64,000 nucleotides of DNA, taken from the IMG/VR virus record IMGVR_UViG_3300047565_000101, positions 40,801-104,800 of that record. The stretch is one strand, 5' to 3'. The notes beneath the pieces are model-generated. The model was not told where the DNA came from. It did not search any database and saw only the letters and a program-made list of their open reading frames with translations. The translations under genes were made by a program, and so were the position numbers. The stretch is from a virus. Its lineage: Duplodnaviria; Caudoviricetes. Below, in pieces: positions 1-64,000 of the stretch (position 1 is its first letter; every line of letters begins with the position of its first letter).

Positions 1-870
1 ACCCATGTAAAGACCATCATTTGTACTGTTTACATTTGTTCCGATCTTCATGCTACCAGCCGACATATATCCGCTAAATTCTCCAGCTGTCGCTGTGATT
101 GTTCCCTTAATTGAAAGATCGCCATTAGTGTCAAATGATAATATTGCGCCAGCTACTGTTCCGCCTGATCCAAATACTTCAAGAGGATTACCAGTTCCAC
201 GAATAATTACGTGCTTGCCAGAGGTTGAACCTACTGTAATTGTTGAGCTTGAGCTAAGAGTTCCAGTTGCAATCTTGTCAGCTGTTACAGTTATAATTCC
301 GCTATTAGAAACTTTGCCAACTCTTACTGGGTTTCCTGTTGCAGCAACTGCTGATGATGCGTCACCAGCTCTATTGAAAGCAACGATTTTAATATAGTAA
401 TCAACATCATACGATATCGTTAGTGATCCATTAACAACTGTATCTACTCCTAGATAGACAGAGTTATTATTATTTGCAAAATCTAATACATCAACAAAGT
501 TAGCACTAGGACCAGAATCTGCTGGTGTAAATGAAGAAGATGTGCCAATATAAATCTTTGCATAGTCAGACTGATTTGACTGATTTGCACCAGTTGAAGT
601 CTTTCCATTCCAAGATACTTCAATTGCACCTAGGACTGGTCTTACCGTTGGTGTTGATGGGTCTGATGGTGCAGCTAGCTCTATCGCTGGGACTTCTACA
701 TTTTTAACAGCTGACCAATTGCTAAATGTGCCATCTTTATATTTCCATCTAAATTGAATTGGGTATGCGTCTGCTACATCCGTTAGAGCAAGGTCAGTAA
801 TAGTAACATTAAAATAGTTACCATTTTCAAATGACTCAGAGGTGTCTTTTAGCAGATCTTCATATGCCAT
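1..870 (-). CDS. Minor tail/fibre protein with FN3-like segments, truncated by window edge
   Basis: ATG at 870 (MAYEDLLKDTSESFENGNYFNVTITDL...APSDPSTPTVRPVLGAIEVSWNGK) runs towards position 1; absent from the ORF track because it has no stop in the window; last gene of the tail module. Confidence 0.65.
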   Translation of the reverse strand, partial: MAYEDLLKDTSESFENGNYFNVTITDLALTDVADAYPIQFRWKYKDGTFSNWSAVKNVEVPAIELAAPSDPSTPTVRPVLGAIEVSWNGKTSTGANQSNQSDYAKIYIGTSSSFTPADSGPSANFVDVLDFANNNNSVYLGVDTVVNGSLTISYDVDYYIKIVAFNRAGDASSAVAATGNPVRVGKVSNSGIITVTADKIATGTLSSSSTITVGSTSGKHVIIRGTGNPLEVFGSGGTVAGAILSFDTNGDLSIKGTITATAGEFSGYMSAGSMKIGTNVNSTNDGLYMG

Positions 871-871
871 A

Positions 872-1774
872 TTAGAACCCCAGCTCTAGCCTATACTCTA
901 CATCTACTTGACGACCAGCCTGCTTTGTTAATACTGTAGACAAAACAGATCTACTTATTATTCCAAATGCTGGGTCAAATGTGTCCTCATCATTAATTCT
1001 AATTCCATCAAATCCAACAGAAGTCGTTCCGCCAGACTCTTCTATTTCTATCTTTAATTTAGATATTGTTGATTTGTCTGGTGTTCCATACGCAACAAGA
1101 TCTCCAATTGAAGCAGATGCTAGCTTATATCCAGTGCCAGAAGGAACCGTAAAGTCTAGAGTGTATCCATTTCCAGTTGATGTCTCAAAGTATAAAGTTA
1201 TTGCGGAAACGTAAGCATCATTCTTATAAAAAGCAATTGTTGCAGTATCATTTGCGCTGTATCCAGAGATATCTAATGTAGTGTTATAGGTATAGACATC
1301 TGCAGCCATTGTTGCCAGGCTATCTCCGATCTTTGCATTTGATGTAGTTAGAGTAGCAGTGTTTCCAACGCTATCCGTCCAATCAATTACATTATCAAAG
1401 TCTGCTAGGAACTTGCTATCATAGTTATTTGTTGTGGTTCTTACTGCTGGGTATAGACCGACTTCTGATATGACACCAGCCACATCCTGCGGAAGCGTTG
1501 TCTTATATACAACGGAATATGTAGTTGTATCATCAACTGTTCGTATGTCTGTGCTTCCAAATTCAATTGGGAGTCTATAGAATTCAAATCCTAACCTCGT
1601 ATCATTTTCTGTTGCGGTAGTTGGGTCTACTCCAAATGCTAGGTCTTTTCCTAGATTAGCGATATTGCCAGCTACAAAATTAGTTAAATATCTTTTACCA
1701 AACTTAGTAATTACATTTGGTGAGCGATAGATTTCTTTGCCATCTTCATAAAATATATATGTACCTTTAATCAT
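872..1774 (-). CDS. Minor tail/baseplate-like protein
   Basis: MIKGTY start chosen 2 nt after upstream stop; N-term NVITKFGKRYL and ISEVGLY motifs typical of tail-tip structural proteins. Confidence 0.55.
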   Translation of the reverse strand: MIKGTYIFYEDGKEIYRSPNVITKFGKRYLTNFVAGNIANLGKDLAFGVDPTTATENDTRLGFEFYRLPIEFGSTDIRTVDDTTTYSVVYKTTLPQDVAGVISEVGLYPAVRTTTNNYDSKFLADFDNVIDWTDSVGNTATLTTSNAKIGDSLATMAADVYTYNTTLDISGYSANDTATIAFYKNDAYVSAITLYFETSTGNGYTLDFTVPSGTGYKLASASIGDLVAYGTPDKSTISKLKIEIEESGGTTSVGFDGIRINDEDTFDPAFGIISRSVLSTVLTKQAGRQVDVEYRLELGF

Positions 1775-1775
1775 A

Positions 1776-2213
1776 TTAAGCAAACGGATTGTAAATCCTT
1801 GCATCCACCCCCACTACATTTTCTGGAAAAGAAAACGAATTTCTTACCTTAATTACTGCTTTAGCCTTGCTGTTTCCAAGAGTATCCTTATATTGAGTAA
1901 CTACAATGCTCTCAATATCGGAAAGATCTGGCGTATCGGTTCTAGTTAAATATTCAGAAATATCCGACTCAGTAATTGTAGCATCTGTTTTGCTGGAAGG
2001 CAATCCTGGAGCTACTAAACTTGTTGGGCTAGAGAGGGATGACGATATTGGATAGGATGGCTCTGGCTGTCCTGCTACCTGGTTAGCATCTACAATTAGG
2101 ACCTTACTAGGATCCATCCATATTGATAGCCTACTGTCCTTTTTGATAATAGGCTTAGCAGCTTGAACAACTCTCGCTGCTGGTATTCTCTTATTATCTA
2201 TATTCTCTAGCAT
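1776..2213 (-). CDS. Hypothetical tail-module protein
   Basis: 145-aa ORF; TGA-TATAAT 6 nt before ATG (leaderless promoter). Confidence 0.5.
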   Translation of the reverse strand: MLENIDNKRIPAARVVQAAKPIIKKDSRLSIWMDPSKVLIVDANQVAGQPEPSYPISSSLSSPTSLVAPGLPSSKTDATITESDISEYLTRTDTPDLSDIESIVVTQYKDTLGNSKAKAVIKVRNSFSFPENVVGVDARIYNPFA

Positions 2214-2237
2214 CTTATCATTATATCATTTACAGAA

Positions 2238-3932
2238 CTAAAGTGTTCTGCAAACAATACTTGTCTCCAATCCATCCTGATAGGAGTGTGATATTTCAGT
2301 AATTATAAACTTTGCAGTCTCAGAAATTCCTTGGTATGAATACTTAATTGAAATCATGTCTCCGACTGAAAGTAATGGGTTTCCAAATGTTGAAAATGAA
2401 ACAAGCTTGCTTTTATTAATGACAACAGACTTTATCCAATTTGCTAGATTTTTGACATCTGGCTCTGTTTGAAGCCACTGTGACTCAAATATAACTGGCT
2501 CTTGATTTGAAAAATCTGACTCTTCATCTGTTTTATATACTAGAGTTCCAGAATCTCCAATGCTATTGCCAAATACCATCAGCATATTTGTTCCGTTATC
2601 AGCAAGTGGCACAGTTGTAGAAGTATTATTTAGAATAAAAGCCTCTGCTCCAAAACTTGAAAGCTTTGATCCAATTATATTAACTGCATCATTTTCTCCA
2701 GATGACCAACCAATAGGGAACGAAGGATTTTCAAATCTTTGCTTAACATATGCAATTTCTCTAACCACTGATCCAAATTCTTCAACGACCTTCTTAGTCT
2801 TATATGTTGATATTGCGTCAGATGCGTTATTTGAGTTATACATCAAATTCCCGTAGGCTGTATCTAGTAGATCATTTGAGAACTGGCCCTTATAAAGATT
2901 AATATCTACATCTGTGGACAGGTATCTTGCTTCATCTATAGATGCTGCATAAACATAATCAAATGCCACCTTGCCCTTGATGGACATAACTCCAATTGCT
3001 TGAGTTGGTGCTATTATTGAATTTAGTGGCTCGCCTGCAGTGTATGAATTTGTGTCAGACGCTATTATCTTAAATCCATTAATAAATACTGTTATATTAA
3101 CTGCATCTCCACTGACCTTTACTTTAATATCTAGGTTATACGTGTTCCCGCCGTAAATTCCGTCAAAGATGTTTGCCTTGGCTGTCTGTGTGTCAGCTAA
3201 AACCTTAAGTCCAGAAGTAGTGGACTTGACTATGCGGACCGACTTTCTTCCTTGAGCACCAGATGATGCTGTGCTTTCTACAATTACATAGTAGCCAGAC
3301 TTACCTTCATTTGATAAAAAGAATCCTAGGCCTCCAGATTGGCTTGTTTCATTTTGGGCATTGTTCATAAATATACTTGTGCCAAATGTATAATAAGCAG
3401 GAGTATATGATTTAAGTATAGCCTGAGCCCATGTTGGGGCTGAGATAGAGGACTGTGTTGATGTCGTAGTATTTACTCCATCGAAGGATTTATAAGCCAC
3501 AGCAAATTCATTCTTTTTTCCGCCAGGATATGCTATCTCAAAATATGACTTAGCGCTAGTTAATTTTTGAGGATCAATACCACTTGATATAACAGTTCCG
3601 CCAAGAGATGTTGAGGATAGCTTATATTGCAATATGGTCTGGCTGTTTCCAAGCTGGCTTCCATTCTTGCCCTGTATTTTAAAGTTGTATATGCCGCCCG
3701 CTACAAGGCCCGTCACAGCCACTGGAAGGGCCGTAGCGTTGACTGTAATGGCAGAGCCTATGTTTGTACCAGAAGAATTAACCTGCTGGGCTGTAACCAC
3801 GTAGGCGGGTGCATCAACGGTAGCCATAAGCTTAACACTAGTTAAAGAATCTTGCTCATAAACAAATGCTGGTCCATCTGGATTATACGTTGAGTAATTT
3901 CCATCTTCGCCTGTTTCTACGATTATTGTCAT
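2238..3932 (-). CDS. Minor tail protein (FN3/lectin-like domains plus hub-like C-terminus)
   Basis: ATGA overlap with upstream gene; C-term FGNPLLSVGDMISI...IITEISHSY typical of tail hub/tip proteins. Confidence 0.6.
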   Translation of the reverse strand: MTIIVETGEDGNYSTYNPDGPAFVYEQDSLTSVKLMATVDAPAYVVTAQQVNSSGTNIGSAITVNATALPVAVTGLVAGGIYNFKIQGKNGSQLGNSQTILQYKLSSTSLGGTVISSGIDPQKLTSAKSYFEIAYPGGKKNEFAVAYKSFDGVNTTTSTQSSISAPTWAQAILKSYTPAYYTFGTSIFMNNAQNETSQSGGLGFFLSNEGKSGYYVIVESTASSGAQGRKSVRIVKSTTSGLKVLADTQTAKANIFDGIYGGNTYNLDIKVKVSGDAVNITVFINGFKIIASDTNSYTAGEPLNSIIAPTQAIGVMSIKGKVAFDYVYAASIDEARYLSTDVDINLYKGQFSNDLLDTAYGNLMYNSNNASDAISTYKTKKVVEEFGSVVREIAYVKQRFENPSFPIGWSSGENDAVNIIGSKLSSFGAEAFILNNTSTTVPLADNGTNMLMVFGNSIGDSGTLVYKTDEESDFSNQEPVIFESQWLQTEPDVKNLANWIKSVVINKSKLVSFSTFGNPLLSVGDMISIKYSYQGISETAKFIITEISHSYQDGLETSIVCRTL

Positions 3933-5959
3933 GTCCAGCTTACCGTCCTTCCGTACCATCCATCCAGCTTATATACCGCTGGATCATGCTTTACCGCAGT
4001 GGTTCCAAGAGCACCTCTTGTTTTAATTAAATATCTACCACTAGGTTTAAAATAAGATGACCCAATTGGGTCGTCTGGGTTAGAAAAACCTGGCTTAGAT
4101 AAAGCTAAATACTTATTTGCATCTGCCATGCTCTTTAAGAACTGATGGGTCACTGTGCCGTCAAGCAAAACAATATCGTATCCAATTCCATCATACTCGA
4201 TAATCTCAGAATCAACTAATATGTATCCAGCATAATTAAAGAATTGAAGCTGAGAGCTGTAAGCATCCAGGGAGAATATATCTATAACAAACTCTGTGCT
4301 GTTTAATTCAATGGCATTCTTGAGAGATCCTGCGCTCAGATAGTTTACAGGTGATGTCCATAGGTCAGATGAGCTTTGTGTATAATTAGATACAATTGGT
4401 GTGTGCCATAATACCTGTACACTATTTGCAGATGCAATATCTTTCTTTGCAAAATCAGCAATATTTGGAAGGGTATCTCCATCTTGATCATATGTAAATG
4501 TCCAGACAGAAGATCTTCCGTCCTTATCATATAAATAGTCTCTGCTGTAGAACTGGAGGACATTGTATTCATCCATTACAGCATTCATTTGTATGTCTCT
4601 ACATAAAGCTTGAATAGCTTCCCATGCTGTGGTTCTATTGTCCGTCCACCAATATATAATTTGTGGAACAGATGTATCATTTGCCTTCAAGTTAAATTTA
4701 TAGTTTGTAAATCCAACGGAGTCTAGTAGATTTCTAAGAATCGCTGTTACTGGAAACTTCTCGCAAAGCAAATCTGGGCACAGGGTATCCATCAAATATT
4801 TTGTAGAATCGAGTCCAGTTACTCTTGTGTATCCATGCTCATCAATAGTAAAGGAGTCTGCATAGTAAACTCCATGTGGTGTAATATCATACTTAGATCC
4901 AGTTGACCCAAGGGCTCCATTTTCATGGTATGTCTTGATATAAGGAACAATCTCAGCATTCTTTGTCATGTAAATTAAAGAAGAGTCAAATGATGTGCTT
5001 TCTCTATTATATTCAATTATTTGTAATGCAGACTGATCGTACTTTGCTAATCCAATTTGAAGAGAGTTTGATGTAACCTTTCCAACTGGCAAGATATCTT
5101 CCGATGAAGAAGAAGATTCCTTTTTAACTGAGAATGATGCTATGTCGGAAGAAATATCCTTTATCCATCTAGCGGATATCTCTATAACTCCTACATACTT
5201 TCCTCCGCCTGGATTCGTAGCGGTAACACGAATTGACTTAATGGAAAGAGGTATATCAAAAGATAGGGTATTTTGATTTACCTCTGCACCGTCTACTGCA
5301 GTCCATGATCCACCAGATAAATATATATAAGCATACCCACTAGTTGGTGGGGTGCCAGCATTAACAACTGTTACAGTTGAGTTATCTGATTTTGTAATAA
5401 CTACTGTATACGCAGAAGGTAATGCGTGAAACTTTTCAAACTTGACTATAATCTTATTTACAAGAGCTTCTTTATTGCCAGCAGGAATATCTCCAGTCTT
5501 GCCAGCATTTGACCATGTTGTTGAAGTTTGCTTGTATTGTACAGTTAGATCTATATTTGTATCTTTTGCGCCAATCCAATATTTATAATTAACGCTTATT
5601 CCTGGGTAGTACACTCTAGCTTTTGAGTCCGATCTGCTTGATCCAAAATAATCAACAGTTCTATATGGAGTGTATGACGCTGTGTCAGTTGAAGACATAA
5701 CATAATATTTAGCACCAGAATAAACTGGTCTAAATGGCTTTACGATTGAATCTACTGGGAATAGCTTCTTGAATGGATTAGCGGTGCCTGTTGGCCAATC
5801 TGTAATCTTGCTAATATATGTGCTATCTGATGTTGCTGACGTTACTGTAATCCCGTCTATAATTGAATTCATATTTAATTCTAGGGTGCAGCCAAGGGAA
5901 GTCTTTACAGTTGTTTCATTCTTATAGATATTCTTAAGATTATCAGAGGAGGTTAGCAT
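3929..5959 (-). CDS. Tail tip/hub-like minor tail protein
   Basis: 676 aa, second gene after TMP; TAWEAIQALCRD...MDEYNVLQF hub-like motif. Confidence 0.6.
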   Translation of the reverse strand: MLTSSDNLKNIYKNETTVKTSLGCTLELNMNSIIDGITVTSATSDSTYISKITDWPTGTANPFKKLFPVDSIVKPFRPVYSGAKYYVMSSTDTASYTPYRTVDYFGSSRSDSKARVYYPGISVNYKYWIGAKDTNIDLTVQYKQTSTTWSNAGKTGDIPAGNKEALVNKIIVKFEKFHALPSAYTVVITKSDNSTVTVVNAGTPPTSGYAYIYLSGGSWTAVDGAEVNQNTLSFDIPLSIKSIRVTATNPGGGKYVGVIEISARWIKDISSDIASFSVKKESSSSSEDILPVGKVTSNSLQIGLAKYDQSALQIIEYNRESTSFDSSLIYMTKNAEIVPYIKTYHENGALGSTGSKYDITPHGVYYADSFTIDEHGYTRVTGLDSTKYLMDTLCPDLLCEKFPVTAILRNLLDSVGFTNYKFNLKANDTSVPQIIYWWTDNRTTAWEAIQALCRDIQMNAVMDEYNVLQFYSRDYLYDKDGRSSVWTFTYDQDGDTLPNIADFAKKDIASANSVQVLWHTPIVSNYTQSSSDLWTSPVNYLSAGSLKNAIELNSTEFVIDIFSLDAYSSQLQFFNYAGYILVDSEIIEYDGIGYDIVLLDGTVTHQFLKSMADANKYLALSKPGFSNPDDPIGSSYFKPSGRYLIKTRGALGTTAVKHDPAVYKLDGWYGRTVSWT

Positions 5960-6432
5960 TATACCTCTTCCAATGACATTGACACATTATAGTGAGCTTG
6001 AACTCCACGCTTTTGAAGTACGGAATTAAATGATGTGAATACAACATTGTACTCTTCGTATCCCGAAGACTCCTGATTTGTTCCGTCTTTTGCGTAGTTT
6101 ATTCTAATTCGGAAAGAATCTCTTCCTTCTGTACTCTTATAAAATGTTTTTAAATCTTCCGCTCCCCAATATCCATCTACAGTAAATTCTCTGTATGCTG
6201 GAAGTAGATCCCAAGAAACATCAAAGACAGCCTTATCAGCTACAAAATGCTTTCTTAGTGTTCCATTTGACATTCTTTGTGCATTTTCAATACGGTTATT
6301 ACCCTCAGTAAACTCTGATCTATTATGCTCTGAAACCTTATTAAACTGAAGGGTTGTTACAGGTGGGTTAGCCAATGGATCCTTTGCCTCGATTTGAAGC
6401 AATGTTCCTTTAGGTAGCGTTAAATAGCTCAT
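5959..6432 (-). CDS. Distal tail-like minor tail protein
   Basis: 157 aa immediately after TMP; RMSNGTLRKH...VSWDLLP pattern. Confidence 0.55.
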   Translation of the reverse strand: MSYLTLPKGTLLQIEAKDPLANPPVTTLQFNKVSEHNRSEFTEGNNRIENAQRMSNGTLRKHFVADKAVFDVSWDLLPAYREFTVDGYWGAEDLKTFYKSTEGRDSFRIRINYAKDGTNQESSGYEEYNVVFTSFNSVLQKRGVQAHYNVSMSLEEV

Positions 6433-9400
6433 ATTCTCTTGACCCCAGGCTTTCCTTCTGCTGCAAAATTAACATCCTTGATATTCTTCATAGCAGTAAT
6501 TGTCTTTCTTGTCACAACCTCAGAAAGCTGCTCCATGTTCATATCTGTTCCGCTAATATTATTTATAATTGTTATTCCACCCATTTTACCATTTGATGAA
6601 TTATTAGCAAGGCTTACTGAGTTAGATGCTAAATTATACATTGGCATATTAAACTTATGGGTTGGAATTATGTCGGCTGTCTGATTAAACTTAATAATCT
6701 CTGGGCCATTCTCTCCTACAAGGGCAACTGTTCCAGCCATTCCACGCATGCCGTTCCACCCCTTTGCCTTAGGAGTCATGCCCTTCTTTAATGTTTTTCC
6801 AGGCTCTTGATCTGTTCTATATCTAACACCAGTATTTGTTACAACATACTCTATTCCATTTTGTGTAACAAGTCTGTTTGCGATAGCCTTTGTTTCAACC
6901 TGTCCAGTTGTTGCAGATACGGTTGTAGTAGTAGTCTTTGGGCCATCTGTAACCTTTTTCCCAGTAAATGTTTCAACTGCTAATGTAAACGCATCTACTG
7001 CTTTATCAAACTTTGTTCCAGCCTTTGCGAGAGTCAAAGTTTCACTAGAAAGATCTGAGAATATTCTTTGGTATGGCTTACCCATATCATTTAAGTCGGA
7101 AGGACCTGGTGCAGACTTTAATCCACCAGGAGAATATTTCTTTTCCATTTCCATTGCTGCTGCCTTAAGGCTAGCATTCGAGCTAGACTTTGCATTGTTT
7201 AATACAGCTGCAATTTCTTTTCCAGCTTCCGCTGTGTACTTACCGCCATGCTTTGCAATTATAGAAGCTAGCTCGCTTGAAAGAGCTTCGGCCTCAGCTG
7301 CTACAGCTGCCTTATTTTCTGATGCGCTTTGTGAGGATGCAACTGCTTTTGCTACTGAGTCTTTCTGATCTTGTAGTCTTTGAATCTGATCCTCAAGCTT
7401 CTTAATATCTGCGTCGTACTTATCGTTAATAGACTGACGAGCGAGCTCTCTTTGTCTATCGGCAGAAAGCTGTTCTATTGAAAGCTTTTCTTGTGCAGCT
7501 TGAGCCAAGTTACCAGTAGCGAGTGCTTGCTGATATCTAATTTGAGCTTGCTTAACCTGTGTTTCAAAATTTTGTGACTTCTCTTGAATATCAAGTATTT
7601 CAAGTCTCTTGTCTCTTTCTTCCTCAAGCTTATCAATTAATTTCTGCTTAGCCTTAATCTGATCATCAATTGATTGTGAGTCCTGCTTAGCTGCATTATT
7701 TGCAGCCTTTGCAGCCTTATCAGCAGCAGCTCTTGCAGCAACAGCAACCTTTCCGATTGATGTCTGCTTATTAATAACTTTAGTAGCAGACTCACTAACT
7801 CTTTCATATCCAGCAGCAACATCAACAGCCTGATCTGGTGTGAGTAGCCCTATATCAACTGTTGTGCTTAATCCACTTAAGTAAAGTCTATACTTTGCAA
7901 ATACACTTAGAATTGTCTCTGCATTTCCAAGCATTGAACCAAGTGCTAGGTCTTGGCTCTTAAGCAATGTCAATGTATTTTGATCCATTGGAAGAGTAGC
8001 TGTTTTTGTTGCCTTTAACTTTTCAAAAGTTAGCTCTAATGACTTTGCCTGATCAACAACTTGTCCATCAACCTTAGTTCCTACAAGAGACTGTCTATAT
8101 GACTCAAAGCTACTAATTACATTATCTAGTCCACGCTGAAACTCTTCCGCATTAAATGTTTGTGGGTCTGAGAGCTGCTTTCCAAGCAATGACAATGAGT
8201 GTGTGGCAGCGCTTGACTTATCTATGATGGACTTAAATCCCTTTGATGATATGGCTGAGAATGCTTGGTTTGCCTTATCTGAGGCTGAAATAATTGTATA
8301 AATCTTATTTGTAGCTTCTTGAACGCTCATGCCCATTGCAACAAACTGAGCCTTCATTGAAGATGCTAAATCTACAACCTTGCTATCGTCTGCCTTATTA
8401 AAGATTGATACTGTTTCTTTTGCATTTTTCTTAGCAGATGCAATGCCTTCTTTAAGCTCCTTGATTGTTAAAGTTAATCCAGATACTCCAGAGCCACTGA
8501 ATGAATCGTAAGCTGTCTCAACCTTTGCCTTGCTTAGCTCAAGCTGCTTATTCATTTCCTTAATCTTATCTGATATACTTACATACTTTAAGCCAACTTC
8601 AGCAAGGGCTGACTTTGTTCCTCCGTACATTGCACGATTTACTTCACCTGCATCTTCTGCGCTCTTTCTCCACATTTGAAGACCCTTAACCATCATGAAT
8701 AAGGATCCGATAACAGCTCCTGGTATTGTTAGCCTACCGAGTATTGATGCAACCTTAGTTAAAGTAGGTAAGAATCCTCCAACCATCTTAAGTCCTGATA
8801 GCATTGGAAGAATATTAGAGGCAATCATAATTGCTGTTCCAGCACCACCACCGACTGCCTGGCCAGCTGCCATTCCAGCCATTCCAATTCCCATTTGAGT
8901 GCCTAGACCCATAGTAGGAAGGCCGTTACCAAACATGCTCTTACCATATGAATTTTTTAGACCAGCTCTATAAGCTCCAACTGCTCCACCAGCATTGTAA
9001 CCAGGAACCATTCCACCCTTATTTAGATGAATCATTCCTCCACGATTTCTCATGGCTCTTGAACCAGTTTTTCTAATAGCTGCGCCTATTGGATCAAAAC
9101 CAAGCTGCAATGACTTAAGAAGTCCGAATGAGCCACCTCTTCTTACGAGTGGCATTCCTACGTTTGTTTTTCTTCCAGCATGTGGTAAGAACTTATCTGG
9201 GAACTTAGAAGTATTTGGATTTCTATCCACTAGCTGTAATTCATCTATTGGAATATGAGCATAACTTAACTTCTTGCCATCTCTTTGTCCAGCTGGAACA
9301 GCTTGTCTTTGTGTTTCATAAGACAATCCATGCTCATTGGAGGTTATTGCTCTAGTAGCCTCATGTCTTATTTTAAATGGCTTCTGACCAGGAACCTTGA

Positions 9401-12400
9401 CTATAATATTATTTTCATTCTTTGGATCAGCAGCAAACTCTATTTCTTTTCCATACTTAGATGAAAGAGTAGATATTAGTGCACTTCTTCTTTGATCAAT
9501 TGTTCCTTCTCCAGGGAATGAGAATCTCATTGCACCAGTGCTGGCTAGTACCTTTATTGCATCTTTAGATAGGCCCGCCTTTAAGTAAGCTGCAGTTAAA
9601 TGCTTTCCAAATTGCATTTCAGTCAAAGGATCTTGAGGGTTGCCGATTGAAGATGACAATGAGCTTAATATAATGCTCTTTTGATCATCAGTGATTGATC
9701 CATAGCCAGCTTTACTCATTAACCTACTAGCCATATCAAAGGCACCTGGCTGAGAGAATTCAGACAAGAATGCTGCTCCAGGTATTCCTCTTCCACCACG
9801 TGTTGTTAAATTAGATTGACCATGCATCATTGGGTATACAGAATTCTGTAACATTGGGATGCTAATTCCTGCATGCTCCAAGAGAGCCATTACCTTATAT
9901 TGCTCGCCTCTGCCTAGCTTAGATGCATTGTTTAGTGCATCATAAACGCTTGTGTTATCCTTCTTTATAGCACCATTAGAACCAATATTATATCCTGGTC
10001 CAGTAGAGCCAGAACCATTAATTGCTTGAAGCAATGGCAGGTTAGCTCTTGTTGATTTAGCATTTACAACAAACTCTCCAGGAGTAAGCATAGCTGGAAC
10101 AACATCTGCATTTACATTTGGGCCTGGAACAATGTTGCCATCATTTAGTGTATAGACATATCCACCACTATTCAATCTCTTTGGCTTAGTTGTTTCGATA
10201 CTATAACCACCACCAGAAGTTCTAACGCCAAGAGCTCCTGCAATTTTATTAACTAAAGTAGAAGTAGAGGACTTATGGAAAAGCTCCTTCATATTTGACT
10301 TTCCAGTCTTTGGATCAATAACTGGCTGTGATGTCAATGGAACTGTTGTGAGATTTGCCACTCTTCCTTGAGAAATTGCTACAGCTTGTGTTGTTTCAAC
10401 AATCATTTTTTCTACAGCTATATTTAAATCAATAATCTTTTGTCTTGCGACATCAACCTTTATTTTGCCTGCCTGTAGATCTGCGACAATAAGAGATGCT
10501 TCTTGTGCAGCACCAGTTGTAATGTTAGTAATCTGTGGAAGAAGTGCTTGATAAGAAGCTGAGAGCTCTGATGTAATGGCACCAGTTGAAGCAACCTCCT
10601 TCTTAAGAACTGCAATTTCTTCCTTTGACTGCATTGCTAGGGCACCAGTCATAGAGTGCCACTTTGCAGCTTCCGCTGCAACTACTCCAACCGACTTGCC
10701 CTTTCTAGCTGTGACATTCTCAAATAAAGGCATGTCATCATTCATATAAACCTGCGGTGTTGCACCAAGATTTCTATTCAATGGAATTGGATTTGGGACC
10801 ATTCCGAATATAGTCTGATTCATCTTCTGCTGTTCTGTCATTCCAGAAACAGGGTTCATGTGTGCGCTTGCTCTACTTCCAGCTGGACCAATTAATGGGT
10901 GCTCTGGGTTAGCAACTCTTGATGCGCCTTGAATAATTGTATTACCTTGTACTGTAGATATAGTTGGCTGTACTGATACGCTACCAGATGCGGCTTTTTG
11001 CTGAAGGATTGTTAACTGATCATTTACACCCTGAAGAGCTGCCTTGAGAGCAAGTGCTGCCTCTGCATCGCTATAGAATGTCTTCTCAATTAAATCTCCA
11101 GCCTTTTGAGCTGCTACCATCTCTGGTGTTAATAATTTAAATCCTTCTCCACCCTTAAAGAGTGCCTTGAAGTGACCAATTCCCTTGATAATATATCCAA
11201 AGAAGTTTGCAAACACACCAGTTAACATAATAAGTGGACCAGCTAAAGCTGTAAATCCACCAATAATTGTAATAATATTTTTAAGAGGCTCAGGCATCTT
11301 ATTAATAAAGTCTAATACCTTATTAACAACTCCGATAATACTTGTTCCAATAGTAAGGAACTTATCTCCAACTTCCGCCATGTTTGCCTTGAGCGTTTCT
11401 AATGCTCTTGCATACTTACCTGCTGCCGACTCTGTTACTTGCGCTAATTCTCCAGTTGCTATCTGCTGAAGATCTGCTGAGCTTGCCTTCATCAAATCAA
11501 GAACCTGAAGTGTCTGGCTTCCTTGCTTTCCAAGATTCTCAAACAATGCGTTCATTCTTGAGAACTGGAACTTACCAAATAGCTGCTCAATAGCCTGCTG
11601 CTTTTGAAGCGGATTAAGCTTATCTAGTGCCCCCTGTAAATCTAATAATGTCTGCGTTACATTGCCAGCATTATTATTTACAATTCCAAGCAAGTCTATT
11701 CCAAAGCTCTTGAATTGTCCTACTGCAACCTTAGTTGGGTTAATGAGAGAAGCAAGACCAGACTTTAATGCGTTTGCACCTTCTGTTGCATTGATTCCGC
11801 CTTCACGCATTGCTGTTAGGTATAAAGCTAAGTCTTTTACATCTCCGCCAAGACCCTTTACTACTGGGCCAGCTTTTGGAATCGCTTCAACTAAGTCAGA
11901 AAGGCTTGTTGAGGTTTGGTTTTCAACTGCGTTAAGAAAGTTAATTGATTGAGAAAGCTCTTCTGTATTTTGCTTAAATGCGCTTTGAATAGCAAGAGTT
12001 GCCTTCATAGCCTCTTGCCTATCAACTTCACCAAGTACTGAAAGTCTAGTTGTTTCTTCTACCGATCTAAGTAGTTCATTTCCAGTCTTACCAGTTGCTG
12101 CAATATCTGCTGCAAGAGCAATAGTATCTTTAAATGAAACGCCCATTGATGCAGAAAGCTCTTTAGCTGTCTGAGATACATCGTCTCTAACCTTCTGAAG
12201 GTTTGTCGAGGAAGTCTTTGAAAGATCTCCGTAAACCTTAGTGAGTCTTGTTAATTCTTTATCTACTTCTCTAAATGCCTTTGCAGCTGCCATTCCGAAG
12301 CCAGCAATTGGCACAGTAAGTCCAACTGTAAGCTGTCTACCAGCCCACTGAGTATTCTTACCCCAGTTAATTAATTGAACTCCGCCATCTTGCACAACCT

Positions 12401-12887
12401 TGTTATAGATCTGCATTTCAGTTCTAGCAAGCAGCGTCTTATTCTTTATATTATCCAATCCCTTTGGGACATGGACATTAAACTTCATCATGCCATCGGC
12501 TGCCTTGCCTAATGGCTGTACTACTGCATTTTGTAATGCTACTTGCTGCTGAGCGAGATCTCTAATTAAACCGCCAGAGGTTCTGGTATGCTCTTGCCAT
12601 GTCTTAAAATAATCACGTAGCTTGAGCTTACCAGAATCCAGCTGTTTTCCAAATTTTTGTACATCATCTGAAACAGTAACAAAGTGTGTAGAGAATTGAC
12701 CAGTTGCTCTAAGAGTATCTCCTAGCGCCTTCTGTGCTGCATTTGCTTGTGATGCCAATGCTGTATTGGTCAAAGCAACTTGCTGCTTAAATTTAGCTAA
12801 TGCTGCCGAGGTTCGTTGCACATCTGCAATCAAACCTGAAAAGTCGGACGTTGCAACTATATTCGTTACAATTTGTTCATCAGCCAT
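6429..12887 (-). CDS. Tape measure protein
   Basis: 2152 aa, Ala-rich helical; TP901-type TMP core, VPAMLTPGEFVV and VGENGPEII motifs; follows tail chaperones. Confidence 0.95.
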   Translation of the reverse strand: MADEQIVTNIVATSDFSGLIADVQRTSAALAKFKQQVALTNTALASQANAAQKALGDTLRATGQFSTHFVTVSDDVQKFGKQLDSGKLKLRDYFKTWQEHTRTSGGLIRDLAQQQVALQNAVVQPLGKAADGMMKFNVHVPKGLDNIKNKTLLARTEMQIYNKVVQDGGVQLINWGKNTQWAGRQLTVGLTVPIAGFGMAAAKAFREVDKELTRLTKVYGDLSKTSSTNLQKVRDDVSQTAKELSASMGVSFKDTIALAADIAATGKTGNELLRSVEETTRLSVLGEVDRQEAMKATLAIQSAFKQNTEELSQSINFLNAVENQTSTSLSDLVEAIPKAGPVVKGLGGDVKDLALYLTAMREGGINATEGANALKSGLASLINPTKVAVGQFKSFGIDLLGIVNNNAGNVTQTLLDLQGALDKLNPLQKQQAIEQLFGKFQFSRMNALFENLGKQGSQTLQVLDLMKASSADLQQIATGELAQVTESAAGKYARALETLKANMAEVGDKFLTIGTSIIGVVNKVLDFINKMPEPLKNIITIIGGFTALAGPLIMLTGVFANFFGYIIKGIGHFKALFKGGEGFKLLTPEMVAAQKAGDLIEKTFYSDAEAALALKAALQGVNDQLTILQQKAASGSVSVQPTISTVQGNTIIQGASRVANPEHPLIGPAGSRASAHMNPVSGMTEQQKMNQTIFGMVPNPIPLNRNLGATPQVYMNDDMPLFENVTARKGKSVGVVAAEAAKWHSMTGALAMQSKEEIAVLKKEVASTGAITSELSASYQALLPQITNITTGAAQEASLIVADLQAGKIKVDVARQKIIDLNIAVEKMIVETTQAVAISQGRVANLTTVPLTSQPVIDPKTGKSNMKELFHKSSTSTLVNKIAGALGVRTSGGGYSIETTKPKRLNSGGYVYTLNDGNIVPGPNVNADVVPAMLTPGEFVVNAKSTRANLPLLQAINGSGSTGPGYNIGSNGAIKKDNTSVYDALNNASKLGRGEQYKVMALLEHAGISIPMLQNSVYPMMHGQSNLTTRGGRGIPGAAFLSEFSQPGAFDMASRLMSKAGYGSITDDQKSIILSSLSSSIGNPQDPLTEMQFGKHLTAAYLKAGLSKDAIKVLASTGAMRFSFPGEGTIDQRRSALISTLSSKYGKEIEFAADPKNENNIIVKVPGQKPFKIRHEATRAITSNEHGLSYETQRQAVPAGQRDGKKLSYAHIPIDELQLVDRNPNTSKFPDKFLPHAGRKTNVGMPLVRRGGSFGLLKSLQLGFDPIGAAIRKTGSRAMRNRGGMIHLNKGGMVPGYNAGGAVGAYRAGLKNSYGKSMFGNGLPTMGLGTQMGIGMAGMAAGQAVGGGAGTAIMIASNILPMLSGLKMVGGFLPTLTKVASILGRLTIPGAVIGSLFMMVKGLQMWRKSAEDAGEVNRAMYGGTKSALAEVGLKYVSISDKIKEMNKQLELSKAKVETAYDSFSGSGVSGLTLTIKELKEGIASAKKNAKETVSIFNKADDSKVVDLASSMKAQFVAMGMSVQEATNKIYTIISASDKANQAFSAISSKGFKSIIDKSSAATHSLSLLGKQLSDPQTFNAEEFQRGLDNVISSFESYRQSLVGTKVDGQVVDQAKSLELTFEKLKATKTATLPMDQNTLTLLKSQDLALGSMLGNAETILSVFAKYRLYLSGLSTTVDIGLLTPDQAVDVAAGYERVSESATKVINKQTSIGKVAVAARAAADKAAKAANNAAKQDSQSIDDQIKAKQKLIDKLEEERDKRLEILDIQEKSQNFETQVKQAQIRYQQALATGNLAQAAQEKLSIEQLSADRQRELARQSINDKYDADIKKLEDQIQRLQDQKDSVAKAVASSQSASENKAAVAAEAEALSSELASIIAKHGGKYTAEAGKEIAAVLNNAKSSSNASLKAAAMEMEKKYSPGGLKSAPGPSDLNDMGKPYQRIFSDLSSETLTLAKAGTKFDKAVDAFTLAVETFTGKKVTDGPKTTTTTVSATTGQVETKAIANRLVTQNGIEYVVTNTGVRYRTDQEPGKTLKKGMTPKAKGWNGMRGMAGTVALVGENGPEIIKFNQTADIIPTHKFNMPMYNLASNSVSLANNSSNGKMGGITIINNISGTDMNMEQLSEVVTRKTITAMKNIKDVNFAAEGKPGVKRI

Positions 12888-12895
12888 ATATTATT

Positions 12896-13264
12896 CTATA
12901 CCCCTTGGTATCCTAGGCCCATTCCAATTCCAAATCCTTCACCCATTGCAGTACTGCCTTGTAGTGAAACTATGTCATCTGATCCTGCATTGATTCCCAT
13001 AGCTTTTCTTTGAATATCTTCGAAGGTAGGACCCTCCTCTTCTGTTGTTTCATTTAAGTCAACACCTTGAAGTGATGCCAGGAATCTCCTTTTATCATCT
13101 TCCGTCTTCTGCATTGCCTTAAACGTTTGTATCAGCTCTGGCATGGATAAGTTTTCTTCTAACTCTTCGTAATTTTTCCAATTACCGAGCAAGAAGACCT
13201 CACCCTCTAAAGCGGCTAAATCTAGTTCTGACCAGCCAGAACCGCTGCCGCTAGAAGGTTTGGG
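12896..13264 (-). CDS. Tail assembly chaperone, frameshifted C-terminal (T) part of the GT product
   Basis: -1 frame is open from the CCCAAAC heptamer (TGA immediately before it) to the stop at 12896. Confidence 0.8.
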   Translation of the reverse strand, partial: PKPSSGSGSGWSELDLAALEGEVFLLGNWKNYEELEENLSMPELIQTFKAMQKTEDDKRRFLASLQGVDLNETTEEEGPTFEDIQRKAMGINAGSDDIVSLQGSTAMGEGFGIGMGLGYQGV

Positions 13265-13554
13265 TCATCCATCTTGATGCCTCCACAAACTTCTAGAATT
13301 CTATTGATTGTTGGAACATCCAATAGATCTTCAAACGCATCTCTATCCTTAACAATTTCTGGCAGCTGCTTTTCTAATGCTACTGCACATGCGTTAATAA
13401 GAATATCGAGAGTCTCATCTTCTGTTTCTGCTGAGCCAGTCTTATTGATCTCAACCATGAATTTTCTTAGTTCTTTAATTGATAGTGGTTTTAGCTTTAC
13501 GACTGTTCCATCCTGTAATGGAATCTCTTCTGTATCGTATACTGTAGTTGCCAA
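13222..13554 (-). CDS. Tail assembly chaperone (G)
   Basis: 110 aa between major tail and TMP; AGGAGG RBS. Confidence 0.85.
   Translation of the reverse strand: MATTVYDTEEIPLQDGTVVKLKPLSIKELRKFMVEINKTGSAETEDETLDILINACAVALEKQLPEIVKDRDAFEDLLDVPTINRILEVCGGIKMDDPNLLAAAVLAGQN
13258..13264 (-). other. Programmed -1 ribosomal frameshift site C CCA AAC
   Basis: X XXY YYZ heptamer in the G frame (D-P-N) that joins to the T frame. Confidence 0.8.
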
Positions 13555-13615
13555 TTTATCCTCCTAGGATTCGTCTTAATTATTATAACAAAGAGATGTT
13601 ACTAATACAAACAGA

Positions 13616-13640
13616 AAACCCCCATTTCTGGGGGCTTTCC
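13616..13640 (-). terminator. Intrinsic terminator after major tail gene
   Basis: CCCCC/GGGGG stem followed by TTTT on minus strand. Confidence 0.65.
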
Positions 13641-13660
13641 TATATTTAATTATTATTAAA

Positions 13661-14344
13661 TTATGCAGATGCTCTAAAGCGGTCTACGATCTTACCGTAC
13701 TCTGATCCAGAATATGTTGCATCTGGGAGAAGACGGAAAGTAACTGGGAATGAAGTTGGTGTATTACGTGCGAGTGAGAACTGTGACTGCTGTACAGAAA
13801 GCACACGACGACCATAATATACACGCTCTGTATTTGGAGATGTCGCTGTTGGAGCTGGTCCTACTGCGATGAGCTGACGCTCTGTTGGAGCCTCAAGGAG
13901 AGCTCCACCTGCAATATTAAGAGTTTCGTTTCCTGTTGCTGAAAGTGTTCCAGAACGGCTGCTTGACTTCTGACCGAAAACAGTCATAACGTTAAACAAT
14001 GTACCTTCTGAGAGCTCTGTTGCGAGCATAACTTCCATTGACTCCTTGAACAGCTTAGCTGTATCGAGGAGCTGATCTACTGTTACTGAACCGTATGTTG
14101 GGTTGTAAGTAATCTGAAGACCGTTGTTTGTAAATCCAACGTTTGTGTAACCATTTGCTACAGTTGAACCAACAACTGCTGAACGAAGATCACCGTTTCC
14201 ATCGACTGCAGAACCATTTGAACCTGTTGCGAATGAACTGAGTCCTGTTGGGTCTAATACTGCATATTCGCTATCTGTTGAATCTAGAGTAGTAATATTA
14301 AGCGGTGCTGCACCGATAATAATATTCTTAGCATTAAATGCCAT
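13661..14344 (-). CDS. Major tail (tube) protein
   Basis: 227 aa; VGFTNNGLQITYNPTY...VDQL motif; position before chaperones; own promoter and terminator. Confidence 0.85.
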   Translation of the reverse strand: MAFNAKNIIIGAAPLNITTLDSTDSEYAVLDPTGLSSFATGSNGSAVDGNGDLRSAVVGSTVANGYTNVGFTNNGLQITYNPTYGSVTVDQLLDTAKLFKESMEVMLATELSEGTLFNVMTVFGQKSSSRSGTLSATGNETLNIAGGALLEAPTERQLIAVGPAPTATSPNTERVYYGRRVLSVQQSQFSLARNTPTSFPVTFRLLPDATYSGSEYGKIVDRFRASA

Positions 14345-14443
14345 TTTAACCTCCTGTTAAAATATTTCTTTTATTTCAAAATTTTGGCTGGCTAGGCCCT
14401 TTCCTCTAGTATAATTTTAAGCCATAAATGGCACTAAAGCAAA

Positions 14444-14953
14444 CTAGGCAAATCTGCCAGAGCCGTCAGTAATTCTTGAGTATTTAACCTCAAGGACTAC
14501 ATCTGATGAGAGGAATCCAGCTAGTTCTTTTGATGGCTCAGTTGGGGATATATCTGCCACATAGATACTATGGAATTTAAATCCTGAAGGAAGGCTTGTG
14601 TCTGCATTTACTTCCTTTGCAGTAACATCCATTCTTCTGAATATATCGATCATCGCATTTCGAATCTCATTTATCTCTGAGAAGTCTGTCGCAAATATTG
14701 TAAACAGGACTTGCTCATTACATATTAGCCAGTTATCGTCATAGGACATTCCTACCTTATCGTAGATAATATGCTTCTTCCCGCTCAAATACTGGTTGAA
14801 GTCTGGAGATTGTTGTACTGGTATTATCGGAATAAATGTATCTCCGAGGGAATCTGAATAATAGTCTGAATCATTCATGACCTCAAGGTCTAAAAGGTTA
14901 TTCCATAAGAACAATCTTAAATTATATACTGCATCTTTCTTGTAATCAGCCAT
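14444..14953 (-). CDS. Tail terminator/completion protein
   Basis: Size and position directly upstream of the major tail gene. Confidence 0.55.
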   Translation of the reverse strand: MADYKKDAVYNLRLFLWNNLLDLEVMNDSDYYSDSLGDTFIPIIPVQQSPDFNQYLSGKKHIIYDKVGMSYDDNWLICNEQVLFTIFATDFSEINEIRNAMIDIFRRMDVTAKEVNADTSLPSGFKFHSIYVADISPTEPSKELAGFLSSDVVLEVKYSRITDGSGRFA

Positions 14954-15738
14954 TATATTCTACCTCCGAATGCTGAAGATACAGCCATGTCTGCCTGCGA
15001 AGCTAAGCTATTAGCAGAAAAGCTGTAACTAACTTTTTTAATATTTACTGGAAGCTTCATAGCCTGTGTTAATGAGCTGTTAAATAATCTATGTACGCCA
15101 GACTTTTTAATTGATAGATTAACTAAATTACCAGTAAAAAATAATTTATAAGCAACCTTATAGGATCCAGTTGTAGCATTGCCACCAGGCCTTAGAACGG
15201 TCACTGAAGCCCCTTTGGGCATGAAAACAGTATAACCACCCTTGGCTTCGAATACGAGCCTCTCAGAGGCCTTAGGAGCGATTTTAACGGGGTCTCCCTT
15301 TTCCATCACAAAAGCTTTCTTAATAAATACATGTCTATTTTTTGTGCTTCTTGAAGGAACAAATGTTTTAGAGTCTAGAAAATCTGTAGTAATATTAAAT
15401 GATAGTCCAGATGGCTTATTTAAATACAACTTAAATAATCTATTATTTTTATTTCCAGTTTTCTTCCATTCGTAAACATGGTGAAACTGCTTAGGTTTAA
15501 TTCTTGCCTGAGCATCTAAATAGAGGCCGAAGTCTTTTTCGATTTGCTCAAATATTACTTTAGAAAATGCATTTTGGAATTGTTTATTCTTTGTTATTTT
15601 TGCAACAACATTAGCTTGATAAAATATAGCAGCAGATATCTGTGCAACCGTACTATCCTTTAAATGACTTCCTGGCTTGGATGTCATTAATGGCTGTAGT
15701 CTACTTGCTGCAGAAAGCAATAATGCGCTAGATTCCAA
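14953..15738 (-). CDS. Neck/tail completion protein
   Basis: Basic protein in head-tail block; TTG start at 15738 chosen to minimise overlap. Confidence 0.5.
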   Translation of the reverse strand: MESSALLLSAASRLQPLMTSKPGSHLKDSTVAQISAAIFYQANVVAKITKNKQFQNAFSKVIFEQIEKDFGLYLDAQARIKPKQFHHVYEWKKTGNKNNRLFKLYLNKPSGLSFNITTDFLDSKTFVPSRSTKNRHVFIKKAFVMEKGDPVKIAPKASERLVFEAKGGYTVFMPKGASVTVLRPGGNATTGSYKVAYKLFFTGNLVNLSIKKSGVHRLFNSSLTQAMKLPVNIKKVSYSFSANSLASQADMAVSSAFGGRI

Positions 15739-16153
15739 TTTGCTGATTCTCCGATCTCTTAGCGGTTGTGTTATATGCAATAACTCCGCCAAATGGATCA
15801 GTTACTGGGGTAACTCCGACTACCTCAAATACGGTTGGTGTCTCTGATGGGTAGTCAAGCTCAGTCCAAATATGGACTCCATCTTTTGTTCTTATATTGG
15901 TAATCTTATGCCTTATGTTTAATTTGTTAACAGTTCTAATCTGAATCATCTGATCATTGGTATAGCGATTATTAAATTCCTGCCTGTCGCTTCCTCTTGA
16001 TGATGTAGAGTTGCTAATAATGCCTTTTGCAAAGCAGTCTACAGATCTATCAAAATTCCATTCTTTCTTAATGGAGCCAGTTGAAGGATCTTGTGTTTCA
16101 GATTGGGAGTATACATCCAATCTCATAGGCAATAATGATTCGATTATATCCAT
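15728..16153 (-). CDS. Head-to-tail stopper (head closure)
   Basis: 141-aa beta-rich protein in canonical position. Confidence 0.6.
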   Translation of the reverse strand: MDIIESLLPMRLDVYSQSETQDPSTGSIKKEWNFDRSVDCFAKGIISNSTSSRGSDRQEFNNRYTNDQMIQIRTVNKLNIRHKITNIRTKDGVHIWTELDYPSETPTVFEVVGVTPVTDPFGGVIAYNTTAKRSENQQIGI

Positions 16154-17142
16154 TAAATTGCTACCATGCTGGTAACAACATAAGGTGACAATAGCTTGTC
16201 TGCGTAGAGATTACCAGTTCCATTTTGTGCAGCTCCAGTATATTCAAACTTCCAGTCAAATGCGCTGATGCTCTTAACATACTTGTTTCGCCACTCTGTA
16301 TCTTTTTCAAAGAATTGCTTCATTAACACTATACAGGCTTCTTGAATATCAGAAGGAACCTTTGACCAACCGAATCTTCCTTCCACTGTATATCTGTATC
16401 CATCTCTAAAACTACTTCCATCCCCACGATCATAAATTGTAGGAGGAACCATTCCGTTGGCTGTGTATACAACATTATCTGTCAGCTCTTGTCTATTTAC
16501 ACGAATTCCGTAGCCAGACTCTGATATAACTGGAGAATAGACCCAGTTGTCTACATCATTAATATTGTCTACTAGCAGTACATCATTTTCGTATAGCTTG
16601 TGAATTGAATTTATCTTGTATGGTAGAGGAAGGATATCTGATCCAAATCCGTATACGACCTGCTTGTCATCATACAGATAAAATGATTGCTCTGTGAAAT
16701 CTTCAATAAGCTTACGAGCATATCTTTCCGCTAATTGCATTTCGTAATATGTTTTATAGTTAGGGTCAGACGGATCTGTACCGACATTCATCTGGTCCCA
16801 GGCGTCTGAAAGATTTACATATGGTGTTACTACATCTACGTACTGGGAGTGTGAGGCTTCAGTACCATCTACCTGATACTCCCAGACGATCTTAAACGTT
16901 CTGTTTCTTTGACAAAACTGAAAGGGAATTACTATCTGGTACGTTCCCTCATCGTTGTCTAATTTGGTGGCAGTAATTACATCTAGGTCATCAGTAGATA
17001 ATACTAATGGATCTAATGTTTGATCTCCAGTCACATCATAAATTGTTGCTGTTACAACATCATCATCTGCTGCGATAATTTCTCCGCCCCAGAATATCTT
17101 TGTTTTAATTGGTGCTGTTTGATCTATGTAAATTTGTGCCAT
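16153..17142 (-). CDS. Head-to-tail adaptor
   Basis: GRFGWSKVPSDIQEACIVL and TGNLYADKLLSPY adaptor-like motifs. Confidence 0.7.
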   Translation of the reverse strand: MAQIYIDQTAPIKTKIFWGGEIIAADDDVVTATIYDVTGDQTLDPLVLSTDDLDVITATKLDNDEGTYQIVIPFQFCQRNRTFKIVWEYQVDGTEASHSQYVDVVTPYVNLSDAWDQMNVGTDPSDPNYKTYYEMQLAERYARKLIEDFTEQSFYLYDDKQVVYGFGSDILPLPYKINSIHKLYENDVLLVDNINDVDNWVYSPVISESGYGIRVNRQELTDNVVYTANGMVPPTIYDRGDGSSFRDGYRYTVEGRFGWSKVPSDIQEACIVLMKQFFEKDTEWRNKYVKSISAFDWKFEYTGAAQNGTGNLYADKLLSPYVVTSMVAI

Positions 17143-17152
17143 TTATTGAGAT

Positions 17153-17545
17153 TTAGTGGTAAAACTCCTGGACCTCATTTGGGGTAGCCAGTCTAAATCC
17201 CTCCTCCTTATCAAAAATTGCTTGTGCATCATTTTTACTCATAGCAACGAAAGGATGCTCTTTTGTAAAAGTAAAGCCAATAATATCATATCTAAAATTA
17301 GCTCTAGTCATCTTGACCAAAACTGTGTCTTCTGGGCTCAACTCTTTTTGTGCCTTTGGCTTGATCTCATCTTCGAGATCTTCCTCTTCTTCACGATCAA
17401 GAGTCTTTTCATAAATTGTCCAGCTAACACCTTCATCAGCCAATGCTGCAATAATGTCTGCCTTATTCTTTAAGCCTTCTGTATCTACGCCGAAGTCTTC
17501 TGCGACCTTTTTTAACTCTGAAACCTTAAGTGTTTCAAATGACAT
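17153..17545 (-). CDS. Hypothetical protein with Rho-N/HeH-like N-terminus
   Basis: LKVSELKKVAEDFGV...KADIIAAL; downstream of capsid. Confidence 0.5.
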   Translation of the reverse strand: MSFETLKVSELKKVAEDFGVDTEGLKNKADIIAALADEGVSWTIYEKTLDREEEEDLEDEIKPKAQKELSPEDTVLVKMTRANFRYDIIGFTFTKEHPFVAMSKNDAQAIFDKEEGFRLATPNEVQEFYH

Positions 17546-17596
17546 AATTTCTCCTTAGTCTAAGTTCTTTAATTATAGCATTGATAAATTAAAATG

Positions 17597-17625
17597 AAAA
17601 GCCCCCGAATTTCTTCGGGGGCAAT
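17597..17625 (-). terminator. Intrinsic terminator after major capsid gene
   Basis: GCCCCCGAA/TTCGGGGGC stem followed by TTTT on minus strand. Confidence 0.8.
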
Positions 17626-17647
17626 TCTTTGGTATTTAGCTAATTAA

Positions 17648-18697
17648 TTAGCTAGCAACCTTAACGTTCTTAACAACGACCCAGGCATCTGCCTGCTCGA
17701 TCTGAACACCAACACGGGTATAGAGTGTATACTCGATTGAGTCCTTACGTGGCCAGAAGAAGCGGTAGACTGTAACGTCACGCTTGATACCAACAACAAT
17801 GTTGTTAGGGAATGTCAAGTGGATGTCACCGTGGCTGCCTGTCTCTCCTGAGTAGTCGCCGTCCTGTGTCTCGTTGAGAAGTGGGACTTCAACAATTGGA
17901 ATACCGAATGCATATGGTGCAACGTAACCAGCTGGGCCACCAAGTGGCTGTACATCGCCACGGATGATGCTTGAAGCAATATCCTGTGGGATTGTCTGGT
18001 TTGTTCCGATGCTGTTTGCATAGAGGAAGTCCTGGATAAGGTTTGATCCTGCAAGGAAGCGAAGGTCTGTGCGACGCTGCTTGTACTTACGTGGAAGTGC
18101 CTTAAGTGCTGAGTTAAAGATTGCACGTGATACTGCAGCTCCGCCAGCGTCTACGACGTGACCATTAGCCTTAGCCTTCTTAACAACACCATCAAATGAC
18201 TTATAAAGTGCATCTGATGTAAGAGCTGTATTACCATTGAGGATTACATCTTCAATGTCGTTACCTGCCTGTGTTGCCATCATTCGTGCGATGTGATCTT
18301 CTAGATCTGGACCCTCGATATTATCTTCGAGTGACTCTGTTGAAAGCTCCCAATCTAAACGGAGCTTCTTTGTTGAGAGAGAAATCTTGGAGAATGTGAC
18401 TGCAGAGTTAGCTGCTGTGTCATCACCTTCGGTTGCAAGCTTCATAAGCTTCTCACCTACGCCAATACGATCAATCTCGGTTGTATCTGACTTCATACGA
18501 ACTGTACGAGCGACCTTACCGATTACGGTAGCGTCGAACATATAGTCTAGGAAGCGAGCTGACTGCTCTGGGTTAAGCAAACCGCCGTTACCCTCAGCAC
18601 CAACATGGATACCTGTTGTAGAATCTGCTGATCCTGACATAGAACCTGTTGCTGTTGTGTTTGCTGCGATTGTTTTTTCTAACATTTCATTGCTCAT
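17648..18697 (-). CDS. Major capsid protein (HK97 fold)
   Basis: GGLLNPEQSARF, WELSTESLEDNIEG, GIPIVEVP motifs; follows protease. Confidence 0.92.
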   Translation of the reverse strand: MSNEMLEKTIAANTTATGSMSGSADSTTGIHVGAEGNGGLLNPEQSARFLDYMFDATVIGKVARTVRMKSDTTEIDRIGVGEKLMKLATEGDDTAANSAVTFSKISLSTKKLRLDWELSTESLEDNIEGPDLEDHIARMMATQAGNDIEDVILNGNTALTSDALYKSFDGVVKKAKANGHVVDAGGAAVSRAIFNSALKALPRKYKQRRTDLRFLAGSNLIQDFLYANSIGTNQTIPQDIASSIIRGDVQPLGGPAGYVAPYAFGIPIVEVPLLNETQDGDYSGETGSHGDIHLTFPNNIVVGIKRDVTVYRFFWPRKDSIEYTLYTRVGVQIEQADAWVVVKNVKVAS

Positions 18698-18713
18698 TAT
18701 TTTTTCACCTACC

Positions 18714-20027
18714 TTATTTGACTAGTTCATTTACGGAACCGAGGAAAGAACCGTTCCATCGTGATTTTTTGATTGTAACTTCCTGAGATCCGCCAAGATC
18801 TAAGGACTTCTTAATTGCTGTCTCTGCTTCAACAGCATCGACACGCTTCTGGACACCATCAATGGTGCCTCTTATATCTTCAACAGCCTTGCTAAGAATA
18901 GCATGCTGTTCTGCCAACTCTGTAAATCGGCTATCAACGCTCTTGCTGAATGAATCAACAGTAGTTGTGATAGCTCCAACCTGCTCTGCATTTGCAGAAC
19001 TAGCCTTACTAAGAGTCTCTGAGAAAAATACCTTTAGGTCGCCAAGCATCTTTGCAAAATCAGGTTCATCAACCTCAACTTCGGATACGTTGGCTGCTTT
19101 TTCCAGAGTTTCGGCAGGAGCGTCTTCAACAACTGGAGCCTCTTCGACTGCAGGTGTTTCTTCAGCAACAACTGTTTCTTCGACAGCTGGTGCTTCTTCT
19201 ACGGCAGTAACTTCTGCTACTACGTTTTCTGTATTTTCTGACACTGTATTACCTCCTTCTGCGTTTGCCTGTTTTGCAATTGTTTGTGCAGGCAACGATA
19301 ATCTTGATCTGAATGAATCAAGAATTCTATTTATTTCTTTGCTCTTATTAACATCATTACTCTCAACCCAACCAATTAATTCTGCTGGCTTACCAGTGAT
19401 TGGTGAATCATATGCGGAATCCTTAGAGATAAATACCTTATCTGATTCTTCGCAATAAAAAATATTTTCTGTTTGTGTCTCTGCTGCAATTCCCTTGAAT
19501 ACGAATTGTCCGTTCATCTTTTGAACCGATAGGATGTTACATAGTTCATTTGCTGGTGAGTCTACGATTGATAGCTCCATCAAAGCATACTTCTTAATAA
19601 ATCTAACTGCCTGTCCTGTTGACTTGTTTACTTCGTTATCTGACTCTATAATCTTTCCGCCGATTGAGAATCCAGTTAGAGTTCCGTCAAGAACCTTTTC
19701 CCAAGTATCCTGTGCACCCTTTGAAACATATGCATCTACATAAACGCCATTATAAAATTCACCAGTTGTCTGATCATAGAAAGTTTCTGGTCTGAATGAG
19801 ATCATCTTTCCAACAGCATTAGATCCATGCATCTCACGAATGTTTCCACGGAAATTTTCAAATGCTTCGAGACTTGCTTCTGCTGTTACAAGGTCTCCAG
19901 TTTGATCAACGTTGTCCAGGGTTGCGAATCCAGACACAGTTCTCTTCTCACGATTAACTTTTGTAAATGGGACGGAAAGAGTAATGTCGTTTCCGCTTGA
20001 AGACCATAATGATTTCTCGATGTTCAT
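18714..20027 (-). CDS. Prohead protease fused to scaffold
   Basis: RTVSGFAT, IREMH, GFSIGG, ELSIVDSPAN protease motifs; acidic EEAPAV repeats and coiled-coil C-terminus. Confidence 0.9.
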   Translation of the reverse strand: MNIEKSLWSSSGNDITLSVPFTKVNREKRTVSGFATLDNVDQTGDLVTAEASLEAFENFRGNIREMHGSNAVGKMISFRPETFYDQTTGEFYNGVYVDAYVSKGAQDTWEKVLDGTLTGFSIGGKIIESDNEVNKSTGQAVRFIKKYALMELSIVDSPANELCNILSVQKMNGQFVFKGIAAETQTENIFYCEESDKVFISKDSAYDSPITGKPAELIGWVESNDVNKSKEINRILDSFRSRLSLPAQTIAKQANAEGGNTVSENTENVVAEVTAVEEAPAVEETVVAEETPAVEEAPVVEDAPAETLEKAANVSEVEVDEPDFAKMLGDLKVFFSETLSKASSANAEQVGAITTTVDSFSKSVDSRFTELAEQHAILSKAVEDIRGTIDGVQKRVDAVEAETAIKKSLDLGGSQEVTIKKSRWNGSFLGSVNELVK

Positions 20028-20080
20028 ATCCTTAATTTTATTACGCTATATATAAAAAGGCAAATAGTAGTCGATTGCGA

Positions 20081-21661
20081 TTAATCGACTTGACTACCGT
20101 CACCCTTTGCATTTCTTCCTTCACCAGAAATATCTGGCGATGTGGCTTCTCTATCCTTGTCTCTTGTTCTTGAATTATTAGCTTGGGCTCTTATTTCCGC
20201 CTGTGCCTGTGGCTTTAAATCAACTGGGACATCTCCACCATCTAGTGGGATCATGCCCTTTCTAATTCTAACCTCATTAGGGACAATGACCTTCATTCTC
20301 AAATATCTTTCATCAATCTTAGACTGAGTATCCTCGTCTGTGAGTGTCAATTCATTGAATTTAAGAGAGAGGGCATCTGTCTTTTCGCTAAATATATTAT
20401 TAATCTTTTTCTCAAGAATCATCTGAGCTGGTCGGCAGACCTGCTCTTTAAATGTCTTGTCAGCATCTCTTGCAACTGCTAGATTTACTCCCTCTGGAGT
20501 ACCAATTTTATTAATAGGAACACGATGAGCTAAAAGAATTTGATCACGGTTCATTAAGTGGTACTTTGTAAATGAAGACTCTTGAGCTCCTGACTCAATT
20601 GGCTCCATTTTGAATTCTGACTTCTCATCTGGTTTATCTGCTGGAAGCGGAATATATAGAGATCTATGATTCTTGCCCTTTAGTCCAACCTGGAAAAATT
20701 CTAGAAGCTTTCTTTCTGACTCTGGTGAAAGCTTTGCTCCCTTTACTGTGATAATATATCTTGGAACCGCCTTATTTTCAAAGTAGTCCAAGTTATACTT
20801 TCCTGCAAATTCATTTCCAGCTAAAGCATTCTGTGCAGCAATAATATCTGGTACACCATAGTAGTTATTCTGTGGGGTGTACTTCTTAAGATGAATAATC
20901 TCATTAGGTCTATCTAGTCCGCCAGCAATTGGATTAGGTGTGTCCTGATCTCCGAAGTTTCTAAAGAATACAGCCTTGCCATAAAGCAATTGAACAAATC
21001 CATCACGTAGTCTTCTAATACGCATTGTCTTTGCAGGGATATGTCCGATATATCCGATACCACCATTTGTTGTTCTTCCAATTTCAATAAAGCCATTACC
21101 AGTTGCCTCAAGGTCGGTATAAGCCTTAATTAAAGTTTCAGTAAAAGTCTCTTCTTCATTTGTAGATTCAAGCCAAGCCTCAAGATCTTGTCTTAGCTTA
21201 TTTAGCTTTTTGCGAGCTCTCTCTAATTGCTTCTCATCTGCAATGGAATCAAATGCATCATTTGTTCTCTGTGTTTCAACAAAAGAATAACCTAGGCCAA
21301 CAATATTTGAAACCTTTGCATTAATCGCTGCATAGTTGTATGTAGAAATCTCATATACTTTTGAAAGGTACTCAAGATTATATGGTGGCTGAACAAGGTC
21401 AAACATAGCATAACCGCTAATTGCTTGAGCTAATAAATTCTGCTGGGTGCCTGCTCCATCTACACCATTAAATGCCTTTGTGAATTCACGTGACATCTTG
21501 CGTCTAAAAGCTGGGCTTAATCCATGAAGCTTTTGAAGATCCTCTTTGCCCATATTAAATGGGTCTGTTGAGATCTCATCCTTAACAGTATTGAACTTAT
21601 TCCAGTCATCAACATTGCTAAGCTGGATCATATCGTCTTCTTTGTCTTCAATAAATTCCAT
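20081..21661 (-). CDS. Portal protein
   Basis: TGNGFIEI, NEIIH, YYGVPDI, YFENKAVP, ILLAHRVP, PNEVR portal motifs. Confidence 0.92.
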   Translation of the reverse strand: MEFIEDKEDDMIQLSNVDDWNKFNTVKDEISTDPFNMGKEDLQKLHGLSPAFRRKMSREFTKAFNGVDGAGTQQNLLAQAISGYAMFDLVQPPYNLEYLSKVYEISTYNYAAINAKVSNIVGLGYSFVETQRTNDAFDSIADEKQLERARKKLNKLRQDLEAWLESTNEEETFTETLIKAYTDLEATGNGFIEIGRTTNGGIGYIGHIPAKTMRIRRLRDGFVQLLYGKAVFFRNFGDQDTPNPIAGGLDRPNEIIHLKKYTPQNNYYGVPDIIAAQNALAGNEFAGKYNLDYFENKAVPRYIITVKGAKLSPESERKLLEFFQVGLKGKNHRSLYIPLPADKPDEKSEFKMEPIESGAQESSFTKYHLMNRDQILLAHRVPINKIGTPEGVNLAVARDADKTFKEQVCRPAQMILEKKINNIFSEKTDALSLKFNELTLTDEDTQSKIDERYLRMKVIVPNEVRIRKGMIPLDGGDVPVDLKPQAQAEIRAQANNSRTRDKDREATSPDISGEGRNAKGDGSQVD

Positions 21662-21663
21662 GG

Positions 21664-22011
21664 CTAGTTTTGCCCTCCGCTTTTAAGAGCTTTCATCTCG
21701 TCCTTATAGTTTCCAATATCAAATGGATCTGGTACGAGTCCCCACTCTAGTCTTTTCTTTTGATACTCAAATTCTTCATCATCAATTTTTCTTTTGCCTG
21801 GAAGGAACTTGGGCTGACCGTCATCTATTCCGTAGCCACGAACTGCTTCTGCTAGCAAGGATATTCTTTGCTTATTGCCAATCTTTGAAGTAATTGATAG
21901 ATAGTTTCCATCATCGTCACCAATCCAGCGTCCATCTGGCATTTCCCATACGTATATGCCAAGCGTAGTCTCATCGTCAATTACCTGTTGATTTATTTTT
22001 TGAATGTCCAT
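21664..22011 (-). CDS. Hypothetical protein upstream of portal
   Basis: MDIQKIN start 8 nt after TGG-TAGAAT. Confidence 0.55.
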   Translation of the reverse strand: MDIQKINQQVIDDETTLGIYVWEMPDGRWIGDDDGNYLSITSKIGNKQRISLLAEAVRGYGIDDGQPKFLPGKRKIDDEEFEYQKKRLEWGLVPDPFDIGNYKDEMKALKSGGQN

Positions 22012-22073
22012 AGATATACATTCTACCATTCTTCTCTATACAAGTCCAGATTTTGTCACGTACGATGACAGAA

Positions 22074-23813
22074 TTATACGTTTTGTACAACTATCCAGTC
22101 ATTATTATAGGCTTTAACTGGGCTTTCTGTCAGCGTAATTGTCGCATCTTCAACCAGCACAAGGCTGTTTCCAGTGTATGCATTGTAATGATCCTGCGTG
22201 TCCTCTAAAGAAAACTGGTCTTCATAAGTAGCTATATTCTGATATAAAGCTTCTACGGCACCATAGAGAGAGTGGTTAAATTTAATTACATTTGAAATTG
22301 GCTGTGTAAACACTATAACAACATGATGTAGCTGGCCAGTCTTAAATACGTTAGAAACGCTTGTTTCAGATACCTTATCAACACCATTTACATATATGGC
22401 AGAAATATTAGACTTTGATATTGTGCCAGAATTTCTCCAAGAATAATTAGCAGCAAAATAATTAGTGTCCGCTACTGCTGATACTAGGCCACTATCAGTT
22501 AATGCATATGGGGTATAGAAAAATTCTAATGTATTTACAAGCATATCTGTTGTTATATAGAACCCTGAGTCTTGAACGGTCTTTACTCCATTGAGGTCAT
22601 TTCTGGACAAAATTGGATAAAGCTTGCTTCCAAGGTCAACCTCAAGAGAAGTAACATTTGAATCATCTTCAATCTTTGACAGGTAAGATGGATAATTTGT
22701 AGCATATATCTTTTGGTCATTATAGAATCGCATAGTCAAGTACGTTATCTCTGGGTTATACTTGCTATCATCTGACGTGCTTAATGTAACTCTTATATAT
22801 AGAATTCTTTCATCAGAGAAGCCCACATCACCAATTATATATTGTGGAATGGATCTTCCATTAACACACTCTACATAGGTTTCTCCATCAATACTTGTTT
22901 CTACTGTTACTAGCTCTCCGCCGTCCCATTCTATATAAGAGTCATCTATAGTCAATCCAGATGGAATAGAAATAACATCATCAAATGATACTGACTGGAT
23001 GTCGCCATTTTCAGTAGTAATTTTTAATGACTTTTTTACTTCATCATATTCTAATAAATCTGAAGCAAAGTATGAAAAGCTTTTATTTCCTGGATAGGAA
23101 TAGGAATACTGCTTTGATATTCCGTTATCAAATATCTCAAATAAATGTCCATTATTAGGAGCTACTACCTGAAGTGCTGGCATCCCGCTTCCATACACAT
23201 AGTGAACATAAATCCTGTTGCCACTAAGAGAGTACTTATATAAGGATACGCAATTTATTAAGAATGTGCCAGATGTTGCCTGACTCTTTAATGTTATAGA
23301 ATCGGCAGTAAATTTATCAGATGAAGTTTGAACAGTAGAAACAATTAAGCCATCTACGTATAGCTGAATTGAATTAATTGAATATACTGCTACAACATGA
23401 ATTACTTTATTCGGATTGGGGACATGGTATCTTATGTTTGTATGAGATACATCAAACACTAAAGATGTCTTGTCCCAGAAGACTCCGATACCTTCTACTG
23501 AATCCGCAACAATTGGCATAATAGTCGTAGACCCTAAATCATTTGGCTTAAACCAAAATTCTATTGAAAATGCATTGTAGTCATTTCCAGATGTGCCTAT
23601 GTCTGTGATCTCAGGGTACGTGGCATAACTTGAACTTGAAATACTAGTGGCAGTTAGACAGCCAGTTGTGATTGGAACAAGGTCAGTTATTCTTGTTCCA
23701 GTAAAAGTGCCATCTAAATTAAATGAAGATAAATCAGATGCTGATGATCCAGTATCATCCATCAAATAAAAAAATGACGGGCTGTCTGCTAGGACTGCTG
23801 ATTTATAGGACAT
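22074..23813 (-). CDS. LamG/concanavalin A-like virion protein
   Basis: MSYKSAVLADSP, FSIEFWFKP, HVVAVY, LYVDG LamG motifs. Confidence 0.75.
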   Translation of the reverse strand: MSYKSAVLADSPSFFYLMDDTGSSASDLSSFNLDGTFTGTRITDLVPITTGCLTATSISSSSYATYPEITDIGTSGNDYNAFSIEFWFKPNDLGSTTIMPIVADSVEGIGVFWDKTSLVFDVSHTNIRYHVPNPNKVIHVVAVYSINSIQLYVDGLIVSTVQTSSDKFTADSITLKSQATSGTFLINCVSLYKYSLSGNRIYVHYVYGSGMPALQVVAPNNGHLFEIFDNGISKQYSYSYPGNKSFSYFASDLLEYDEVKKSLKITTENGDIQSVSFDDVISIPSGLTIDDSYIEWDGGELVTVETSIDGETYVECVNGRSIPQYIIGDVGFSDERILYIRVTLSTSDDSKYNPEITYLTMRFYNDQKIYATNYPSYLSKIEDDSNVTSLEVDLGSKLYPILSRNDLNGVKTVQDSGFYITTDMLVNTLEFFYTPYALTDSGLVSAVADTNYFAANYSWRNSGTISKSNISAIYVNGVDKVSETSVSNVFKTGQLHHVVIVFTQPISNVIKFNHSLYGAVEALYQNIATYEDQFSLEDTQDHYNAYTGNSLVLVEDATITLTESPVKAYNNDWIVVQNV

Positions 23814-23842
23814 AAAATTATTATAGCATACCTAAAGTATTA

Positions 23843-24727
23843 TTATGTTTGAACATTAAATGCAGACAAGGTACTTCCTTGATCATGACTTGGAACCTTT
23901 ACAATACCAACTAATGTAGTTGCTGGTCTTACTTGAAGATCAGCTGTTGATGTTATTGTGTCTCCAAGCTGAGTCGACATCTGTACATCAGAATATGCTT
24001 TTATAGTTATTTCAGCCCCATTTGTTTGAACTGAAATTGCGGCTGGCAAAGAGCTCAGAGTTACCGAAGACAGGCCGTCTCCAGATGGCTCTTTTCTTAT
24101 CATTTGCAAATGATGCTCGACACCATTACAAGTTGCACAATTGCAAGAGTAAGGATTGCAAGAATAATACCCTCCACATGAAAAATATGTATATGTCGTT
24201 TGGCAATTACATGAGCTTGATGACGTGCATAAGGCAGGCCCTTGATATATTCCAGTTGTTCTGTCATAGCAATCAGAACCGCTTCTAATTGTATTTGAAT
24301 ATCCTGCCCCAGAGCATGAATAAACGTTACAACATGTCTGACAGCTTGTAGAAGAACTACTGCAAGTTTTGCAACTGTCGCAGTAACACGAACTATAACA
24401 GGTACTACAATTGCAACTGTAGGATGTTTGAGACGTATGTGCTACTGCTGCATACCATGAACCAGCAGAAGATATCCAAAATGCTATTCCTGTTCCAGCA
24501 GAAGGTTGTGCTGTTGCTGTAAAGCTAGGCCTAGAAACTTTTACGTATGAAATTGGATATTCTGATGCAGCTGTGCTTGACGATACAGTAGAGCCTGTTG
24601 ATGACCAGATGCCACTTAATTGCTTCCATCCATTTTTTAACCCAGATGATAAACTAAATGAATCAGAAAAATAAGCAAATGCCTTGAGTCTTGATGAGAC
24701 TACTGATCTTCTGCGTGACCTTATCAT
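23843..24727 (-). CDS. Beta-sandwich/lectin-like protein with a 20-Cys insertion
   Basis: 294 aa; about 100-aa Cys/Ser/Tyr/Thr insert between beta-rich halves; ATGA-coupled to fibre gene. Confidence 0.6.
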   Translation of the reverse strand: MIRSRRRSVVSSRLKAFAYFSDSFSLSSGLKNGWKQLSGIWSSTGSTVSSSTAASEYPISYVKVSRPSFTATAQPSAGTGIAFWISSAGSWYAAVAHTSQTSYSCNCSTCYSSCYCDSCKTCSSSSTSCQTCCNVYSCSGAGYSNTIRSGSDCYDRTTGIYQGPALCTSSSSCNCQTTYTYFSCGGYYSCNPYSCNCATCNGVEHHLQMIRKEPSGDGLSSVTLSSLPAAISVQTNGAEITIKAYSDVQMSTQLGDTITSTADLQVRPATTLVGIVKVPSHDQGSTLSAFNVQT

Positions 24728-26199
24728 GCATCAATATCTCCAGTTAGAATCCATGCGTTAGATGCTCTTTTTTCTAACATTACAGATGAGTACTTAGTTC
24801 TTGATTTTGTATAGCTATCAGTTGAAACTAATGTCGCTGGCGATGTAACGGAAAAGCTTAATCTTCCATCCCCCATTTGTCTGTACTCAATTGTTGATCC
24901 AATTGGAAATGTGGAATCAGTAGCATCATCTGGTATAGTTATCGTTACTGTACTTGAGTTTGTAAACTCTGTAATCTTATAAAGATCTTCAGATGCTACA
25001 GTATGCGACGTTCCAGTAATTGCAGTTCCGTATGATATTAAATTAACAAAATCTTTTGTTGCTATAACTGAGGTATCTACATTAAATGTGTTTGAGGGAT
25101 CTTCCTCTAGTCCAGTCCCCGCTGTTATTACCTGTGCAGCGTTGAACTGAGTATAGGATATATTTGTTGTTCCTATGGTAATGGTGCCAGTTGTACTTAA
25201 TATATACCCATTCCCGCCAAATGTTCCTTGTTCAACAAAACAGAAATCTCCATAAGAAAGCTCTCCAGATGGGGAATTATCTGCGTCTGTTGCTCTAGTC
25301 AAAACCCATGCGGTAGAACTATCACCAACTGTTGTAACGACATATATACCATTTTGCTTAGCATCTGTTTGACTTCTTACAAGAATTCTTTCGCCAGATG
25401 AGACTTCGTGATTATCAATTGTTAAAGCTTCATTTGTTGAATTATTTGTTAATGTAGCGCCAAATCCAGATGTTCCATTGCTATATGTAGCGGACAGATT
25501 GGAGCCTGTTGCACAATGTACCGCTGCATGAAAGTTTAATCCAGAAGCTATGTTATCTACATATGACTTGGTTGCTGCATGTAATGAAGATGTAGGGTTT
25601 GCATGTAATGTGAGAGCTCCTGTCAGAGTTCCGCCAGCAGTCGTCAGAAGTAAAGAAGTATCGGATATGCCATGGACACCAGTTGTATCAGATGAATGTG
25701 AAGAAAGCTCTGAGTCTCTAGCAATTGATGATGGGATTTGTGAATCTGGAATTAATCCGCTTGAATCAAGTGAAGCAACTCCATTTGCGCTGGCTCTGTC
25801 GGATAGAAGAATATAATCTTCAAGGCTATTATCTATATCTCCTTGAGTTATATTTGCGTATGAAAGCTCAGACCAATTGTCACCAGTTCCAAATTTAAAA
25901 TGTAGGGTATCTGTCTCTAATCCTATTTGAGTGGCAAGTAATACTGGGTCCTGTGATGTCCAGTCAGCTGCAGTTTTTCTTACTATTGTTGTTCCGCTTA
26001 CTGTTTCAATTTGCTCAAGTCTATACTCTAGCGAGTCAGATGCGCTGGATCCATTAATTCCAACCTTTGCTTCTATCGCCTCAATTGCATCATATATATT
26101 AGCATGAACCGTAGCATGATTAAATGTTGGTGAATTCAACAAAGAGCCAGCAGGTGGGTTTGAAAATGAATCTAAACTTGTAGGAAATTGAGTTGCCAT
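24724..26199 (-). CDS. Fibre/decoration protein with Mtd-N-like motif
   Basis: TAADWTSQDPVLL...IGLETDT motif; RILVRSQTDAKQNGIYVV...LTRATDAD fibre module. Confidence 0.7.
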   Translation of the reverse strand: MATQFPTSLDSFSNPPAGSLLNSPTFNHATVHANIYDAIEAIEAKVGINGSSASDSLEYRLEQIETVSGTTIVRKTAADWTSQDPVLLATQIGLETDTLHFKFGTGDNWSELSYANITQGDIDNSLEDYILLSDRASANGVASLDSSGLIPDSQIPSSIARDSELSSHSSDTTGVHGISDTSLLLTTAGGTLTGALTLHANPTSSLHAATKSYVDNIASGLNFHAAVHCATGSNLSATYSNGTSGFGATLTNNSTNEALTIDNHEVSSGERILVRSQTDAKQNGIYVVTTVGDSSTAWVLTRATDADNSPSGELSYGDFCFVEQGTFGGNGYILSTTGTITIGTTNISYTQFNAAQVITAGTGLEEDPSNTFNVDTSVIATKDFVNLISYGTAITGTSHTVASEDLYKITEFTNSSTVTITIPDDATDSTFPIGSTIEYRQMGDGRLSFSVTSPATLVSTDSYTKSRTKYSSVMLEKRASNAWILTGDIDA

Positions 26200-26225
26200 A
26201 TAACTAAATTATACACCAAATTAGT

Positions 26226-26816
26226 TTAAATAGACCAGAACCCAGGAGATATGTACTTATATCCAGATGCTACTGGCATAGACTGATGAAAGAATGGAGG
26301 CTTAGACGGGAATATAACTATGCTGCCTGCTCTAGGCTTTATTGTAATATCTTGATCTTCAAACCTAATATGCCCGCCCTCATAATTATCATTAAGATAG
26401 CATACGACTGATATAGTCTGTGGCCCCTCAGATCCATTTGAATCAGTATGCTTTCCCATTGATGCACCTGGCTTATACTTGCTTATAGAAAGTGGAGCTA
26501 GTTTACCAATTTCAATTCCATGTTTTAGTCCGTAGTCTTCAGACGCTTCTACTATCGCATTAAAAAGCTCCCAATAAATATCGGAATAACCATCATTCTT
26601 TCTATCTGGGCTCAGGTGATCAGACATTCTCTTTTGATAGCCAAATGCTAGACTTTCATTTCCCTCGGCACCAGATGGGTACCAGGTTTTCCATTTTGGA
26701 ATAGTGGAATTAGGATCAGACAAAATATCAAGAAGCTCTATATCTTCAATAATTGATGGTCGAATCATATTATGATATACGTGAATCTTCTCATGAGGAT
26801 ACTCACAATTAAGCAT
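26226..26816 (-). CDS. 2OG-Fe(II) oxygenase, prolyl 4-hydroxylase-like
   Basis: HTD...YLNDNYEGG...H...GYKY; start moved to MLNCEY. Confidence 0.85.
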   Translation of the reverse strand: MLNCEYPHEKIHVYHNMIRPSIIEDIELLDILSDPNSTIPKWKTWYPSGAEGNESLAFGYQKRMSDHLSPDRKNDGYSDIYWELFNAIVEASEDYGLKHGIEIGKLAPLSISKYKPGASMGKHTDSNGSEGPQTISVVCYLNDNYEGGHIRFEDQDITIKPRAGSIVIFPSKPPFFHQSMPVASGYKYISPGFWSI

Positions 26817-27537
26817 ACTTATTACCCTTTTCCCATTCTTCTTTTTGTTTGGCTTGAGCAATTCTAACTTGTCGCTCTTCCTCTTTCCATCTTTCAATTG
26901 TTTCATCATCATATTCAAGGTCTGCGAAGTCCCAAAATGAAACCATTGTATATCGTGTTCCCTTTGTAATCTCAGAAACACCATGAAGATTCTCTACTCC
27001 ACCAGGAAAGGTATATAAAGAATATGCATTTGGCTTAAAGGATATGTCATGCTCTGGGAAATAAAGCTGACCTCCTTCATAATCATCATTTAAATATAGT
27101 ATTGCTACATATTTATTTATTTCAAAAGCATTAGGCTCTCCATCATTATTAGAGTTGTCCGAGTGTACATTAGCAAATCCACCAACATCCCATTTCTGTG
27201 CATGCGAAGTGTTTGCACGAACTTCTCTATTAAATACAGATGTCACAGCCTCCTGGAACTTATCTTTAATATCAGAAAAGAAAGTGCCAGTAAGTCCAAA
27301 ACTTTTTAAGAACTCTGGCTCTGCCTTGATGCCTTTACCAGATGATCCATAGAATGCAATATCGCCCCAGTCTATTCCACACTCTTCAAAAAACTTGATC
27401 ATCTTTAATGCGGTTTCTGGCATTACAAAATTTGATATCTCAACAATTTTATTCTCTGGCACATTTAAGGCGCCTTTGCTATTCGGCTCATCCTTGTAGT
27501 AAATGAATTTTGACTTATCTATACTTTCAATGATCAT
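26809..27537 (-). CDS. 2OG-Fe(II) oxygenase, prolyl 4-hydroxylase-like
   Basis: HSD...YLNDDYEGG...HGV...GTRY; ATGA overlap start. Confidence 0.88.
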   Translation of the reverse strand: MIIESIDKSKFIYYKDEPNSKGALNVPENKIVEISNFVMPETALKMIKFFEECGIDWGDIAFYGSSGKGIKAEPEFLKSFGLTGTFFSDIKDKFQEAVTSVFNREVRANTSHAQKWDVGGFANVHSDNSNNDGEPNAFEINKYVAILYLNDDYEGGQLYFPEHDISFKPNAYSLYTFPGGVENLHGVSEITKGTRYTMVSFWDFADLEYDDETIERWKEEERQVRIAQAKQKEEWEKGNKYA

Positions 27538-28211
27538 GGTTGTTTGTCTCCAGTATGCTTTAATATTGTCCAAAAGAATGGTATTACATATCTAATACCA
27601 GACTCAATCTTTGTAACCCCGTGAATATAATTCATATCTCCTGGAAAGAAGTATGCGCTTCCCTCTTTTGGCTTAAACTGAATTCCCTGATTAGGAAAGT
27701 ATAGCTCTCCGCCCTCGTAATCTTCATTTAAATAAAATAAACCAGCGATATCATACCAAGGAAAGTCATTTGGCTTTCCAGCATTATCACCTTCATGCAA
27801 TTCTTTATCTGCGTGAGGCATTTGAAGTTGACCTGGGAACCATCTTACAATAGCTGGGCTTGTTGGAATAGCATCTACCTTAAAAAAGTTATCTACTTCT
27901 ATTTTTAGTCTATCAACAAGCTTTAGTATTACTCTACTAATCTCTGGGTCCTCTTGGTCTAAAGATCTTCCTGTTGCTACTCTATCTTTCCAATACTCTG
28001 AGTCATAAATTACTGTTCCGTCTTCATTGTAATGCGTCTCAGTCACATCCCAATGAGTTATATTCTTTGCAGCATTAAGCAAAAATCGATGCTCTTCCTT
28101 TGTCATAAAACTTTCTCTGGCCTGAATGTTATTTGAAGAGTCGCCAAAGAATCCTGACGGAGTTATAGAAAATCTATTATTTGAATGATTATTAGAGTAG
28201 TTACTATTCAT
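27534..28211 (-). CDS. 2OG-Fe(II) oxygenase, prolyl 4-hydroxylase-like
   Basis: HAD...YLNEDYEGG...HGV...GIRY. Confidence 0.88.
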   Translation of the reverse strand: MNSNYSNNHSNNRFSITPSGFFGDSSNNIQARESFMTKEEHRFLLNAAKNITHWDVTETHYNEDGTVIYDSEYWKDRVATGRSLDQEDPEISRVILKLVDRLKIEVDNFFKVDAIPTSPAIVRWFPGQLQMPHADKELHEGDNAGKPNDFPWYDIAGLFYLNEDYEGGELYFPNQGIQFKPKEGSAYFFPGDMNYIHGVTKIESGIRYVIPFFWTILKHTGDKQP

Positions 28212-28230
28212 ATATCTATTTTACCATTTC

Positions 28231-28962
28231 TTATTCATATGACCTTTTTGACCAAATCTTATTCTTATATACTCCGCCATTTATAACCCTATACTTCTTT
28301 GCATTTTCCATATTGCTTTTAATCATAGAATGATGGTCTGGAACTAAATAATCAGATGTCCAGTCTTCTCTTTTAAATGGAAGCATCTGCGCGTATGGTG
28401 TTCCAGCTGGTATAACTCCAGTCCATCCTTCTCTAATAAAGAATGGCATTGAGCCTGGAAGATTAACCTTGTCATTATCTATAATTCCAGCTACTGTCAT
28501 AAATGGCAGATCATATCTATTGAAAGGTGATGAGTAAAGCACACTATACCCCTCAGGAGCCTTTACAGCCCATTCTGGGAACCAAGCGAAGTGTTCCCTA
28601 TAGAAACCATAGGGGTGCTCGAATTGAGGCATCTGAGGCCTTACAGAGCAAAAATCACGATATCTCTCATCCAATACCCTGCAATCAATATTTCCGTTTT
28701 CATTCACAAAGAACTCTATATCGCATGGTGTTACTAATGCATATCCAGTTGCCATTATATCGAATAACGCTGGACAGGCCTTCCATGTAGGAACCTTACC
28801 TCCGTCTGGACCGATCCAAAAATCATTTGTTCTTGGATCTACTGCAAATCTATCAGCATCACGAAACCATGAAGGAATAAATTTAATAATTGAGCTTGGC
28901 TTGTTTATATCTGATTTATTAAGCCAAGGTCTATTTGCAATAAAATGCATTTTATTCGACAT
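28231..28962 (-). CDS. DUF6065-like protein (degenerate dUTPase-like fold)
   Basis: WKACPALFD, GIIDND, IPAGTPYAQMLPFKR. Confidence 0.55.
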   Translation of the reverse strand: MSNKMHFIANRPWLNKSDINKPSSIIKFIPSWFRDADRFAVDPRTNDFWIGPDGGKVPTWKACPALFDIMATGYALVTPCDIEFFVNENGNIDCRVLDERYRDFCSVRPQMPQFEHPYGFYREHFAWFPEWAVKAPEGYSVLYSSPFNRYDLPFMTVAGIIDNDKVNLPGSMPFFIREGWTGVIPAGTPYAQMLPFKREDWTSDYLVPDHHSMIKSNMENAKKYRVINGGVYKNKIWSKRSYE

Positions 28963-29674
28963 GATTTTTCCACTTACTATTGTTGACAACCTGAAGCTTT
29001 AAAGCTTTTACTTCATGTTCTCCGACCTTTTCGCCTTTTTCATTGACTGCATCTCTATACCAGTCTGTCCATTTCCCAGCCTTATTTATTACTTGAGCAG
29101 CTTCGCCATAAGATCTTAATCTATTATTATATTCATCATTTTCAATAAAGTCTAATATCTCTACGGACTCTTCTTTCAAAGATGTTAATGATATAGGTAT
29201 TATAGTTGCAATTGGCTGACCTGCTTTGATTGTAATAACCTTATTTGGCGTTCTAGCTTTTATTGCTAAAGGAAACTCTGCCTCTAGAAATGAAGTGCTT
29301 ATCAATGAAGATATCACTTCAAAATCTTCATAAAAATAGTTCTGCGGAGTAATTGTTAATACGCTTATATTTTTATCTGACCTCAATATTAAACCAGTAT
29401 TAAAGCTTACACTAGACTGCCCTCTGCCTGTATATGTTTTATCAGCACCGTCTAATATTTGAATATGGTCTGATCCAGTATCATTTATGCCATCCCAAAT
29501 AAAACTAACGTCATAAGGGGCAGAAAGAGTCCATCCGATAGTATTTGCAGTTGTTACAGGATAGCAATGATATGCATGTCTGGCTGGTGTTTCCTCCATC
29601 CAGTCTCTTTGAGCTGATAACGGCTGTATCACCAGAGCATCATCGTGTCTTTTGTATGCCCTTAATATAGACAT
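28952..29674 (-). CDS. DUF6065-like protein
   Basis: RDWMEET...AYHCYPVTTANTIGW, IKAGQPIATIIP. Confidence 0.6.
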   Translation of the reverse strand: MSILRAYKRHDDALVIQPLSAQRDWMEETPARHAYHCYPVTTANTIGWTLSAPYDVSFIWDGINDTGSDHIQILDGADKTYTGRGQSSVSFNTGLILRSDKNISVLTITPQNYFYEDFEVISSLISTSFLEAEFPLAIKARTPNKVITIKAGQPIATIIPISLTSLKEESVEILDFIENDEYNNRLRSYGEAAQVINKAGKWTDWYRDAVNEKGEKVGEHEVKALKLQVVNNSKWKNHVE

Positions 29675-30357
29675 TAAGATCCAGTTTCTTGATAGAACTC
29701 TGGCTTGTGATACTTATCGCTGTAATCAAGCATTGTTACTAATGAATACTTTGTGCCACTAAGTACTTTCTTTGCCTGATGAGGATACATAAAGTTTGAT
29801 GGGAATAGTACTGTGTCTCCAGCCTTTGGCTTGTAGTTTACTCCCTGGAGCCTGAAGAATATTTCTCCACCTTCATAATCGTCATTCAAATATGTAACAA
29901 GAGAAAGTGTGCAATTATAGGAATATCCATGATCATGGTGTTCCATAAAGTGCTGACCTTCTCCATATCTAATAAAATTAAAAGCTTCCCAATATCTTAA
30001 ATTATTGATGTTAAATCTTTTTGAGTAGTCTTCTACGGCTGGAAACTGTGCATCATAGCAATCTTGCCATATTTGCTGAAGCTTAAGAGAGGCATCTGAA
30101 GGATCCCCAGCTATATCTGATTTCTTAAACTTAAAGTCAACGCAATCTCTATACTCTGGCATTCTCTGTCTATATCCGACATATGCATCTTCCCACTTAT
30201 ACTGATTAGCTTTACTATTTAGAACATCTTCTAATCTATTAATAACATCAAGCTCTGGCTTTACTGTATCATGATAGACTAAAATTCCAGCACCTACTTC
30301 TTCTACACTACTCCATGTTGGAACTATAGTTGAGCTATTTGATGCATTTACATCCAT
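29674..30357 (-). CDS. 2OG-Fe(II) oxygenase, prolyl 4-hydroxylase-like
   Basis: HHD...YLNDDYEGG...FPSNFMYPH...GTKY. Confidence 0.88.
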   Translation of the reverse strand: MDVNASNSSTIVPTWSSVEEVGAGILVYHDTVKPELDVINRLEDVLNSKANQYKWEDAYVGYRQRMPEYRDCVDFKFKKSDIAGDPSDASLKLQQIWQDCYDAQFPAVEDYSKRFNINNLRYWEAFNFIRYGEGQHFMEHHDHGYSYNCTLSLVTYLNDDYEGGEIFFRLQGVNYKPKAGDTVLFPSNFMYPHQAKKVLSGTKYSLVTMLDYSDKYHKPEFYQETGS

Positions 30358-31097
30358 TATATAACCTGTCCATTCTGATTAATTCTAACACCATAAAGAT
30401 TGTCTTTATGGGCTAAGTCATTGATATCCATCATTACAACTACGCAATACTTAGTTCCAGATTTAATTGGAAGTGATGCATGCTCGTATGCATAGTTAGA
30501 TGGGAATATTGCTATATCTCCATACCCTGGCTTTACAGTAGTATTATCAAGTCTAGGGAAAAATATCTCTCCGCCCTCGTAATCTTCATTTAAATATATT
30601 ACAGCAGATACTGCACACTTATACATAGGTCCATCATCTGCATGGATTCTAAAGTGCTTGCCCTCTCCTTCATACTTTACAAAGTTAAAGATCTCATAGA
30701 AATTAACATTAATTCCCCAGTATCTTGCGTAGTCATCTACGCATCTTCTAAGTCCATTAAAAATCTCATCATAGATTTCATGTAGCTCTGCGTTTGATTC
30801 ATTCTTTTCTCCGAGAGACTTATGATTCATTTTAAAATCAACACAATCTCTTGCCTTCTTAACAGGAGCATCATCATTAGTCACTTTTGCTTCGTTCCAT
30901 CGATATGAACCATTGCTATCAAGATACTTATTTAAAACATCAATATACTTGTCAATCTTATCTTTAGAAAATGCATGATGATAAACATTAAGCCCAAAAC
31001 CTGGATTAGATACACGAATTCCATCAAAATTTTTATCTGGCATTCTTGTGCCAGTAGACTCTGTTCTATCTTTTTCAAACCACTCGTTATTTTCCAT
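30357..31097 (-). CDS. 2OG-Fe(II) oxygenase, prolyl 4-hydroxylase-like
   Basis: HAD...YLNEDYEGG...FPSNYAYEH...GTKY; GGAGG RBS before ATG 31097. Confidence 0.88.
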   Translation of the reverse strand: MENNEWFEKDRTESTGTRMPDKNFDGIRVSNPGFGLNVYHHAFSKDKIDKYIDVLNKYLDSNGSYRWNEAKVTNDDAPVKKARDCVDFKMNHKSLGEKNESNAELHEIYDEIFNGLRRCVDDYARYWGINVNFYEIFNFVKYEGEGKHFRIHADDGPMYKCAVSAVIYLNEDYEGGEIFFPRLDNTTVKPGYGDIAIFPSNYAYEHASLPIKSGTKYCVVVMMDINDLAHKDNLYGVRINQNGQVI

Positions 31098-31166
31098 TGT
31101 AGCCTCCAATACACATTATAGCATTTGTGATTTTCGGTTACAATAGGTTTTAATGCAGTTTATAGC

Positions 31167-32426
31167 TTATGAGATGACTATATTATTTTCTGCAATATAC
31201 CACTGGTATGGTGTAGTTCTGATGTCGTACACATCTCTATTTACTTCAACTTGAATAGAGTCAACCTTAACGCTTGATATAGTTTTATTTTCTACATCAA
31301 TATTAATTATTGTGTCTCCAATTTCAATTTCAGCAACCAACAGATTGATGAATTTTCCATCTCTATCTACGATTATTGGCTGAGCTGCGGAGTAGAAAAC
31401 ATTTGTATCGTTAAATGCGATTACATCCTTGACATCCTTGTCTACACTGACGACATCAATCTCAATAAAGCTTATATTTGAATCAGTAGGAGTATCAATA
31501 ATATTATCTCCATCTAATCCAGCTGGATCAATTGTTAAAAGTTTATCTCCAGCTTGAATTAGCTTTGCTGCTACATAGCCTCTATCTGCAGTTAATATGC
31601 GTGTTTCGCCATCAATACACTTATATCCCTTAAAGTATGGGAAGTATGGGCCAAATGAAGGCGGGAAGTATGGGAATGAAGGTGGGAAAAATGGGAAGTA
31701 TGGAAAGTAAGGTGGGAAGTATGGTGGGAAGTATGGGAAGAATGGGAAGTATGGAGGGAAGAATGGCGGGAAGAATGGTGCTGTCGTTGTAATACTGTTT
31801 GAGTTTGCTGAATAAGCAGCGCTTCCATTACCATTTGTAGCAAGAATCTGATATGTTTGAGCTGTTCCAGCTGTTTCATCAATTGTACGTGATGTAGCAG
31901 AAGCATCCGCTGAATATGTTGGTCCGTCTGAAGACTTAATTGTGTATCCAGATATAGCTTTTCCGCCTGTTGCTGGAGATGCCCATGATACAACATCTTG
32001 ATTAGCATTTGGAGATGTAGCTGTTGGGGCAGACATAATAGCTGGAACAGTTGTAACAGTTACAGATGAAGATGTCACAGAATCTGATGATCCAGAAGCA
32101 TTTACTGCCACTACTGTAAATGTGTATGCTGTGTCTGACTTTAAACCCTCAAAAGTATATACAGTTGAATTATCTCCAGTTTCAACCGTATAAGTTGTTG
32201 GAGTTGTTGTAATTGTATAAGATGTAGCAGGAGGAGATGTTAGTGGAAGACCCCACTGTATTTCTACTGCACCTCCAGTTCCAGATGCGCTGGCAGCAGA
32301 TGTTGTATTTGCTGTAGCCAAATATGGTCTATTTGTTCCAACATCAGTGACAGTTAATGAGGTTACTTCCGATGGCTCTAAAAAGTCATTGGATTGAGAT
32401 GAATGTCTACCTGCTCTTTTGCTCAT
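31167..32426 (-). CDS. FN3-FN3 / Pro-Phe-Tyr repeat / C-terminal Hint-domain protein
   Basis: Two FN3 repeats (YTFTVVAVNASGSS; YQILATNGNGS); 49-aa P/F/Y tract; CIDGETRILT...VYDIRT...YIAENNIV Hint blocks. Confidence 0.8.
   Translation of the reverse strand: MSKRAGRHSSQSNDFLEPSEVTSLTVTDVGTNRPYLATANTTSAASASGTGGAVEIQWGLPLTSPPATSYTITTTPTTYTVETGDNSTVYTFEGLKSDTAYTFTVVAVNASGSSDSVTSSSVTVTTVPAIMSAPTATSPNANQDVVSWASPATGGKAISGYTIKSSDGPTYSADASATSRTIDETAGTAQTYQILATNGNGSAAYSANSNSITTTAPFFPPFFPPYFPFFPYFPPYFPPYFPYFPFFPPSFPYFPPSFGPYFPYFKGYKCIDGETRILTADRGYVAAKLIQAGDKLLTIDPAGLDGDNIIDTPTDSNISFIEIDVVSVDKDVKDVIAFNDTNVFYSAAQPIIVDRDGKFINLLVAEIEIGDTIINIDVENKTISSVKVDSIQVEVNRDVYDIRTTPYQWYIAENNIVIS
31632..31778 (-). repeat. 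Imperfect 9/12-nt coding repeat encoding (P)P[F/Y/S]F units
   Basis: 14 units, e.g. TTCCCATAC; 20 Pro in 49 residues. Confidence 0.9.
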
Positions 32427-32466
32427 ATTTTCCCTGTCTACTTATATTTATTATACTATATTTATT

Positions 32467-34347
32467 TTATGCCGTAAGATCGCCATAAACAAGCCATGTA
32501 TTTGTATCACGCTTGAATAATGTCGCTGTTGACCATTGGGTTCTAAGTTTTAGTCCTGGAGTTGAATTTACTGTAACTCCAGAGTCTCCAGCAATTGTAA
32601 CCTGCCCAGTAGATGTCTGGCAAATATCAATTGATGCTCCAATTGGGAAGGCCACGGCTGAATTTGTTGGAATTGTAATTGTAGTTCCAGATGAAGAAGC
32701 TACCTCGATCATAGAGTCTCTTTCGCTTAGACTTGAAAGAGTATATGATTCAGTCTTATTAATAATAGGAGTTCTTGAAGGAACACCTTCCTTTGTCTGC
32801 GCTCCGTCAGAAAATTCAATTCCGCCGACCTTCATGGTGTCATATGTGACTCCAGAAAAATCAATTGCGTTATCTACTGGCTCTGGGGCATTAGAAACCA
32901 ATTTCCATTTTCCGTCTGAAGCATCACGAACAACACCTGTGTGGAAATGTCCAGTCTGAACATCTCCATATGCACCAAATATACCAATATCTAGAGCGTC
33001 TGTATCAAACTGCTCTGATGCAAGATATATAAGTGAGTCTGTGACCTCAAGGTTTGCTGTATCGACTGTAGTTGTAGTTCCATTAACAGTTAGGTTTCCA
33101 GTAATTGTTAAGCTGTCTACTGTTCCTCCTGCAGTTGTAAGAAGAACAGATGTGTCAGCTATACCGTGAATATCGGTTGTGTCAGAAGCATGTGATGAAA
33201 GAGTTGACGATGAAGCCTTTGCATCTAGTTGTGTCTGAATTGCAGAGGTTACTCCGTCAAGATAAGATATTTCTGTTGCAGAAACAGTTGATGATGATCC
33301 AGTTACTTTTTTAAGTTCAAAACCAGTATTTCCGTAGCCATCATTATTATATGAGTATGTTTCGTCAATTGTTGCATCAAGTGATCCGAACACGGTATCT
33401 ATGTTAACTACTGTCCAAACCTTTGAGTTAATTTCTGTTTCACCGCTCTTATATGCTTGAACTGTGTCTCCAACTTGGACTCCAGCACTATTTGGGAACG
33501 GATACTTATAAAAGTTAATTCCAGTAACACCTGCTGAAACAGGGTAAGTGGAAACTTCAAAACCTGTTTCTGTTCCAACGACAGTGTATCCAGAACTAAC
33601 GGTTATTGTAGGGCTAGAGAGAGTCTTATTAGAAATAGTCTGAGTTCCTGTTGTTGTAACAAGAAGGGACGTGTCTGCAATTCCATGAATATCTGTTGTA
33701 TCAGTAGCGTGACTTGAAAGAGATGTTGATGAAGCCTTTGAATCAAGCTGAGACTGGATTCCAGAAGTAACTCCATTTATATAGCTAATTTCAGTTGAAG
33801 ATACATCTCCAATTGTAGTTGTTGAAGGAAGAACTACGTCTCCAGTAAATGTTGGACTTGCCTTGGGAGCTTTTGCTGCATCTAAATCTGATATATCTGT
33901 TGTATGACCAGATACTGTAGATGCTAATGTTCCAGCAGCAGTATTAATATCTGATATATCTGTTGCAATTCCAGTTACTGTTTCTTCAAGAGTTCCAATT
34001 TGCCCTGATAGATCTTCATCTAATGCGTTTACAGCGCTTGTAACGCTAGAAACTGTAGCGTAATAAGTATCATCAATTTGTGTATTTGGAACTTTTGTAC
34101 TTGAATTAAGTGATGCAACACCGTTTGCAGCACCTCTATCTGATAGCAATATATAATCTTCAAGCGATGTGCTTAGGTCTGCTGGTGTAGTATTAGCATA
34201 GTCTGTGATGCTATTCCAGTTATTGCCATTTCCAATTTTAAATTGAAGTGTATCTGTTTCAATACCAATTTCACCTGCAAGCAATACTGGATTTGCGCTT
34301 GTCCAGTTTGCAGCGGTATCTCTTCTAAGTTGAATTCTAATTGCCAT
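32467..34347 (-). CDS. Fibre/decoration protein with Mtd-N-like domain
   Basis: IQLRRDTAANWTSANPVLLAGEIGIETDT; internal duplicated segment. Confidence 0.75.
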   Translation of the reverse strand: MAIRIQLRRDTAANWTSANPVLLAGEIGIETDTLQFKIGNGNNWNSITDYANTTPADLSTSLEDYILLSDRGAANGVASLNSSTKVPNTQIDDTYYATVSSVTSAVNALDEDLSGQIGTLEETVTGIATDISDINTAAGTLASTVSGHTTDISDLDAAKAPKASPTFTGDVVLPSTTTIGDVSSTEISYINGVTSGIQSQLDSKASSTSLSSHATDTTDIHGIADTSLLVTTTGTQTISNKTLSSPTITVSSGYTVVGTETGFEVSTYPVSAGVTGINFYKYPFPNSAGVQVGDTVQAYKSGETEINSKVWTVVNIDTVFGSLDATIDETYSYNNDGYGNTGFELKKVTGSSSTVSATEISYLDGVTSAIQTQLDAKASSSTLSSHASDTTDIHGIADTSVLLTTAGGTVDSLTITGNLTVNGTTTTVDTANLEVTDSLIYLASEQFDTDALDIGIFGAYGDVQTGHFHTGVVRDASDGKWKLVSNAPEPVDNAIDFSGVTYDTMKVGGIEFSDGAQTKEGVPSRTPIINKTESYTLSSLSERDSMIEVASSSGTTITIPTNSAVAFPIGASIDICQTSTGQVTIAGDSGVTVNSTPGLKLRTQWSTATLFKRDTNTWLVYGDLTA

Positions 34348-34784
34348 TATGCGTTACCTCCGTCAAGTATATCATTAAATGATGTTGAATACGCATTTCC
34401 TGCGTCATAGGATACTATTGAGCTATCTACAAAAGTACCATAATTTATATATCCAACTGTTCCATCATAATTATGCACGTGATCCAGCAATGCTTTAGGA
34501 CCACCTACATCAGACCAACTTGTGCCATTATATGTTTTAATTACATTTTCAACTGTATCAAAATATACATCGCCTTCTGCTGGTGATGATGGTGCTGAGC
34601 TTAATGTTCTAATTGAGCTAGCAGCTGTTGCTCCACCAGCCTGTGATAACTCAACCCAATTAGTGCCATTATAAAACTTTAGAGCATTTGTCGAAGAATT
34701 AAAATAAATAGCACCCTCAGTACCGCCAGAAGGATCTGAGTCCAAAACTGGCGGAACTATCGGTGTTAAAAATTTCTTTGACAT
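34347..34784 (-). CDS. Small fibre-associated structural protein
   Basis: Two GAIYFN/GDVYFD...YNGT.W repeats. Confidence 0.6.
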   Translation of the reverse strand: MSKKFLTPIVPPVLDSDPSGGTEGAIYFNSSTNALKFYNGTNWVELSQAGGATAASSIRTLSSAPSSPAEGDVYFDTVENVIKTYNGTSWSDVGGPKALLDHVHNYDGTVGYINYGTFVDSSIVSYDAGNAYSTSFNDILDGGNA

Positions 34785-34787
34785 TTA

Positions 34788-36449
34788 TTATCCTACTACT
34801 ACCACTCGATATTGATTTGATGTAGGAGCAGATGAGAATTTAATTGTTAGGGTATCTGCTGTTGCATGCTCAACATCAACCTCTACCTCTGCATATGGAG
34901 ATGCTGTTTCATATACACGAGCAGTAACATCTCTAGTATTTAAGCTATGTGTTACTGTATATGATGTTGCTGATCCGTCTCCAATTGAAACTGAATATTT
35001 TCTAACTCCATAACCTTCAGAGAAGTTAAGGTAGCCAGTAGCTATATCAAAACCAGTTCCAGCATTAATTGTCGCAGCTCCATTAGAGAATACAAGACCT
35101 TCTCCAAGAACTACCTTAATTCCATTGCTGTCTATATCTAGACCCGCTGCTGTATTTACAGTAGCATTGATTATGTTTCCATCAAGCTCAATTGAGTTTG
35201 ATCCAACATATGTTCCCTGTCCAGAGAACTGCACCCACTCTTGACCAGTAAAGTCTGTTAAGTAGTGGTTTGATTGTACCCATGAGGTTGAGCCGTATTG
35301 AGTTCCTTCAATAACAAATACTGAAGCTCCAACTAATTCACCAAATGCATCTGCATCTGTTGCTCTGACTGCTACAAGAATTGGGTCATTAAACTGAAGA
35401 ACATAAATACCGTTTTCTGAGTCTGTAGTCTGACCAGTAAGCAATATTCTATAGCCAGCGTCATTTGAATCAAGCGCCCCGTGACCATCAATTACAACTC
35501 CTGCTACATCTCCTGAAATATCAATATTTGATGTTGCAAGAAGATTTACTGATTGCTTCCAGTTTAATCCAGCTACTGCTGAATCTACATAACGCTTATT
35601 TGCCGCATCTTGTGCATCAACTGGATCTGCAAGGTTTGTTACCTTATTATTATCTGCATCTAGATGTGCATCTAATACTGTTCCAGATCCTAGTGTCTTG
35701 TTTGTAAGTGTTTGTGAATCTGATGTTGTTACAACAGTTGAGTCAATATCTACTGTTAATGTTCCCGCCGAGTCATTATATGTTACATCAATTCCAGTTC
35801 CGCCATTTAATAGGCCTGCTGTAATATCCTGTACACGCTCAGCATTTAGTGTTACTGCACCATCTGTTACAGTAAAGTCTGTTGAGTTAAAGCTTGCAAT
35901 ACCCTTATTTGATGATGTTGCGTCTTCTGCTGAAATAGTTACTGTATCTACTGTAGCAACTGGGCCAACCTCAACATTAATGCCTTCACCGCCAACAAAT
36001 GCTAAGGTCTCTGTTAGAAGGTCTACTGAACCAGTTCCAGTATCTCCAGAAACATTTAATGTTGTAGCAATATCTTCTGAGCCTGCAGCTGTTAAGCGGC
36101 CTTGCTCATCAACTGTAAATGTTGGAATTGCTGTTGCTGATCCATAGCTTCCAGCTGTTACTGCTGTATTATCAAGATCAATTGTTGTTGTTCCAGCTGA
36201 GTCATTATATGTTGCTGTTAGGCCAGTGCCTCCAACTACAGCAGAGCCAATTACATCTTGGATTACTTCTGTTGAGCCAGAAGCTGGGATCCATGAAGAT
36301 CCATTATAAAAGTATAGTACGTTTGTGCTTGTGTCAAAGTATATTTGACCAGCTACTGGGCTAGATGGCGCAGAGCTGAGATTTTGAATTCTAGCGTTTA
36401 AGAGCTCATTTTTATTGAGGTCTAAACTAACTACAAATTTTCTTGCCAT
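34788..36449 (-). CDS. Fibre-like structural protein
   Basis: [29 protein letters not shown] fibre modules. Confidence 0.65.
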
Positions 36450-36461
36450 GTTTATCTCCTT

Positions 36462-36905
36462 TTAGGACAGGTACGCTGTCCCTGAAAATGGTTGCGCCAT
36501 TGTCAGTGTTATTGTATTTGTATTATTATAATCTATTCCAGTCTCTAATACATCTCCTGCGCTTGTCTTAACTGTTACATTAGGATTAAAGCCTAGATTA
36601 TGTGTTATGGAAACCGAATATACTCCACTTACTGGGCCTGTTACTTGTGATAATTCCCAGGACGTAGTATATGAAACTTCTGTGTTTAATTTATATGAGG
36701 TTGCGCCAGACCATGTTATATCAGATGGCTTTGGACCATAAAACATGGTTGTATCTAGATCATAGTAGAAATCTCCAGCTAGCCCCAAATTATTTGCAGG
36801 GACCCCTGAACCATTTAATATTCCTTTACCTCTTGGGCCCTGTGGACCAGGTGATGAAACTATTACATTGTTTACTGTCTCAGTTACGATTACTTTTTCT
36901 GCCAT
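36462..36905 (-). CDS. Structural protein (short collagen-like GPQGPRG; THNLG domain)
   Basis: 147 aa within fibre block. Confidence 0.55.
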   Translation of the reverse strand: MAEKVIVTETVNNVIVSSPGPQGPRGKGILNGSGVPANNLGLAGDFYYDLDTTMFYGPKPSDITWSGATSYKLNTEVSYTTSWELSQVTGPVSGVYSVSITHNLGFNPNVTVKTSAGDVLETGIDYNNTNTITLTMAQPFSGTAYLS

Positions 36906-37255
36906 TATATAGTCACCGACCTACTCAAAGAAATAAAGCCTTCCAACATCTTAGTTTTATTTCCATTAGAATCAACGATCATAATGTCATAAGATGACTT
37001 TGGATAGAATAGCTTATTCGTTTGAGTAGGTGTAGCAACTATTTCAAGAAGTCCTTCTGGACCATCAATTGTAATTCCACCAGATGGAGATGTTAGCGTA
37101 AACGCTATCTTGCTTCCACCCTTTGTATCTCTAACCTGCATTTTTGCAGTCGCACCAGTAAGATCGATGGGAGTAACCTCATCATCCTCTGTGTACTGAA
37201 TCTGAAATCTGAAAGTAGTATTTTGATCTACTTCCCAATTCTTTTGTTTTGCCAT
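36905..37255 (-). CDS. BppU-like beta-sandwich virion protein
   Basis: PIDLTGATAKMQVR...YDI motif. Confidence 0.6.
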   Translation of the reverse strand: MAKQKNWEVDQNTTFRFQIQYTEDDEVTPIDLTGATAKMQVRDTKGGSKIAFTLTSPSGGITIDGPEGLLEIVATPTQTNKLFYPKSSYDIMIVDSNGNKTKMLEGFISLSRSVTI

Positions 37256-37328
37256 TTGCCAAAATCTCCTAAAATAGGAAAACTCCTGTACTTATTTTAG
37301 CACAAGAGTCTTCCTAATTAGTTATATA

Positions 37329-37571
37329 TTACTTATTTGTAAAACCAAAGTTTTTATCGTTTGGATTTAGAGCCTTTAGAATAACTGGAGCTACTGCTGC
37401 AACGCCTGCAGCAAGCAAATCCTTTGGATTTGTGTTTCCAGTCATATAAAGAGCCATAGCAGCAGCCAAGAATGCTCTACCGTATGTTCCTAATGCGTTA
37501 AGAATCTGTTCTTGCATTGTAACTTTCCCATCTTTGTTTAGATCAGCCTTATCAAATTTCTTTGTAGCCAT
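37329..37571 (-). CDS. Holin-like membrane protein with N-terminal EF-hand-like loop
   Basis: AAGGAG RBS before ATG 37571; two hydrophobic segments and LNPND..FG tail; DLNKDGKVTMQE. Confidence 0.55.
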   Translation of the reverse strand: MATKKFDKADLNKDGKVTMQEQILNALGTYGRAFLAAAMALYMTGNTNPKDLLAAGVAAVAPVILKALNPNDKNFGFTNK

Positions 37572-37633
37572 GTCGATCTCCTTTGTGGCACCTTGCCAAC
37601 GGATTTGAGCTTTCACCCAATACTATTCTACCA

Positions 37634-39565
37634 TCAGGACGATATATCTACAATTTCACAATTGCCGTCTGATGTACATGCTAGCGTTTGAGTACCACTT
37701 GTACCGTCTTCTGTTTCATAGAAAGATAAATCTTCCCATCGAATGCTTTCTGGCATTCTAGCTAGCAATTCTTCATATTCTTCCTTTGTAACTTCCTGGT
37801 ATGGAGCCTGCTTGTATGTATGATCAGAGTGAGGCAGGAATGAAATTCCAGAAACCTCATCAAAGTGCTTGTATACCCAAGCTCCAACTTCCATCCACTC
37901 TTCCTCTTTTACAGAAACTGTAATTGAAGGCTTATGTTCACACCAAGCACGTTGATAAACAAGCCAAATATTCAAGTGATCAATTGCAGTTAAATCATTT
38001 CTTGTAATTGCGCCTTCTGGTGCCTTTACTGGGAATGAGAAAACAGAAGTGTCATTTGGCTTCATAACATCATCTTCTACTGGGATACCAACCTCAGTCA
38101 AGAATGTTGTAATTGGGTCCTTCTTGTCTCCACGTACTGTTCTAATGTAGTAATCAGAATGCCATGCATGCATTCCTGAGCTAACCCCGACCAATTGAGA
38201 TACTGTTCCAGAAGGCTTTACACATGTAATAGCTGCAGACTCAGGAATCCCAATTTTCCCTGCCTCTTCTGAGTTAATTGTTCTTGCATACTCACGAAGT
38301 CCAGTTAAAACTTCTTCAAGCTTTGCAAGATTTTCCTTACCAGAAAAGAACTTGTGGCCAAACTGTCCTGTGAGTGAAACTCCAAGAAGTCGTTCTTCTT
38401 CTGTATTATCCTTCCAGATCTTTCTTAAGTACTTAAAGTCTGTCAGTGTTGATTGCCATGTACCAAGAATTGTTGCAAGGCGTACTTTATTTGAAACATC
38501 CTCAATTGTATCCTCTTCACGTAATACGACTTCTGAAAGATTACAAAACTGGTAAGGACGTAAAATAATTTCTGAGCATGGGTTCGTTCCATAATGGACT
38601 TCAGGGTCTCTACGACCATACTTAGCTGCTTGCGCCTGCGCTGCTGCAACATTATAGATTCCACGTTCGCCAGACTTCGAGTCATATAAAGATTTCCATT
38701 CCGCTATGAACTGCTCCATATCTGGCTTACGAGAATATGCAACAGAGTTGTTTGATAATGCACGTTGAGAATTGTTTTCCCACCAATTGCCAGCCTTAGC
38801 CTGAGCCATTTCAATATCGTTGATATTTGAAAGAGAAATCATTGCTGATCTACGAACTCCTCCAACTACAACAATCTCACCAATCTTACACATAATATCA
38901 TGTGCTTCAATTGGCTTAAGCTGACGACCTGCTGCTGACTTAAACTTAGCAATTGTAAAATCAAAAAGATTAATTAGTGGTTGTGGGCCAGATGATCTTC
39001 CACCCATTGTCTTTAAACGTGCACCTGCTGGACGAAGCTTGCTTACATCAATAGCTGGAATCTGTCCAGACCAAAGCAATGCAAGAAGTTCACGATACGC
39101 CTTTGCCCATCCTTGCTTTGAATCTTCAACTGTAATAACTGTTGTAGACTTATCAAAAGAATCTGGGACGGCGGGAAGCTTATTAACATACTTATACTCA
39201 ACAGAGAATCCAACGCCTGTTCCACACATAAGAATATACATTGTTTCATCAAATGATCTTGGTGAATCTACTGGAACGAATGAGCAGTTATATCCAGCAA
39301 CATGATCTCTATCTAGAGCTGCACCAGCGGTCATTACAGAACGCATTGATGGCATAACATTTCTATTAAATACAGCTGACTTTAATTCTTCAACAATCTT
39401 TGTATCTGGAACATAGTTCATTGTTTTGAGGTGTGACAGCATGAAATCAAAATATCTATCAACGGTCTCACCCCATACTTCTCTACGATTCTCTTCTGGT
39501 ATCCAACGTGCATATCTTGAGAGAGCGATAAAATTCTCATAAGGATTTTCAATAGTTCTTGACAT
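37634..39565 (-). CDS. nrdJ: Class II (B12-dependent) ribonucleotide reductase
   Basis: GGVRRSA, TNPCSEI, CVKPSGTVSQL motifs; C-terminal Cys pair; no beta subunit gene alongside. Confidence 0.9.
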   Translation of the reverse strand: MSRTIENPYENFIALSRYARWIPEENRREVWGETVDRYFDFMLSHLKTMNYVPDTKIVEELKSAVFNRNVMPSMRSVMTAGAALDRDHVAGYNCSFVPVDSPRSFDETMYILMCGTGVGFSVEYKYVNKLPAVPDSFDKSTTVITVEDSKQGWAKAYRELLALLWSGQIPAIDVSKLRPAGARLKTMGGRSSGPQPLINLFDFTIAKFKSAAGRQLKPIEAHDIMCKIGEIVVVGGVRRSAMISLSNINDIEMAQAKAGNWWENNSQRALSNNSVAYSRKPDMEQFIAEWKSLYDSKSGERGIYNVAAAQAQAAKYGRRDPEVHYGTNPCSEIILRPYQFCNLSEVVLREEDTIEDVSNKVRLATILGTWQSTLTDFKYLRKIWKDNTEEERLLGVSLTGQFGHKFFSGKENLAKLEEVLTGLREYARTINSEEAGKIGIPESAAITCVKPSGTVSQLVGVSSGMHAWHSDYYIRTVRGDKKDPITTFLTEVGIPVEDDVMKPNDTSVFSFPVKAPEGAITRNDLTAIDHLNIWLVYQRAWCEHKPSITVSVKEEEWMEVGAWVYKHFDEVSGISFLPHSDHTYKQAPYQEVTKEEYEELLARMPESIRWEDLSFYETEDGTSGTQTLACTSDGNCEIVDISS

Positions 39566-39650
39566 TTTTGGTGACACCTTTTCTCCGCCTAACGGTTAAT
39601 TAAATTTTGTGAAGTATAAGTGTACCAAACTTTTTTTTAATGGTCTAGGT

Positions 39651-40640
39651 CTACGAGAACTTTTTTACAATATGGTCAAAAGCATTATTGGTCAACTGAT
39701 TCCAGTTATATTCATCATGAATTTTACTAGCCTGCGCCATATAGTAACTTGAATATGGCTTAAAGTTTGATGCCACATCAAACATAAGGGCTCTTAAATC
39801 CTGATAGTCTGGCTCAAACACTTTTCCTTCATGAGGGAATGGCCAAGGAGAATCTATCAATGTTGACTTTAGCTTTAGTGGTCCAAGATACTTTTTATAA
39901 TGAGCCCACTCTCCAACGCATATTGTTGGCATTCCAGTAGCAAGAGCTTGAAGCGGAATAAATCCAAAGCCTTCACCATAGCTAGGGTATACAAGAACAT
40001 CATGATCATAATAAAGTTGCAACATTTCTTCTTGACTATAGTCATCAGTAATTATTTTTATGTTGCTATACATCTGGTCTGGTAAACCGATGATCTCTCT
40101 ATCAATATAGTTGTTAAATAATCTCGTTGTATTATTCTTATACGCTTTTATTGTTAATGAGTACCCTGGCTTATTCCCATACAAACTAACAAATGCATCA
40201 ACTACCATTTGTCCAGCTTTTCTTGGTGCTGGCTCTCCTACATGCAGAAACTTAATCGTTTCTGATTCCGCTCTTTTGCGTGGCTTCCACATTGGATCTA
40301 TTCCATGTGCATAAACCCTTACATCTTTTATTCCGTTATCTTCAAAAACATTTGCACACCAGTCTGATGTTGTCCAGATTTCATCACAAGCCATCATGTT
40401 TGGCTTCCACTCTTCTGGCACTACAGTTGACTCCCATGGAGTGTATCCAATCTGATACTGGTTTCTATGCATCTTAAAATGTGTTGGCTGAGAGAAGTTT
40501 AGCTGTACTGGAGCAGATGGAGCTTGATATGGAGTTTGATGTCCAAGCTCATTTAATGAATCTATTATAGAATGAGCTGCTGATCCATATCCAACAGACT
40601 TGTTAAAGTTTGCTCTAAGCGTAGAAAATGAAATTTGCAT
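39651..40640 (-). CDS. GT-B (family 4-like) glycosyltransferase
   Basis: YTPWES, RK, PSYGEGFGFIPLQALATGMP. Confidence 0.85.
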   Translation of the reverse strand: MQISFSTLRANFNKSVGYGSAAHSIIDSLNELGHQTPYQAPSAPVQLNFSQPTHFKMHRNQYQIGYTPWESTVVPEEWKPNMMACDEIWTTSDWCANVFEDNGIKDVRVYAHGIDPMWKPRKRAESETIKFLHVGEPAPRKAGQMVVDAFVSLYGNKPGYSLTIKAYKNNTTRLFNNYIDREIIGLPDQMYSNIKIITDDYSQEEMLQLYYDHDVLVYPSYGEGFGFIPLQALATGMPTICVGEWAHYKKYLGPLKLKSTLIDSPWPFPHEGKVFEPDYQDLRALMFDVASNFKPYSSYYMAQASKIHDEYNWNQLTNNAFDHIVKKFS

Positions 40641-40720
40641 ATAAATCTTTTCAGTTGACTAACTTGACAGTAACTTACTGACAATGATACTATTATAGTT
40701 CGTTATCTCTAAAGGAGGAA

Positions 40721-41284
40721 ATGCCAATGGAGAATAAAAAACAGCAGTTAAGCGATGTTGTACATCACTGGACAGCAATCATAATGGTAACATTATTTTT
40801 GTTTCCCGTCCAGCCAGCAACAGCCTTACCTGCACCAGCAGTAAAAACTGAATACCAATTAAAGCAAGCGACGTTGCATAGACTAAGTACTACAAAATAC
40901 ACGGCTAAGCAGCAGCTCACAGAGAAAGATCTTATAGGCCTTCTTAAGGCGGTAGGATTTGAAGGTACAGGTCTTAAAAAAGCTTGGGCCATAGCAAAGA
41001 GGGAATCTAATGGACGACCACTTGCATATAACGGAAACAGAAAAACTGGAGATAGTTCCTATGGAATATTTCAAATTAACATGATAGGAAGTCTGGGAAC
41101 AGATAGACTAGAATTGTTTAAGGAGAAATTTAACATGAAAACTAAAACTGAGTTATTCGACCCAGTAACAAACGCAGAGATAACGTACTACATGACCAAT
41201 GGCGGAAAAGATTGGTCAAGCTGGAAGGGCCTAACCCCTAAAGCTAAGGAATGGCTTAAGCTATTCCCGAATAACCTAGCATGA
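40721..41284 (+). CDS. Secreted lysozyme-like/lytic transglycosylase
   Basis: N-terminal hydrophobic signal; AIAKRESNG, SYGIFQIN, LFDPVTNA, WSSW. Confidence 0.8.
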   Translation: MPMENKKQQLSDVVHHWTAIIMVTLFLFPVQPATALPAPAVKTEYQLKQATLHRLSTTKYTAKQQLTEKDLIGLLKAVGFEGTGLKKAWAIAKRESNGRPLAYNGNRKTGDSSYGIFQINMIGSLGTDRLELFKEKFNMKTKTELFDPVTNAEITYYMTNGGKDWSSWKGLTPKAKEWLKLFPNNLA

Positions 41285-41292
41285 GAGGTATA

Positions 41293-41505
41293 ATGCACAT
41301 ACAATATGTGTCTAAATACATAGCTCTTTCTGAAGAGGGCCTTGTTTCTAAGATGGAATGTCCACTAGACCAAGGTCCTCTTTTTTGCAATCAAGATCAT
41401 GATGAGTCTGTATTCTTATATTGCTTATCATGTGATTACAAAAAGACTCTTGGAGCTTCAAATTTGGACAAAATTAAAAAAGAGGTAGAAGATGCTTTGC
41501 GGTAA
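41293..41505 (+). CDS. Small Zn-ribbon-like protein
   Basis: CPLD...CLSC. Confidence 0.5.
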   Translation: MHIQYVSKYIALSEEGLVSKMECPLDQGPLFCNQDHDESVFLYCLSCDYKKTLGASNLDKIKKEVEDALR

Positions 41506-41605
41506 CGATAAAGTAAAAATTGAATATGAACATGATCCTATTCCAGTTACAGATAACGCTGGAAGAGAAATTTTTTGGGAAGATATAGGGAGAAAAGATG
41601 ACTGA
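41492..41605 (+). CDS. Hypothetical 37-aa protein
   Basis: GAGG RBS; MLCGNDKVKIEYEHDPIPVTDNAGREIFWEDIGRKDD fills the gap between neighbours. Confidence 0.4.
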   Translation: MLCGNDKVKIEYEHDPIPVTDNAGREIFWEDIGRKDD

Positions 41606-41843
41606 AGATAACAAAGAGTCAAGTCTAGAAGAAAACCTAGATATGGCACAATATATAATGCTTCATAGAATATATGACATCCTAACGCTACTAGCAAATA
41701 ATATAGTTGGATCTGATAAGACGTCAAAGATGGTACAGTATCATGAGCAAGGATTCCTATTAGGACCAAACCCATCCTACTCGGCAGATGTTGAAAACAT
41801 AGAAGAAAATTCTTATCAAGAAACTATTGACTTAGAGCTGTAG
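41598..41843 (+). CDS. Hypothetical protein
   Basis: 81-aa ORF with GGGAG RBS. Confidence 0.55.
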   Translation: MTEDNKESSLEENLDMAQYIMLHRIYDILTLLANNIVGSDKTSKMVQYHEQGFLLGPNPSYSADVENIEENSYQETIDLEL

Positions 41844-41855
41844 TTTTCGTACAAT
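41827..41855 (+). promoter_or_regulatory. Housekeeping-sigma promoter TTGACT-N17-TACAAT
   Basis: Near-consensus hexamers, 17-nt spacer, no downstream ORF. Confidence 0.7.
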
Positions 41856-41861
41856 TAGATT

Positions 41862-41943
41862 TGAGTAGAGCATCCACCAATGCTCCTCATTTGCACTTAT
41901 GTGCAGTAACCCCAATTGGATCCGCCTCCGATTGGGGTTTTTA
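41862..41943 (+). ncRNA. Candidate ~80-nt small RNA, three hairpins, C-rich loops
   Basis: GAGCAT-CCACCA-ATGCTC; TGCAC-TTAT-GTGCA; 13-bp terminator stem with TCCGCC loop and T-run. Confidence 0.55.
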
Positions 41944-41947
41944 CTTA

Positions 41948-42580
41948 TTAAAATACATCTGGCTCTGACCAAACAAATGCTGGTAATGCATACCTCGTAG
42001 GACCAGGACCAACTTCTTTTACGCCATGCCAATACTCTTCCGTAGAAGGAAATACAACCATGCTTCTTCTTGGAGGCCTAATAGCAATTTGTTTTTCTGA
42101 GAAGTAAAGCTCCCCATCAGTATAGTTATCGTTTATATATATTACAGCAGCCCACTTCATTTTATCGTCTACGTATTGATCATAATGACCTTTTAGCTCA
42201 GATCCAGTATACTGTCTTTGGATAACACCAAAGGATCTAAATGAGTATTCGCAGTCCTTATCAAATAATGCCTTTAGCCTTTGATCTAGCCTATATTCTC
42301 CAATAATTCCAGCAACGTAAACCACCTTATCGTTCCAATTATGAGTTACCTCAAGCTTTGTTTCATTCAGATCTCTTGTGCCGTATCTAGACTCTGATCT
42401 ATCTTCTATGCCCTTTACGTAGGTTCCCAGCCAATCTTCTTGTGTTCTAGTTTCAGCAAAATTATATAAAAATTCGCATTCTTCTTCTGTTATAAAGTTT
42501 TTAATCAAGAATACGTTTGGGTCAAGCTGCTCAAATTCAAATCCAGCATCCTGTATATTTTTAGCATTAATTTCAGACAT
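41948..42580 (-). CDS. 2OG-Fe(II) oxygenase, prolyl 4-hydroxylase-like
   Basis: HYD...YINDNYTDG...HGV...TRY; leaderless TATAAT-N6-ATG. Confidence 0.85.
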   Translation of the reverse strand: MSEINAKNIQDAGFEFEQLDPNVFLIKNFITEEECEFLYNFAETRTQEDWLGTYVKGIEDRSESRYGTRDLNETKLEVTHNWNDKVVYVAGIIGEYRLDQRLKALFDKDCEYSFRSFGVIQRQYTGSELKGHYDQYVDDKMKWAAVIYINDNYTDGELYFSEKQIAIRPPRRSMVVFPSTEEYWHGVKEVGPGPTRYALPAFVWSEPDVF

Positions 42581-42638
42581 AAGCTAATTATACACCAATG
42601 GCAATACTGTCATTATAAAGAAATGGTATAATTGAAAT

Positions 42639-42791
42639 ATGCAGACAAATAAAAAAGTTGAGATTGTAGCAGAAAAGCTGCGTCAACTGGTTCCTGACTT
42701 CACAATGTCAGAGAGCTATGTCAATGCCGCACAAATAATAGATGCGGTAGAGTCTGTAAATACAGAAGAGATTTGTGAGCCTACAGCATGA
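42639..42791 (+). CDS. Hypothetical 50-aa protein
   Basis: TGG-TATAAT-N6-ATG; ATGA overlap with the methyltransferase. Confidence 0.5.
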   Translation: MQTNKKVEIVAEKLRQLVPDFTMSESYVNAAQIIDAVESVNTEEICEPTA

Positions 42792-43420
42792 TTAAGTATC
42801 CAAGTGGTAGCTGGGAAACCGACTTAAAAATTCCAGGAAGTTTTGTTAGAGACTATAATGATCTTATTGAAAATATTCTACAAGTAGATTCACCAATAAG
42901 ATTCTTTAAAAATGAAAGACTTTACATTCTATGGGCATATGCTCAGCACCTAGCTGATCTGGATGGCGACTTTGTTGAATGTGGAGTATACACTGGAACA
43001 TCTGCATTCTTTATGGCAAAACATTGCAAGACTAATCTTCATCTTTTTGATTCCTGGGAAGGTGTTAAAGATTTTACTGAATTTGACAATGATTTCTATA
43101 GAGAGAACTCATTTGAGATAAGCATTGATGCAGCTAAGAATACATTAGACTCTTTTGACAATGTTATCTTCCATCATGGAGAAGTTCCTTTTGAGTTTGA
43201 TCAGGTAGAGAAGATATCATTGCTTCACATTGATCTTGATAACTATAATCCAACAAAAATTGCGTTAGAGAACCTTTGGTCAAAGGTTATCGATGGCGGA
43301 GTTGTAATAGTAGATTTTCATGACTCATTTGCAACTGGTGCTGAGAAGGCAACAAGAGATTTCTTTGCAGATAAAGATATCTTGTTAATGCCTACTGGCA
43401 AAGCCATTATAGTAAAATGA
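42788..43420 (+). CDS. TylF/MycF-like SAM-dependent O-methyltransferase
   Basis: GDFVECGVYTG, FDSWEG, LLHIDLD, GGVVIVD. Confidence 0.8.
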   Translation: MIKYPSGSWETDLKIPGSFVRDYNDLIENILQVDSPIRFFKNERLYILWAYAQHLADLDGDFVECGVYTGTSAFFMAKHCKTNLHLFDSWEGVKDFTEFDNDFYRENSFEISIDAAKNTLDSFDNVIFHHGEVPFEFDQVEKISLLHIDLDNYNPTKIALENLWSKVIDGGVVIVDFHDSFATGAEKATRDFFADKDILLMPTGKAIIVK

Positions 43421-43537
43421 CAAGAGATCACTTTAACCAAGCTTTTAACTCACCTTACTTTCAATCTGACTATTACAGAAATGAAACTGAGGCTGGAAGG
43501 GCTGAAGGAAAGATACTAAAGATTATAAATAAAATAT

Positions 43538-44248
43538 TTAGACGTACTTCTTAATAGACCTAAGCTTTGACTTGTATGCTCCATAAAACTTTGGAATAAA
43601 GTGTTTAATCTGACTTGCTAACTTTACTTCATAATCTTCTTGAGTTCCTATAACCATAGAGAACTCTTCTCTTTTAAATGGGAATACTTGAACTAATGGT
43701 GTTCCCTGCTTTATAATACCTTTAAACCCCTTTTTAATCGCAATAGAAAAATAGCCCTGAGATACGTATTTATCAGTATCAATTATTCCTGGAAGGGCTG
43801 CAAAGTTATCATTATCAGGGTGAGAAGTCGGGATAAAAAGAGAGCTATACCCTTCCTCTGTTGATACATACCATAATGGATCTACTCTAAATATGCTTCT
43901 ATGATATGAGCTATCTAATGTATAGTTTAGATACTGTTCATAAGGATGAGTGTTTGTGATATTGCTCTTAAATATATCTACGCCTTGCTGATCAACTAAA
44001 TATGGAGCTCTTATGTCTAATACATCTGGGTCTGTTGCATCTACATATATATCACAAGGAAAGTATAAAGTGTATCCAGCTGTCATTACATCAAATATAG
44101 ACATGCATCTTTTGATTGTAGATTGAAACTCTGTATTGTTTGGATCTTCTTTCTTATACCATTCTGGCAAAGACTTTGACGCTGGCGTTGGCTGTATAGT
44201 CCATTGAGCAACAGAATTATTAAGCGGATAAAAAGTTATTAGGCTCAT
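43538..44248 (-). CDS. DUF6065-like protein (paralog of 28231..28962)
   Basis: PEWYK, TIKRCMSIFD, PGIIDTD, IKQGTPLVQVFPFKRE. Confidence 0.55.
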   Translation of the reverse strand: MSLITFYPLNNSVAQWTIQPTPASKSLPEWYKKEDPNNTEFQSTIKRCMSIFDVMTAGYTLYFPCDIYVDATDPDVLDIRAPYLVDQQGVDIFKSNITNTHPYEQYLNYTLDSSYHRSIFRVDPLWYVSTEEGYSSLFIPTSHPDNDNFAALPGIIDTDKYVSQGYFSIAIKKGFKGIIKQGTPLVQVFPFKREEFSMVIGTQEDYEVKLASQIKHFIPKFYGAYKSKLRSIKKYV

Positions 44249-44394
44249 GCCCAGAAGTCTTCTATGTCGTCTTCTTCGTCGTCCCAACTAATATTAAATA
44301 TCTCTAGCTCTTGTGTTTTATTAAATGAGTAAATTAGACCAATAGCAGCCACAAAAAGTGCGACGAGAACAGAACCAACAATTGCTTTTTTCAT
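44245..44394 (-). CDS. Small membrane protein with acidic tail
   Basis: MKKAIVGSVLVALFVAAIGLIYSF...WDDEEDDIEDFWA; ATGA overlaps on both sides. Confidence 0.55.
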   Translation of the reverse strand: MKKAIVGSVLVALFVAAIGLIYSFNKTQELEIFNISWDDEEDDIEDFWA

Positions 44395-44684
44395 TTATTC
44401 CTCTTTTCAATCTTATTTGTCTTTCGTATATGAGTGCGAACTCGGTGGCAATTAGAACATACCACTTCACATTTCTTAATCTCTTCATCTATCTTTTTCT
44501 TAGATAGTGTTTGAATCAACTCGGCTACATTCTTATGCTTTACGCCACGTACATGATCGAAGTCCATCACATAATATGGATACTGTATTTTACAGTCGGC
44601 GCAAGGATGCTTCTCCTTGTAGTCTCTTATATATTGAGCAAGGTAAGCCTTTTGCTTGGCTATTGAGACCTTTTCAGTCTTCAT
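44391..44684 (-). CDS. HNH endonuclease
   Basis: CADC...DFDH...CEVVCSNCHRVRT. Confidence 0.85.
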   Translation of the reverse strand: MKTEKVSIAKQKAYLAQYIRDYKEKHPCADCKIQYPYYVMDFDHVRGVKHKNVAELIQTLSKKKIDEEIKKCEVVCSNCHRVRTHIRKTNKIEKRNK

Positions 44685-44769
44685 TGCTACTATTATAGTA
44701 TATTGATCTTATTAAGTGCAAAATGCAGTGCGCCGAAAGTAGAGAACACATTTTAGCTTTTCATATTTG

Positions 44770-44844
44770 TAGGCCTAATCGGATTTGAACCGATACTCGA
44801 TTGTATATAAGACAATTGCTTTCACCAGATTAAGCTATAGGCCC
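44770..44844 (-). tRNA. tRNA-Ile, anticodon TAT (UAU)
   Basis: Cloverleaf GGGCCTA/TAGGCCT, D arm GCTT/AAGC, ATTGT-CTTATAT-ACAAT, T arm ATCGG-TTCAAAT-CCGAT; discriminator A; no encoded CCA. Confidence 0.9.
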
Positions 44845-45039
44845 ATGAGATAAACTTGATAAGCTATCCCACATATATGAACCATGATCATTGTAATGCC
44901 TATCCACAATATTGTCTTAATCTTAGTCAACTACTTTCTATATATATTTATATTCTTTTAAGTATTTAATCTTTTATAGTATACTTCCAGATTTAGAGCA
45001 TACAACCCCTATACCCCTTCAAGTTTTTTAAAAATAAAA

Positions 45040-45216
45040 AAACAAAAAAGGAACCCCGAAATTGTCAATTTATAAGATCGCAATTCATCGGTTGAACTTC
45101 CAACGAAATGAGGCGGGAAGCCAGGATTGCATAATCTAGAAGCATATATTACACTTCCGTCATTATCGCACTTGGAGTTTAACCCCTTGATATAATCTCC
45201 GAAAACTGTCCAAGGC
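45040..45216 (-). ncRNA. Candidate structured RNA (~175 nt)
   Basis: Downstream of a strong promoter; several hairpins (CTTGGA/TCCAAG, GAAGTGTA/TATGCTTC, GCTTCC/GGAAGT); ends in long T-runs; no convincing ORF. Confidence 0.4.
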
Positions 45217-45220
45217 TAAA

Positions 45221-45250
45221 AGTATAACATTAAGAAATTATGGCAGTCAA
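45221..45250 (-). promoter_or_regulatory. Promoter TTGACT-N18-TATACT with extended -10 TG
   Basis: Near-consensus hexamers pointing at the candidate RNA and the tRNA. Confidence 0.65.
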
Positions 45251-45516
45251 GGTAAGATGAGAAAGTTATTTAAAGGGCCTTCTCAGGGCCTCTAGCCACA
45301 TTTACCAGGTCTGAGTACCAAAGATGACCTCAAAGTGGCTCAAATCGGCTCCTAGGCCTTTTTAAGACATGTTTTAAAATGATTGGCAAGACTCATATGG
45401 GCAAAAGAAGACTTTACTTGAATCTCCTTGCCACATTTGTCGCAGATCACTATACGCATTGCATAAGTCTAGCATAAGACTAGTCAATTAAAAATACTTA
45501 ATGTATAATGATATCT

Positions 45517-46356
45517 ATGAAGGCTACGAGATTACATGACAAGATGTTTTACTACACCGACCTTTTGACTGATGAAGAAAAAAATCGGGTTAATGAGATC
45601 ATGGAATCAATGCAGGGCTGGGAAAGAATATTCGACGATGGTCATGAATATGATCCTAATATAGCACATCAAGACGAAAGCGACTTTCAGTCAATTATGA
45701 TCATGTATCGAAAAGAGATTATTCCACCAGCTGAGAAAGAGCTGAGAGATATCATTGATTCAGCCTATAGAAAAGCACATGCTCACTATGTATCCGAGTT
45801 TGGCATAACTGGAGACAATCCAGTGCATCCATTTAACTCAGTAGATAAGCACATGCCTGGAACAGCTTATGCTACCCATATTGATAGTGCTCCAATTGGA
45901 GTAGAATCTTTCACAATGCTCTTTTATCTCAATGATGCCTATACAGGAGGAGAAATTGCTTTTTCTCTTCCCCGCCAAAATTATAAATTTCACGTAGTTA
46001 ATGGAATTGTTGTAAATGGTCCAAGATCTCACCGTAGTCCTGAAGATCCTAAGAATGCACCGCTTATTGATTTCTGGTTAAAGCCTGAAGCATTCTCAAT
46101 TATTATCTTCCCGCCTCTATATCCGTATATTCACACAGTTCACACTATCACTAGTGGATTCAAGTATTTGATCAAGGGACATTGGCAAGTTAATAAAGCA
46201 GATATCAAACACTGGTCTGCCAGCCCATATGAAGGATTTAGTGATGATGAGATTGCAAGTAAGTCTGACATGAAGATGCGTCATGGACTTATGTATGAAG
46301 CTATGCTCGAAAATAAAGAGCTAGTTCCTGAAGATGTCAAAGAATACTATATCTAA
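45517..46356 (+). CDS. 2OG-Fe(II) oxygenase, prolyl 4-hydroxylase-like
   Basis: HID...YLNDAYTGG...HTV...GFKY; start 7 nt after TATAAT. Confidence 0.8.
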   Translation: MKATRLHDKMFYYTDLLTDEEKNRVNEIMESMQGWERIFDDGHEYDPNIAHQDESDFQSIMIMYRKEIIPPAEKELRDIIDSAYRKAHAHYVSEFGITGDNPVHPFNSVDKHMPGTAYATHIDSAPIGVESFTMLFYLNDAYTGGEIAFSLPRQNYKFHVVNGIVVNGPRSHRSPEDPKNAPLIDFWLKPEAFSIIIFPPLYPYIHTVHTITSGFKYLIKGHWQVNKADIKHWSASPYEGFSDDEIASKSDMKMRHGLMYEAMLENKELVPEDVKEYYI

Positions 46357-46361
46357 TATAT

Positions 46362-46568
46362 TCTAGTCGACTGCTATTTCAGATTTAGCAAAATGTTAAT
46401 AAAATTTTATTTTTGAAAAATGTCTCTACATAGAGACCATACCAAAGCTGCTGAGAAAATAGCCCATAGTAATATCATTAGATCCATCATGTCTATTATT
46501 ATACCCCGCCTTTTATTCCAGTTGACTACTATCTCGTTTTTAGCAAAATGTTAATAGAGATTTTATTT
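46362..46568. repeat. Imperfect ~52-bp direct repeat (46362-46413 and 46517-46568)
   Basis: Exact core TTTAGCAAAATGTTAATA at 46384 and 46539, each preceded by AGTYGACT. Confidence 0.75.
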
Positions 46569-46631
46569 GTATGATACACACATATAGAAATGTCCGTTTT
46601 GTCCGATAGTCCGCCCATATGACTGGTCATA

Positions 46632-46717
46632 TGTGAGCCATATCACAAACTATTTTCTTGAAATGTCCGACATGTCCGATTTTGGATTTGATATTTGTCA
46701 GTCCCCCATGTTAAGCT
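46632..46717 (+). promoter_or_regulatory. Early promoter: CRP-type box plus TGTCAG-N10-TAAGCT
   Basis: TGTGA-N6-TCACA at 46632; PafBC-type motif at 46696. Confidence 0.7.
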
Positions 46718-46750
46718 TTATATATAAAGTTAAAGAAGAAAGGAGTTCAC

Positions 46751-46927
46751 ATGAACTCACTATATATGCCAGCGGATAGCCTTAAGCCTATCCTCCACCG
46801 TCCTACTACTATGGGACAAGGTGCAACACCTTGCACGAACTGTAACGAAACAGTTCAATTCAATACATGGAATCGACGATATGAAAATGTCGCAACAGGT
46901 TCTATCCGTTGTGCGGAGGCTAAGTAA
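46751..46927 (+). CDS. Hypothetical 58-aa protein
   Basis: AAAGGAG RBS; first gene after promoter. Confidence 0.6.
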   Translation: MNSLYMPADSLKPILHRPTTMGQGATPCTNCNETVQFNTWNRRYENVATGSIRCAEAK

Positions 46928-47103
46928 TGACTAACAAGAATTGGACAGAAATCACCATGAAGAATGGTAAGTTCCTTGAGGGTGTAGTAACTATCGAAAC
47001 CGATACACATGTATCACTATATAAACTACCTTTCCCTATCGCTAAGAAGAACATAGCGACACGAAACGAACGCCGTTTGGTAATCACCACCCAAGCCTAC
47101 TAG
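46927..47103 (+). CDS. Hypothetical 58-aa protein
   Basis: TAATG coupling; GGAGG RBS. Confidence 0.55.
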   Translation: MTNKNWTEITMKNGKFLEGVVTIETDTHVSLYKLPFPIAKKNIATRNERRLVITTQAY

Positions 47104-47104
47104 G

Positions 47105-47159
47105 TGTGAGCAACACCACACCAAATAGCCTTGCAATTGTCAGACTTATCTGATACCTT
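47105..47159 (+). promoter_or_regulatory. Early promoter: CRP-type box plus TGTCAG-N10-TACCTT
   Basis: TGTGA-N6-CCACA at 47105; motif at 47138. Confidence 0.65.
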
Positions 47160-47194
47160 AATCTTATTGAACTACTAAAGAAAGAAGAAACAAA

Positions 47195-47365
47195 ATGTCA
47201 TACGCAAGCGATTCAGTATATGGTCACTCATACTCTAAGTGGGATACTATTCAAGAAGATGTAGCAGATATGTATCTTGATGATGTCGAAGATGTCGAAG
47301 AAGATTTTGACCTTGATGATGTAGAAGATGTAGAGTTTGACCTAGATGAGTGGGAGGAGATGTAA
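47195..47365 (+). CDS. Highly acidic 56-aa protein
   Basis: 23 D/E, one K; follows promoter. Confidence 0.6.
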   Translation: MSYASDSVYGHSYSKWDTIQEDVADMYLDDVEDVEEDFDLDDVEDVEFDLDEWEEM

Positions 47366-47423
47366 TGACTATCCTCTTACTAATAACTGTCCTTTATTCT
47401 TTCCTAATGATTGGATTCATGAA

Positions 47424-47627
47424 ATGAGCGAGGGTATCTTCACAATAGAATTAGGATCGCATGGCTTTATGCTTGATACTGATTGGGCTTATGTATCTCT
47501 ATCATGGGAGCTACTAATCTCCACCGCCGTTATTATTGTCGGTGCTAAGGTATACAATAAGATAAAGAATAGTAAGAAAGAAACTCCCCTACTAGTTGAT
47601 GACAATGATGATTGGATGACAAAATGA
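47424..47627 (+). CDS. Small membrane protein
   Basis: MSEGIF start; one hydrophobic segment. Confidence 0.5.
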   Translation: MSEGIFTIELGSHGFMLDTDWAYVSLSWELLISTAVIIVGAKVYNKIKNSKKETPLLVDDNDDWMTK

Positions 47628-47746
47628 CCAGAGCAATTACTAGCCTAGTTCAAACCTTTATCGCTATCCCCGCCCTATATATGGCGAGAATCGTAGGGCG
47701 TGAGGTAATCGCAGACATGCGAGAGATGTGGCAAGAATCACATTAG
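47624..47746 (+). CDS. Hypothetical 40-aa protein
   Basis: ATGA coupling. Confidence 0.45.
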   Translation: MTRAITSLVQTFIAIPALYMARIVGREVIADMREMWQESH

Positions 47747-47751
47747 CCTAA

Positions 47752-47914
47752 CGGCGTGTCGCCTTGACAAAGTCGGCATCCGCCCCTAGCTTTTTGAGGG
47801 CGCTGTCAAGTCGAATTACGGCGTGTCGCAAAAAAATCCTGAAAATTCCTGTGATCTTAAACACACGACACACCTAGCGATATCACACAATTTGTCGGTG
47901 GGGTGCGCTACAAT
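47752..47914 (+). promoter_or_regulatory. Composite early regulatory cassette
   Basis: CGGCGTGTCG x2, CTTGACAAA, hairpin, TTACG-N17-CCTGAA, CRP-type box 47850, TGTCGG-N10-TACAAT 47893. Confidence 0.75.
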
Positions 47915-47945
47915 TCTCATATCAACACAACGAAAGGTGGACACC

Positions 47946-48107
47946 ATGTCTTCACTATATCCAATCCGCTCTATATGCGGAAACACAACCTCATACCTAG
48001 ACGGGTATGACCTTGCACATAACAATGCAGTTATCTGTTGCGATAATTGCGAAAGCATTTTGATGTGCCGTAAGGCGTGGCTCTCAATGTATGCAGGGGG
48101 TAAGTAA
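47946..48107 (+). CDS. Small Cys-containing protein
   Basis: CAACGAAAGG leader before ATG 47946. Confidence 0.6.
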   Translation: MSSLYPIRSICGNTTSYLDGYDLAHNNAVICCDNCESILMCRKAWLSMYAGGK

Positions 48108-48452
48108 TGACTATCTACGCTATCACTTCAGACTATGAAGCACCTTATGAATATTTTGCTAACAAGGTAGACGCTATTCGTGCCCTAGGTGAGGGCAAGG
48201 CTTACAATATTAAGTTTGATTACATCATAGAAATTGAGGTTAAATAAATGATTACTCTAAATTGCCGCTCATGCGATGAGCCAATGGAATCTATGTGGTT
48301 TGATTCAAGCGACATAATCGAATGTCCAGACTGTTGGGGGGATTTTGAATAATGGAAAAAGATATTTTTGGTTTTGCCGATGCTATCGAAATTGACCACC
48401 TCACCGATGAAGAAATGAAAACTATTCTAGAAATGTTTGGAGATAAAAACTA

Positions 48453-48632
48453 ATGATGACTAAAAAAGACTATGAGCGTTTCGCTTATCTACTTAACTCT
48501 ATCAATAATGGCTTTCCCGATTTTGAGGCTAAGCGTTTTCTAGTTAACAATATGTGTGAGATATTCGAAACGGATAACCCCCGTTTTGATCGTGCTAAGT
48601 TTAAAGAGGCGGTGTATGCTACATCACAGTAG
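48453..48632 (+). CDS. Hypothetical protein (DNPRFD family, paralog of 49546..49731)
   Basis: MMTKKDY...DNPRFDRAKF. Confidence 0.6.
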   Translation: MMTKKDYERFAYLLNSINNGFPDFEAKRFLVNNMCEIFETDNPRFDRAKFKEAVYATSQ

Positions 48633-48637
48633 CTACA

Positions 48638-48850
48638 CGGCGTGTCGGCTTGACAAAAGCTGATCCGCCCGCAAAAGCGTGGGGGACTGGTCACATTTAA
48701 GAAATGACCATTTTTTCCCTGAAATTTCGGCGTGTCGATTTGACAGACAATTCGGACATTTTGATGTGACTCTAATCACACGAACATCGTTCCATATTGT
48801 GAGATAAATGCGTGTCGGATTAACAATTTGTCAGACCCCTAGGCTATAAT
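48638..48850 (+). promoter_or_regulatory. Composite early regulatory cassette
   Basis: CGGCGTGTCG x2, TTAAG-N16-CCTGAA, perfect CRP-type box 48765, TGTCAG-N10-TATAAT 48829. Confidence 0.78.
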
Positions 48851-48883
48851 ACTCTTATACAAACAAACGAAAGGTGACAACTT

Positions 48884-49087
48884 ATGTCAGCAAATGTCTA
48901 CTCTGTCCGTGACTTGCTTATCGGCAAGCGTTACAACTCTTCAACTCTTTCAGGCGTGATTCTTTCCGCCGAAGACCACCCTCATGCCGTATGGTATGAG
49001 GGTTGCGATTCTTACCTCGTAGAGGTTAAGCCAGATAATTCTATCGGCACAACTTTCCGCACAGTTGCCGTAAAGGTAGGTGCATAA
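48884..49087 (+). CDS. Hypothetical protein
   Basis: AACGAAAGG leader. Confidence 0.65.
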   Translation: MSANVYSVRDLLIGKRYNSSTLSGVILSAEDHPHAVWYEGCDSYLVEVKPDNSIGTTFRTVAVKVGA

Positions 49088-49088
49088 T

Positions 49089-49211
49089 ATGGGAAGCCTA
49101 GAATTCTTTAAAATAGATGAAGACGGCGCAGGCTGGGTTTCATTCAATGAATTATCAGATGAAAAGAAACTAGAAATTGAAATAGAATTATTTCAGGAAG
49201 GTGCGCTCTAA
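49089..49211 (+). CDS. Hypothetical acidic 40-aa protein
   Basis: Fills gap; TAATG coupling downstream. Confidence 0.45.
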   Translation: MGSLEFFKIDEDGAGWVSFNELSDEKKLEIEIELFQEGAL

Positions 49212-49417
49212 TGTATAAAGTAACTTGCCAATATGATTTCGAAGAAAGTCCTCATTGGACTGGTCGCTATGATGACGAAATGGAAGCATGGCGCAATTTC
49301 TTTCTCTTCACCGATTGGGGAATGGCTAACGAATACTCAACTGTAAATATTTATACACCGTCAGCAAAATGCTACACAAAGATTTTTTACCGAGATGGAA
49401 GGGTCGTAACAAAATGA
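49211..49417 (+). CDS. Hypothetical protein
   Basis: 68-aa coupled ORF. Confidence 0.6.
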   Translation: MYKVTCQYDFEESPHWTGRYDDEMEAWRNFFLFTDWGMANEYSTVNIYTPSAKCYTKIFYRDGRVVTK

Positions 49418-49545
49418 GCATGCTATTAATCCCAACACGGGCAGGATATATTTATGAATGCCCTGAATGCGCTAGACGATTTGACCCTAGCGATATTATT
49501 GACTCATTAGAATTGACAACTGGACACGATTGCGAGGCTAAATAA

Positions 49546-49731
49546 ATGATGACTAGAAAAGACTATATCGCTACCGCCGAGATTCTAAAGTATATGAGCA
49601 ACAAAACTCACCCCGCTTTATTCTCTAAGGTTGTTACAGATTTTGCGGAGATGTTTGCAAAAGATAATCCCCGCTTTGATGTTGTTCGATTCCATGAGGC
49701 TAGCAACTACGAAATGAAAGTGGTGAAATAA
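49546..49731 (+). CDS. Hypothetical protein (DNPRFD family)
   Basis: MMTRKDY...DNPRFDVVRF. Confidence 0.6.
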   Translation: MMTRKDYIATAEILKYMSNKTHPALFSKVVTDFAEMFAKDNPRFDVVRFHEASNYEMKVVK

Positions 49732-49887
49732 TGTTGAAGGATATTATTGCTAATGAATGTTTAGACTGTGGAGAGATTGCTTTCGTGTTTGATAATGATG
49801 GGTGGATCGAATTGATGGGGTGCGCTTGCGTTGATGGCATGAATGATTTAGATTGGGTGAATGAGCCATAAAATAAATTAAATTAGA

Positions 49888-50021
49888 CGGCGTGTCGACT
49901 TGACAAAAGTCGATGCTGCCCGCAAAGGAGCGGGGTCGGGCGTGTCGTTAAGAAGATGATCTAGATCACCCTGGAATTTACGGCGTGTCGTTTTTGATTT
50001 GTCGGTCACACATGGTATAGT
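49888..50021 (+). promoter_or_regulatory. Composite early regulatory cassette
   Basis: CGGCGTGTCG x2, TTAAG-N17-CCTGGA, TGTCGG-N10-TATAGT 50000. Confidence 0.75.
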
Positions 50022-50049
50022 TCTCTTAAATCAAACGAAAGGTCAACTC

Positions 50050-50223
50050 ATGAAAACTATTGAACTTCTTGGCAACCGTGATGAGGTTGTTATTCTTTAC
50101 ACCGCTCTCGTTAATCTCATGGACATCATTGAAGATAACGGCAATGCATACGGCATGGCTCAGCCAACAGCAGATTTACTTGAGCAGATTACATATATCA
50201 AGAACACATGGGAGGAAAACTAA
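50050..50223 (+). CDS. Hypothetical protein
   Basis: AACGAAAGG leader before ATG 50050. Confidence 0.6.
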   Translation: MKTIELLGNRDEVVILYTALVNLMDIIEDNGNAYGMAQPTADLLEQITYIKNTWEEN

Positions 50224-50432
50224 TGGAATACAAAGTATATTGCATGGCTGGTGACAACTGTGGCCAGTATATCATTCTAGATGACTACGAATATGGTTTC
50301 TATGATAACGACTATATTTGCGGTGATTGTCAGAATGCTGAAGATATGGATCTTCATGATTGGTATGATGACGGAGATGACAGTTATTCCCTCGCTTCCG
50401 CTGGCTTTGGCTCAGACGAAGACTATATGTGA
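50223..50432 (+). CDS. Acidic Cys-containing protein
   Basis: GGAGG RBS; ends LASAGFGSDEDY. Confidence 0.6.
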   Translation: MEYKVYCMAGDNCGQYIILDDYEYGFYDNDYICGDCQNAEDMDLHDWYDDGDDSYSLASAGFGSDEDYM

Positions 50433-50606
50433 TTCAATTCACACCCTTCCCGCTTGACAAAGCGGGTTAGGGCCCCTAGATCTATGGGGGCAAAACTCTT
50501 GTTACGTCAAGTTACGACACACCCTGGAAATTGTGGTGTTTATCACATTCTAAATATGCGACACGCCGAGGATGGATTAGGATTTGTCGGTGCAACACGC
50601 TATAAT
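50428..50606 (+). promoter_or_regulatory. Composite early regulatory cassette
   Basis: CRP-type boxes 50428 and 50532, two hairpins, TTACG-N16-CCTGGA, CGACACGCCG 50559, TGTCGG-N10-TATAAT 50585. Confidence 0.78.
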
Positions 50607-50635
50607 ACTCTCATACCAACAACGAAAGGCAACAA

Positions 50636-50893
50636 ATGACAACTTCAACAATTAACTTCGTTAAGTTTCCGTTTACTTATCAGGGCGTGAACTTTGTATC
50701 TCGTATCTCAGAGGAATCTCGTTTTCTTCCGCAAATTAAGGCTATGGGGCAGGCGTTTATTGATATGAATATTTCAGCAATAGATGAAGTTATGCCAGAC
50801 CTAGTATCACTTAGCATTAACCAATTAAATGAGCGACTTGCTCATATCAACGACGGTGGAACAGAAATGTTTCTAGAATTGGAAGGTAACTAA
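50636..50893 (+). CDS. Hypothetical protein
   Basis: CAACGAAAGG leader. Confidence 0.65.
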   Translation: MTTSTINFVKFPFTYQGVNFVSRISEESRFLPQIKAMGQAFIDMNISAIDEVMPDLVSLSINQLNERLAHINDGGTEMFLELEGN

Positions 50894-50895
50894 TA

Positions 50896-51171
50896 ATGGG
50901 ATACACAACAGCGCTATCACTTGCAGAAGATGTGTCTATTGACGCAGGACTTGCTTATCACTTACAGGCTAATCATTACCCGCCCGTCCCTGTATCTATG
51001 GTGGATGCTTGCATCGAAGCCATCGACGCATACCATGAAGAGGACTATCAGCGACTAATCGAACTTCCAGCTGGCGTATCATGGCGTGGAGAAACTTCAT
51101 GCCCTGCATCAGCAATCGTAGAAGCGCATCACCTAGATGCTTGGCTACCACAGGAGGAATACTATGAGTAA
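50896..51171 (+). CDS. Hypothetical protein
   Basis: HLQANHYPPVP...AIVEAHHLDAW; coupled. Confidence 0.65.
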   Translation: MGYTTALSLAEDVSIDAGLAYHLQANHYPPVPVSMVDACIEAIDAYHEEDYQRLIELPAGVSWRGETSCPASAIVEAHHLDAWLPQEEYYE

Positions 51172-51304
51172 TCTTTATTCTATCTTATCAGAGCTTCACC
51201 CGAACGGTGACTTTACAGAATCTGATCTATGGGATGCTATCGCAGAATCAGAGGGAGTAGATGTCTACTCAATTATGGACGGAGACCTAACAGACTATCT
51301 GTGA
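51164..51304 (+). CDS. Acidic 46-aa protein
   Basis: AGGAGG RBS. Confidence 0.55.
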   Translation: MSNLYSILSELHPNGDFTESDLWDAIAESEGVDVYSIMDGDLTDYL

Positions 51305-51355
51305 TTTAATTCACAGCCACAGGGCTAGACAAATGTCAGACCCCACTGCTATAAT
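51300..51355 (+). promoter_or_regulatory. Early promoter: perfect CRP-type box plus TGTCAG-N10-TATAAT
   Basis: Box 51300-51315; motif 51334. Confidence 0.75.
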
Positions 51356-51390
51356 ACTCGCATAACAACAACTAATAGAACGGAAGCAAA

Positions 51391-51564
51391 ATGACAATCA
51401 ACCAAAAGACATACGAAGTAGGCGACCTATTCACGACTCTTTCATCAGGCGTGACAGGTACAATTACTGAAATCGTCAAGAACGCATCTGGCTCGGTGCG
51501 TGTTAAGTTAGATACAGATAAGGGAGAACGCTGGACAACAGTTTCAGCCGACTCGCTTTCATAA
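51391..51564 (+). CDS. Small SH3/KOW-like protein
   Basis: YEVGDLF...TGTITEI...VRVKL; follows promoter. Confidence 0.55.
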   Translation: MTINQKTYEVGDLFTTLSSGVTGTITEIVKNASGSVRVKLDTDKGERWTTVSADSLS

Positions 51565-51635
51565 CTAGATAATCGAAACAGGTGCAGTTTGAGGGAGTTC
51601 TCGCACAATGTCGTAAGTAAGAACCCTCACTAATT

Positions 51636-51657
51636 TGTCAGACAACCATGTTATACT
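51636..51657 (+). promoter_or_regulatory. Promoter TGTCAG-N10-TATACT
   Basis: Motif copy before AACGAAAGAGG leader. Confidence 0.7.
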
Positions 51658-51691
51658 AACCAACTAAACCAACCAACGAAAGAGGAATAAA

Positions 51692-52093
51692 ATGGCTAGA
51701 GGCGTATCAGTTAAGGTAGCAACAACTAAGGTAATCAAGGCTCTTGAAACAAAGTTGGCAGAAGGCAAGTCTGCTATGACTAACAATGAGAAGAAGCGCA
51801 AGGAATACGAAAAGACAGAGAAGGCCTGGTCTAAGGAAGTTGCCGATATTGTCTTTAAGCAAATCTCAAAGGCAGAAGTAAATGCACATGAGAACTGGCG
51901 TGGAGAAACAAACATCAACATTACAGTTCCTGCCAATGTAATCAAACTTCCTGAGAAGCCTTCTATTGACCTAGAGCGTGAACTAGGTGCGTATGAGATT
52001 CAGGAGATTGAGAACGCAATTCGTATTCTCAAGATGACAGATGAGGAAACAGTAAATGCTGCGACCTTCAACAAGTTGTCACAGTATCTATAA
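51692..52093 (+). CDS. Hypothetical protein
   Basis: 133 aa; AACGAAAGAGG leader. Confidence 0.7.
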   Translation: MARGVSVKVATTKVIKALETKLAEGKSAMTNNEKKRKEYEKTEKAWSKEVADIVFKQISKAEVNAHENWRGETNINITVPANVIKLPEKPSIDLERELGAYEIQEIENAIRILKMTDEETVNAATFNKLSQYL

Positions 52094-52131
52094 ATAAATA
52101 AAGTTGGTGGGGCTGTTATTCCTTACCAAAA

Positions 52132-52159
52132 CGACCTGAGTAAGTCGCCAAACTGCTCA
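52132..52159 (+). ncRNA. 28-nt H-type pseudoknot motif, copy 1
   Basis: CGAC-CTGAGTAA-GTCG-CCAAAC-TGCTCA. Confidence 0.5.
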
Positions 52160-52193
52160 CACCTTAGGGTGTCCCTACTAACAAAGGCAACAA

Positions 52194-52430
52194 ATGAAAA
52201 ATCGTTATCGTATTGAAATTTACGACGACATCAAATCAAATGATTTGACAATCAACACAGACACCTTCACAGATATTCAAGGTCTGCGAAATTATATGCA
52301 CAAGAACATTTCAAAGTTTAGCACCAAGGTTCGTGCATATGTTTATGACAATCAAGAAAACAAGAAAGTTCTAGCAGCTTTCTTACCAATGGAAACAGTT
52401 CAAGCTTTAAAGAATAAAGTTTCCGTATAA
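52194..52430 (+). CDS. Hypothetical protein
   Basis: AAAGG RBS. Confidence 0.6.
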   Translation: MKNRYRIEIYDDIKSNDLTINTDTFTDIQGLRNYMHKNISKFSTKVRAYVYDNQENKKVLAAFLPMETVQALKNKVSV

Positions 52431-52466
52431 TACTAAGAGCTGGGGATCTCTTTAAACTCCCCGCCT

Positions 52467-52604
52467 TGCCCCCAAAGGTATGGGGGCATTTTAGCTGTTA
52501 CGTCAAGTACCAAAACACCCTGAAAATTGTGGGATCGATCACATTCTCAGCATCTGAGATAGAATGTAATTAGACTATCATTTGTCGGACCCGCCTGTTA
52601 TAAT
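52467..52604 (+). promoter_or_regulatory. Composite early regulatory cassette
   Basis: GCCCCCA/TGGGGGC hairpin, TTACG-N16-CCTGAA, CRP-type box 52528, TGTCGG-N10-TATAAT 52583. Confidence 0.75.
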
Positions 52605-52635
52605 TGCCTAATCAATCAAACGAAAGAGGAAAATC

Positions 52636-53649
52636 ATGGCTCATAATCTCGAAACTGTAAACGGTGAAGTTGCTTTCGCATTGCGTGGTGCACCTGCATG
52701 GCATAATCTCGCAAACCGCATTTTCTCTAAGGATGAGGAAGTTTCGACTCAACTCATGCTCGATGAGGCTAAACTTTCCAATTGGAATGTTCGCCTCTCT
52801 CCACTAACTGATCACATCTCTGAAGAGTGGAGCGATGTTTCAAACTCTCACCTTGTATTGCGTACTAATCCTTTTAATGGCGGAACTGATGTTCTAGCTA
52901 ATGTTGGAAAGCGTTATAAGGTAGTTCAGAATGAGGAACTATTTCAATTCGCTGATTCAATTCACGATGCAGACCCTAATTGCCGTTGGGAGTCTGCTGG
53001 CTCTTTGCGTAATGGTAAAGTCGTATTCGGTACTGTTGAAATTCCTCGCACAATGGTTTTAGACCCACAAGGTGCGAACGATGAGACAAAGCTTTATCTT
53101 ATCGTATGGACATCACATGACGGTTCTGTTGCTGTTCAGGCTGCTGTAACCCCTGTTCGTGTTGTATGCCAAAACACTTTGAATCTTGCAATGCGTAATG
53201 CAAAGCAATCATTCAAGATTCGCCACACGCAAACCGCAGAAGGTAAGATTCAAATCGCACGTGAGACTCTTGGCTTAACTCTAGGCTACTTTGATGAATT
53301 CGAAAAGCAGGCTAAGGCACTATTCGAAACATCTGTTACCGATGCAAAGTTTCACGATATTATTCGTGCAATGTATCCAAAGCCTGCTGAAGATAAGTCA
53401 AAGCAGGCTCTCACAAAGTGGGAAAATAAAGTTACTCTCATCGATGACATTTATTTTAACTCACCAACTCAGACTAACATCAAGGGCACCGCTTGGGGTG
53501 TAGTTAATGCGCTTACTGAGCGCCTAGACTACTTCCGCTCAGGGCGTGGCAACTCTGAAACACTCATGGCGGGTGCATCAGGCTTTGACCCAATTCTTAC
53601 CGCTGAGAAGAATAAAATCGTAAAGCAGGTAATGTCCCTAGCGGGTTAA
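52636..53649 (+). CDS. DUF932 family phage/plasmid protein
   Basis: PAWH, YKVVQNEELF, ESAGSLRNG, SHDGS, TPVRVVCQNTL, IRHT, GTAWG..NALTE. Confidence 0.85.
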   Translation: MAHNLETVNGEVAFALRGAPAWHNLANRIFSKDEEVSTQLMLDEAKLSNWNVRLSPLTDHISEEWSDVSNSHLVLRTNPFNGGTDVLANVGKRYKVVQNEELFQFADSIHDADPNCRWESAGSLRNGKVVFGTVEIPRTMVLDPQGANDETKLYLIVWTSHDGSVAVQAAVTPVRVVCQNTLNLAMRNAKQSFKIRHTQTAEGKIQIARETLGLTLGYFDEFEKQAKALFETSVTDAKFHDIIRAMYPKPAEDKSKQALTKWENKVTLIDDIYFNSPTQTNIKGTAWGVVNALTERLDYFRSGRGNSETLMAGASGFDPILTAEKNKIVKQVMSLAG

Positions 53650-53654
53650 TAACC

Positions 53655-53682
53655 TCTCCTGAGCATGAGATAAAACTGCTCA
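53655..53682 (+). ncRNA. 28-nt H-type pseudoknot motif, copy 2
   Basis: TCTC-CTGAGCAT-GAGA-TAAAAC-TGCTCA. Confidence 0.5.
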
Positions 53683-53687
53683 CGCTA

Positions 53688-53809
53688 CGGCGTGTCGGCT
53701 TGACAAAAGCCGATCAGGGCCCCCAATGTTACGGGACGGGGTGATGTGTTACGAATCACATTTTAAATCCCTGGAATCCTTGCTATTTGTCAGTGGTGTC
53801 CGCTATAAT
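53688..53809 (+). promoter_or_regulatory. Composite early regulatory cassette
   Basis: CGGCGTGTCG, hairpin, CRP-type box 53745, TTACG-N16-CCTGGA, TGTCAG-N10-TATAAT 53788. Confidence 0.75.
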
Positions 53810-53816
53810 ACTCCAC

Positions 53817-54383
53817 ATGACAACGAACTGGAACAAGTACACATACGTATGCAACACATGCGATGGTCTATTTGAAATGACCATCCAGGCAACCAGAACA
53901 ATCGATCAAAAGCTTTGCCCATCTTGTTTTAATACAATGACATATTTGTCAGTGGCAGATGCTACAATACCTTCTACAACAACAACGAAAGAGGAACCAA
54001 TGATTGAAAACGCATTACCTGAAGTAACTGCTAAAATTGCAGAACTCGAAGCAACTCTTAAGAACCACCAGAACTGCGATTACTGGAAGTCAGAGAATGG
54101 TCGCATCGGTTCACAACTAATTAATCTAATCAATACTGCATATGAGAACGATGCAGAGGCGTCAGAGATTCTAGAATCAATCTGTGAAATCATTGACTAC
54201 AATCCTGTCAAGACAGTACAGTTTGAGGGCGTAATCCACTTCTCAGGTTCTATCGATATTCCAATGAACGAGGTTGCAGACTTTGACCTCACCTCCGCCC
54301 TTGAAGATGTCTACGTAGACATTAACAACGGCAACGTGGTTATCGATAACTACGAACTCTACTCAGTAGAGGAGCCTTACTAA
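53817..54383 (+). CDS. Zn-ribbon plus acidic domain protein; in-frame internal start at 54000
   Basis: Leaderless ATG 53817; CNTC...CPSC; internal promoter at 53947 and AACGAAAGAGG leader. Confidence 0.65.
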   Translation: MTTNWNKYTYVCNTCDGLFEMTIQATRTIDQKLCPSCFNTMTYLSVADATIPSTTTTKEEPMIENALPEVTAKIAELEATLKNHQNCDYWKSENGRIGSQLINLINTAYENDAEASEILESICEIIDYNPVKTVQFEGVIHFSGSIDIPMNEVADFDLTSALEDVYVDINNGNVVIDNYELYSVEEPY

Positions 54384-54604
54384 TGTATTTTGAACTCACC
54401 GCACCCAACCAGTCTGCCCTGAAAGGGGCATTCTGGGAGGCGGATGTAATTGGTCTTGACCCTGAATGGATTAAAGACACTCTAACATTCGTAGTTGGAA
54501 CTGGAACAATTGAGAAGGTCTCAAAGCTGCGAGATAAATTTAATCTAATTGAATCATACACATCAGAATACGAGCCCTACCATGCATACAAAGGAAGCAA
54601 ATGA
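54383..54604 (+). CDS. Hypothetical protein
   Basis: AGGAG RBS; coupled. Confidence 0.6.
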   Translation: MYFELTAPNQSALKGAFWEADVIGLDPEWIKDTLTFVVGTGTIEKVSKLRDKFNLIESYTSEYEPYHAYKGSK

Positions 54605-54783
54605 GAATCAGTTGTGATCGATGCGGAATATCTGCAGAGGCAAAGTATGTAGTTAAACTAATTGAAGGCGAATTAGCATTCTGCGGACACCATTATAATA
54701 AGTACAAAGAAGGTCTTGACAAAATAGCGTTTGAAGTAGTAGAATTAGCAACTCAACCAGAACTAGTAGAGGCGGAAGTATAA
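54601..54783 (+). CDS. Small Zn-binding protein
   Basis: CDRC...FCGHH. Confidence 0.6.
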   Translation: MRISCDRCGISAEAKYVVKLIEGELAFCGHHYNKYKEGLDKIAFEVVELATQPELVEAEV

Positions 54784-55166
54784 TGGGAGACAGAGCAAAC
54801 TTCGGATTCAAGCAGTCTAACGGTGAAACAATTATTCTCTATGGTCATTGGGCAGGCCACGACATGCTTAAGAATTTGGCAAAAGCCGTAGAGACAGCAC
54901 GTCCTCGTTGGATAGATGAGGCATATGCAACACGTATTGTTGTCTCTCAATTGGTTGGCAATGATTGGACCAGCGAGACAGGTTGGGGGCTCTCAGTAAA
55001 TACTATTCTAGACAATGAGCACAAGATTCCTGTTATCGATTGGCGCAGTGGTACCTTTAGCCTTCATGAAGAGGGCGACTGGAATGAAGACACCAAGGTC
55101 CGTGGAATGTTGGATGAGCCAATGTTCACAATGACACTGGAGAACTTCATCAAGAAATATATTTAA
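54783..55166 (+). CDS. Hypothetical protein
   Basis: MGDRAN...LYGHWAG; coupled. Confidence 0.65.
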   Translation: MGDRANFGFKQSNGETIILYGHWAGHDMLKNLAKAVETARPRWIDEAYATRIVVSQLVGNDWTSETGWGLSVNTILDNEHKIPVIDWRSGTFSLHEEGDWNEDTKVRGMLDEPMFTMTLENFIKKYI

Positions 55167-55275
55167 CTAAATAAAATGGTGCCTCTATAGTCGACATCTC
55201 ACATCGGCAAGGGGTTAAATAAAGCAGGGTTCTTTTACTTTCGTTGGTGAATCCCTAGCAGCCTTATCAATAGGA

Positions 55276-55431
55276 CTTGACAAATCCAGATCCATGCCCC
55301 CAAAAACTAAGGGTAGCAATTTTCTCTTACGAAGTCAATAAAAAATCGCCTGAAATTTGATCAAATTTTGATTCATGTGGCGGGAATCACAAGAGCTTTC
55401 TATTCCATTTGTCAGACCCCTAGTGTAAAAT
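55276..55431 (+). promoter_or_regulatory. Composite early regulatory cassette
   Basis: CTTGACAAA, TTACG-N17-CCTGAA, CRP-type box 55376, TGTCAG-N10-TAAAAT 55410. Confidence 0.72.
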
Positions 55432-55458
55432 ACTCCTATATCAACGAAAGGATATAAA

Positions 55459-56139
55459 ATGCCAAACTGGGTATCTAATTCAGTATCAATTGAAGGTTCT
55501 CCTAATCTAATTAATCAGATTAAAGAGCAAGTATCTAAGCCATATGTTATGCCTGTTGAATCTAATGGTGATTTGGCTTATTCTGTTAAAGATGTTCCTA
55601 TTGATTCCGTCTTTTCATTTTGGAATATAATTAAACCAACAGATATGGAAGCATATCCTAAGCAACCTGATTTTAAATCAGATTCACCATATTCAGGTAA
55701 TGACTGGTACTCTTGGAATAATCGTAATTGGGGTGTTAAATGGGATGCAAATAGTCCTGAATTAGTTTATGATGAGCCTAATGGTGAGAACCATGTTCTT
55801 GTATATAACTTTGATACAGCATGGGGTACTCCTAATACTGTACTAATAGAACTATCTAATCAGTTCCCGTCCGTCTTGGTTACAAATGAATATCAAGAAG
55901 AAACAGGCTGGGGTGGGTCAGCAGAGTTCGCTAATGGCAAAATGCTTTCTCATTCTGAATATAACTGGAAATGCTGGGAATGCAGTTATGAAGAATCAGA
56001 CGAACCTCCATACTGTGAGTCATGTGATTTCGATATGTGTCCTAAATGTGGCTATGGTGAGCCAACAGATGAGGACAGAGCAAATTGTCAGACCCATGGT
56101 GTAGAATCAGAACCTAAATCAACGGAGGTAGAGGCATGA
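55459..56139 (+). CDS. DUF1281/YubB-like ferredoxin-fold protein with Cys-rich C-terminus
   Basis: MPNW..N, DWYSWNNRNWGVKWDA, FDTAW motifs. Confidence 0.7.
   Translation: MPNWVSNSVSIEGSPNLINQIKEQVSKPYVMPVESNGDLAYSVKDVPIDSVFSFWNIIKPTDMEAYPKQPDFKSDSPYSGNDWYSWNNRNWGVKWDANSPELVYDEPNGENHVLVYNFDTAWGTPNTVLIELSNQFPSVLVTNEYQEETGWGGSAEFANGKMLSHSEYNWKCWECSYEESDEPPYCESCDFDMCPKCGYGEPTDEDRANCQTHGVESEPKSTEVEA
56086..56107 (+). promoter_or_regulatory. Promoter TGTCAG-N10-TAGAAT inside upstream CDS
   Basis: Motif copy before ATG 56136. Confidence 0.6.
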
Positions 56140-56296
56140 AGACAGACTACGATTTAACTGTAAAATCGTTAGTTCAAAAAATCTATGATGACCATTATTC
56201 ACATTGGGATTTCATGGAAAATATGAACGGCGGAGATTGTGATTGTAATATTCATCAAGCAATGGATTTAATAGCAACTTATTGGGAGGCAGAATA

Positions 56297-56515
56297 ATGG
56301 AAGAAATGATCGCTTATCTAGAGCTTCATGAAATTAGTCTATTACAAGATGCAGATAAGTTTCAGGATATCTTCAATACATATGAGGGTGACTTTGATAC
56401 AGATGAGTATCGTCAGTATGAGATAGAAGACATTATTAATACTGGAGAACTTTCTGCAACCCGCCACCTTTTGTCAGTGGCACGTGATATACTCGCCAAA
56501 ACGAAAGGAAACTAA
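56297..56515 (+). CDS. Acidic hypothetical protein
   Basis: GGAGG RBS before ATG 56297. Confidence 0.6.
   Translation: MEEMIAYLELHEISLLQDADKFQDIFNTYEGDFDTDEYRQYEIEDIINTGELSATRHLLSVARDILAKTKGN
56472..56493 (+). promoter_or_regulatory. Promoter TGTCAG-N10-TATACT inside upstream CDS
   Basis: Followed by AACGAAAGG leader. Confidence 0.68.
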
Positions 56516-56516
56516 C

Positions 56517-56807
56517 ATGGAACCAATGTCAGATAAGTTGCCAGAGCACCTCCAACGTCTTGTGGACCTAGGAGAATCGGGTACCGATATTCTTCACGGG
56601 GAACTAAAGAATATGATGTTAGAGGCAGAGCAAGAACTAGAAGAAATTGCTGCCCAAGAAGAAGCAGACGACTATTCAGACTCTATGGTCTCTATGGACC
56701 GAACACGTGCAGAAGGTCGACTAGACGCTTTAGTCGATGTATATAATCTAACATATCAATTGGCATTTGCTATATCGGACAGGAGAATCAAGAATGAAAC
56801 TATTTAA
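56517..56807 (+). CDS. Hypothetical protein
   Basis: AACGAAAGG leader before ATG 56517. Confidence 0.65.
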   Translation: MEPMSDKLPEHLQRLVDLGESGTDILHGELKNMMLEAEQELEEIAAQEEADDYSDSMVSMDRTRAEGRLDALVDVYNLTYQLAFAISDRRIKNETI

Positions 56808-56970
56808 AGTAATTGGAATGCGGACCACATCATTCTATATGGATGTATCTGCAGAAGATTCTAAGCAGGCTTATGATATTGCTGAATCCCGCCAAATGAT
56901 TGATTGGTCGGAAATTGAAACAGATAATGTAATCGAAATCGTCGAAGTCCTAGAGGAAGAAGAGAACTAA
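56794..56970 (+). CDS. Hypothetical protein
   Basis: AGGAG RBS before MKLFKV. Confidence 0.55.
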   Translation: MKLFKVIGMRTTSFYMDVSAEDSKQAYDIAESRQMIDWSEIETDNVIEIVEVLEEEEN

Positions 56971-57294
56971 ATGGATCTATTAGATAAGACACGTATGCAG
57001 GATACATATAACAAGTTAAACACAATCATTGAACAGACTGAAGAACTTGATGTCTTCCCATCCCTGGTTTGGGTATGGGCCTGGGATACGGCTACAACTA
57101 TTCTAAAGGATATCCGTGAAGGCGGGGAACCACAATACAATGTAACCATGGATGAAGAAGAAATGTTTGAACTATTCTGGAAGCAGGCAGACAAGAATGC
57201 TTTCAGTCTAGAATATGGCCAGGAGAGCCTATATGAAGCAATTCGTGATTGGATGTTCGATCAAGGCATCATCGAAATATATGATGGGGACTAG
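56971..57294 (+). CDS. Acidic hypothetical protein
   Basis: 107-aa coupled ORF. Confidence 0.6.
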   Translation: MDLLDKTRMQDTYNKLNTIIEQTEELDVFPSLVWVWAWDTATTILKDIREGGEPQYNVTMDEEEMFELFWKQADKNAFSLEYGQESLYEAIRDWMFDQGIIEIYDGD

Positions 57295-57385
57295 ATCATA
57301 TAATTAACTAAATATATAGTAAGGACATGCTTCCAAGGGCCAAATGATCGGCTTACGGACACAATTAAATAATGCTGGAAATCTA

Positions 57386-57414
57386 TTTACAAATCCGTAA
57401 ATAGAGTATATAAT
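57386..57414 (+). promoter_or_regulatory. Housekeeping-sigma promoter TTTACA-N17-TATAAT
   Basis: Upstream of the Lsr2-like gene. Confidence 0.65.
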
Positions 57415-57451
57415 ATATATAACAACTATATCTCTTGAAAGGGGATTACAA

Positions 57452-57592
57452 ATGACAACAAAGCGTGAATATCTCAAGGCACAGGGCATTACAGTAGGCG
57501 TTCGTGGACGTTTCTCTGGAGCTGCAAAGCAGGTTCTCCAGGAGGCTGAGAAGCAGGGCATCAAGTTCTCTGCTGAGAAGCCAGCCAAGTAA
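57452..57592 (+). CDS. Stand-alone Lsr2-like DNA-binding (RGR AT-hook) protein, 46 aa
   Basis: MTTKREYLKAQGITVGVRGRFSGAAKQVL resembles the Lsr2 C-terminal domain; AAAGGGG RBS; own promoter and hairpin terminator; absent from ORF track. Confidence 0.65.
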   Translation: MTTKREYLKAQGITVGVRGRFSGAAKQVLQEAEKQGIKFSAEKPAK

Positions 57593-57599
57593 ACAATGT

Positions 57600-57640
57600 T
57601 GGGGAGGGGTCAACAGAACTTGACCTCTCCCTGATTTCTT
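57600..57640 (+). terminator. Hairpin terminator after Lsr2-like gene
   Basis: GGGAGGGGTCAA/TTGACCTCTCCC stem then T-rich. Confidence 0.65.
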
Positions 57641-57674
57641 GATAGAATCTACGATTACCAAAAAGGCGGAAATA

Positions 57675-57962
57675 ATGAAGACACAAGAAGAAAAAGTACT
57701 AGAACAGTTAGTTACATTAACAGAGTCACAATGGTTCAATGCAGGAATTGTAGGTCGTTATCTATCTAATCAACCGCTTTACACCATGGACAGAATTCTA
57801 GAAATGGTTTCACATATTGTAAGAAATATGGAACTTCGTCGCCTCCAAGAGGAGGGACGAGGAATAACATCAGAAGGTCTTATTCTAGCAAATGAACTCA
57901 ATGCCTGTATCAAGGCCTTCCAAGAAGACAATCAACTAAATAATCTAAAACTTCCCAAATAG
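57675..57962 (+). CDS. Hypothetical protein
   Basis: MKTQEEK start with AAGGCGG RBS. Confidence 0.6.
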   Translation: MKTQEEKVLEQLVTLTESQWFNAGIVGRYLSNQPLYTMDRILEMVSHIVRNMELRRLQEEGRGITSEGLILANELNACIKAFQEDNQLNNLKLPK

Positions 57963-58042
57963 GGCGGGGACCGAAAGATCAAATTGATCAAGTATTACTC
58001 CCTAGATCCACTATAGCTCCAATATAAAACAAATTAAACAAA

Positions 58043-58070
58043 TCTCCTGAGTATGAGAATAAACTGCTCA
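58043..58070 (+). ncRNA. 28-nt H-type pseudoknot motif, copy 3
   Basis: TCTC-CTGAGTAT-GAGA-ATAAAC-TGCTCA. Confidence 0.5.
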
Positions 58071-58074
58071 TTCT

Positions 58075-58500
58075 TCATGCCTAAAATTTAAGGGCCAATT
58101 TTTTTATTTACGACCAGATCTAAAAAATCCCTGAAACCTGGGGGAATTAGATCAATTAATCATATGATCAAATGTCGACATATAGATATATAGATCCATA
58201 TACATATATATTGATCAGAATGACGCTAATGCGATCCATATAAGGGCTAAATGTCCGTTTTACGGCATAGATCTGCAAATCCTGGATCAGATTGAGGGCA
58301 AATATCTCATATTACGAGAAGATCTACAAAATCCTTGACAAAATGAGCTGAATTTGCATCAAATGGTAGACAAATGGCCATATTTATGTATAATTTATAG
58401 ACAAATCTGGGGAAAATTGGTCAAAATTCTTGACAAATGGGCCTTTATATGATGGCGTTCTATTACACATATATATCTTTGTCGACAAATAGACAGTAAT
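58075..58500. repeat. Non-coding repeat-rich region between convergent blocks
   Basis: Three AGGGC-N12-TTACG-N16/17-CCT units; five GACAAA(A)T boxes; many GATC/AGATCT. Confidence 0.6.
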
Positions 58501-58670
58501 TCTTCTCTAATTCATAGTCATAGACATGTATGATCATATCTAGGATACCTCTAATAAGCCTTCTAAGGGGGTTTTAAGACATGTATATGAGGCGGGGGAT
58601 ACTAGGATATAGCTCACATATGAGAAAAGGCACACATGGATTGTGTGCCAATTCTCAATATTGAGCTTAA

Positions 58671-58919
58671 TTAAAACTCATACGCTAGGACATTCTCCTG
58701 ATACTCTGGAAATGGTAGTATCTCATTAATATCTTTATTTAATTTAATGAGTACTTCTAGGAGCTTATCCATATCATTTTGGTCTAATGAATCTGAATGT
58801 TGTTCTATTGTATTGTATGTATATGTATAGATTGTATTGGTTATATCTGATAGGAGTTGTCTTCCTAGCTCCCGCCCGATTGCGATCTCATCATTTGCAT
58901 CGATTGCTTTAATAAACAT
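58671..58919 (-). CDS. Hypothetical protein
   Basis: 82-aa ORF with upstream TTGACA/TATAAT-like promoter. Confidence 0.5.
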   Translation of the reverse strand: MFIKAIDANDEIAIGRELGRQLLSDITNTIYTYTYNTIEQHSDSLDQNDMDKLLEVLIKLNKDINEILPFPEYQENVLAYEF

Positions 58920-59038
58920 TTATTTCTCTTTTCTATGTATCCATCTTTAGAGATTTCTCCCTAAAAAGGATATAGAAGAGGTTAGAGTTTAATTATACGC
59001 TTATCTGGCGAAGTTGTCAATACCTTTTCAGATCTTTT

Positions 59039-59254
59039 TTATTTATATCTATATGGATCAGTAAGGATTTCTTCTTCTAGCCCGCCTGGAATGTTATGTC
59101 CTGCATCTCTATGTTCTTTAATATGGTCGACTAGAATCTGATCATCTTCTATATTAATAGATTTACCATATAGCAGACAGCCTGAACAACATATATCCCC
59201 TAATACGCTAGGATAGATATATATATCTGAATCGAAGAATCTACTGTATGCCAT
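59039..59254 (-). CDS. Hypothetical protein
   Basis: MAYSRF..SDIYIY...CCSGC...H..EH..AGH. Confidence 0.6.
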   Translation of the reverse strand: MAYSRFFDSDIYIYPSVLGDICCSGCLLYGKSINIEDDQILVDHIKEHRDAGHNIPGGLEEEILTDPYRYK

Positions 59255-59357
59255 TGCTTTAATCCCGCTCTTTATCGATATCTTCTTGCATATCGATATC
59301 AGTTATATCTAATTCAAGATATCTTTCAAGGTTATCTAGTATTCCCATAATTATCTC

Positions 59358-59537
59358 CTAATGTGAGCCAAAGGCTACTGCTATTATTGATCCCGCCTCG
59401 GGATCCATGGCATCATCTATGCTCTTAATTGGCTCGATCTGACAATTGCCATCTTCCCATGCATTATATACTTCTGGCGATACGCCATATTTGCCTGCTA
59501 CTATATGAGCAGGTGCTTGCTTAGAATGATCTATCAT
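59358..59537 (-). CDS. Hypothetical protein
   Basis: Leaderless TGG-TATACT-N6-ATG. Confidence 0.5.
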   Translation of the reverse strand: MIDHSKQAPAHIVAGKYGVSPEVYNAWEDGNCQIEPIKSIDDAMDPEAGSIIAVAFGSH

Positions 59538-59649
59538 ATTATAAGTATACCATTTCTTATCGGGTACCGATTGGTTTGTCTCTACCGTCGCACTTTTTGC
59601 GCTCACTAATTGCGAGCTATTTTGATCTATATATTATAGTTGACTAGAA

Positions 59650-59928
59650 TTACCATACTTCATCTAAATCAAATTCAGGGCCTTTAGACTCTAATGTATA
59701 TATAATGGCTTCTCCTATATTATCTTCTGGGATATCATTAAAGTAATACTTGTTCCGCTCTTTACTGTATGTCCATGACCGCCAGCCATCTCCATCATTC
59801 CAGTATCCCGACCCAGGAGTAGTATCTTTTAACCGCTCTTCGATCATATCGTATAGGTGTACCTGATCAAAGATAGCCTTTCTCATAGGAGTATACCAAA
59901 ATAGCTTATTAACTAACCAATCAATCAT
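59650..59928 (-). CDS. Hypothetical protein
   Basis: 92-aa ORF. Confidence 0.55.
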   Translation of the reverse strand: MIDWLVNKLFWYTPMRKAIFDQVHLYDMIEERLKDTTPGSGYWNDGDGWRSWTYSKERNKYYFNDIPEDNIGEAIIYTLESKGPEFDLDEVW

Positions 59929-60035
59929 TTGCCAGCCTATCTAGTAGCTCTTTGTCTTCTTTGCCTAATTGGACTACAATACTCTTTAATTGCTTATATC
60001 TTTCAAAGTCGAACTCTTTATCAAACTTCTCTTCG

Positions 60036-60326
60036 CTAGTCATACATCTGCCACCATTTCTTGTTATCTTTTGCTTCCGCCTGCCTAATCATATCAGCCT
60101 GCTGCTCTTCCGTCAATTGTCTACCAGATAAGGCCATCTGATTAAATACATGAGGAAGGGCATCAACATGGCTATATTTATGATATGTATATCCAATACT
60201 TATTCTAAATCTAATTAGATTAATATCTATGCTATAACTATACCCGTCATTTTTAAAATCTATGCCTAGACTCCAATGACTCCAATAAAACCAGCTGGCT
60301 TCGATCCAAGGCCTAATCTTGCTCAT
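60036..60326 (-). CDS. Hypothetical protein
   Basis: ATGA overlap start. Confidence 0.5.
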   Translation of the reverse strand: MSKIRPWIEASWFYWSHWSLGIDFKNDGYSYSIDINLIRFRISIGYTYHKYSHVDALPHVFNQMALSGRQLTEEQQADMIRQAEAKDNKKWWQMYD

Positions 60327-60682
60327 CCATGCCATTCATCAAACGATATGCCACAAAGACCACAGATACCAAGTGCTCTGTATTTATTATTGACATACAT
60401 ATGAGGACAATCAGATGTGCCAGCATTTGGATATTCACTCTGAGCACTTGCATAAGTACCCTGCTCAACTCCATGAGAGCAGTTATTTACAGTCCATTGT
60501 TGTGGCGGTACTGTAAGTGTTTGACCAATATTTGGATTAGTAGGGATAGTCATCTTCAACTGATAAAACTCTTTAGCAGTTTCATACCCTGCACGATATG
60601 CATCATCTAGTGCTTGTTTAATTAGTTTTACTTGCTTGTCTGTTAATCCTGTTGGATTAAAGATAATGATTGGCGAATTCAT
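60323..60682 (-). CDS. Hypothetical protein
   Basis: GGGAG RBS before MNSPII. Confidence 0.55.
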   Translation of the reverse strand: MNSPIIIFNPTGLTDKQVKLIKQALDDAYRAGYETAKEFYQLKMTIPTNPNIGQTLTVPPQQWTVNNCSHGVEQGTYASAQSEYPNAGTSDCPHMYVNNKYRALGICGLCGISFDEWHG

Positions 60683-60683
60683 A

Positions 60684-61850
60684 TTAATCTCCCTTAACAT
60701 TAATGATTTGCTTAAATTTATGCTTTACCTTAACTAATTCTACAGCATCTTGCATTACTGTGTCAATAGGCTTGTATGCTCCAGGGTGTTCATCAAGGAA
60801 TGCTGAAGAGTGTGACCATTCAATACCCTGCATTTTTTCCTCAAGGTCTTCCATCGTAAATGTCTTACGAGCAGAACCACGAGAATGCTGACGACCTGCG
60901 CCATGTGGAGCAGAACTATAAGACATTGGGTTTCCAAGTCCTTCAACAACATATGACAAATCACCCATTGAGCCAGGGATCAAACCAAGTTGCCCAGCCT
61001 TAGCAGAGATTGCACCTTTACGAGTAATCCAAAGTTTTTCACCAAAGTGCTCTTCTTGCTGAGTAAAGTTATGGTGACAGTTAACTTCTTCAAGTACATC
61101 AAACTCTCCAGCATGGTACTTAAAAGCAGCCTTAACACGCTTCATCATTACTTCACGATTCATCATTGCAAATGTTTGTGCCCAATTCATTTGAGCAATA
61201 TACTCATTGAACTCTGGTGTACCCTGAACAAGGTATGCCAAATCTTGATCTGGAAGTATAGTGCCGATATCAGAACAATAGTTCTGTGCAATCTTAATAT
61301 GCTTTGAAGCAATCTTATTACCAATACCACGAGAACCTGAGTGAAGAAATAGCCAAACATGTCCATCTTCATCTACTGTAACTTCAATAAAATGGTTTCC
61401 AGAACCAAGTGAACCAAGTTGTACACGCCAGTTCTTATCAAGTTCATCAGGGTTAAAACCTGCATCACGAGCATATACTTGAAGCATTGCTACTTCATCT
61501 TGTGCATCATCCTTAATACGATTGTTATACTTACCAGCAGATAGTGGAATCTGTGATTGAATTGATTCACGAATGCCCTGCTTATTTAACTCAGGAAGAT
61601 TCTCAATCTTATGTGAAGTCTTTACAGCCATCATTCCGCATCCAATGTCTACCCCAACGCATGCAGGCATGATTGCACCCTTTGTAGGGACTACAGAGCC
61701 AACTGTGGAGCCACGACCAAAGTGAACATCAGGCATCAACGCAAGGTGCGGAGAAACAAACGGCATAGAAGAAGTATTCCTAGCTTGATTCAAAGCCTCA
61801 TCTTCTACAATAGAAGCCCAATTAATTAGTTTATCTGTTATCTTATTCAA
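60684..61850 (-). CDS. rtcB: RtcB RNA ligase
   Basis: MPDVH.G, VGVDIGCGM, GSLGSGNHF.E, HSGSRG, HHN, RKGA, IPGSMG, HGAGR, AYK motifs. Confidence 0.95.
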   Translation of the reverse strand: MNKITDKLINWASIVEDEALNQARNTSSMPFVSPHLALMPDVHFGRGSTVGSVVPTKGAIMPACVGVDIGCGMMAVKTSHKIENLPELNKQGIRESIQSQIPLSAGKYNNRIKDDAQDEVAMLQVYARDAGFNPDELDKNWRVQLGSLGSGNHFIEVTVDEDGHVWLFLHSGSRGIGNKIASKHIKIAQNYCSDIGTILPDQDLAYLVQGTPEFNEYIAQMNWAQTFAMMNREVMMKRVKAAFKYHAGEFDVLEEVNCHHNFTQQEEHFGEKLWITRKGAISAKAGQLGLIPGSMGDLSYVVEGLGNPMSYSSAPHGAGRQHSRGSARKTFTMEDLEEKMQGIEWSHSSAFLDEHPGAYKPIDTVMQDAVELVKVKHKFKQIINVKGD

Positions 61851-62049
61851 GTTCTGCTACTTCCTCTCCAACTCCAACTGCTTGTGCCATGTATTTCATG
61901 ACCATTGATTCTGCGATTAACCTTGATCTTTCAGGAAGAATCTCATCTGCAAATATTCTACCATTTACCCTTACTTCCCAGCAATACCCTTCACCAGGAA
62001 TGCAGACAATCCTTGCACTATACTCTGTGCTGTAGTTAGTTTCTCTCAT
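61843..62049 (-). CDS. Hypothetical protein
   Basis: Coupled 68-aa ORF. Confidence 0.55.
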   Translation of the reverse strand: MRETNYSTEYSARIVCIPGEGYCWEVRVNGRIFADEILPERSRLIAESMVMKYMAQAVGVGEEVAELE

Positions 62050-62411
62050 TTTCTCAATTCCGCTTTTAGTTCTCGCTTAATAGTCTTCCATTCATGCTCA
62101 TGGTAGTACCAACGATTAGCATCTTCTTTAATAGCATAGGCTTCTACTTCTTCTGCAGTCCCCCAGAAAATATCCTTAACAATTGATTTCTTTAGCTCAT
62201 CAACTTCTTCTTGGTTATCGCAACTTTGCAGGGCATCGCAATAAGAACAGGATCCGTATCCAACTACGGTAAAACCAAACTTGTCACCGTTTTTTAGCAG
62301 GTATACATAATCACCCTGATAGTCACCAATGTTCCAATCTTTAATAATAGTTCCAGCAGACTCTACAAGAGAGTCATATGAATCTTCTGGTAAAAACCAT
62401 TCATCTTCCAT
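62046..62411 (-). CDS. Hypothetical protein
   Basis: DYQGD...GYGSCSYCDAL. Confidence 0.65.
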   Translation of the reverse strand: MEDEWFLPEDSYDSLVESAGTIIKDWNIGDYQGDYVYLLKNGDKFGFTVVGYGSCSYCDALQSCDNQEEVDELKKSIVKDIFWGTAEEVEAYAIKEDANRWYYHEHEWKTIKRELKAELRK

Positions 62412-62593
62412 TACTTACCCCTCGCAATACGAACACAATTTTCAACTATTGGATTATCATGATACTTCTGTGCCCACTCAAGGATATCCTGGGCAATCTG
62501 CTCACGCAATGATGCAACTGCTTCTTCTACTCTTTTAGCAGATTCAATAGCAAATCTTTCATTGATTTGTGATAGTAGATCGTCGTTACTCAT
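62411..62593 (-). CDS. Hypothetical protein (R..IA.DI...RGK family)
   Basis: MSNDDLL start with AGGGG RBS. Confidence 0.55.
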   Translation of the reverse strand: MSNDDLLSQINERFAIESAKRVEEAVASLREQIAQDILEWAQKYHDNPIVENCVRIARGK

Positions 62594-62837
62594 TCTTCCC
62601 CCTAGCAATAGCAGCAAATAAATCTGCTGCCTCTCTTACATTTAATATTGCTGGAATTCCTGCAAGACCAACAAGACCAGCACCACAGGCTTCAATTTCC
62701 TTAGCAATAACCTCTCTAGCAGTTTCAGATAAGCACTGTAAACAATTAGGCTTAGTTCTTGGTGCTTCGCTATCTGGTCTATTATGAGGGCATGGTCCAG
62801 AAAGCATTCGTAATGCTTGTTCTACTTTATCGCTCAC
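62586..62837 (-). CDS. Hypothetical protein (R..IA.EI...RGK family)
   Basis: 83-aa ORF. Confidence 0.55.
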   Translation of the reverse strand: MSDKVEQALRMLSGPCPHNRPDSEAPRTKPNCLQCLSETAREVIAKEIEACGAGLVGLAGIPAILNVREAADLFAAIARGKNE

Positions 62838-62919
62838 TTCTTTATCCTAATTCTATTATATGTTCTAGCACGAAACTTATATCGTGTACGGTATGTCGTA
62901 ATTGTGGTATATGTGTACA

Positions 62920-63210
62920 TTATTTACCCCTCACAATATCTAAAACATCAACTAATTCAACAAAAAACTGATCTAATGAAAGGTTAATTGGGCTTCCATC
63001 AACCCAACTTCCATCCTGCATTCCTTCTTCATAGTCAAAAAGCTCACCCCAATGGGATAGGTATCTCTTGGCTTTATCCTCAATATCCTGAGCAATTGTT
63101 TGACGGGTATATGCAATAACCTTATCTACTTGATCATGCCAGTCTTCTGCTCTTAAAGGCCAATCCTTTGGCGGTAGATATAAAAATGATAGTTCATACT
63201 CTTGCATCAC
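62920..63210 (-). CDS. Hypothetical protein (R..IA.DI...RGK family)
   Basis: 96-aa ORF; GGAGGG RBS. Confidence 0.55.
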   Translation of the reverse strand: MMQEYELSFLYLPPKDWPLRAEDWHDQVDKVIAYTRQTIAQDIEDKAKRYLSHWGELFDYEEGMQDGSWVDGSPINLSLDQFFVELVDVLDIVRGK

Positions 63211-63376
63211 TTACCCTCCAATACCCAATTAATTGATTTAATAGTTTTATATATGTAATACTTATCGTCATCTAGTTGATATGACTTACCTAAAGATTCT
63301 AGTTCTTTCCATGACATTCCCGCTTTTTTAAGCAGGTTATCACGGCTTGTGATTAGTTCTTCTTTAGTCTTAACGA

Positions 63377-63613
63377 TCACTTTAACACCTTTTCAATGAC
63401 TTCAATAGTTAGGCAAGGATAACTTTCATCATCAAATGTGCAACGGTATCCACGAACAGAATGCTCAGGCTCATGTAACTGCACTACTTCAAGAAGAGCA
63501 AACGAGTGTTTTAACAGGTCATACCCTTTTGCAGTAACAGTTACACCATTGTGTCCTTTATTAACTTCACAGTCTAGTTGACCTATTTTTGCCACTAGTT
63601 CATCGTGTGTCAT
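63377..63613 (-). CDS. Hypothetical protein
   Basis: VVQLH.P...C....YPC.TI..IEK. Confidence 0.6.
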   Translation of the reverse strand: MTHDELVAKIGQLDCEVNKGHNGVTVTAKGYDLLKHSFALLEVVQLHEPEHSVRGYRCTFDDESYPCLTIEVIEKVLK

Positions 63614-63795
63614 TATAGTTCTACCTCAATGGTTTGTCCAGTACTTTGCTTTACTACCTTCTTGTGCTTACGCTTCATGGCTCTGGTTGCACCATTCTTA
63701 GTATGTGCATATCCAGAGTACCTCATGTTGTTATATCTAAATTCCCACCACCAGCCTCTGGCAATTACTGGGTGCTGTTTAATAGTTCCAATCAT
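63613..63795 (-). CDS. Hypothetical protein
   Basis: Coupled 60-aa ORF; AAGGAG RBS. Confidence 0.55.
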   Translation of the reverse strand: MIGTIKQHPVIARGWWWEFRYNNMRYSGYAHTKNGATRAMKRKHKKVVKQSTGQTIEVEL

Positions 63796-64000
63796 GATAG
63801 CTCCTTCTCAATAGCCTCAATAATTAACTGGAATGCAGTTTGTAGTCCTTGATTAAATTCTTCATTGACATAGTTTCCATCTTTGTATGTCGCAGCCAAT
63901 TCTACTACTGCACGAAGGGCTTTGTGTTGTTTGAATAACCCATTAACGGTTTCCTGCCATTCTTTTCCAATAGTCGGGTCTAGCGTCAATACTCGTTCCA
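63792..64000 (-). CDS. Hypothetical protein, 5-prime end probably beyond window
   Basis: ALRAVVELA...IEAIEKELS, similar to 63377..63613. Confidence 0.5.
   Translation of the reverse strand, partial: ERVLTLDPTIGKEWQETVNGLFKQHKALRAVVELAATYKDGNYVNEEFNQGLQTAFQLIIEAIEKELS

Follow-up and report, generated by a model that had tools for sequence, protein, structure and literature searches.

The window analysed here, a stretch of 64,000 nucleotides of phage DNA, carries on its minus strand a gene for a 419-aa protein (31167–32426) that was delimited by its ORF, by Pfam and by metagenome homologues, 476 of which were found at E ≤ 0.001. It is followed directly, on the same strand, by seven genes with Pfam, PHROG and alignment matches to 2OG-Fe(II) oxygenases (five) and DUF6065-type proteins (two), as a preliminary description of the locus had claimed. 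Both neighbours of this block, which had been placed between two fibre genes, are fibre-like: the upstream gene (32467–34347, minus strand) has an Mtd_N N-terminus and matches tail-fibre PHROGs, and the downstream gene (24724–26199, minus strand) matches tail-fibre PHROGs as well. An Mtd_N tail-fibre-like gene always lies directly upstream of the corresponding gene in relatives. The mostly overlapping start and stop codons noticed earlier were recovered when likely ATG starts were used, with gene ends that touch or overlap, and no minus-strand terminator-like site was found across 22–38 kb. A ribonucleotide reductase gene (37634–39577) shares the same late-strand block and adjoins the array in the relatives L024–L026; the position in a 'structural' region is therefore weak evidence. 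Genes for a TylF-like O-methyltransferase and a GT4 glycosyltransferase lie nearby.

The two FN3 repeats recognised earlier in the 419-aa protein differ in quality. The first (residues 50–115; 32082–32279, minus strand) passes Pfam (fn3, E 1.2e-10), whereas the second, FN3-like domain (about residues 135–209; 31800–32024, minus strand) matches profile positions 7–81 of 84 with an E of 0.0015, which fails the Pfam cut-off. Behind them lies a Pro/Phe/Tyr tract (residues 217–265; 31632–31778, minus strand), described as 49 residues with 20 prolines and almost only Phe and Tyr otherwise; a recount in the translation gave P20, F18, Y8, S2 and G1. The tract repeats a P(P)-[F/Y/S]-F unit 14 times and measures 19 to 110 aa in relatives. 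A scan of the whole 104.8-kb genome revealed no second Pro/aromatic tract and no collagen repeats, and the tract is thus the sole Pro-rich candidate substrate apparently encoded by the phage. The layout had been called RiPP-like, which holds as an analogy only: the candidate substrate is a multidomain virion-type protein of 419 aa, and no leader or recognition element is recognisable in it.

The motif KGYK|C places the end of the N-terminal part at K269|C270, and the 150 residues from C270 to S419 (31170–31619, minus strand) extend up to the stop codon. Matches of this segment to Hint profiles are weak at the sequence level (PT-HINT, E 0.004; Intein_splicing, 0.008). The Hint domain of about 150 aa proposed previously is borne out by an AlphaFold model (pLDDT 91.7) with mini-inteins, BIL domains and the Hedgehog autoprocessing domain as best Foldseek matches (TM 0.70–0.75; individually 2lwy 0.67–0.73, 6y75 0.70, 1at0 0.72–0.75), and together with the family conservation this makes the Hint fold a confident prediction. 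Block B reads S-A-A-Q, with Gln in place of His, and the C-terminus has no terminal His-Asn, for which reasons self-cleavage may be slow or absent in the 419-aa protein. One could go further and regard the domain as catalytically inactive, a terminal cap or folding module that stays on the mature protein with neither cleavage nor ligation, a view that would also suit the lack of anything behind the domain and the many relatives with a working module devoid of any Hint. We consider this somewhat unlikely, because position 1, compared across 124 distinct domains of the family, is occupied by Cys (64) or Ser (30) and by no other residue where aligned, 30 rows being gapped there so that the count rests on 94/124. 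Furthermore, the Ser/Thr of block B is found in 100% of these domains. Asp is more frequent than any other residue at its block F position (43/124), and our protein has it as well. Gln in block B occurs in 62 domains, about half of the family, and these too have Cys or Ser at position 1 wherever it aligned. It is difficult to see why a Cys would persist right at the domain boundary if no acyl shift took place, and BIL-type Hint domains are known to auto-cleave, those of B-type doing so at their N-terminus although they possess no C-terminal motif (PMC7765530).

All five array oxygenases, encoded on the minus strand, exceed the Pfam threshold for 2OG-FeII_Oxy_3 (PF13640). Paralogue 1 (30357–31109; E 1.9e-10) is P4H-like and keeps the HxD...H...K residues, and paralogue 2 (29674–30357; E 1.1e-14) has the P4H of B. 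anthracis as best PDB sequence match (E 3.7e-4). Paralogues 3 (27534–28211; E 4.2e-8) and 4 (26809–27573, likely ATG start 27537; E 5.2e-8) were assigned with the aid of a catalytic-residue alignment, and paralogue 5 (26226–26984, likely ATG start 26816; E 1.6e-14) matches a PKHD hydroxylase and the lysyl hydroxylase LH3 in the PDB. The alignment revealed H-x-D, a distal H and an aligned K/R in all paralogues, in line with the signature noted before. Protein hydroxylases (B. anthracis P4H, LH3 and a PKHD-type enzyme) are the solved structures closest in sequence, and characterised P4Hs are matched weakly (E about 1e-3 to 1e-4). Orthologues across phages are 60–93% identical and paralogues only 19–39%, which implies that distinct oxygenase functions were retained for a long time. 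Outside the array, a sixth paralogue (41948–42580, minus strand) was found by sequence-family match, as well as a weaker family match (45508–46356) that received no Pfam call.

DUF6065 protein 1 (28952–29674, minus strand; PF19541, E 8.7e-30) carries an invariant Cys37, and its model (pLDDT 92.9) combines a dUTPase-like fold with a C-terminal helical part (against dUTPases: VIA Z 11.1, Foldseek E 1e-5). The DUF6065-like protein 2 (28231–28989, minus strand, likely start 28962 or 28950; phrog_7084, E 3.1e-30) is a paralogue with 18–24% identity in the alignments; both genes fall in PHROG 7084, and Pfam calls DUF6065 for protein 1 only. A third DUF6065-like gene (43538–44287, minus strand; DUF6065 HMM built here, E 2.9e-38; phrog_7084, E 9.6e-39) is situated outside the array. 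As it lies away from the tract gene, like the two additional oxygenase matches, we counted these three genes against a tailoring of the tract.

According to the models, DUF6065-type proteins have the fold of a nucleotide enzyme, and the array could accordingly be an auxiliary metabolic island for the synthesis or modification of a small molecule, a peptide secondary metabolite, a nucleotide or a DNA base, with DUF6065 binding a nucleotide-like ligand. The ribonucleotide reductase, O-methyltransferase and glycosyltransferase genes nearby would suit this idea, as would a halovirus DUF6065 homologue that adjoins thymidylate synthase and DNA polymerase genes and the secondary-metabolite synthesis proposed for the gp43-containing array of cyanophage Syn9 (PMC2938197). 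We nevertheless judge it quite improbable. The oxygenases belong to the protein-hydroxylase branch (PF13640; P4H, LH3, PKHD) and not to TET/JBP or AlkB, the ORFs examined around the array include no halogenase, NRPS or ATP-grasp gene, and a DUF6065 profile search found no dUTPase by sequence. Moreover, such an island would leave the co-variation of the array with tract type, described below, unexplained.

The layout of tract gene and array was seen again in about 100 related viral contigs and is therefore far from chance. Of the distinct homologues with a Pro-rich tract, 63 have a downstream context that could be evaluated, and in 63/63 an array follows that comprises two or more oxygenases as well as DUF6065; this array is retained even with tract-protein homologues of 34–36% identity. 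Complete array runs comprise a median of 7 oxygenases (range 2–8), with 2 DUF6065 genes in 55 of 58. Conversely, 1.5 kb or more of upstream DNA was available for 56 viral loci anchored on DUF6065, and each of these has an ORF with a Pro/aromatic tract no further than 3.2 kb upstream; in 42 of them the distance is 101 bp or less. Nine of these tract ORFs have a different N-terminus and keep the tract, so that the tract rather than the FN3 part appears to be the constant of the module. The co-occurrence suggested for related phages was thus found in both directions; much of it is inherited synteny, because the loci come from related phages.

A contrast is offered by homologues with a Pro-poor Gly/Phe tract of the type FGFxPFG (L011, L018/L019, L026–L033), in which the P4H-like array is absent in 4/4 cases. 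These loci instead carry 1–3 copies of another paralogous family, which was found only there save for one weak match in L126; its protein-language-model look-alikes include 2OG-FeII_Oxy_5 clusters, and it is possibly a relative of these. The upstream fibre gene is still 54–68% identical. In a tree of the FN3 part, at least two independent tract-type switches were found and the array follows both, two independent contrasts being a number at which a sign test cannot reach significance. The enzyme set changes with tract composition, and the P4H-like array belongs with the Pro/Phe/Tyr-tract gene to a single conserved module. The Hint domain is a non-obligatory part of it, since homologues with Cys-rich or acidic tails in its place (L012, L014, L024, L025, L087–L094) still have the array.

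The oxygenases might modify other targets at the phage–host interface, such as the neighbouring tail fibres, other virion proteins or the host envelope and host proteins, while the tract serves as an unmodified rigid or hydrophobic spacer that is adjacent to the array only via a hypervariable fibre island. This would agree with the fibre genes that always bracket the array, with the Syn9 array, which stands directly behind fibre and fibre-assembly genes and has no tract gene among gp35–gp51, and with other proteins (L054, L056, L061) in which PFF tracts, next to (PT)n linkers, simply connect domains. It is rather unlikely in our opinion, because the array is replaced exactly where the tract is Pro-poor even though the upstream fibre is conserved, the tract stays in the nine loci with another N-terminal domain, and the fibres encoded in this genome are free of Pro-rich and collagen-like segments.

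As tract and enzyme array go together in relatives, the phage probably modifies one of its own virion proteins chemically. For the complete proposal, a conserved virion-protein tailoring module in which the tract is hydroxylated by the array and the Hint domain removes itself, we see about an even chance; here we infer an enzyme–substrate relation, its chemistry, self-cleavage and a location on the virion. The module would belong to a group of uncultured phages whose hosts, including that of this phage, are probably actinobacteria. The two FN3 domains would present the small fibre-associated protein on the virion, where a conserved N-terminal peptide presumably docks it, and the hypervariable tract would sit behind them. 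Five anciently diverged P4H/lysyl-hydroxylase-like oxygenases would hydroxylate tract residues, most probably prolines, and differ from one another in site or regiochemistry, and the two dUTPase-fold DUF6065 proteins would be their partners in the module. An N–S acyl shift at C270 followed by self-removal of the Hint domain could leave the modified tract as the new C-terminus, by hydrolysis or by transfer to a nucleophile. The tailoring interpretation of the preliminary description gains from the conserved tract–array module, the Hint fold and the conserved Hint nucleophile, and it is weakened by a Hint domain that is not obligatory. Its further ideas of DOPA-like residues, glycosylation or methylation in the tract and of an adhesive or shielding appendage are hypothetical.

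Pro/Tyr-rich repeats are heavily hydroxylated in plant extensins and in mussel foot protein 1, which contains Hyp, diHyp and DOPA, and the hydroxylated repeats yield extended, adhesive or cross-linkable polymers. The phage tract resembles them by functional analogy only: the substrates are not homologous, and the phage lacks DOPA and cross-link enzymes. The phage Hint domain shares with BIL domains, especially those of B-type, and with Hedgehog/Hog domains the Hint fold, an N-terminal Cys/Ser nucleophile and the lack of a splicing partner; like BIL domains it occurs in hypervariable, non-conserved proteins, and like Hog domains it is placed C-terminally. It differs from Hog proteins in having no sterol-recognition region behind it, and from both groups by the Gln that replaces the block B His in half of the phage family and by its carrier, a phage virion-type FN3 protein whose N-extein ends in a low-complexity Pro/aromatic tract.

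Hydroxylation of a co-encoded viral protein has a precedent in PBCV-1, whose P4H acts on Pro-rich repeats in the virus's own proteins (PMC3634087). Both viruses encode P4H-type 2OG oxygenases (monomeric in PBCV-1) together with Pro-rich proteins; PBCV-1, however, infects a eukaryote, encodes a single enzyme and has repeats of the (PAPK)n type, whereas this phage group combines five to eight paralogues and DUF6065 with an aromatic tract of P(P)-[F/Y]-F type, a Hint end and directly adjacent genes. For bacteria, Iyer, Abhiman, de Souza and Aravind (2010, PMC2938197) predicted that hydroxylases and sulfotransferases act on co-encoded tail-collar/collagen-like proteins, the neighbourhoods of beta-hydroxylase, sulfotransferase and PAPS synthetase suggesting hydroxylation and then sulfation of a structural repeat protein. 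In one relative (L021), genes for an Asp_Arg_Hydrox protein, a sulfotransferase-like protein and an APS kinase likewise stand beside the same tract gene. The bacterial systems are, unlike the phage, cellular with Gly-rich or collagen-like substrates, and no sulfation gene was detected among the genes screened in the window.

A close counterpart is the Syn9 region gp41–gp54, where a tandem dioxygenase array and a 'dUTPase-fold protein with a conserved cysteine' were described beside fibre genes (Iyer et al. 2010, PMC2938197). This partly precedes the present layout, for which no characterised phage system had been known to the preliminary description, although secondary-metabolite synthesis was proposed for that dioxygenase–halogenase array and no protein substrate was named. 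Syn9 gp43 matches our DUF6065 HMM (E 2.6e-17), gp47 matches the Gly/Phe-associated family (E 1e-8), and a scan of the 17 neighbouring genes gp35–gp51 revealed no Pro/aromatic tract. Both phages thus carry many diverged tandem 2OG-Fe(II) dioxygenases directly after tail-fibre genes, but Syn9 adds tryptophan halogenases and a JmjC/MINA member, whereas the array described here is P4H-like throughout and coupled to the tract gene.

The gene for the 419-aa protein and the oxygenase array behind it form one module, in which the enzyme set tracks the composition of the tract. The preliminary description had proposed to test whether tract-Hint genes co-occur with clusters of prolyl 4-hydroxylase (P4H)-like genes in related phages, and a linkage of Pro/aromatic-tract genes with the array held in both directions among related viral loci (476 family proteins at E ≤ 0.001; 136 loci examined). 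An array was present behind all 63 distinct Pro-rich-tract homologues with enough downstream DNA, including proteins of 34–36% identity and short forms which carry Cys-rich or acidic tails and no Hint domain. In the reverse search, anchored on DUF6065 genes with at least 1.5 kb of upstream DNA, an ORF encoding a Pro/aromatic tract was located no more than 3.2 kb upstream in 56 of 56 loci, usually within 100 bp of the array. In nine of these loci the N-terminal domain is not detectably of the FN3 family and the tract is present. An uncultured Caudovirales contig from NCBI (L021, 34% identical) carries additional genes around the same array (2889–4140 and 9923–11427), namely a sulfotransferase-like gene, an Asp/Asn beta-hydroxylase, an APS kinase and a luciferase-like monooxygenase, which hints at sulfation after hydroxylation.

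Homologues with a Pro-poor tract of the FGFxPFG type provided the corresponding comparison. Four distinct proteins with usable context, out of six found in about ten loci, lack the P4H-like array. At its position these loci contain one to three tandem copies of a paralogous family of ~215 aa (L011:12543–13828; L018:7374–9283; L026:12035–12706), which is confined to FGFxPFG-type loci apart from one weak match and is characterised by the motifs W-H-D-H, F-H-G-Y-Y, G-H-P-H and R-I-T. Locus L011 adds a sulfotransferase-like gene and an Asp/Asn beta-hydroxylase-like gene. The ~215-aa family showed no Pfam match, a marginal PHROG match for one of three sequences (phrog_2696, E 0.0022) and no relation to the P4H-like paralogues by hhalign. 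Its HMM is matched by gp47 of cyanophage Syn9 (E 1e-8), and look-alikes found by language-model search alone include 2OG-FeII_Oxy_5 clusters, which we treat as a lead only. A phylogeny of the FN3 part shows at least two switches of tract type, each of which the array follows; with two contrasts, significance is out of reach of a sign test.

The tract itself (residues 217–265 of the 419-aa protein) is built from 14 P(P)-[F/Y/S]-F units and contains 20 P, 18 F, 8 Y, 1 G and 2 S residues. On its N-terminal side lie an FN3 domain (Pfam E 1.2e-10) and another that scores weakly (E 0.0015). On its C-terminal side comes KGYK|C270, with 150 residues from C270 up to the stop codon. No other Pro/aromatic tract was found in the whole genome. 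As G-X-Y runs are likewise absent from the whole genome, collagen-type substrates were rejected. Neither the 7-kb block (megablast) nor the 419-aa protein (tblastn) matched anything in the cultured-phage collection; judged by these sequence searches, the tract gene is carried by no cultured relative there. Related phages also use tracts of the form PFFPP(F/S/T)F, beside (PT)n linkers, as repeated connections between the domains of Cys-rich multi-domain proteins (L054:1–1122, L056:1240–2898, L061:780–2297), and because of this use the tract can be assigned to a general linker type of the phage group. Second paralogues (L007:12088–13287, L010:17335–18519, L020:1911–5228) share the Hint end and have Pro repeats of different types, namely (TPPYDN)n, (TPAPPDF)n or (PTF)n. 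Behind each of those in L007 and L010 lies a single additional oxygenase gene. The window has a Cys-rich protein (23843–24727) at the position of this second paralogue.

The window was drawn from a 104.8-kb viral contig (bases 40801–104800) which is about 97% complete. The major capsid protein shares 57–59% identity with counterparts from large Streptomyces siphophages, which together with the GC content of 38% points to an actinobacterial host of low GC. From 37255 down to 20081 every gene lies on the minus strand: two small genes, a fibre-like gene (34788–36449), a 145-aa gene, an Mtd_N-type fibre gene (32467–34347), the 419-aa gene (31167–32426), the seven array genes, a second fibre-like gene (24724–26199), the Cys-rich protein gene, and then genes for a laminin-G protein, a 121-aa protein and the portal. 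Just ahead of this run, in the same orientation, is a ribonucleotide reductase gene (37634–39577). Between 22 and 38 kb the minus strand has no terminator-like site, and promoter and terminator scans gave counts at chance level. A promoter-like site (31115–31143, minus strand; TTGTAA-17-TATAAT, extended -10 with TG upstream) falls within the 57 nt that separate the tract gene from the first oxygenase gene, in a region where promoter-like counts equal chance.

All five oxygenases recognised in the preliminary description have a DSBH domain that scores above the curated Pfam 2OG-FeII_Oxy_3 cut-off, and the Fe(II) triad and Lys/Arg signature are present in each. Together with a sixth copy (41948–42580) they reach 34–56 bits against a cut-off of 27. 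H156, D158 and H210 are invariant in all six paralogues, and a Lys or Arg, as the basic residue that serves the C5 carboxylate of 2OG, occupies the aligned G-T-K/R-Y position in six of six. Their nearest solved relatives by sequence are, weakly, protein hydroxylases: the P4H of B. anthracis (E 3.7e-4), the lysyl hydroxylase LH3 and a PKHD-type hydroxylase. Nucleic-acid oxygenases of the TET/JBP or AlkB type were rejected, as a single sub-threshold Tet_JBP match was obtained. We consider the array enzymes candidate prolyl 4-hydroxylases, the substrate of which we infer from gene context. The paralogues are 19–39% identical to each other and the orthologues of each, found in the same order in related contigs, 60–93% identical; the paralogues therefore represent old, separately retained functions.

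Two further array genes encode DUF6065-type proteins. One (28952–29674) matches Pfam DUF6065 (PF19541) with 104 bits against a cut-off of 26.6, while the other (28231–28989) was assigned solely by phrog_7084 and our own HMM. The model of the first protein (pLDDT 92.9) revealed a dUTPase-like barrel over residues 1–170 and a helical C-terminal part, and two independent aligners agree on this fold (VIA Z 11.1 with 119 residues aligned; Foldseek E 1e-5). Trimeric dUTPases are defined by the fold together with five sequence motifs, including motif III with its catalytic Asp and the P-loop-like motif V; a search of PDB chains with the DUF6065 family profile returned no sequence match and no dUTPase. 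The invariant residues of the family include a Cys. Our literature search found no paper mentioning DUF6065. Gp43 of Syn9 matches our DUF6065 HMM (E 2.6e-17). A DUF6065/phrog_7084 homologue also occurs in the haloarchaeal tailed virus HSTV-2 (L143, record 28132–29001), where it adjoins thymidylate synthase and DNA polymerase genes, a nucleotide-metabolism context unlike that of the window.

The terminal Hint domain proposed for the 419-aa protein was borne out by modelling. Folding of the C-terminal 152 residues together with 33 homologues gave a model with pLDDT 91.7, the best Foldseek matches of which (probability 1.00, TM 0.70–0.75) are all Hint domains, among them the Ssp DnaB mini-intein, Tetrahymena BIL2, a C. 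thermocellum BIL and the Hedgehog autoprocessing domain 1at0. The fold is thus established by structure prediction; Pfam did not call the domain at threshold and sequence comparison with the PDB yielded BIL domains or inteins at E 0.2–0.3 only. Among 124 distinct domains of the family, position 1 is Cys in 64 and Ser in 30, with no other residue where aligned (C270 in the window), and the block B Ser/Thr is 100% conserved. From this conservation it follows that the position-1 nucleophile is under selection. The block B His position is occupied by His in 60 and by Gln in 62 of the 124 domains, the window protein having Gln (S-A-A-Q versus T-x-x-H).

The C-terminus reads ...N-I-V-I-S before the stop codon, and other clades end in ...H-N-K with a single Lys after Asn. 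Because nothing lies downstream and a terminal His-Asn is lacking, the domain cannot splice, and a true intein, which would have a C-extein and a C-terminal His-Asn with a following +1 Cys/Ser/Thr, was rejected. Nor is it strictly Hedgehog-like, since an adduct-recognition region is missing: all 150 residues from C270 to the stop fall within the Hint model with nothing after them, and a Hedgehog-type sterol transferase was rejected. By analogy with B-type BIL domains, which perform an N-terminal acyl shift and then cleavage (PMC7765530), the same reaction is the likeliest putative activity. The Hint domain is an optional end-piece of the module and does not belong to its core. In short members of the family (loci L093:6407–7030, L140:6466–6843 and L094:2042–2599; proteins P0062, P0067 and P0083) small Cys-rich tails replace it, several ending in ...C-x-C-A-V, and the oxygenase array still lies behind them.

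The simplest explanation of the module is that the tract is the substrate of the array, to which we assign an even chance. Confidence is limited because the loci are kin, so that co-occurrence may largely be inherited synteny, and because the ribonucleotide reductase gene belongs to the same block. It is limited further because more oxygenase matches and a DUF6065 gene occur elsewhere (41.9–46.4 kb). This set lies in a second group of modification-type genes (39651–46356), where it adjoins a GT4 glycosyltransferase (39651–40640) and a TylF-like O-methyltransferase (42788–43420), and consists of the sixth oxygenase, a third DUF6065-like gene (43538–44287) and a weakly oxygenase-like seventh gene (45508–46356) with no Pfam call. 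The nucleotide-metabolism neighbour of the halovirus DUF6065 homologue, thymidylate synthase, and the Syn9 array, which has no tract gene among the 17 neighbouring genes scanned, reduce confidence likewise.

The RiPP-like layout suggested in the preliminary description was not sustained. RiPP systems comprise a short precursor with a leader or recognition sequence, a protease-released core and a recognition element on the enzymes. Here the candidate substrate is 419 aa long and contains two folded FN3 domains, a dedicated protease is absent, and domain searches revealed neither leader nor recognition element.

A more far-reaching reading joins substrate-matched tailoring with Hint thioester attachment; we regard it as rather unlikely. 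In phages of this group, a fibre appendage would carry a low-complexity, hypervariable tract that co-evolves with an oxygenase cassette: Pro/aromatic tracts would be paired with the P4H-like array, and Gly/Phe tracts with the other, oxygenase-like family. Poly-hydroxylation would yield a polymer resembling extensin or mussel glue, sulfated or glycosylated in some relatives, and the Hint thioester would join its C-terminus covalently to another virion component or the host envelope. If true, this would be a post-translational chemistry known for no bacteriophage virion.

Of the genes in aquatic phages that lack an explanation, those for 2OG-Fe(II) 'prolyl hydroxylases' rank with the most frequent; as a rule they are classed as auxiliary metabolic genes or receive no assignment. 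The module supplies a candidate substrate that is concrete and testable, namely the one Pro/aromatic tract, which is encoded beside the enzymes and co-varies with them across relatives. If confirmed, it would mean that phages hydroxylate their own virion proteins. DUF6065 and the dioxygenase arrays known from cyanophages since 2010 would then have a function, virion maturation would be a further natural role for a terminal Hint domain, and a collection of small, diverged hydroxylases acting on peptides with defined repeats would become available. Searches of the literature on hydroxyproline in phage virions or on a tract-array module returned nothing specific, and no description was found of the full combination, in which an FN3 protein with a P(P)-[F/Y]-F tract ends in a Hint domain, a P4H-like array is matched to it and there is co-variation by tract type. 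The individual parts are of known kinds: viral P4H, phage dioxygenase arrays, predicted hydroxylation and sulfation, and BIL/Hog autoprocessing. Syn9 carries dioxygenase arrays with a dUTPase-fold partner (PMC2938197); the 17 neighbouring genes scanned in Syn9 include no tract gene. For bacteria, co-encoded tail-collar or collagen-like proteins have been predicted to undergo hydroxylation and sulfation (PMC2938197), and in PBCV-1 a viral P4H acts on Pro-rich viral repeats (PMC3634087).

Follow-up and report, generated by a model that had tools for sequence, protein, structure and literature searches.

PafBC-type promoters combined with phased CRP-type and WhiA-type boxes in a gene block of a freshwater-type actinophage

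We analyzed a 64,000-nt stretch of DNA (hereafter, the window; positions 40,801 to 104,800 of IMG/VR record IMGVR_UViG_3300047565_000101) from an uncultured, freshwater-type phage of actinobacteria, whose 105-kb genome (104.8 kb, near-complete) is akin to those of the Streptomyces BE/BK phages. The window contains a plus-strand block of small genes arranged in cassettes and oriented opposite to most of the genome (Table 1). Most phage ORFs are orphans without a family, and the genes of the block, whose timing we infer, are probably of the early, host-takeover type. Cassette gene content differs among relatives, with each gene present in 4–80 of 80 loci. Our literature search found no paper on this phage promoter array.

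Table 1. Genes, promoters and regulatory boxes in the plus-strand block (window coordinates)
Feature	Position	Strand	Context
Gene block	46751–57294	+	~30 mostly small orphan ORFs in cassettes of one to five genes
PafBC-type −26/−10 promoter	46696–46717	+	5' of ORF 46751; CRP-type box 48 nt upstream
−26/−10 promoter	47138–47159	+	5' of ORF 47195; CRP-type box 17 nt upstream; weakest −10 in the set
Extra motif copy, overlooked earlier	47537–47558	+	Within small ORF; no long ORF downstream; function uncertain
−26/−10 promoter	47893–47914	+	5' of ORF 47946; CRP-type box 27 nt upstream
−26/−10 promoter	48829–48850	+	5' of ORF 48884; perfect CRP-type box 48 nt upstream; 7-bp WhiA-type box immediately upstream
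−26/−10 promoter	50000–50021	+	5' of ORF 50050; WhiA box 10 nt upstream; degenerate CRP-type box (3 mismatches) at 49955–49970
−26/−10 promoter	50585–50606	+	5' of ORF 50636; CRP-type box 37 nt upstream; WhiA box at 50560
−26/−10 promoter	51334–51355	+	5' of ORF 51391; perfect CRP-type box 18 nt upstream; also a 5/6 −35 match
−26/−10 promoter	51636–51657	+	5' of ORF 51692 (conserved, 133 aa)
−26/−10 promoter	52583–52604	+	5' of DUF932 gene; CRP-type box 39 nt upstream
−26/−10 promoter	53788–53809	+	5' of zinc-ribbon ORF; leaderless arrangement; CRP-type box 27 nt upstream
−26/−10 promoter	53947–53968	+	Within ORF 53817–54383; precedes in-frame internal start 54000
−26/−10 promoter	55410–55431	+	5' of DUF1281/Api92-like gene; CRP-type box 18 nt upstream
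−26/−10 promoter	56086–56107	+	Within 3' end of DUF1281 gene; precedes ORF 56136
−26/−10 promoter	56472–56493	+	Within ORF 56297–56515; precedes ORF 56517
DUF932 gene	52636–53649	+	Resembles a terminal-repeat gene of Streptomyces BE phages (~50% identity)
DUF1281 (Api92-like) gene	55459–56139	+	
Eleven CRP/GlxR-type 16-bp palindromes (TGTGA-N6-TCACA, ≤1 mismatch)	46632–55391		Starts 46632, 47105, 47727, 47850, 48765, 50428, 50532, 51300, 52528, 53745, 55376
Nine exact WhiA-type boxes	47753–53696	+/−	Plus: 50560–50567; minus, ending at 47760, 47827, 48646, 48736, 49896, 49946, 49989, 53696
Spacer modules (WhiA box, 3 nt, TTGACA, then G+C hairpin, usually without −10)	47753–55320	+	TTGACA at 47764, 48650, 49900, 53700; at 50454 and 55277 without WhiA box

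The original prediction had listed 14 plus-strand copies of TGTCRG-N10-TAnnnT in this block, and all 14 were recovered at the same coordinates. In total, the window holds 16 copies, compared with 1.09 ± 1.04 expected from shuffled sequence (largest shuffle, 4), and 15 of them lie on the plus strand within 46.7–56.5 kb. The two copies beyond the earlier list are located at 47537 and 276, the latter being antisense within a structural gene and probably due to chance; outside the window, the genome holds just one more copy, on the minus strand. The 10-nt spacer accounted for 17 copies genome-wide, against 2, 4, 1 and 1 for spacers of 8, 9, 11 and 12 nt. The array was present in all 80 related phage loci, where N10 copies numbered 1140 in sense versus 3 in antisense orientation, with 7 for N9 and 6 for N11; these relatives are closely related phages rather than independent samples. 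Five near-complete relatives carried 11–20 copies each, mostly in one block (control, 1–2). As predicted, the motif has the same 22-nt layout as the PafBC/RecA-NDp motif, namely a GTC core at −26, a 10-nt spacer and TAnnnT (PMC8635444, PMC5656591), and the exact spacing of tGTCgg-N10-tAnnnT in PafBC-dependent promoters is found here. In many copies the hexamer continues with TG, comparable to tTGTCRgtg.

The surroundings of the motif also agreed with the original prediction. A start codon follows every listed copy, the ATG being 7–35 nt past the −10 and mostly accompanied by a GAAAG/GGAG ribosome site, and three copies (53947, 56086 and 56472) lie inside coding sequence. At 53788, the 7-nt distance from −10 to ATG is consistent with transcription that would start about 7 nt after the −10. 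Most copies lack a good −35: the match to TTGACA is 5/6 in three (46696, 48829 and 51334; spacer 18–19), 4/6 in three and ≤3/6 in eight, and hence 11 of 14 reach at most 4/6 at spacers of 16–19 nt, like PafBC promoters without a consensus −35. Flanking plus-strand genes (45508, 57452, 57675) are served by promoters of the −35 type rather than by −26 boxes, and ordinary TTGAC-N16–18-TAnnnT promoters occur elsewhere in the phage. Among relatives, a −26 box, a −35 box or both precede the same genes, some having a canonical, plain −35 promoter there; such mixed use is expected if one element substitutes for the other.

The −10 elements matched TATAAT at 5.1 of 6 positions on average, versus 3.8 at host motif sites; eight of 14 are TGn-extended and 12 of 14 have G at −14. 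Because they are stronger than host sites and often extended, activator dependence may be small. Taken with the plain −35 promoters from which homologous genes run elsewhere, these near-consensus elements could even indicate activator-independent extended −10 promoters, whose upstream boxes derive from captured host DNA or have little effect. We consider this unlikely, since hundreds of distinct sites, even within coding sequence, keep exactly the same hexamer and 10-nt spacing while the spacer sequence varies by copy, and since the block has no sizeable DNA match in 251 Nanopelagicales genomes. Rather, PafBC probably boosts these promoters without being their sole switch, because the −10 is near consensus and often extended, and a plain −35 precedes the same genes in some relatives.

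Two further classes of sites had been overlooked in the original prediction. The first comprises the CRP-type palindromes, of which 11 lie in the block, compared with 0.46 expected in shuffles (maximum 3), and only two more in the rest of the genome. Such a box stands in helical phase upstream of nine of the 14 promoters. Including relatives, gaps between CRP-type and −26 boxes peak at 18, 28, 38, 48 and 59 nt, placing box centres near −53, −63, −73 and −83 on a fixed helix face (Rayleigh p ~2e-5 for 22 boxes at 21 clustered promoters; 6e-4 for this genome alone), and off-phase boxes with gaps of 33–34 nt account for 53 of ~420 in relatives. The likely host family has an Rv3676/GlxR orthologue with an identical recognition helix, and action of CRP on the phage boxes is predicted. 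The host motif sites that we checked lacked an upstream CRP-type box, and CRP plus PafBC therefore has no host precedent. Rex shares the TGTGA half-site and spacing of this palindrome, its operator being TGTGAA-N4-TTCACA. In the phage boxes, however, the inner base was A in just 48 of 992 half-sites and the Rex-type A..T pair occurred in 1 of 496 boxes, which speaks against Rex. More broadly, it is very improbable that other host proteins read these sites, with ClgR acting on the P1-type motif and Rex or a repressor on the palindrome: ClgR is reported to recognise the P1 motif in work cited by PMC5656591, but the cryo-EM structure has PafB reading the −26 GTC (PMC8635444).

The second class comprises exact GACACGCC boxes, which match the M. 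tuberculosis WhiA motif (PMC13473873). All nine lie within the block and none elsewhere in the genome, as do 32 of 33 boxes in five relatives, and they are found near promoters in either orientation, as at WhiA/WhiB targets. The spacer modules that contain some of them are probably terminators or insulators, or decayed promoters. In relatives, a TTGACA following a WhiA box had a −10 at a spacer of 17 in just 12 of 84 non-redundant cases, and DnaA-type boxes are added in some. Together with two CRP-type boxes in the block without an adjoining promoter, these features would suit a block that serves mainly as a decoy, its replicated sites soaking up CRP, WhiA and PafBC-polymerase and blunting host damage and division programmes. 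As a main role this is quite improbable, given that the −26 boxes keep one orientation throughout and are followed at constant spacing by −10, ribosome site and ATG, that the CRP-type boxes are phased to them, and that the PafBC complex forms only on polymerase-bound promoter DNA (PMC11804915); it could be a secondary one.

The host is likely to be acI (Nanopelagicaceae), as suggested by the phage-encoded WhiB, a capsid 58% identical to those of Streptomyces phages, a G+C content of 39% and a peptidase with homologues in 9 of 101 acI genomes versus 0 of 301 across the phylum. In all 61 Nanopelagicaceae genomes, at least two WYL hits were found, mostly as an adjacent pafBC pair, as the original prediction would need. 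The acI protein is the orthologue of PafB from M. smegmatis, a surrogate and not the phage's host, and the R-M-F-E-R helix (R46/R50) was kept in 11 of 11 examined; PafB/PafC with GTC-reading arginines and WYL domains are thus present in the inferred host family. Host motif copies precede carD, dinB, recA and a RecB-like nuclease gene, and upstream regions of host recA carry the GTC-core motif in 25 of 26 cases (relaxed) or 8 of 26 (strict form). WhiA was present in four of four acI genomes. The WYL pair, the conserved arginines of PafB and the motif at host recA make PafBC the best candidate reader of the −26 box. Its activator had been given as single-stranded nucleic acid, which holds for ssDNA, the published activator (PMC11804915), and not for ssRNA.

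The alternative of a PafBC-like or MotA-like activator encoded by the phage outside the window was not borne out by the near-complete genome and its relatives: Pfam, PHROG and custom profiles detected no WYL, PafB/PafC helix-turn-helix, sigma region 2, CRP or WhiA among the phage proteins, and no WYL was found in 22 relatives. An unrecognisable activator may exist, because most phage ORFs are orphans, and the encoded WhiB and the precedent of T4 MotA/AsiA (PMC8635444) point the same way. Nevertheless, reading of the −26 box by a MotA-like protein, a PafB-mimicking orphan or the phage WhiB, independently of ssDNA, appears improbable, since the host itself carries the motif, at recA and carD, and the same WhiB family (48–58% identity) occurs in Streptomyces BE/BK phages without this array.

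On balance, we favor as probable the account in which sigma-A promoters of acI phage cassettes are read by host PafBC and stacked with CRP/WhiA sites. The sites would be genuine sigma-A promoters serving an array of cassettes with small, probably early genes, and the host PafBC heterodimer would read the TGTCRG box at −28 to −23. ssDNA-bound PafBC would insert between sigma-A domain 4 and DNA, replacing the −35 contact, and the CRP-type box on its fixed helix face would have the arrangement of an RNA polymerase-recruiting activator. Through these stacked sites, conserved host activators linked to DNA damage, cAMP/energy state and cell division would replace a phage activator; the PafBC-shaped promoters and the surrounding CRP/WhiA-type sites make it probable that the phage uses host switches instead of encoding its own. 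The strong, often extended −10 probably gives basal activity, and PafBC would more likely amplify the block once ssDNA appears than switch it on from zero. Candidate ssDNA sources are processed phage ends, DNA breakdown, replication and prior damage. Binding by each factor, and the sign and size of its effect, are predictions from sequence. The original proposal that the host damage activator governs the plus-strand block is partly supported by the motif geometry, the host PafBC with its reading residues, the motif on host recA, carD and dinB and the lack of a detected phage activator; its further step, in which an alarm triggered by infection would drive phage expression, is hypothetical. The proposal was incomplete in omitting the phased CRP-type and WhiA boxes in the same promoters, the stronger −10 and the canonical −35 promoters that some relatives have before the same genes.

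More tentatively, an abundant group of lytic freshwater actinophages might make takeover genes conditional on a host ssDNA sensor, integrated with CRP (cAMP) and WhiA (cell cycle) at single hybrid promoters. If so, how fast an infection proceeds would depend on the damage alarm that it raises or on earlier stress such as sunlight, and co-activation of PafBC-adapted polymerase by CRP would involve a previously undescribed geometry. WYL regulators are host DNA-damage and defence switches, and prophage induction proceeds by cleavage of a repressor; if a lytic phage used the ssDNA signal to activate its genes, it would reverse WYL logic and differ from prophage induction. The hundreds of natural promoter variants form a library for asking whether CRP and WhiA act on the PafBC-adapted holoenzyme, and may point to intact PafBC, CRP and WhiA regulons in streamlined acI bacteria. 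A direct test is possible because the residues that read the motif are conserved and published work covers M. smegmatis RNA polymerase, PafBC and an ssDNA-dependent assay.

Compared with mycobacterial PafBC-dependent promoters (RecA-NDp/recA P1, "sigma adaptation"; PMC8635444, PMC11804915, PMC5656591), the phage promoters share the frequent TG after the hexamer and the usual lack of a −35. However, the phage has 14–15 copies within 10 kb, and these precede orphan rather than repair genes, with much stronger −10 elements and added phased CRP-type and WhiA boxes; unlike in host recA, the LexA box is absent from the phage spacers. With WhiA/WhiB-activated promoters (PMC10243135, PMC13473873), the phage shares the exact box in both orientations, often adjoining TTGACA, but most such boxes have no −10 and the others lie at fixed distances from a −26 box, and the phage has its own WhiB and no WhiA.

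The PeSL cassettes of T4-type phages (PMC2839356) likewise consist of repeated promoter and stem-loop modules that separate small variable genes within a plastic region, but PeSLs are strong plain sigma-70 promoters, whereas the phage modules carry candidate activator sites. Terminal-repeat cassettes of the Streptomyces BE/BK phages (Stanwilliamsviridae), which have homologous capsid, WhiB, ThyX and DUF932, are one-gene units each with its own promoter. The BK phage TunaTartare uses TTGAC at −35 (23 copies), and in BE phages a loose −35 is paired with TAGACT, GTC being present at −26 in just 18 of 73 promoters; none of ten cultured phage genomes scanned contained the array. Because cultured relatives drive the homologous region from −35 promoters, the phage group as a whole does not need coupling to PafBC.

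In T4 middle promoters (MotA/AsiA sigma appropriation), an upstream box likewise replaces the −35 and redirects the housekeeping holoenzyme; T4 encodes its activators, whereas in this phage we found none and the box belongs to the host. Class I CRP sites of E. coli lie at −61.5, −71.5 and −82.5, and the phage boxes have the same palindrome as actinobacterial Crp/GlxR sites and occupy one helical face near −63, −73 and −83. Class I CRP-dependent promoters have a canonical −35/−10 core, whereas the phage core is −26/−10, making the phage promoters class-I-like at most and not members of that class. The phage has an extra box position near −53, one turn closer, which would fit a core element shifted one turn downstream.

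We examined the proposed promoter motif, a TGTCRG hexamer (-26 box) placed 10 nt before a TAnnnT -10 element, throughout the window and found 16 copies against 1.09 expected. All 14 copies in the original prediction were confirmed at their positions, and a pattern scan added two more (Table). Beyond the window, the whole 104.8-kb record contributes one further copy, on the minus strand, and neighboring spacer lengths yielded just 1-4 copies apiece in a whole-record scan. As had been proposed, each of the 14 copies is followed by a start codon, an ATG within 7-35 nt that is usually accompanied by a ribosome site, and three copies lie within ORFs; it is quite improbable that the block is mainly a decoy. 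At promoter 53788, the ATG lies 7 nt past the -10, an arrangement like that of leaderless mRNAs. A good -35 is mostly missing, with a 5/6 match to TTGACA at usable spacing in just three copies, whereas phage promoters outside the block are of the ordinary TTGAC/-10 type. Reversed TTGACA elements formed no minus-strand -26 promoters by inspection, and LexA boxes were absent from the block spacers, the single match being located within the DUF932 gene.

To assess conservation, we collected 80 related loci through DUF932. The array was present in all 80, with 1140 sense and 3 antisense motif copies, compared with 7 and 6 copies for spacers 9 and 11. When the -10 alone was fixed, TGTCAG (334) and TGTCGG (74) led at the -26 position, and the runner-up hexamer occurred 15 times. 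Five near-complete relatives carry 11-20 copies each, mainly within one block. The array is thus a real and conserved feature, although these counts show persistence rather than independent origins because the phages share kinship. Homologues of the cassette genes in relatives usually have a -26 promoter, and some have a -35 promoter or both; upstream of DUF932 (n = 93), the promoter was of the -26 type in 80 cases, the -35 type in 1 and both in 9. In two relatives (G391 and G393), a divergent pair of -26 promoters is found where the block begins.

Features of the phage genome by window position
Feature	Position	Strand	Description	Source
Additional motif copy	47537		in block, within small ORF	pattern scan
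Additional motif copy	276		antisense within structural gene	pattern scan
Single tRNA-Ile	44769-44844	-	anticodon UAU; also in BK and Rhodococcus relatives	
RtcB RNA ligase gene	60684-61850	-		
Block flanks	46359-46690, 58000-58670		A+T-rich, non-coding, duplicated 55-nt segments, TGTCCG repeats	
26-nt inverted repeat	58611-58667		in right flank of block	
46-aa ORF	57452-57592	+	RGR motif; weak Lsr2 DNA-binding domain match (E 0.026, below cut-off)	
24-nt element	52135-52159, 53658-53682, 58046-58070	+	CCTGAGYAWGW-N3-AAACTGCTCA	
CCCTGRAAW word	47838, 48718, 49970, 50523, 52519, 53770, 55349, 58130	+	in spacers	
Zinc-ribbon ORF	53817-54383	+	leaderless; runs in frame into gene starting 54000	

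The record represents a 97% complete genome with overlapping ends and 39% G+C, and its capsid protein shares 57-59% identity with the capsids of Streptomyces BE and BK phages. Its genes include WhiB, RecA, DnaB, primase, ThyX, ribonucleotide reductase and RtcB. The block consists of about 30 small ORFs, mostly orphans, plus DUF932 and DUF1281, and runs opposite to the main direction of transcription. Because DUF932 resembles a gene within the BE phage terminal repeat (~50% identity), we infer that the block comprises early genes. The BE terminal repeat also carries Lsr2, and the block flanks are candidate genome ends or a candidate origin. Low G+C content, WhiB and the distribution of phage subtilase homologues, found in 9 of 101 Nanopelagicaceae genomes versus 0 of 301 phylum-wide genomes, point indirectly to a host in this family (acI). 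In searches for a host link, a putative phage surface protein had no match in 301 or 61 genomes, a comparison of block DNA with 251 genomes returned no more than three short matches, and protein names were uninformative.

The PafBC consensus is tGTCgg(N10)tA(N3)T, in which PafB R46 and R50 contact the GTC and PafB substitutes for the -35 contact (PMC8635444). We searched the inferred host family for this activator and found at least two WYL hits, mostly adjacent, in all 61 Nanopelagicaceae genomes. M. smegmatis PafB can be aligned with a Planktophila protein, and all 11 PafB-type proteins examined retain the R-M-F-E-R helix; a different host protein as reader of the box appears very improbable. 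Genome-wide motif counts in hosts showed just a modest excess over control; host sites precede carD, dinB, recA and a RecB-like nuclease, and the GTC-core motif occurs upstream of recA in 25 of 26 acI sequences. In most acI recA promoters, a -26 variant beginning with C (CGTCRGTG) is found alongside a LexA box and a WhiA box.

The sites could also be read by an unrecognized phage-encoded activator. Among ~150 phage ORFs, the sole clear regulator is WhiB, whose family also occurs in phages lacking the array. No WYL protein was found in this phage or 22 relatives, a six-frame search of the phage found no PafB or PafC helix-turn-helix, and sigma region 2, CRP and WhiA were not detected in the phage; we consider such an activator unlikely. 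Because PafBC and motif sites are present in the probable host family and WhiB is the only clear phage regulator, host PafBC is, with good probability, the simplest reader of the -26 box.

Boxes of the CRP type (TGTGA-N6-TCACA, at most one mismatch) were also enriched, with 13 in the genome and 11 within the block versus 0.46 expected. Nine precede a -26 box by 17, 18, 18, 27, 27, 37, 39, 48 and 48 nt, which places their centers at about -53, -63, -73 and -83, on a single helix face (Rayleigh p ~6e-4 in this genome and 2e-5 in clustered relatives). Across all loci, gaps peak at 18, 27-29, 37-40, 47-50 and 59-60, and an off-phase group at 33-34 has another element in between. The host family encodes an Rv3676/GlxR orthologue. 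The inner bases of the palindrome do not fit Rex.

The word GGCGTGTCG, repeated in the block, corresponds in reverse complement to the M. tuberculosis WhiA motif GACACGCC/CGACACGCCG (PMC13473873). Exact WhiA boxes fall within the block in 9 of 9 cases here and 32 of 33 in five relatives, and WhiA is encoded in acI. TTGACA comes 3 nt after many of these boxes, with a G+C hairpin next and no -10; a full promoter is kept after box and TTGACA in 12 of 84 cases in relatives. DnaA boxes are no feature of this block, and the spacers of certain relatives include TTATCCACA (DnaA-type) boxes. In relatives, the CCCTGRAAW word tends to lie at particular distances from the -26 box.

Related loci hold 194 distinct copies of the 24-nt element, and host and Streptomyces phage loci have none; the tRNA was the sole match of an Rfam search, and the element itself had none. 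Variation of its stem among C-G, U-G and U-A pairs suggests an RNA hairpin whose loop is conserved, possibly a protein-binding or antitermination site. The zinc-ribbon ORF may yield long and short products, since it reads through in frame and the gene at 54000 is served by a separate internal promoter and ribosome site; no such fusion was found in 10 related upstream regions.

Most likely, these are hybrid promoters, at which host polymerase would be recruited via host activators: PafBC would act at -26 once ssDNA is present, CRP would contribute from the upstream box, and WhiA would act at some promoters, perhaps jointly with phage WhiB. We regard this mechanism as probable. The original prediction held that single-stranded nucleic acid activates PafBC; this applies to ssDNA but not to ssRNA, and cAMP is likewise no activator (PMC11804915). 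Since the -10 elements are stronger at phage motif sites than at host sites (5.1 vs 3.8 matches) and extended in 8 of 14 promoters, the promoters probably fire at a basal level, and PafBC may boost block expression instead of starting it. An amplifier role would ease the problem of first genes needing expression before much ssDNA exists. Fully activator-independent promoters would share such -10 elements, and the TGTCRG hexamers nonetheless persist at -26 among relatives; this alternative also seems unlikely.

Cultured relatives have -35 promoters instead of a -26 array, as in the BK phage TunaTartare with 23 TTGAC copies. The motif was at background level, with no array, in ten cultured actinophage genomes (Streptomyces BE1, BK1, BK2 and Coruscant; three Rhodococcus, two Microbacterium and one Mycobacterium phage). 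Searches for a cultured model by blastn with one promoter and tblastn with a 133-aa ORF gave nothing useful. The BE terminal repeats initially appeared PafBC-like, but alignment on the -10 showed that their principal element is a loose -35. GTC lies exactly at -26 in 18 of 73 BE cassette promoters, which are partly homologous and in which it accompanies the loose -35, versus 0-3 at other offsets; this subset possibly reflects weak PafBC input in cultured phages. At the right end of Mycobacterium phage Rosebush, the word GGAGACAATGC is repeated at a fixed distance before TAnnnT in about six places.

In the literature searched, no paper describing phage promoters of the PafBC type was found; work by Rafique et al. 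in 2025, cited in PMC12848934, reportedly concerns pafBC and mycobacteriophage resistance. The PafBC, CRP and WhiA elements are each already known from host chromosomes. What this analysis adds is their joint phased architecture within one genome, together with the host-side checks and the exchange of -26 and -35 promoters before homologous genes.
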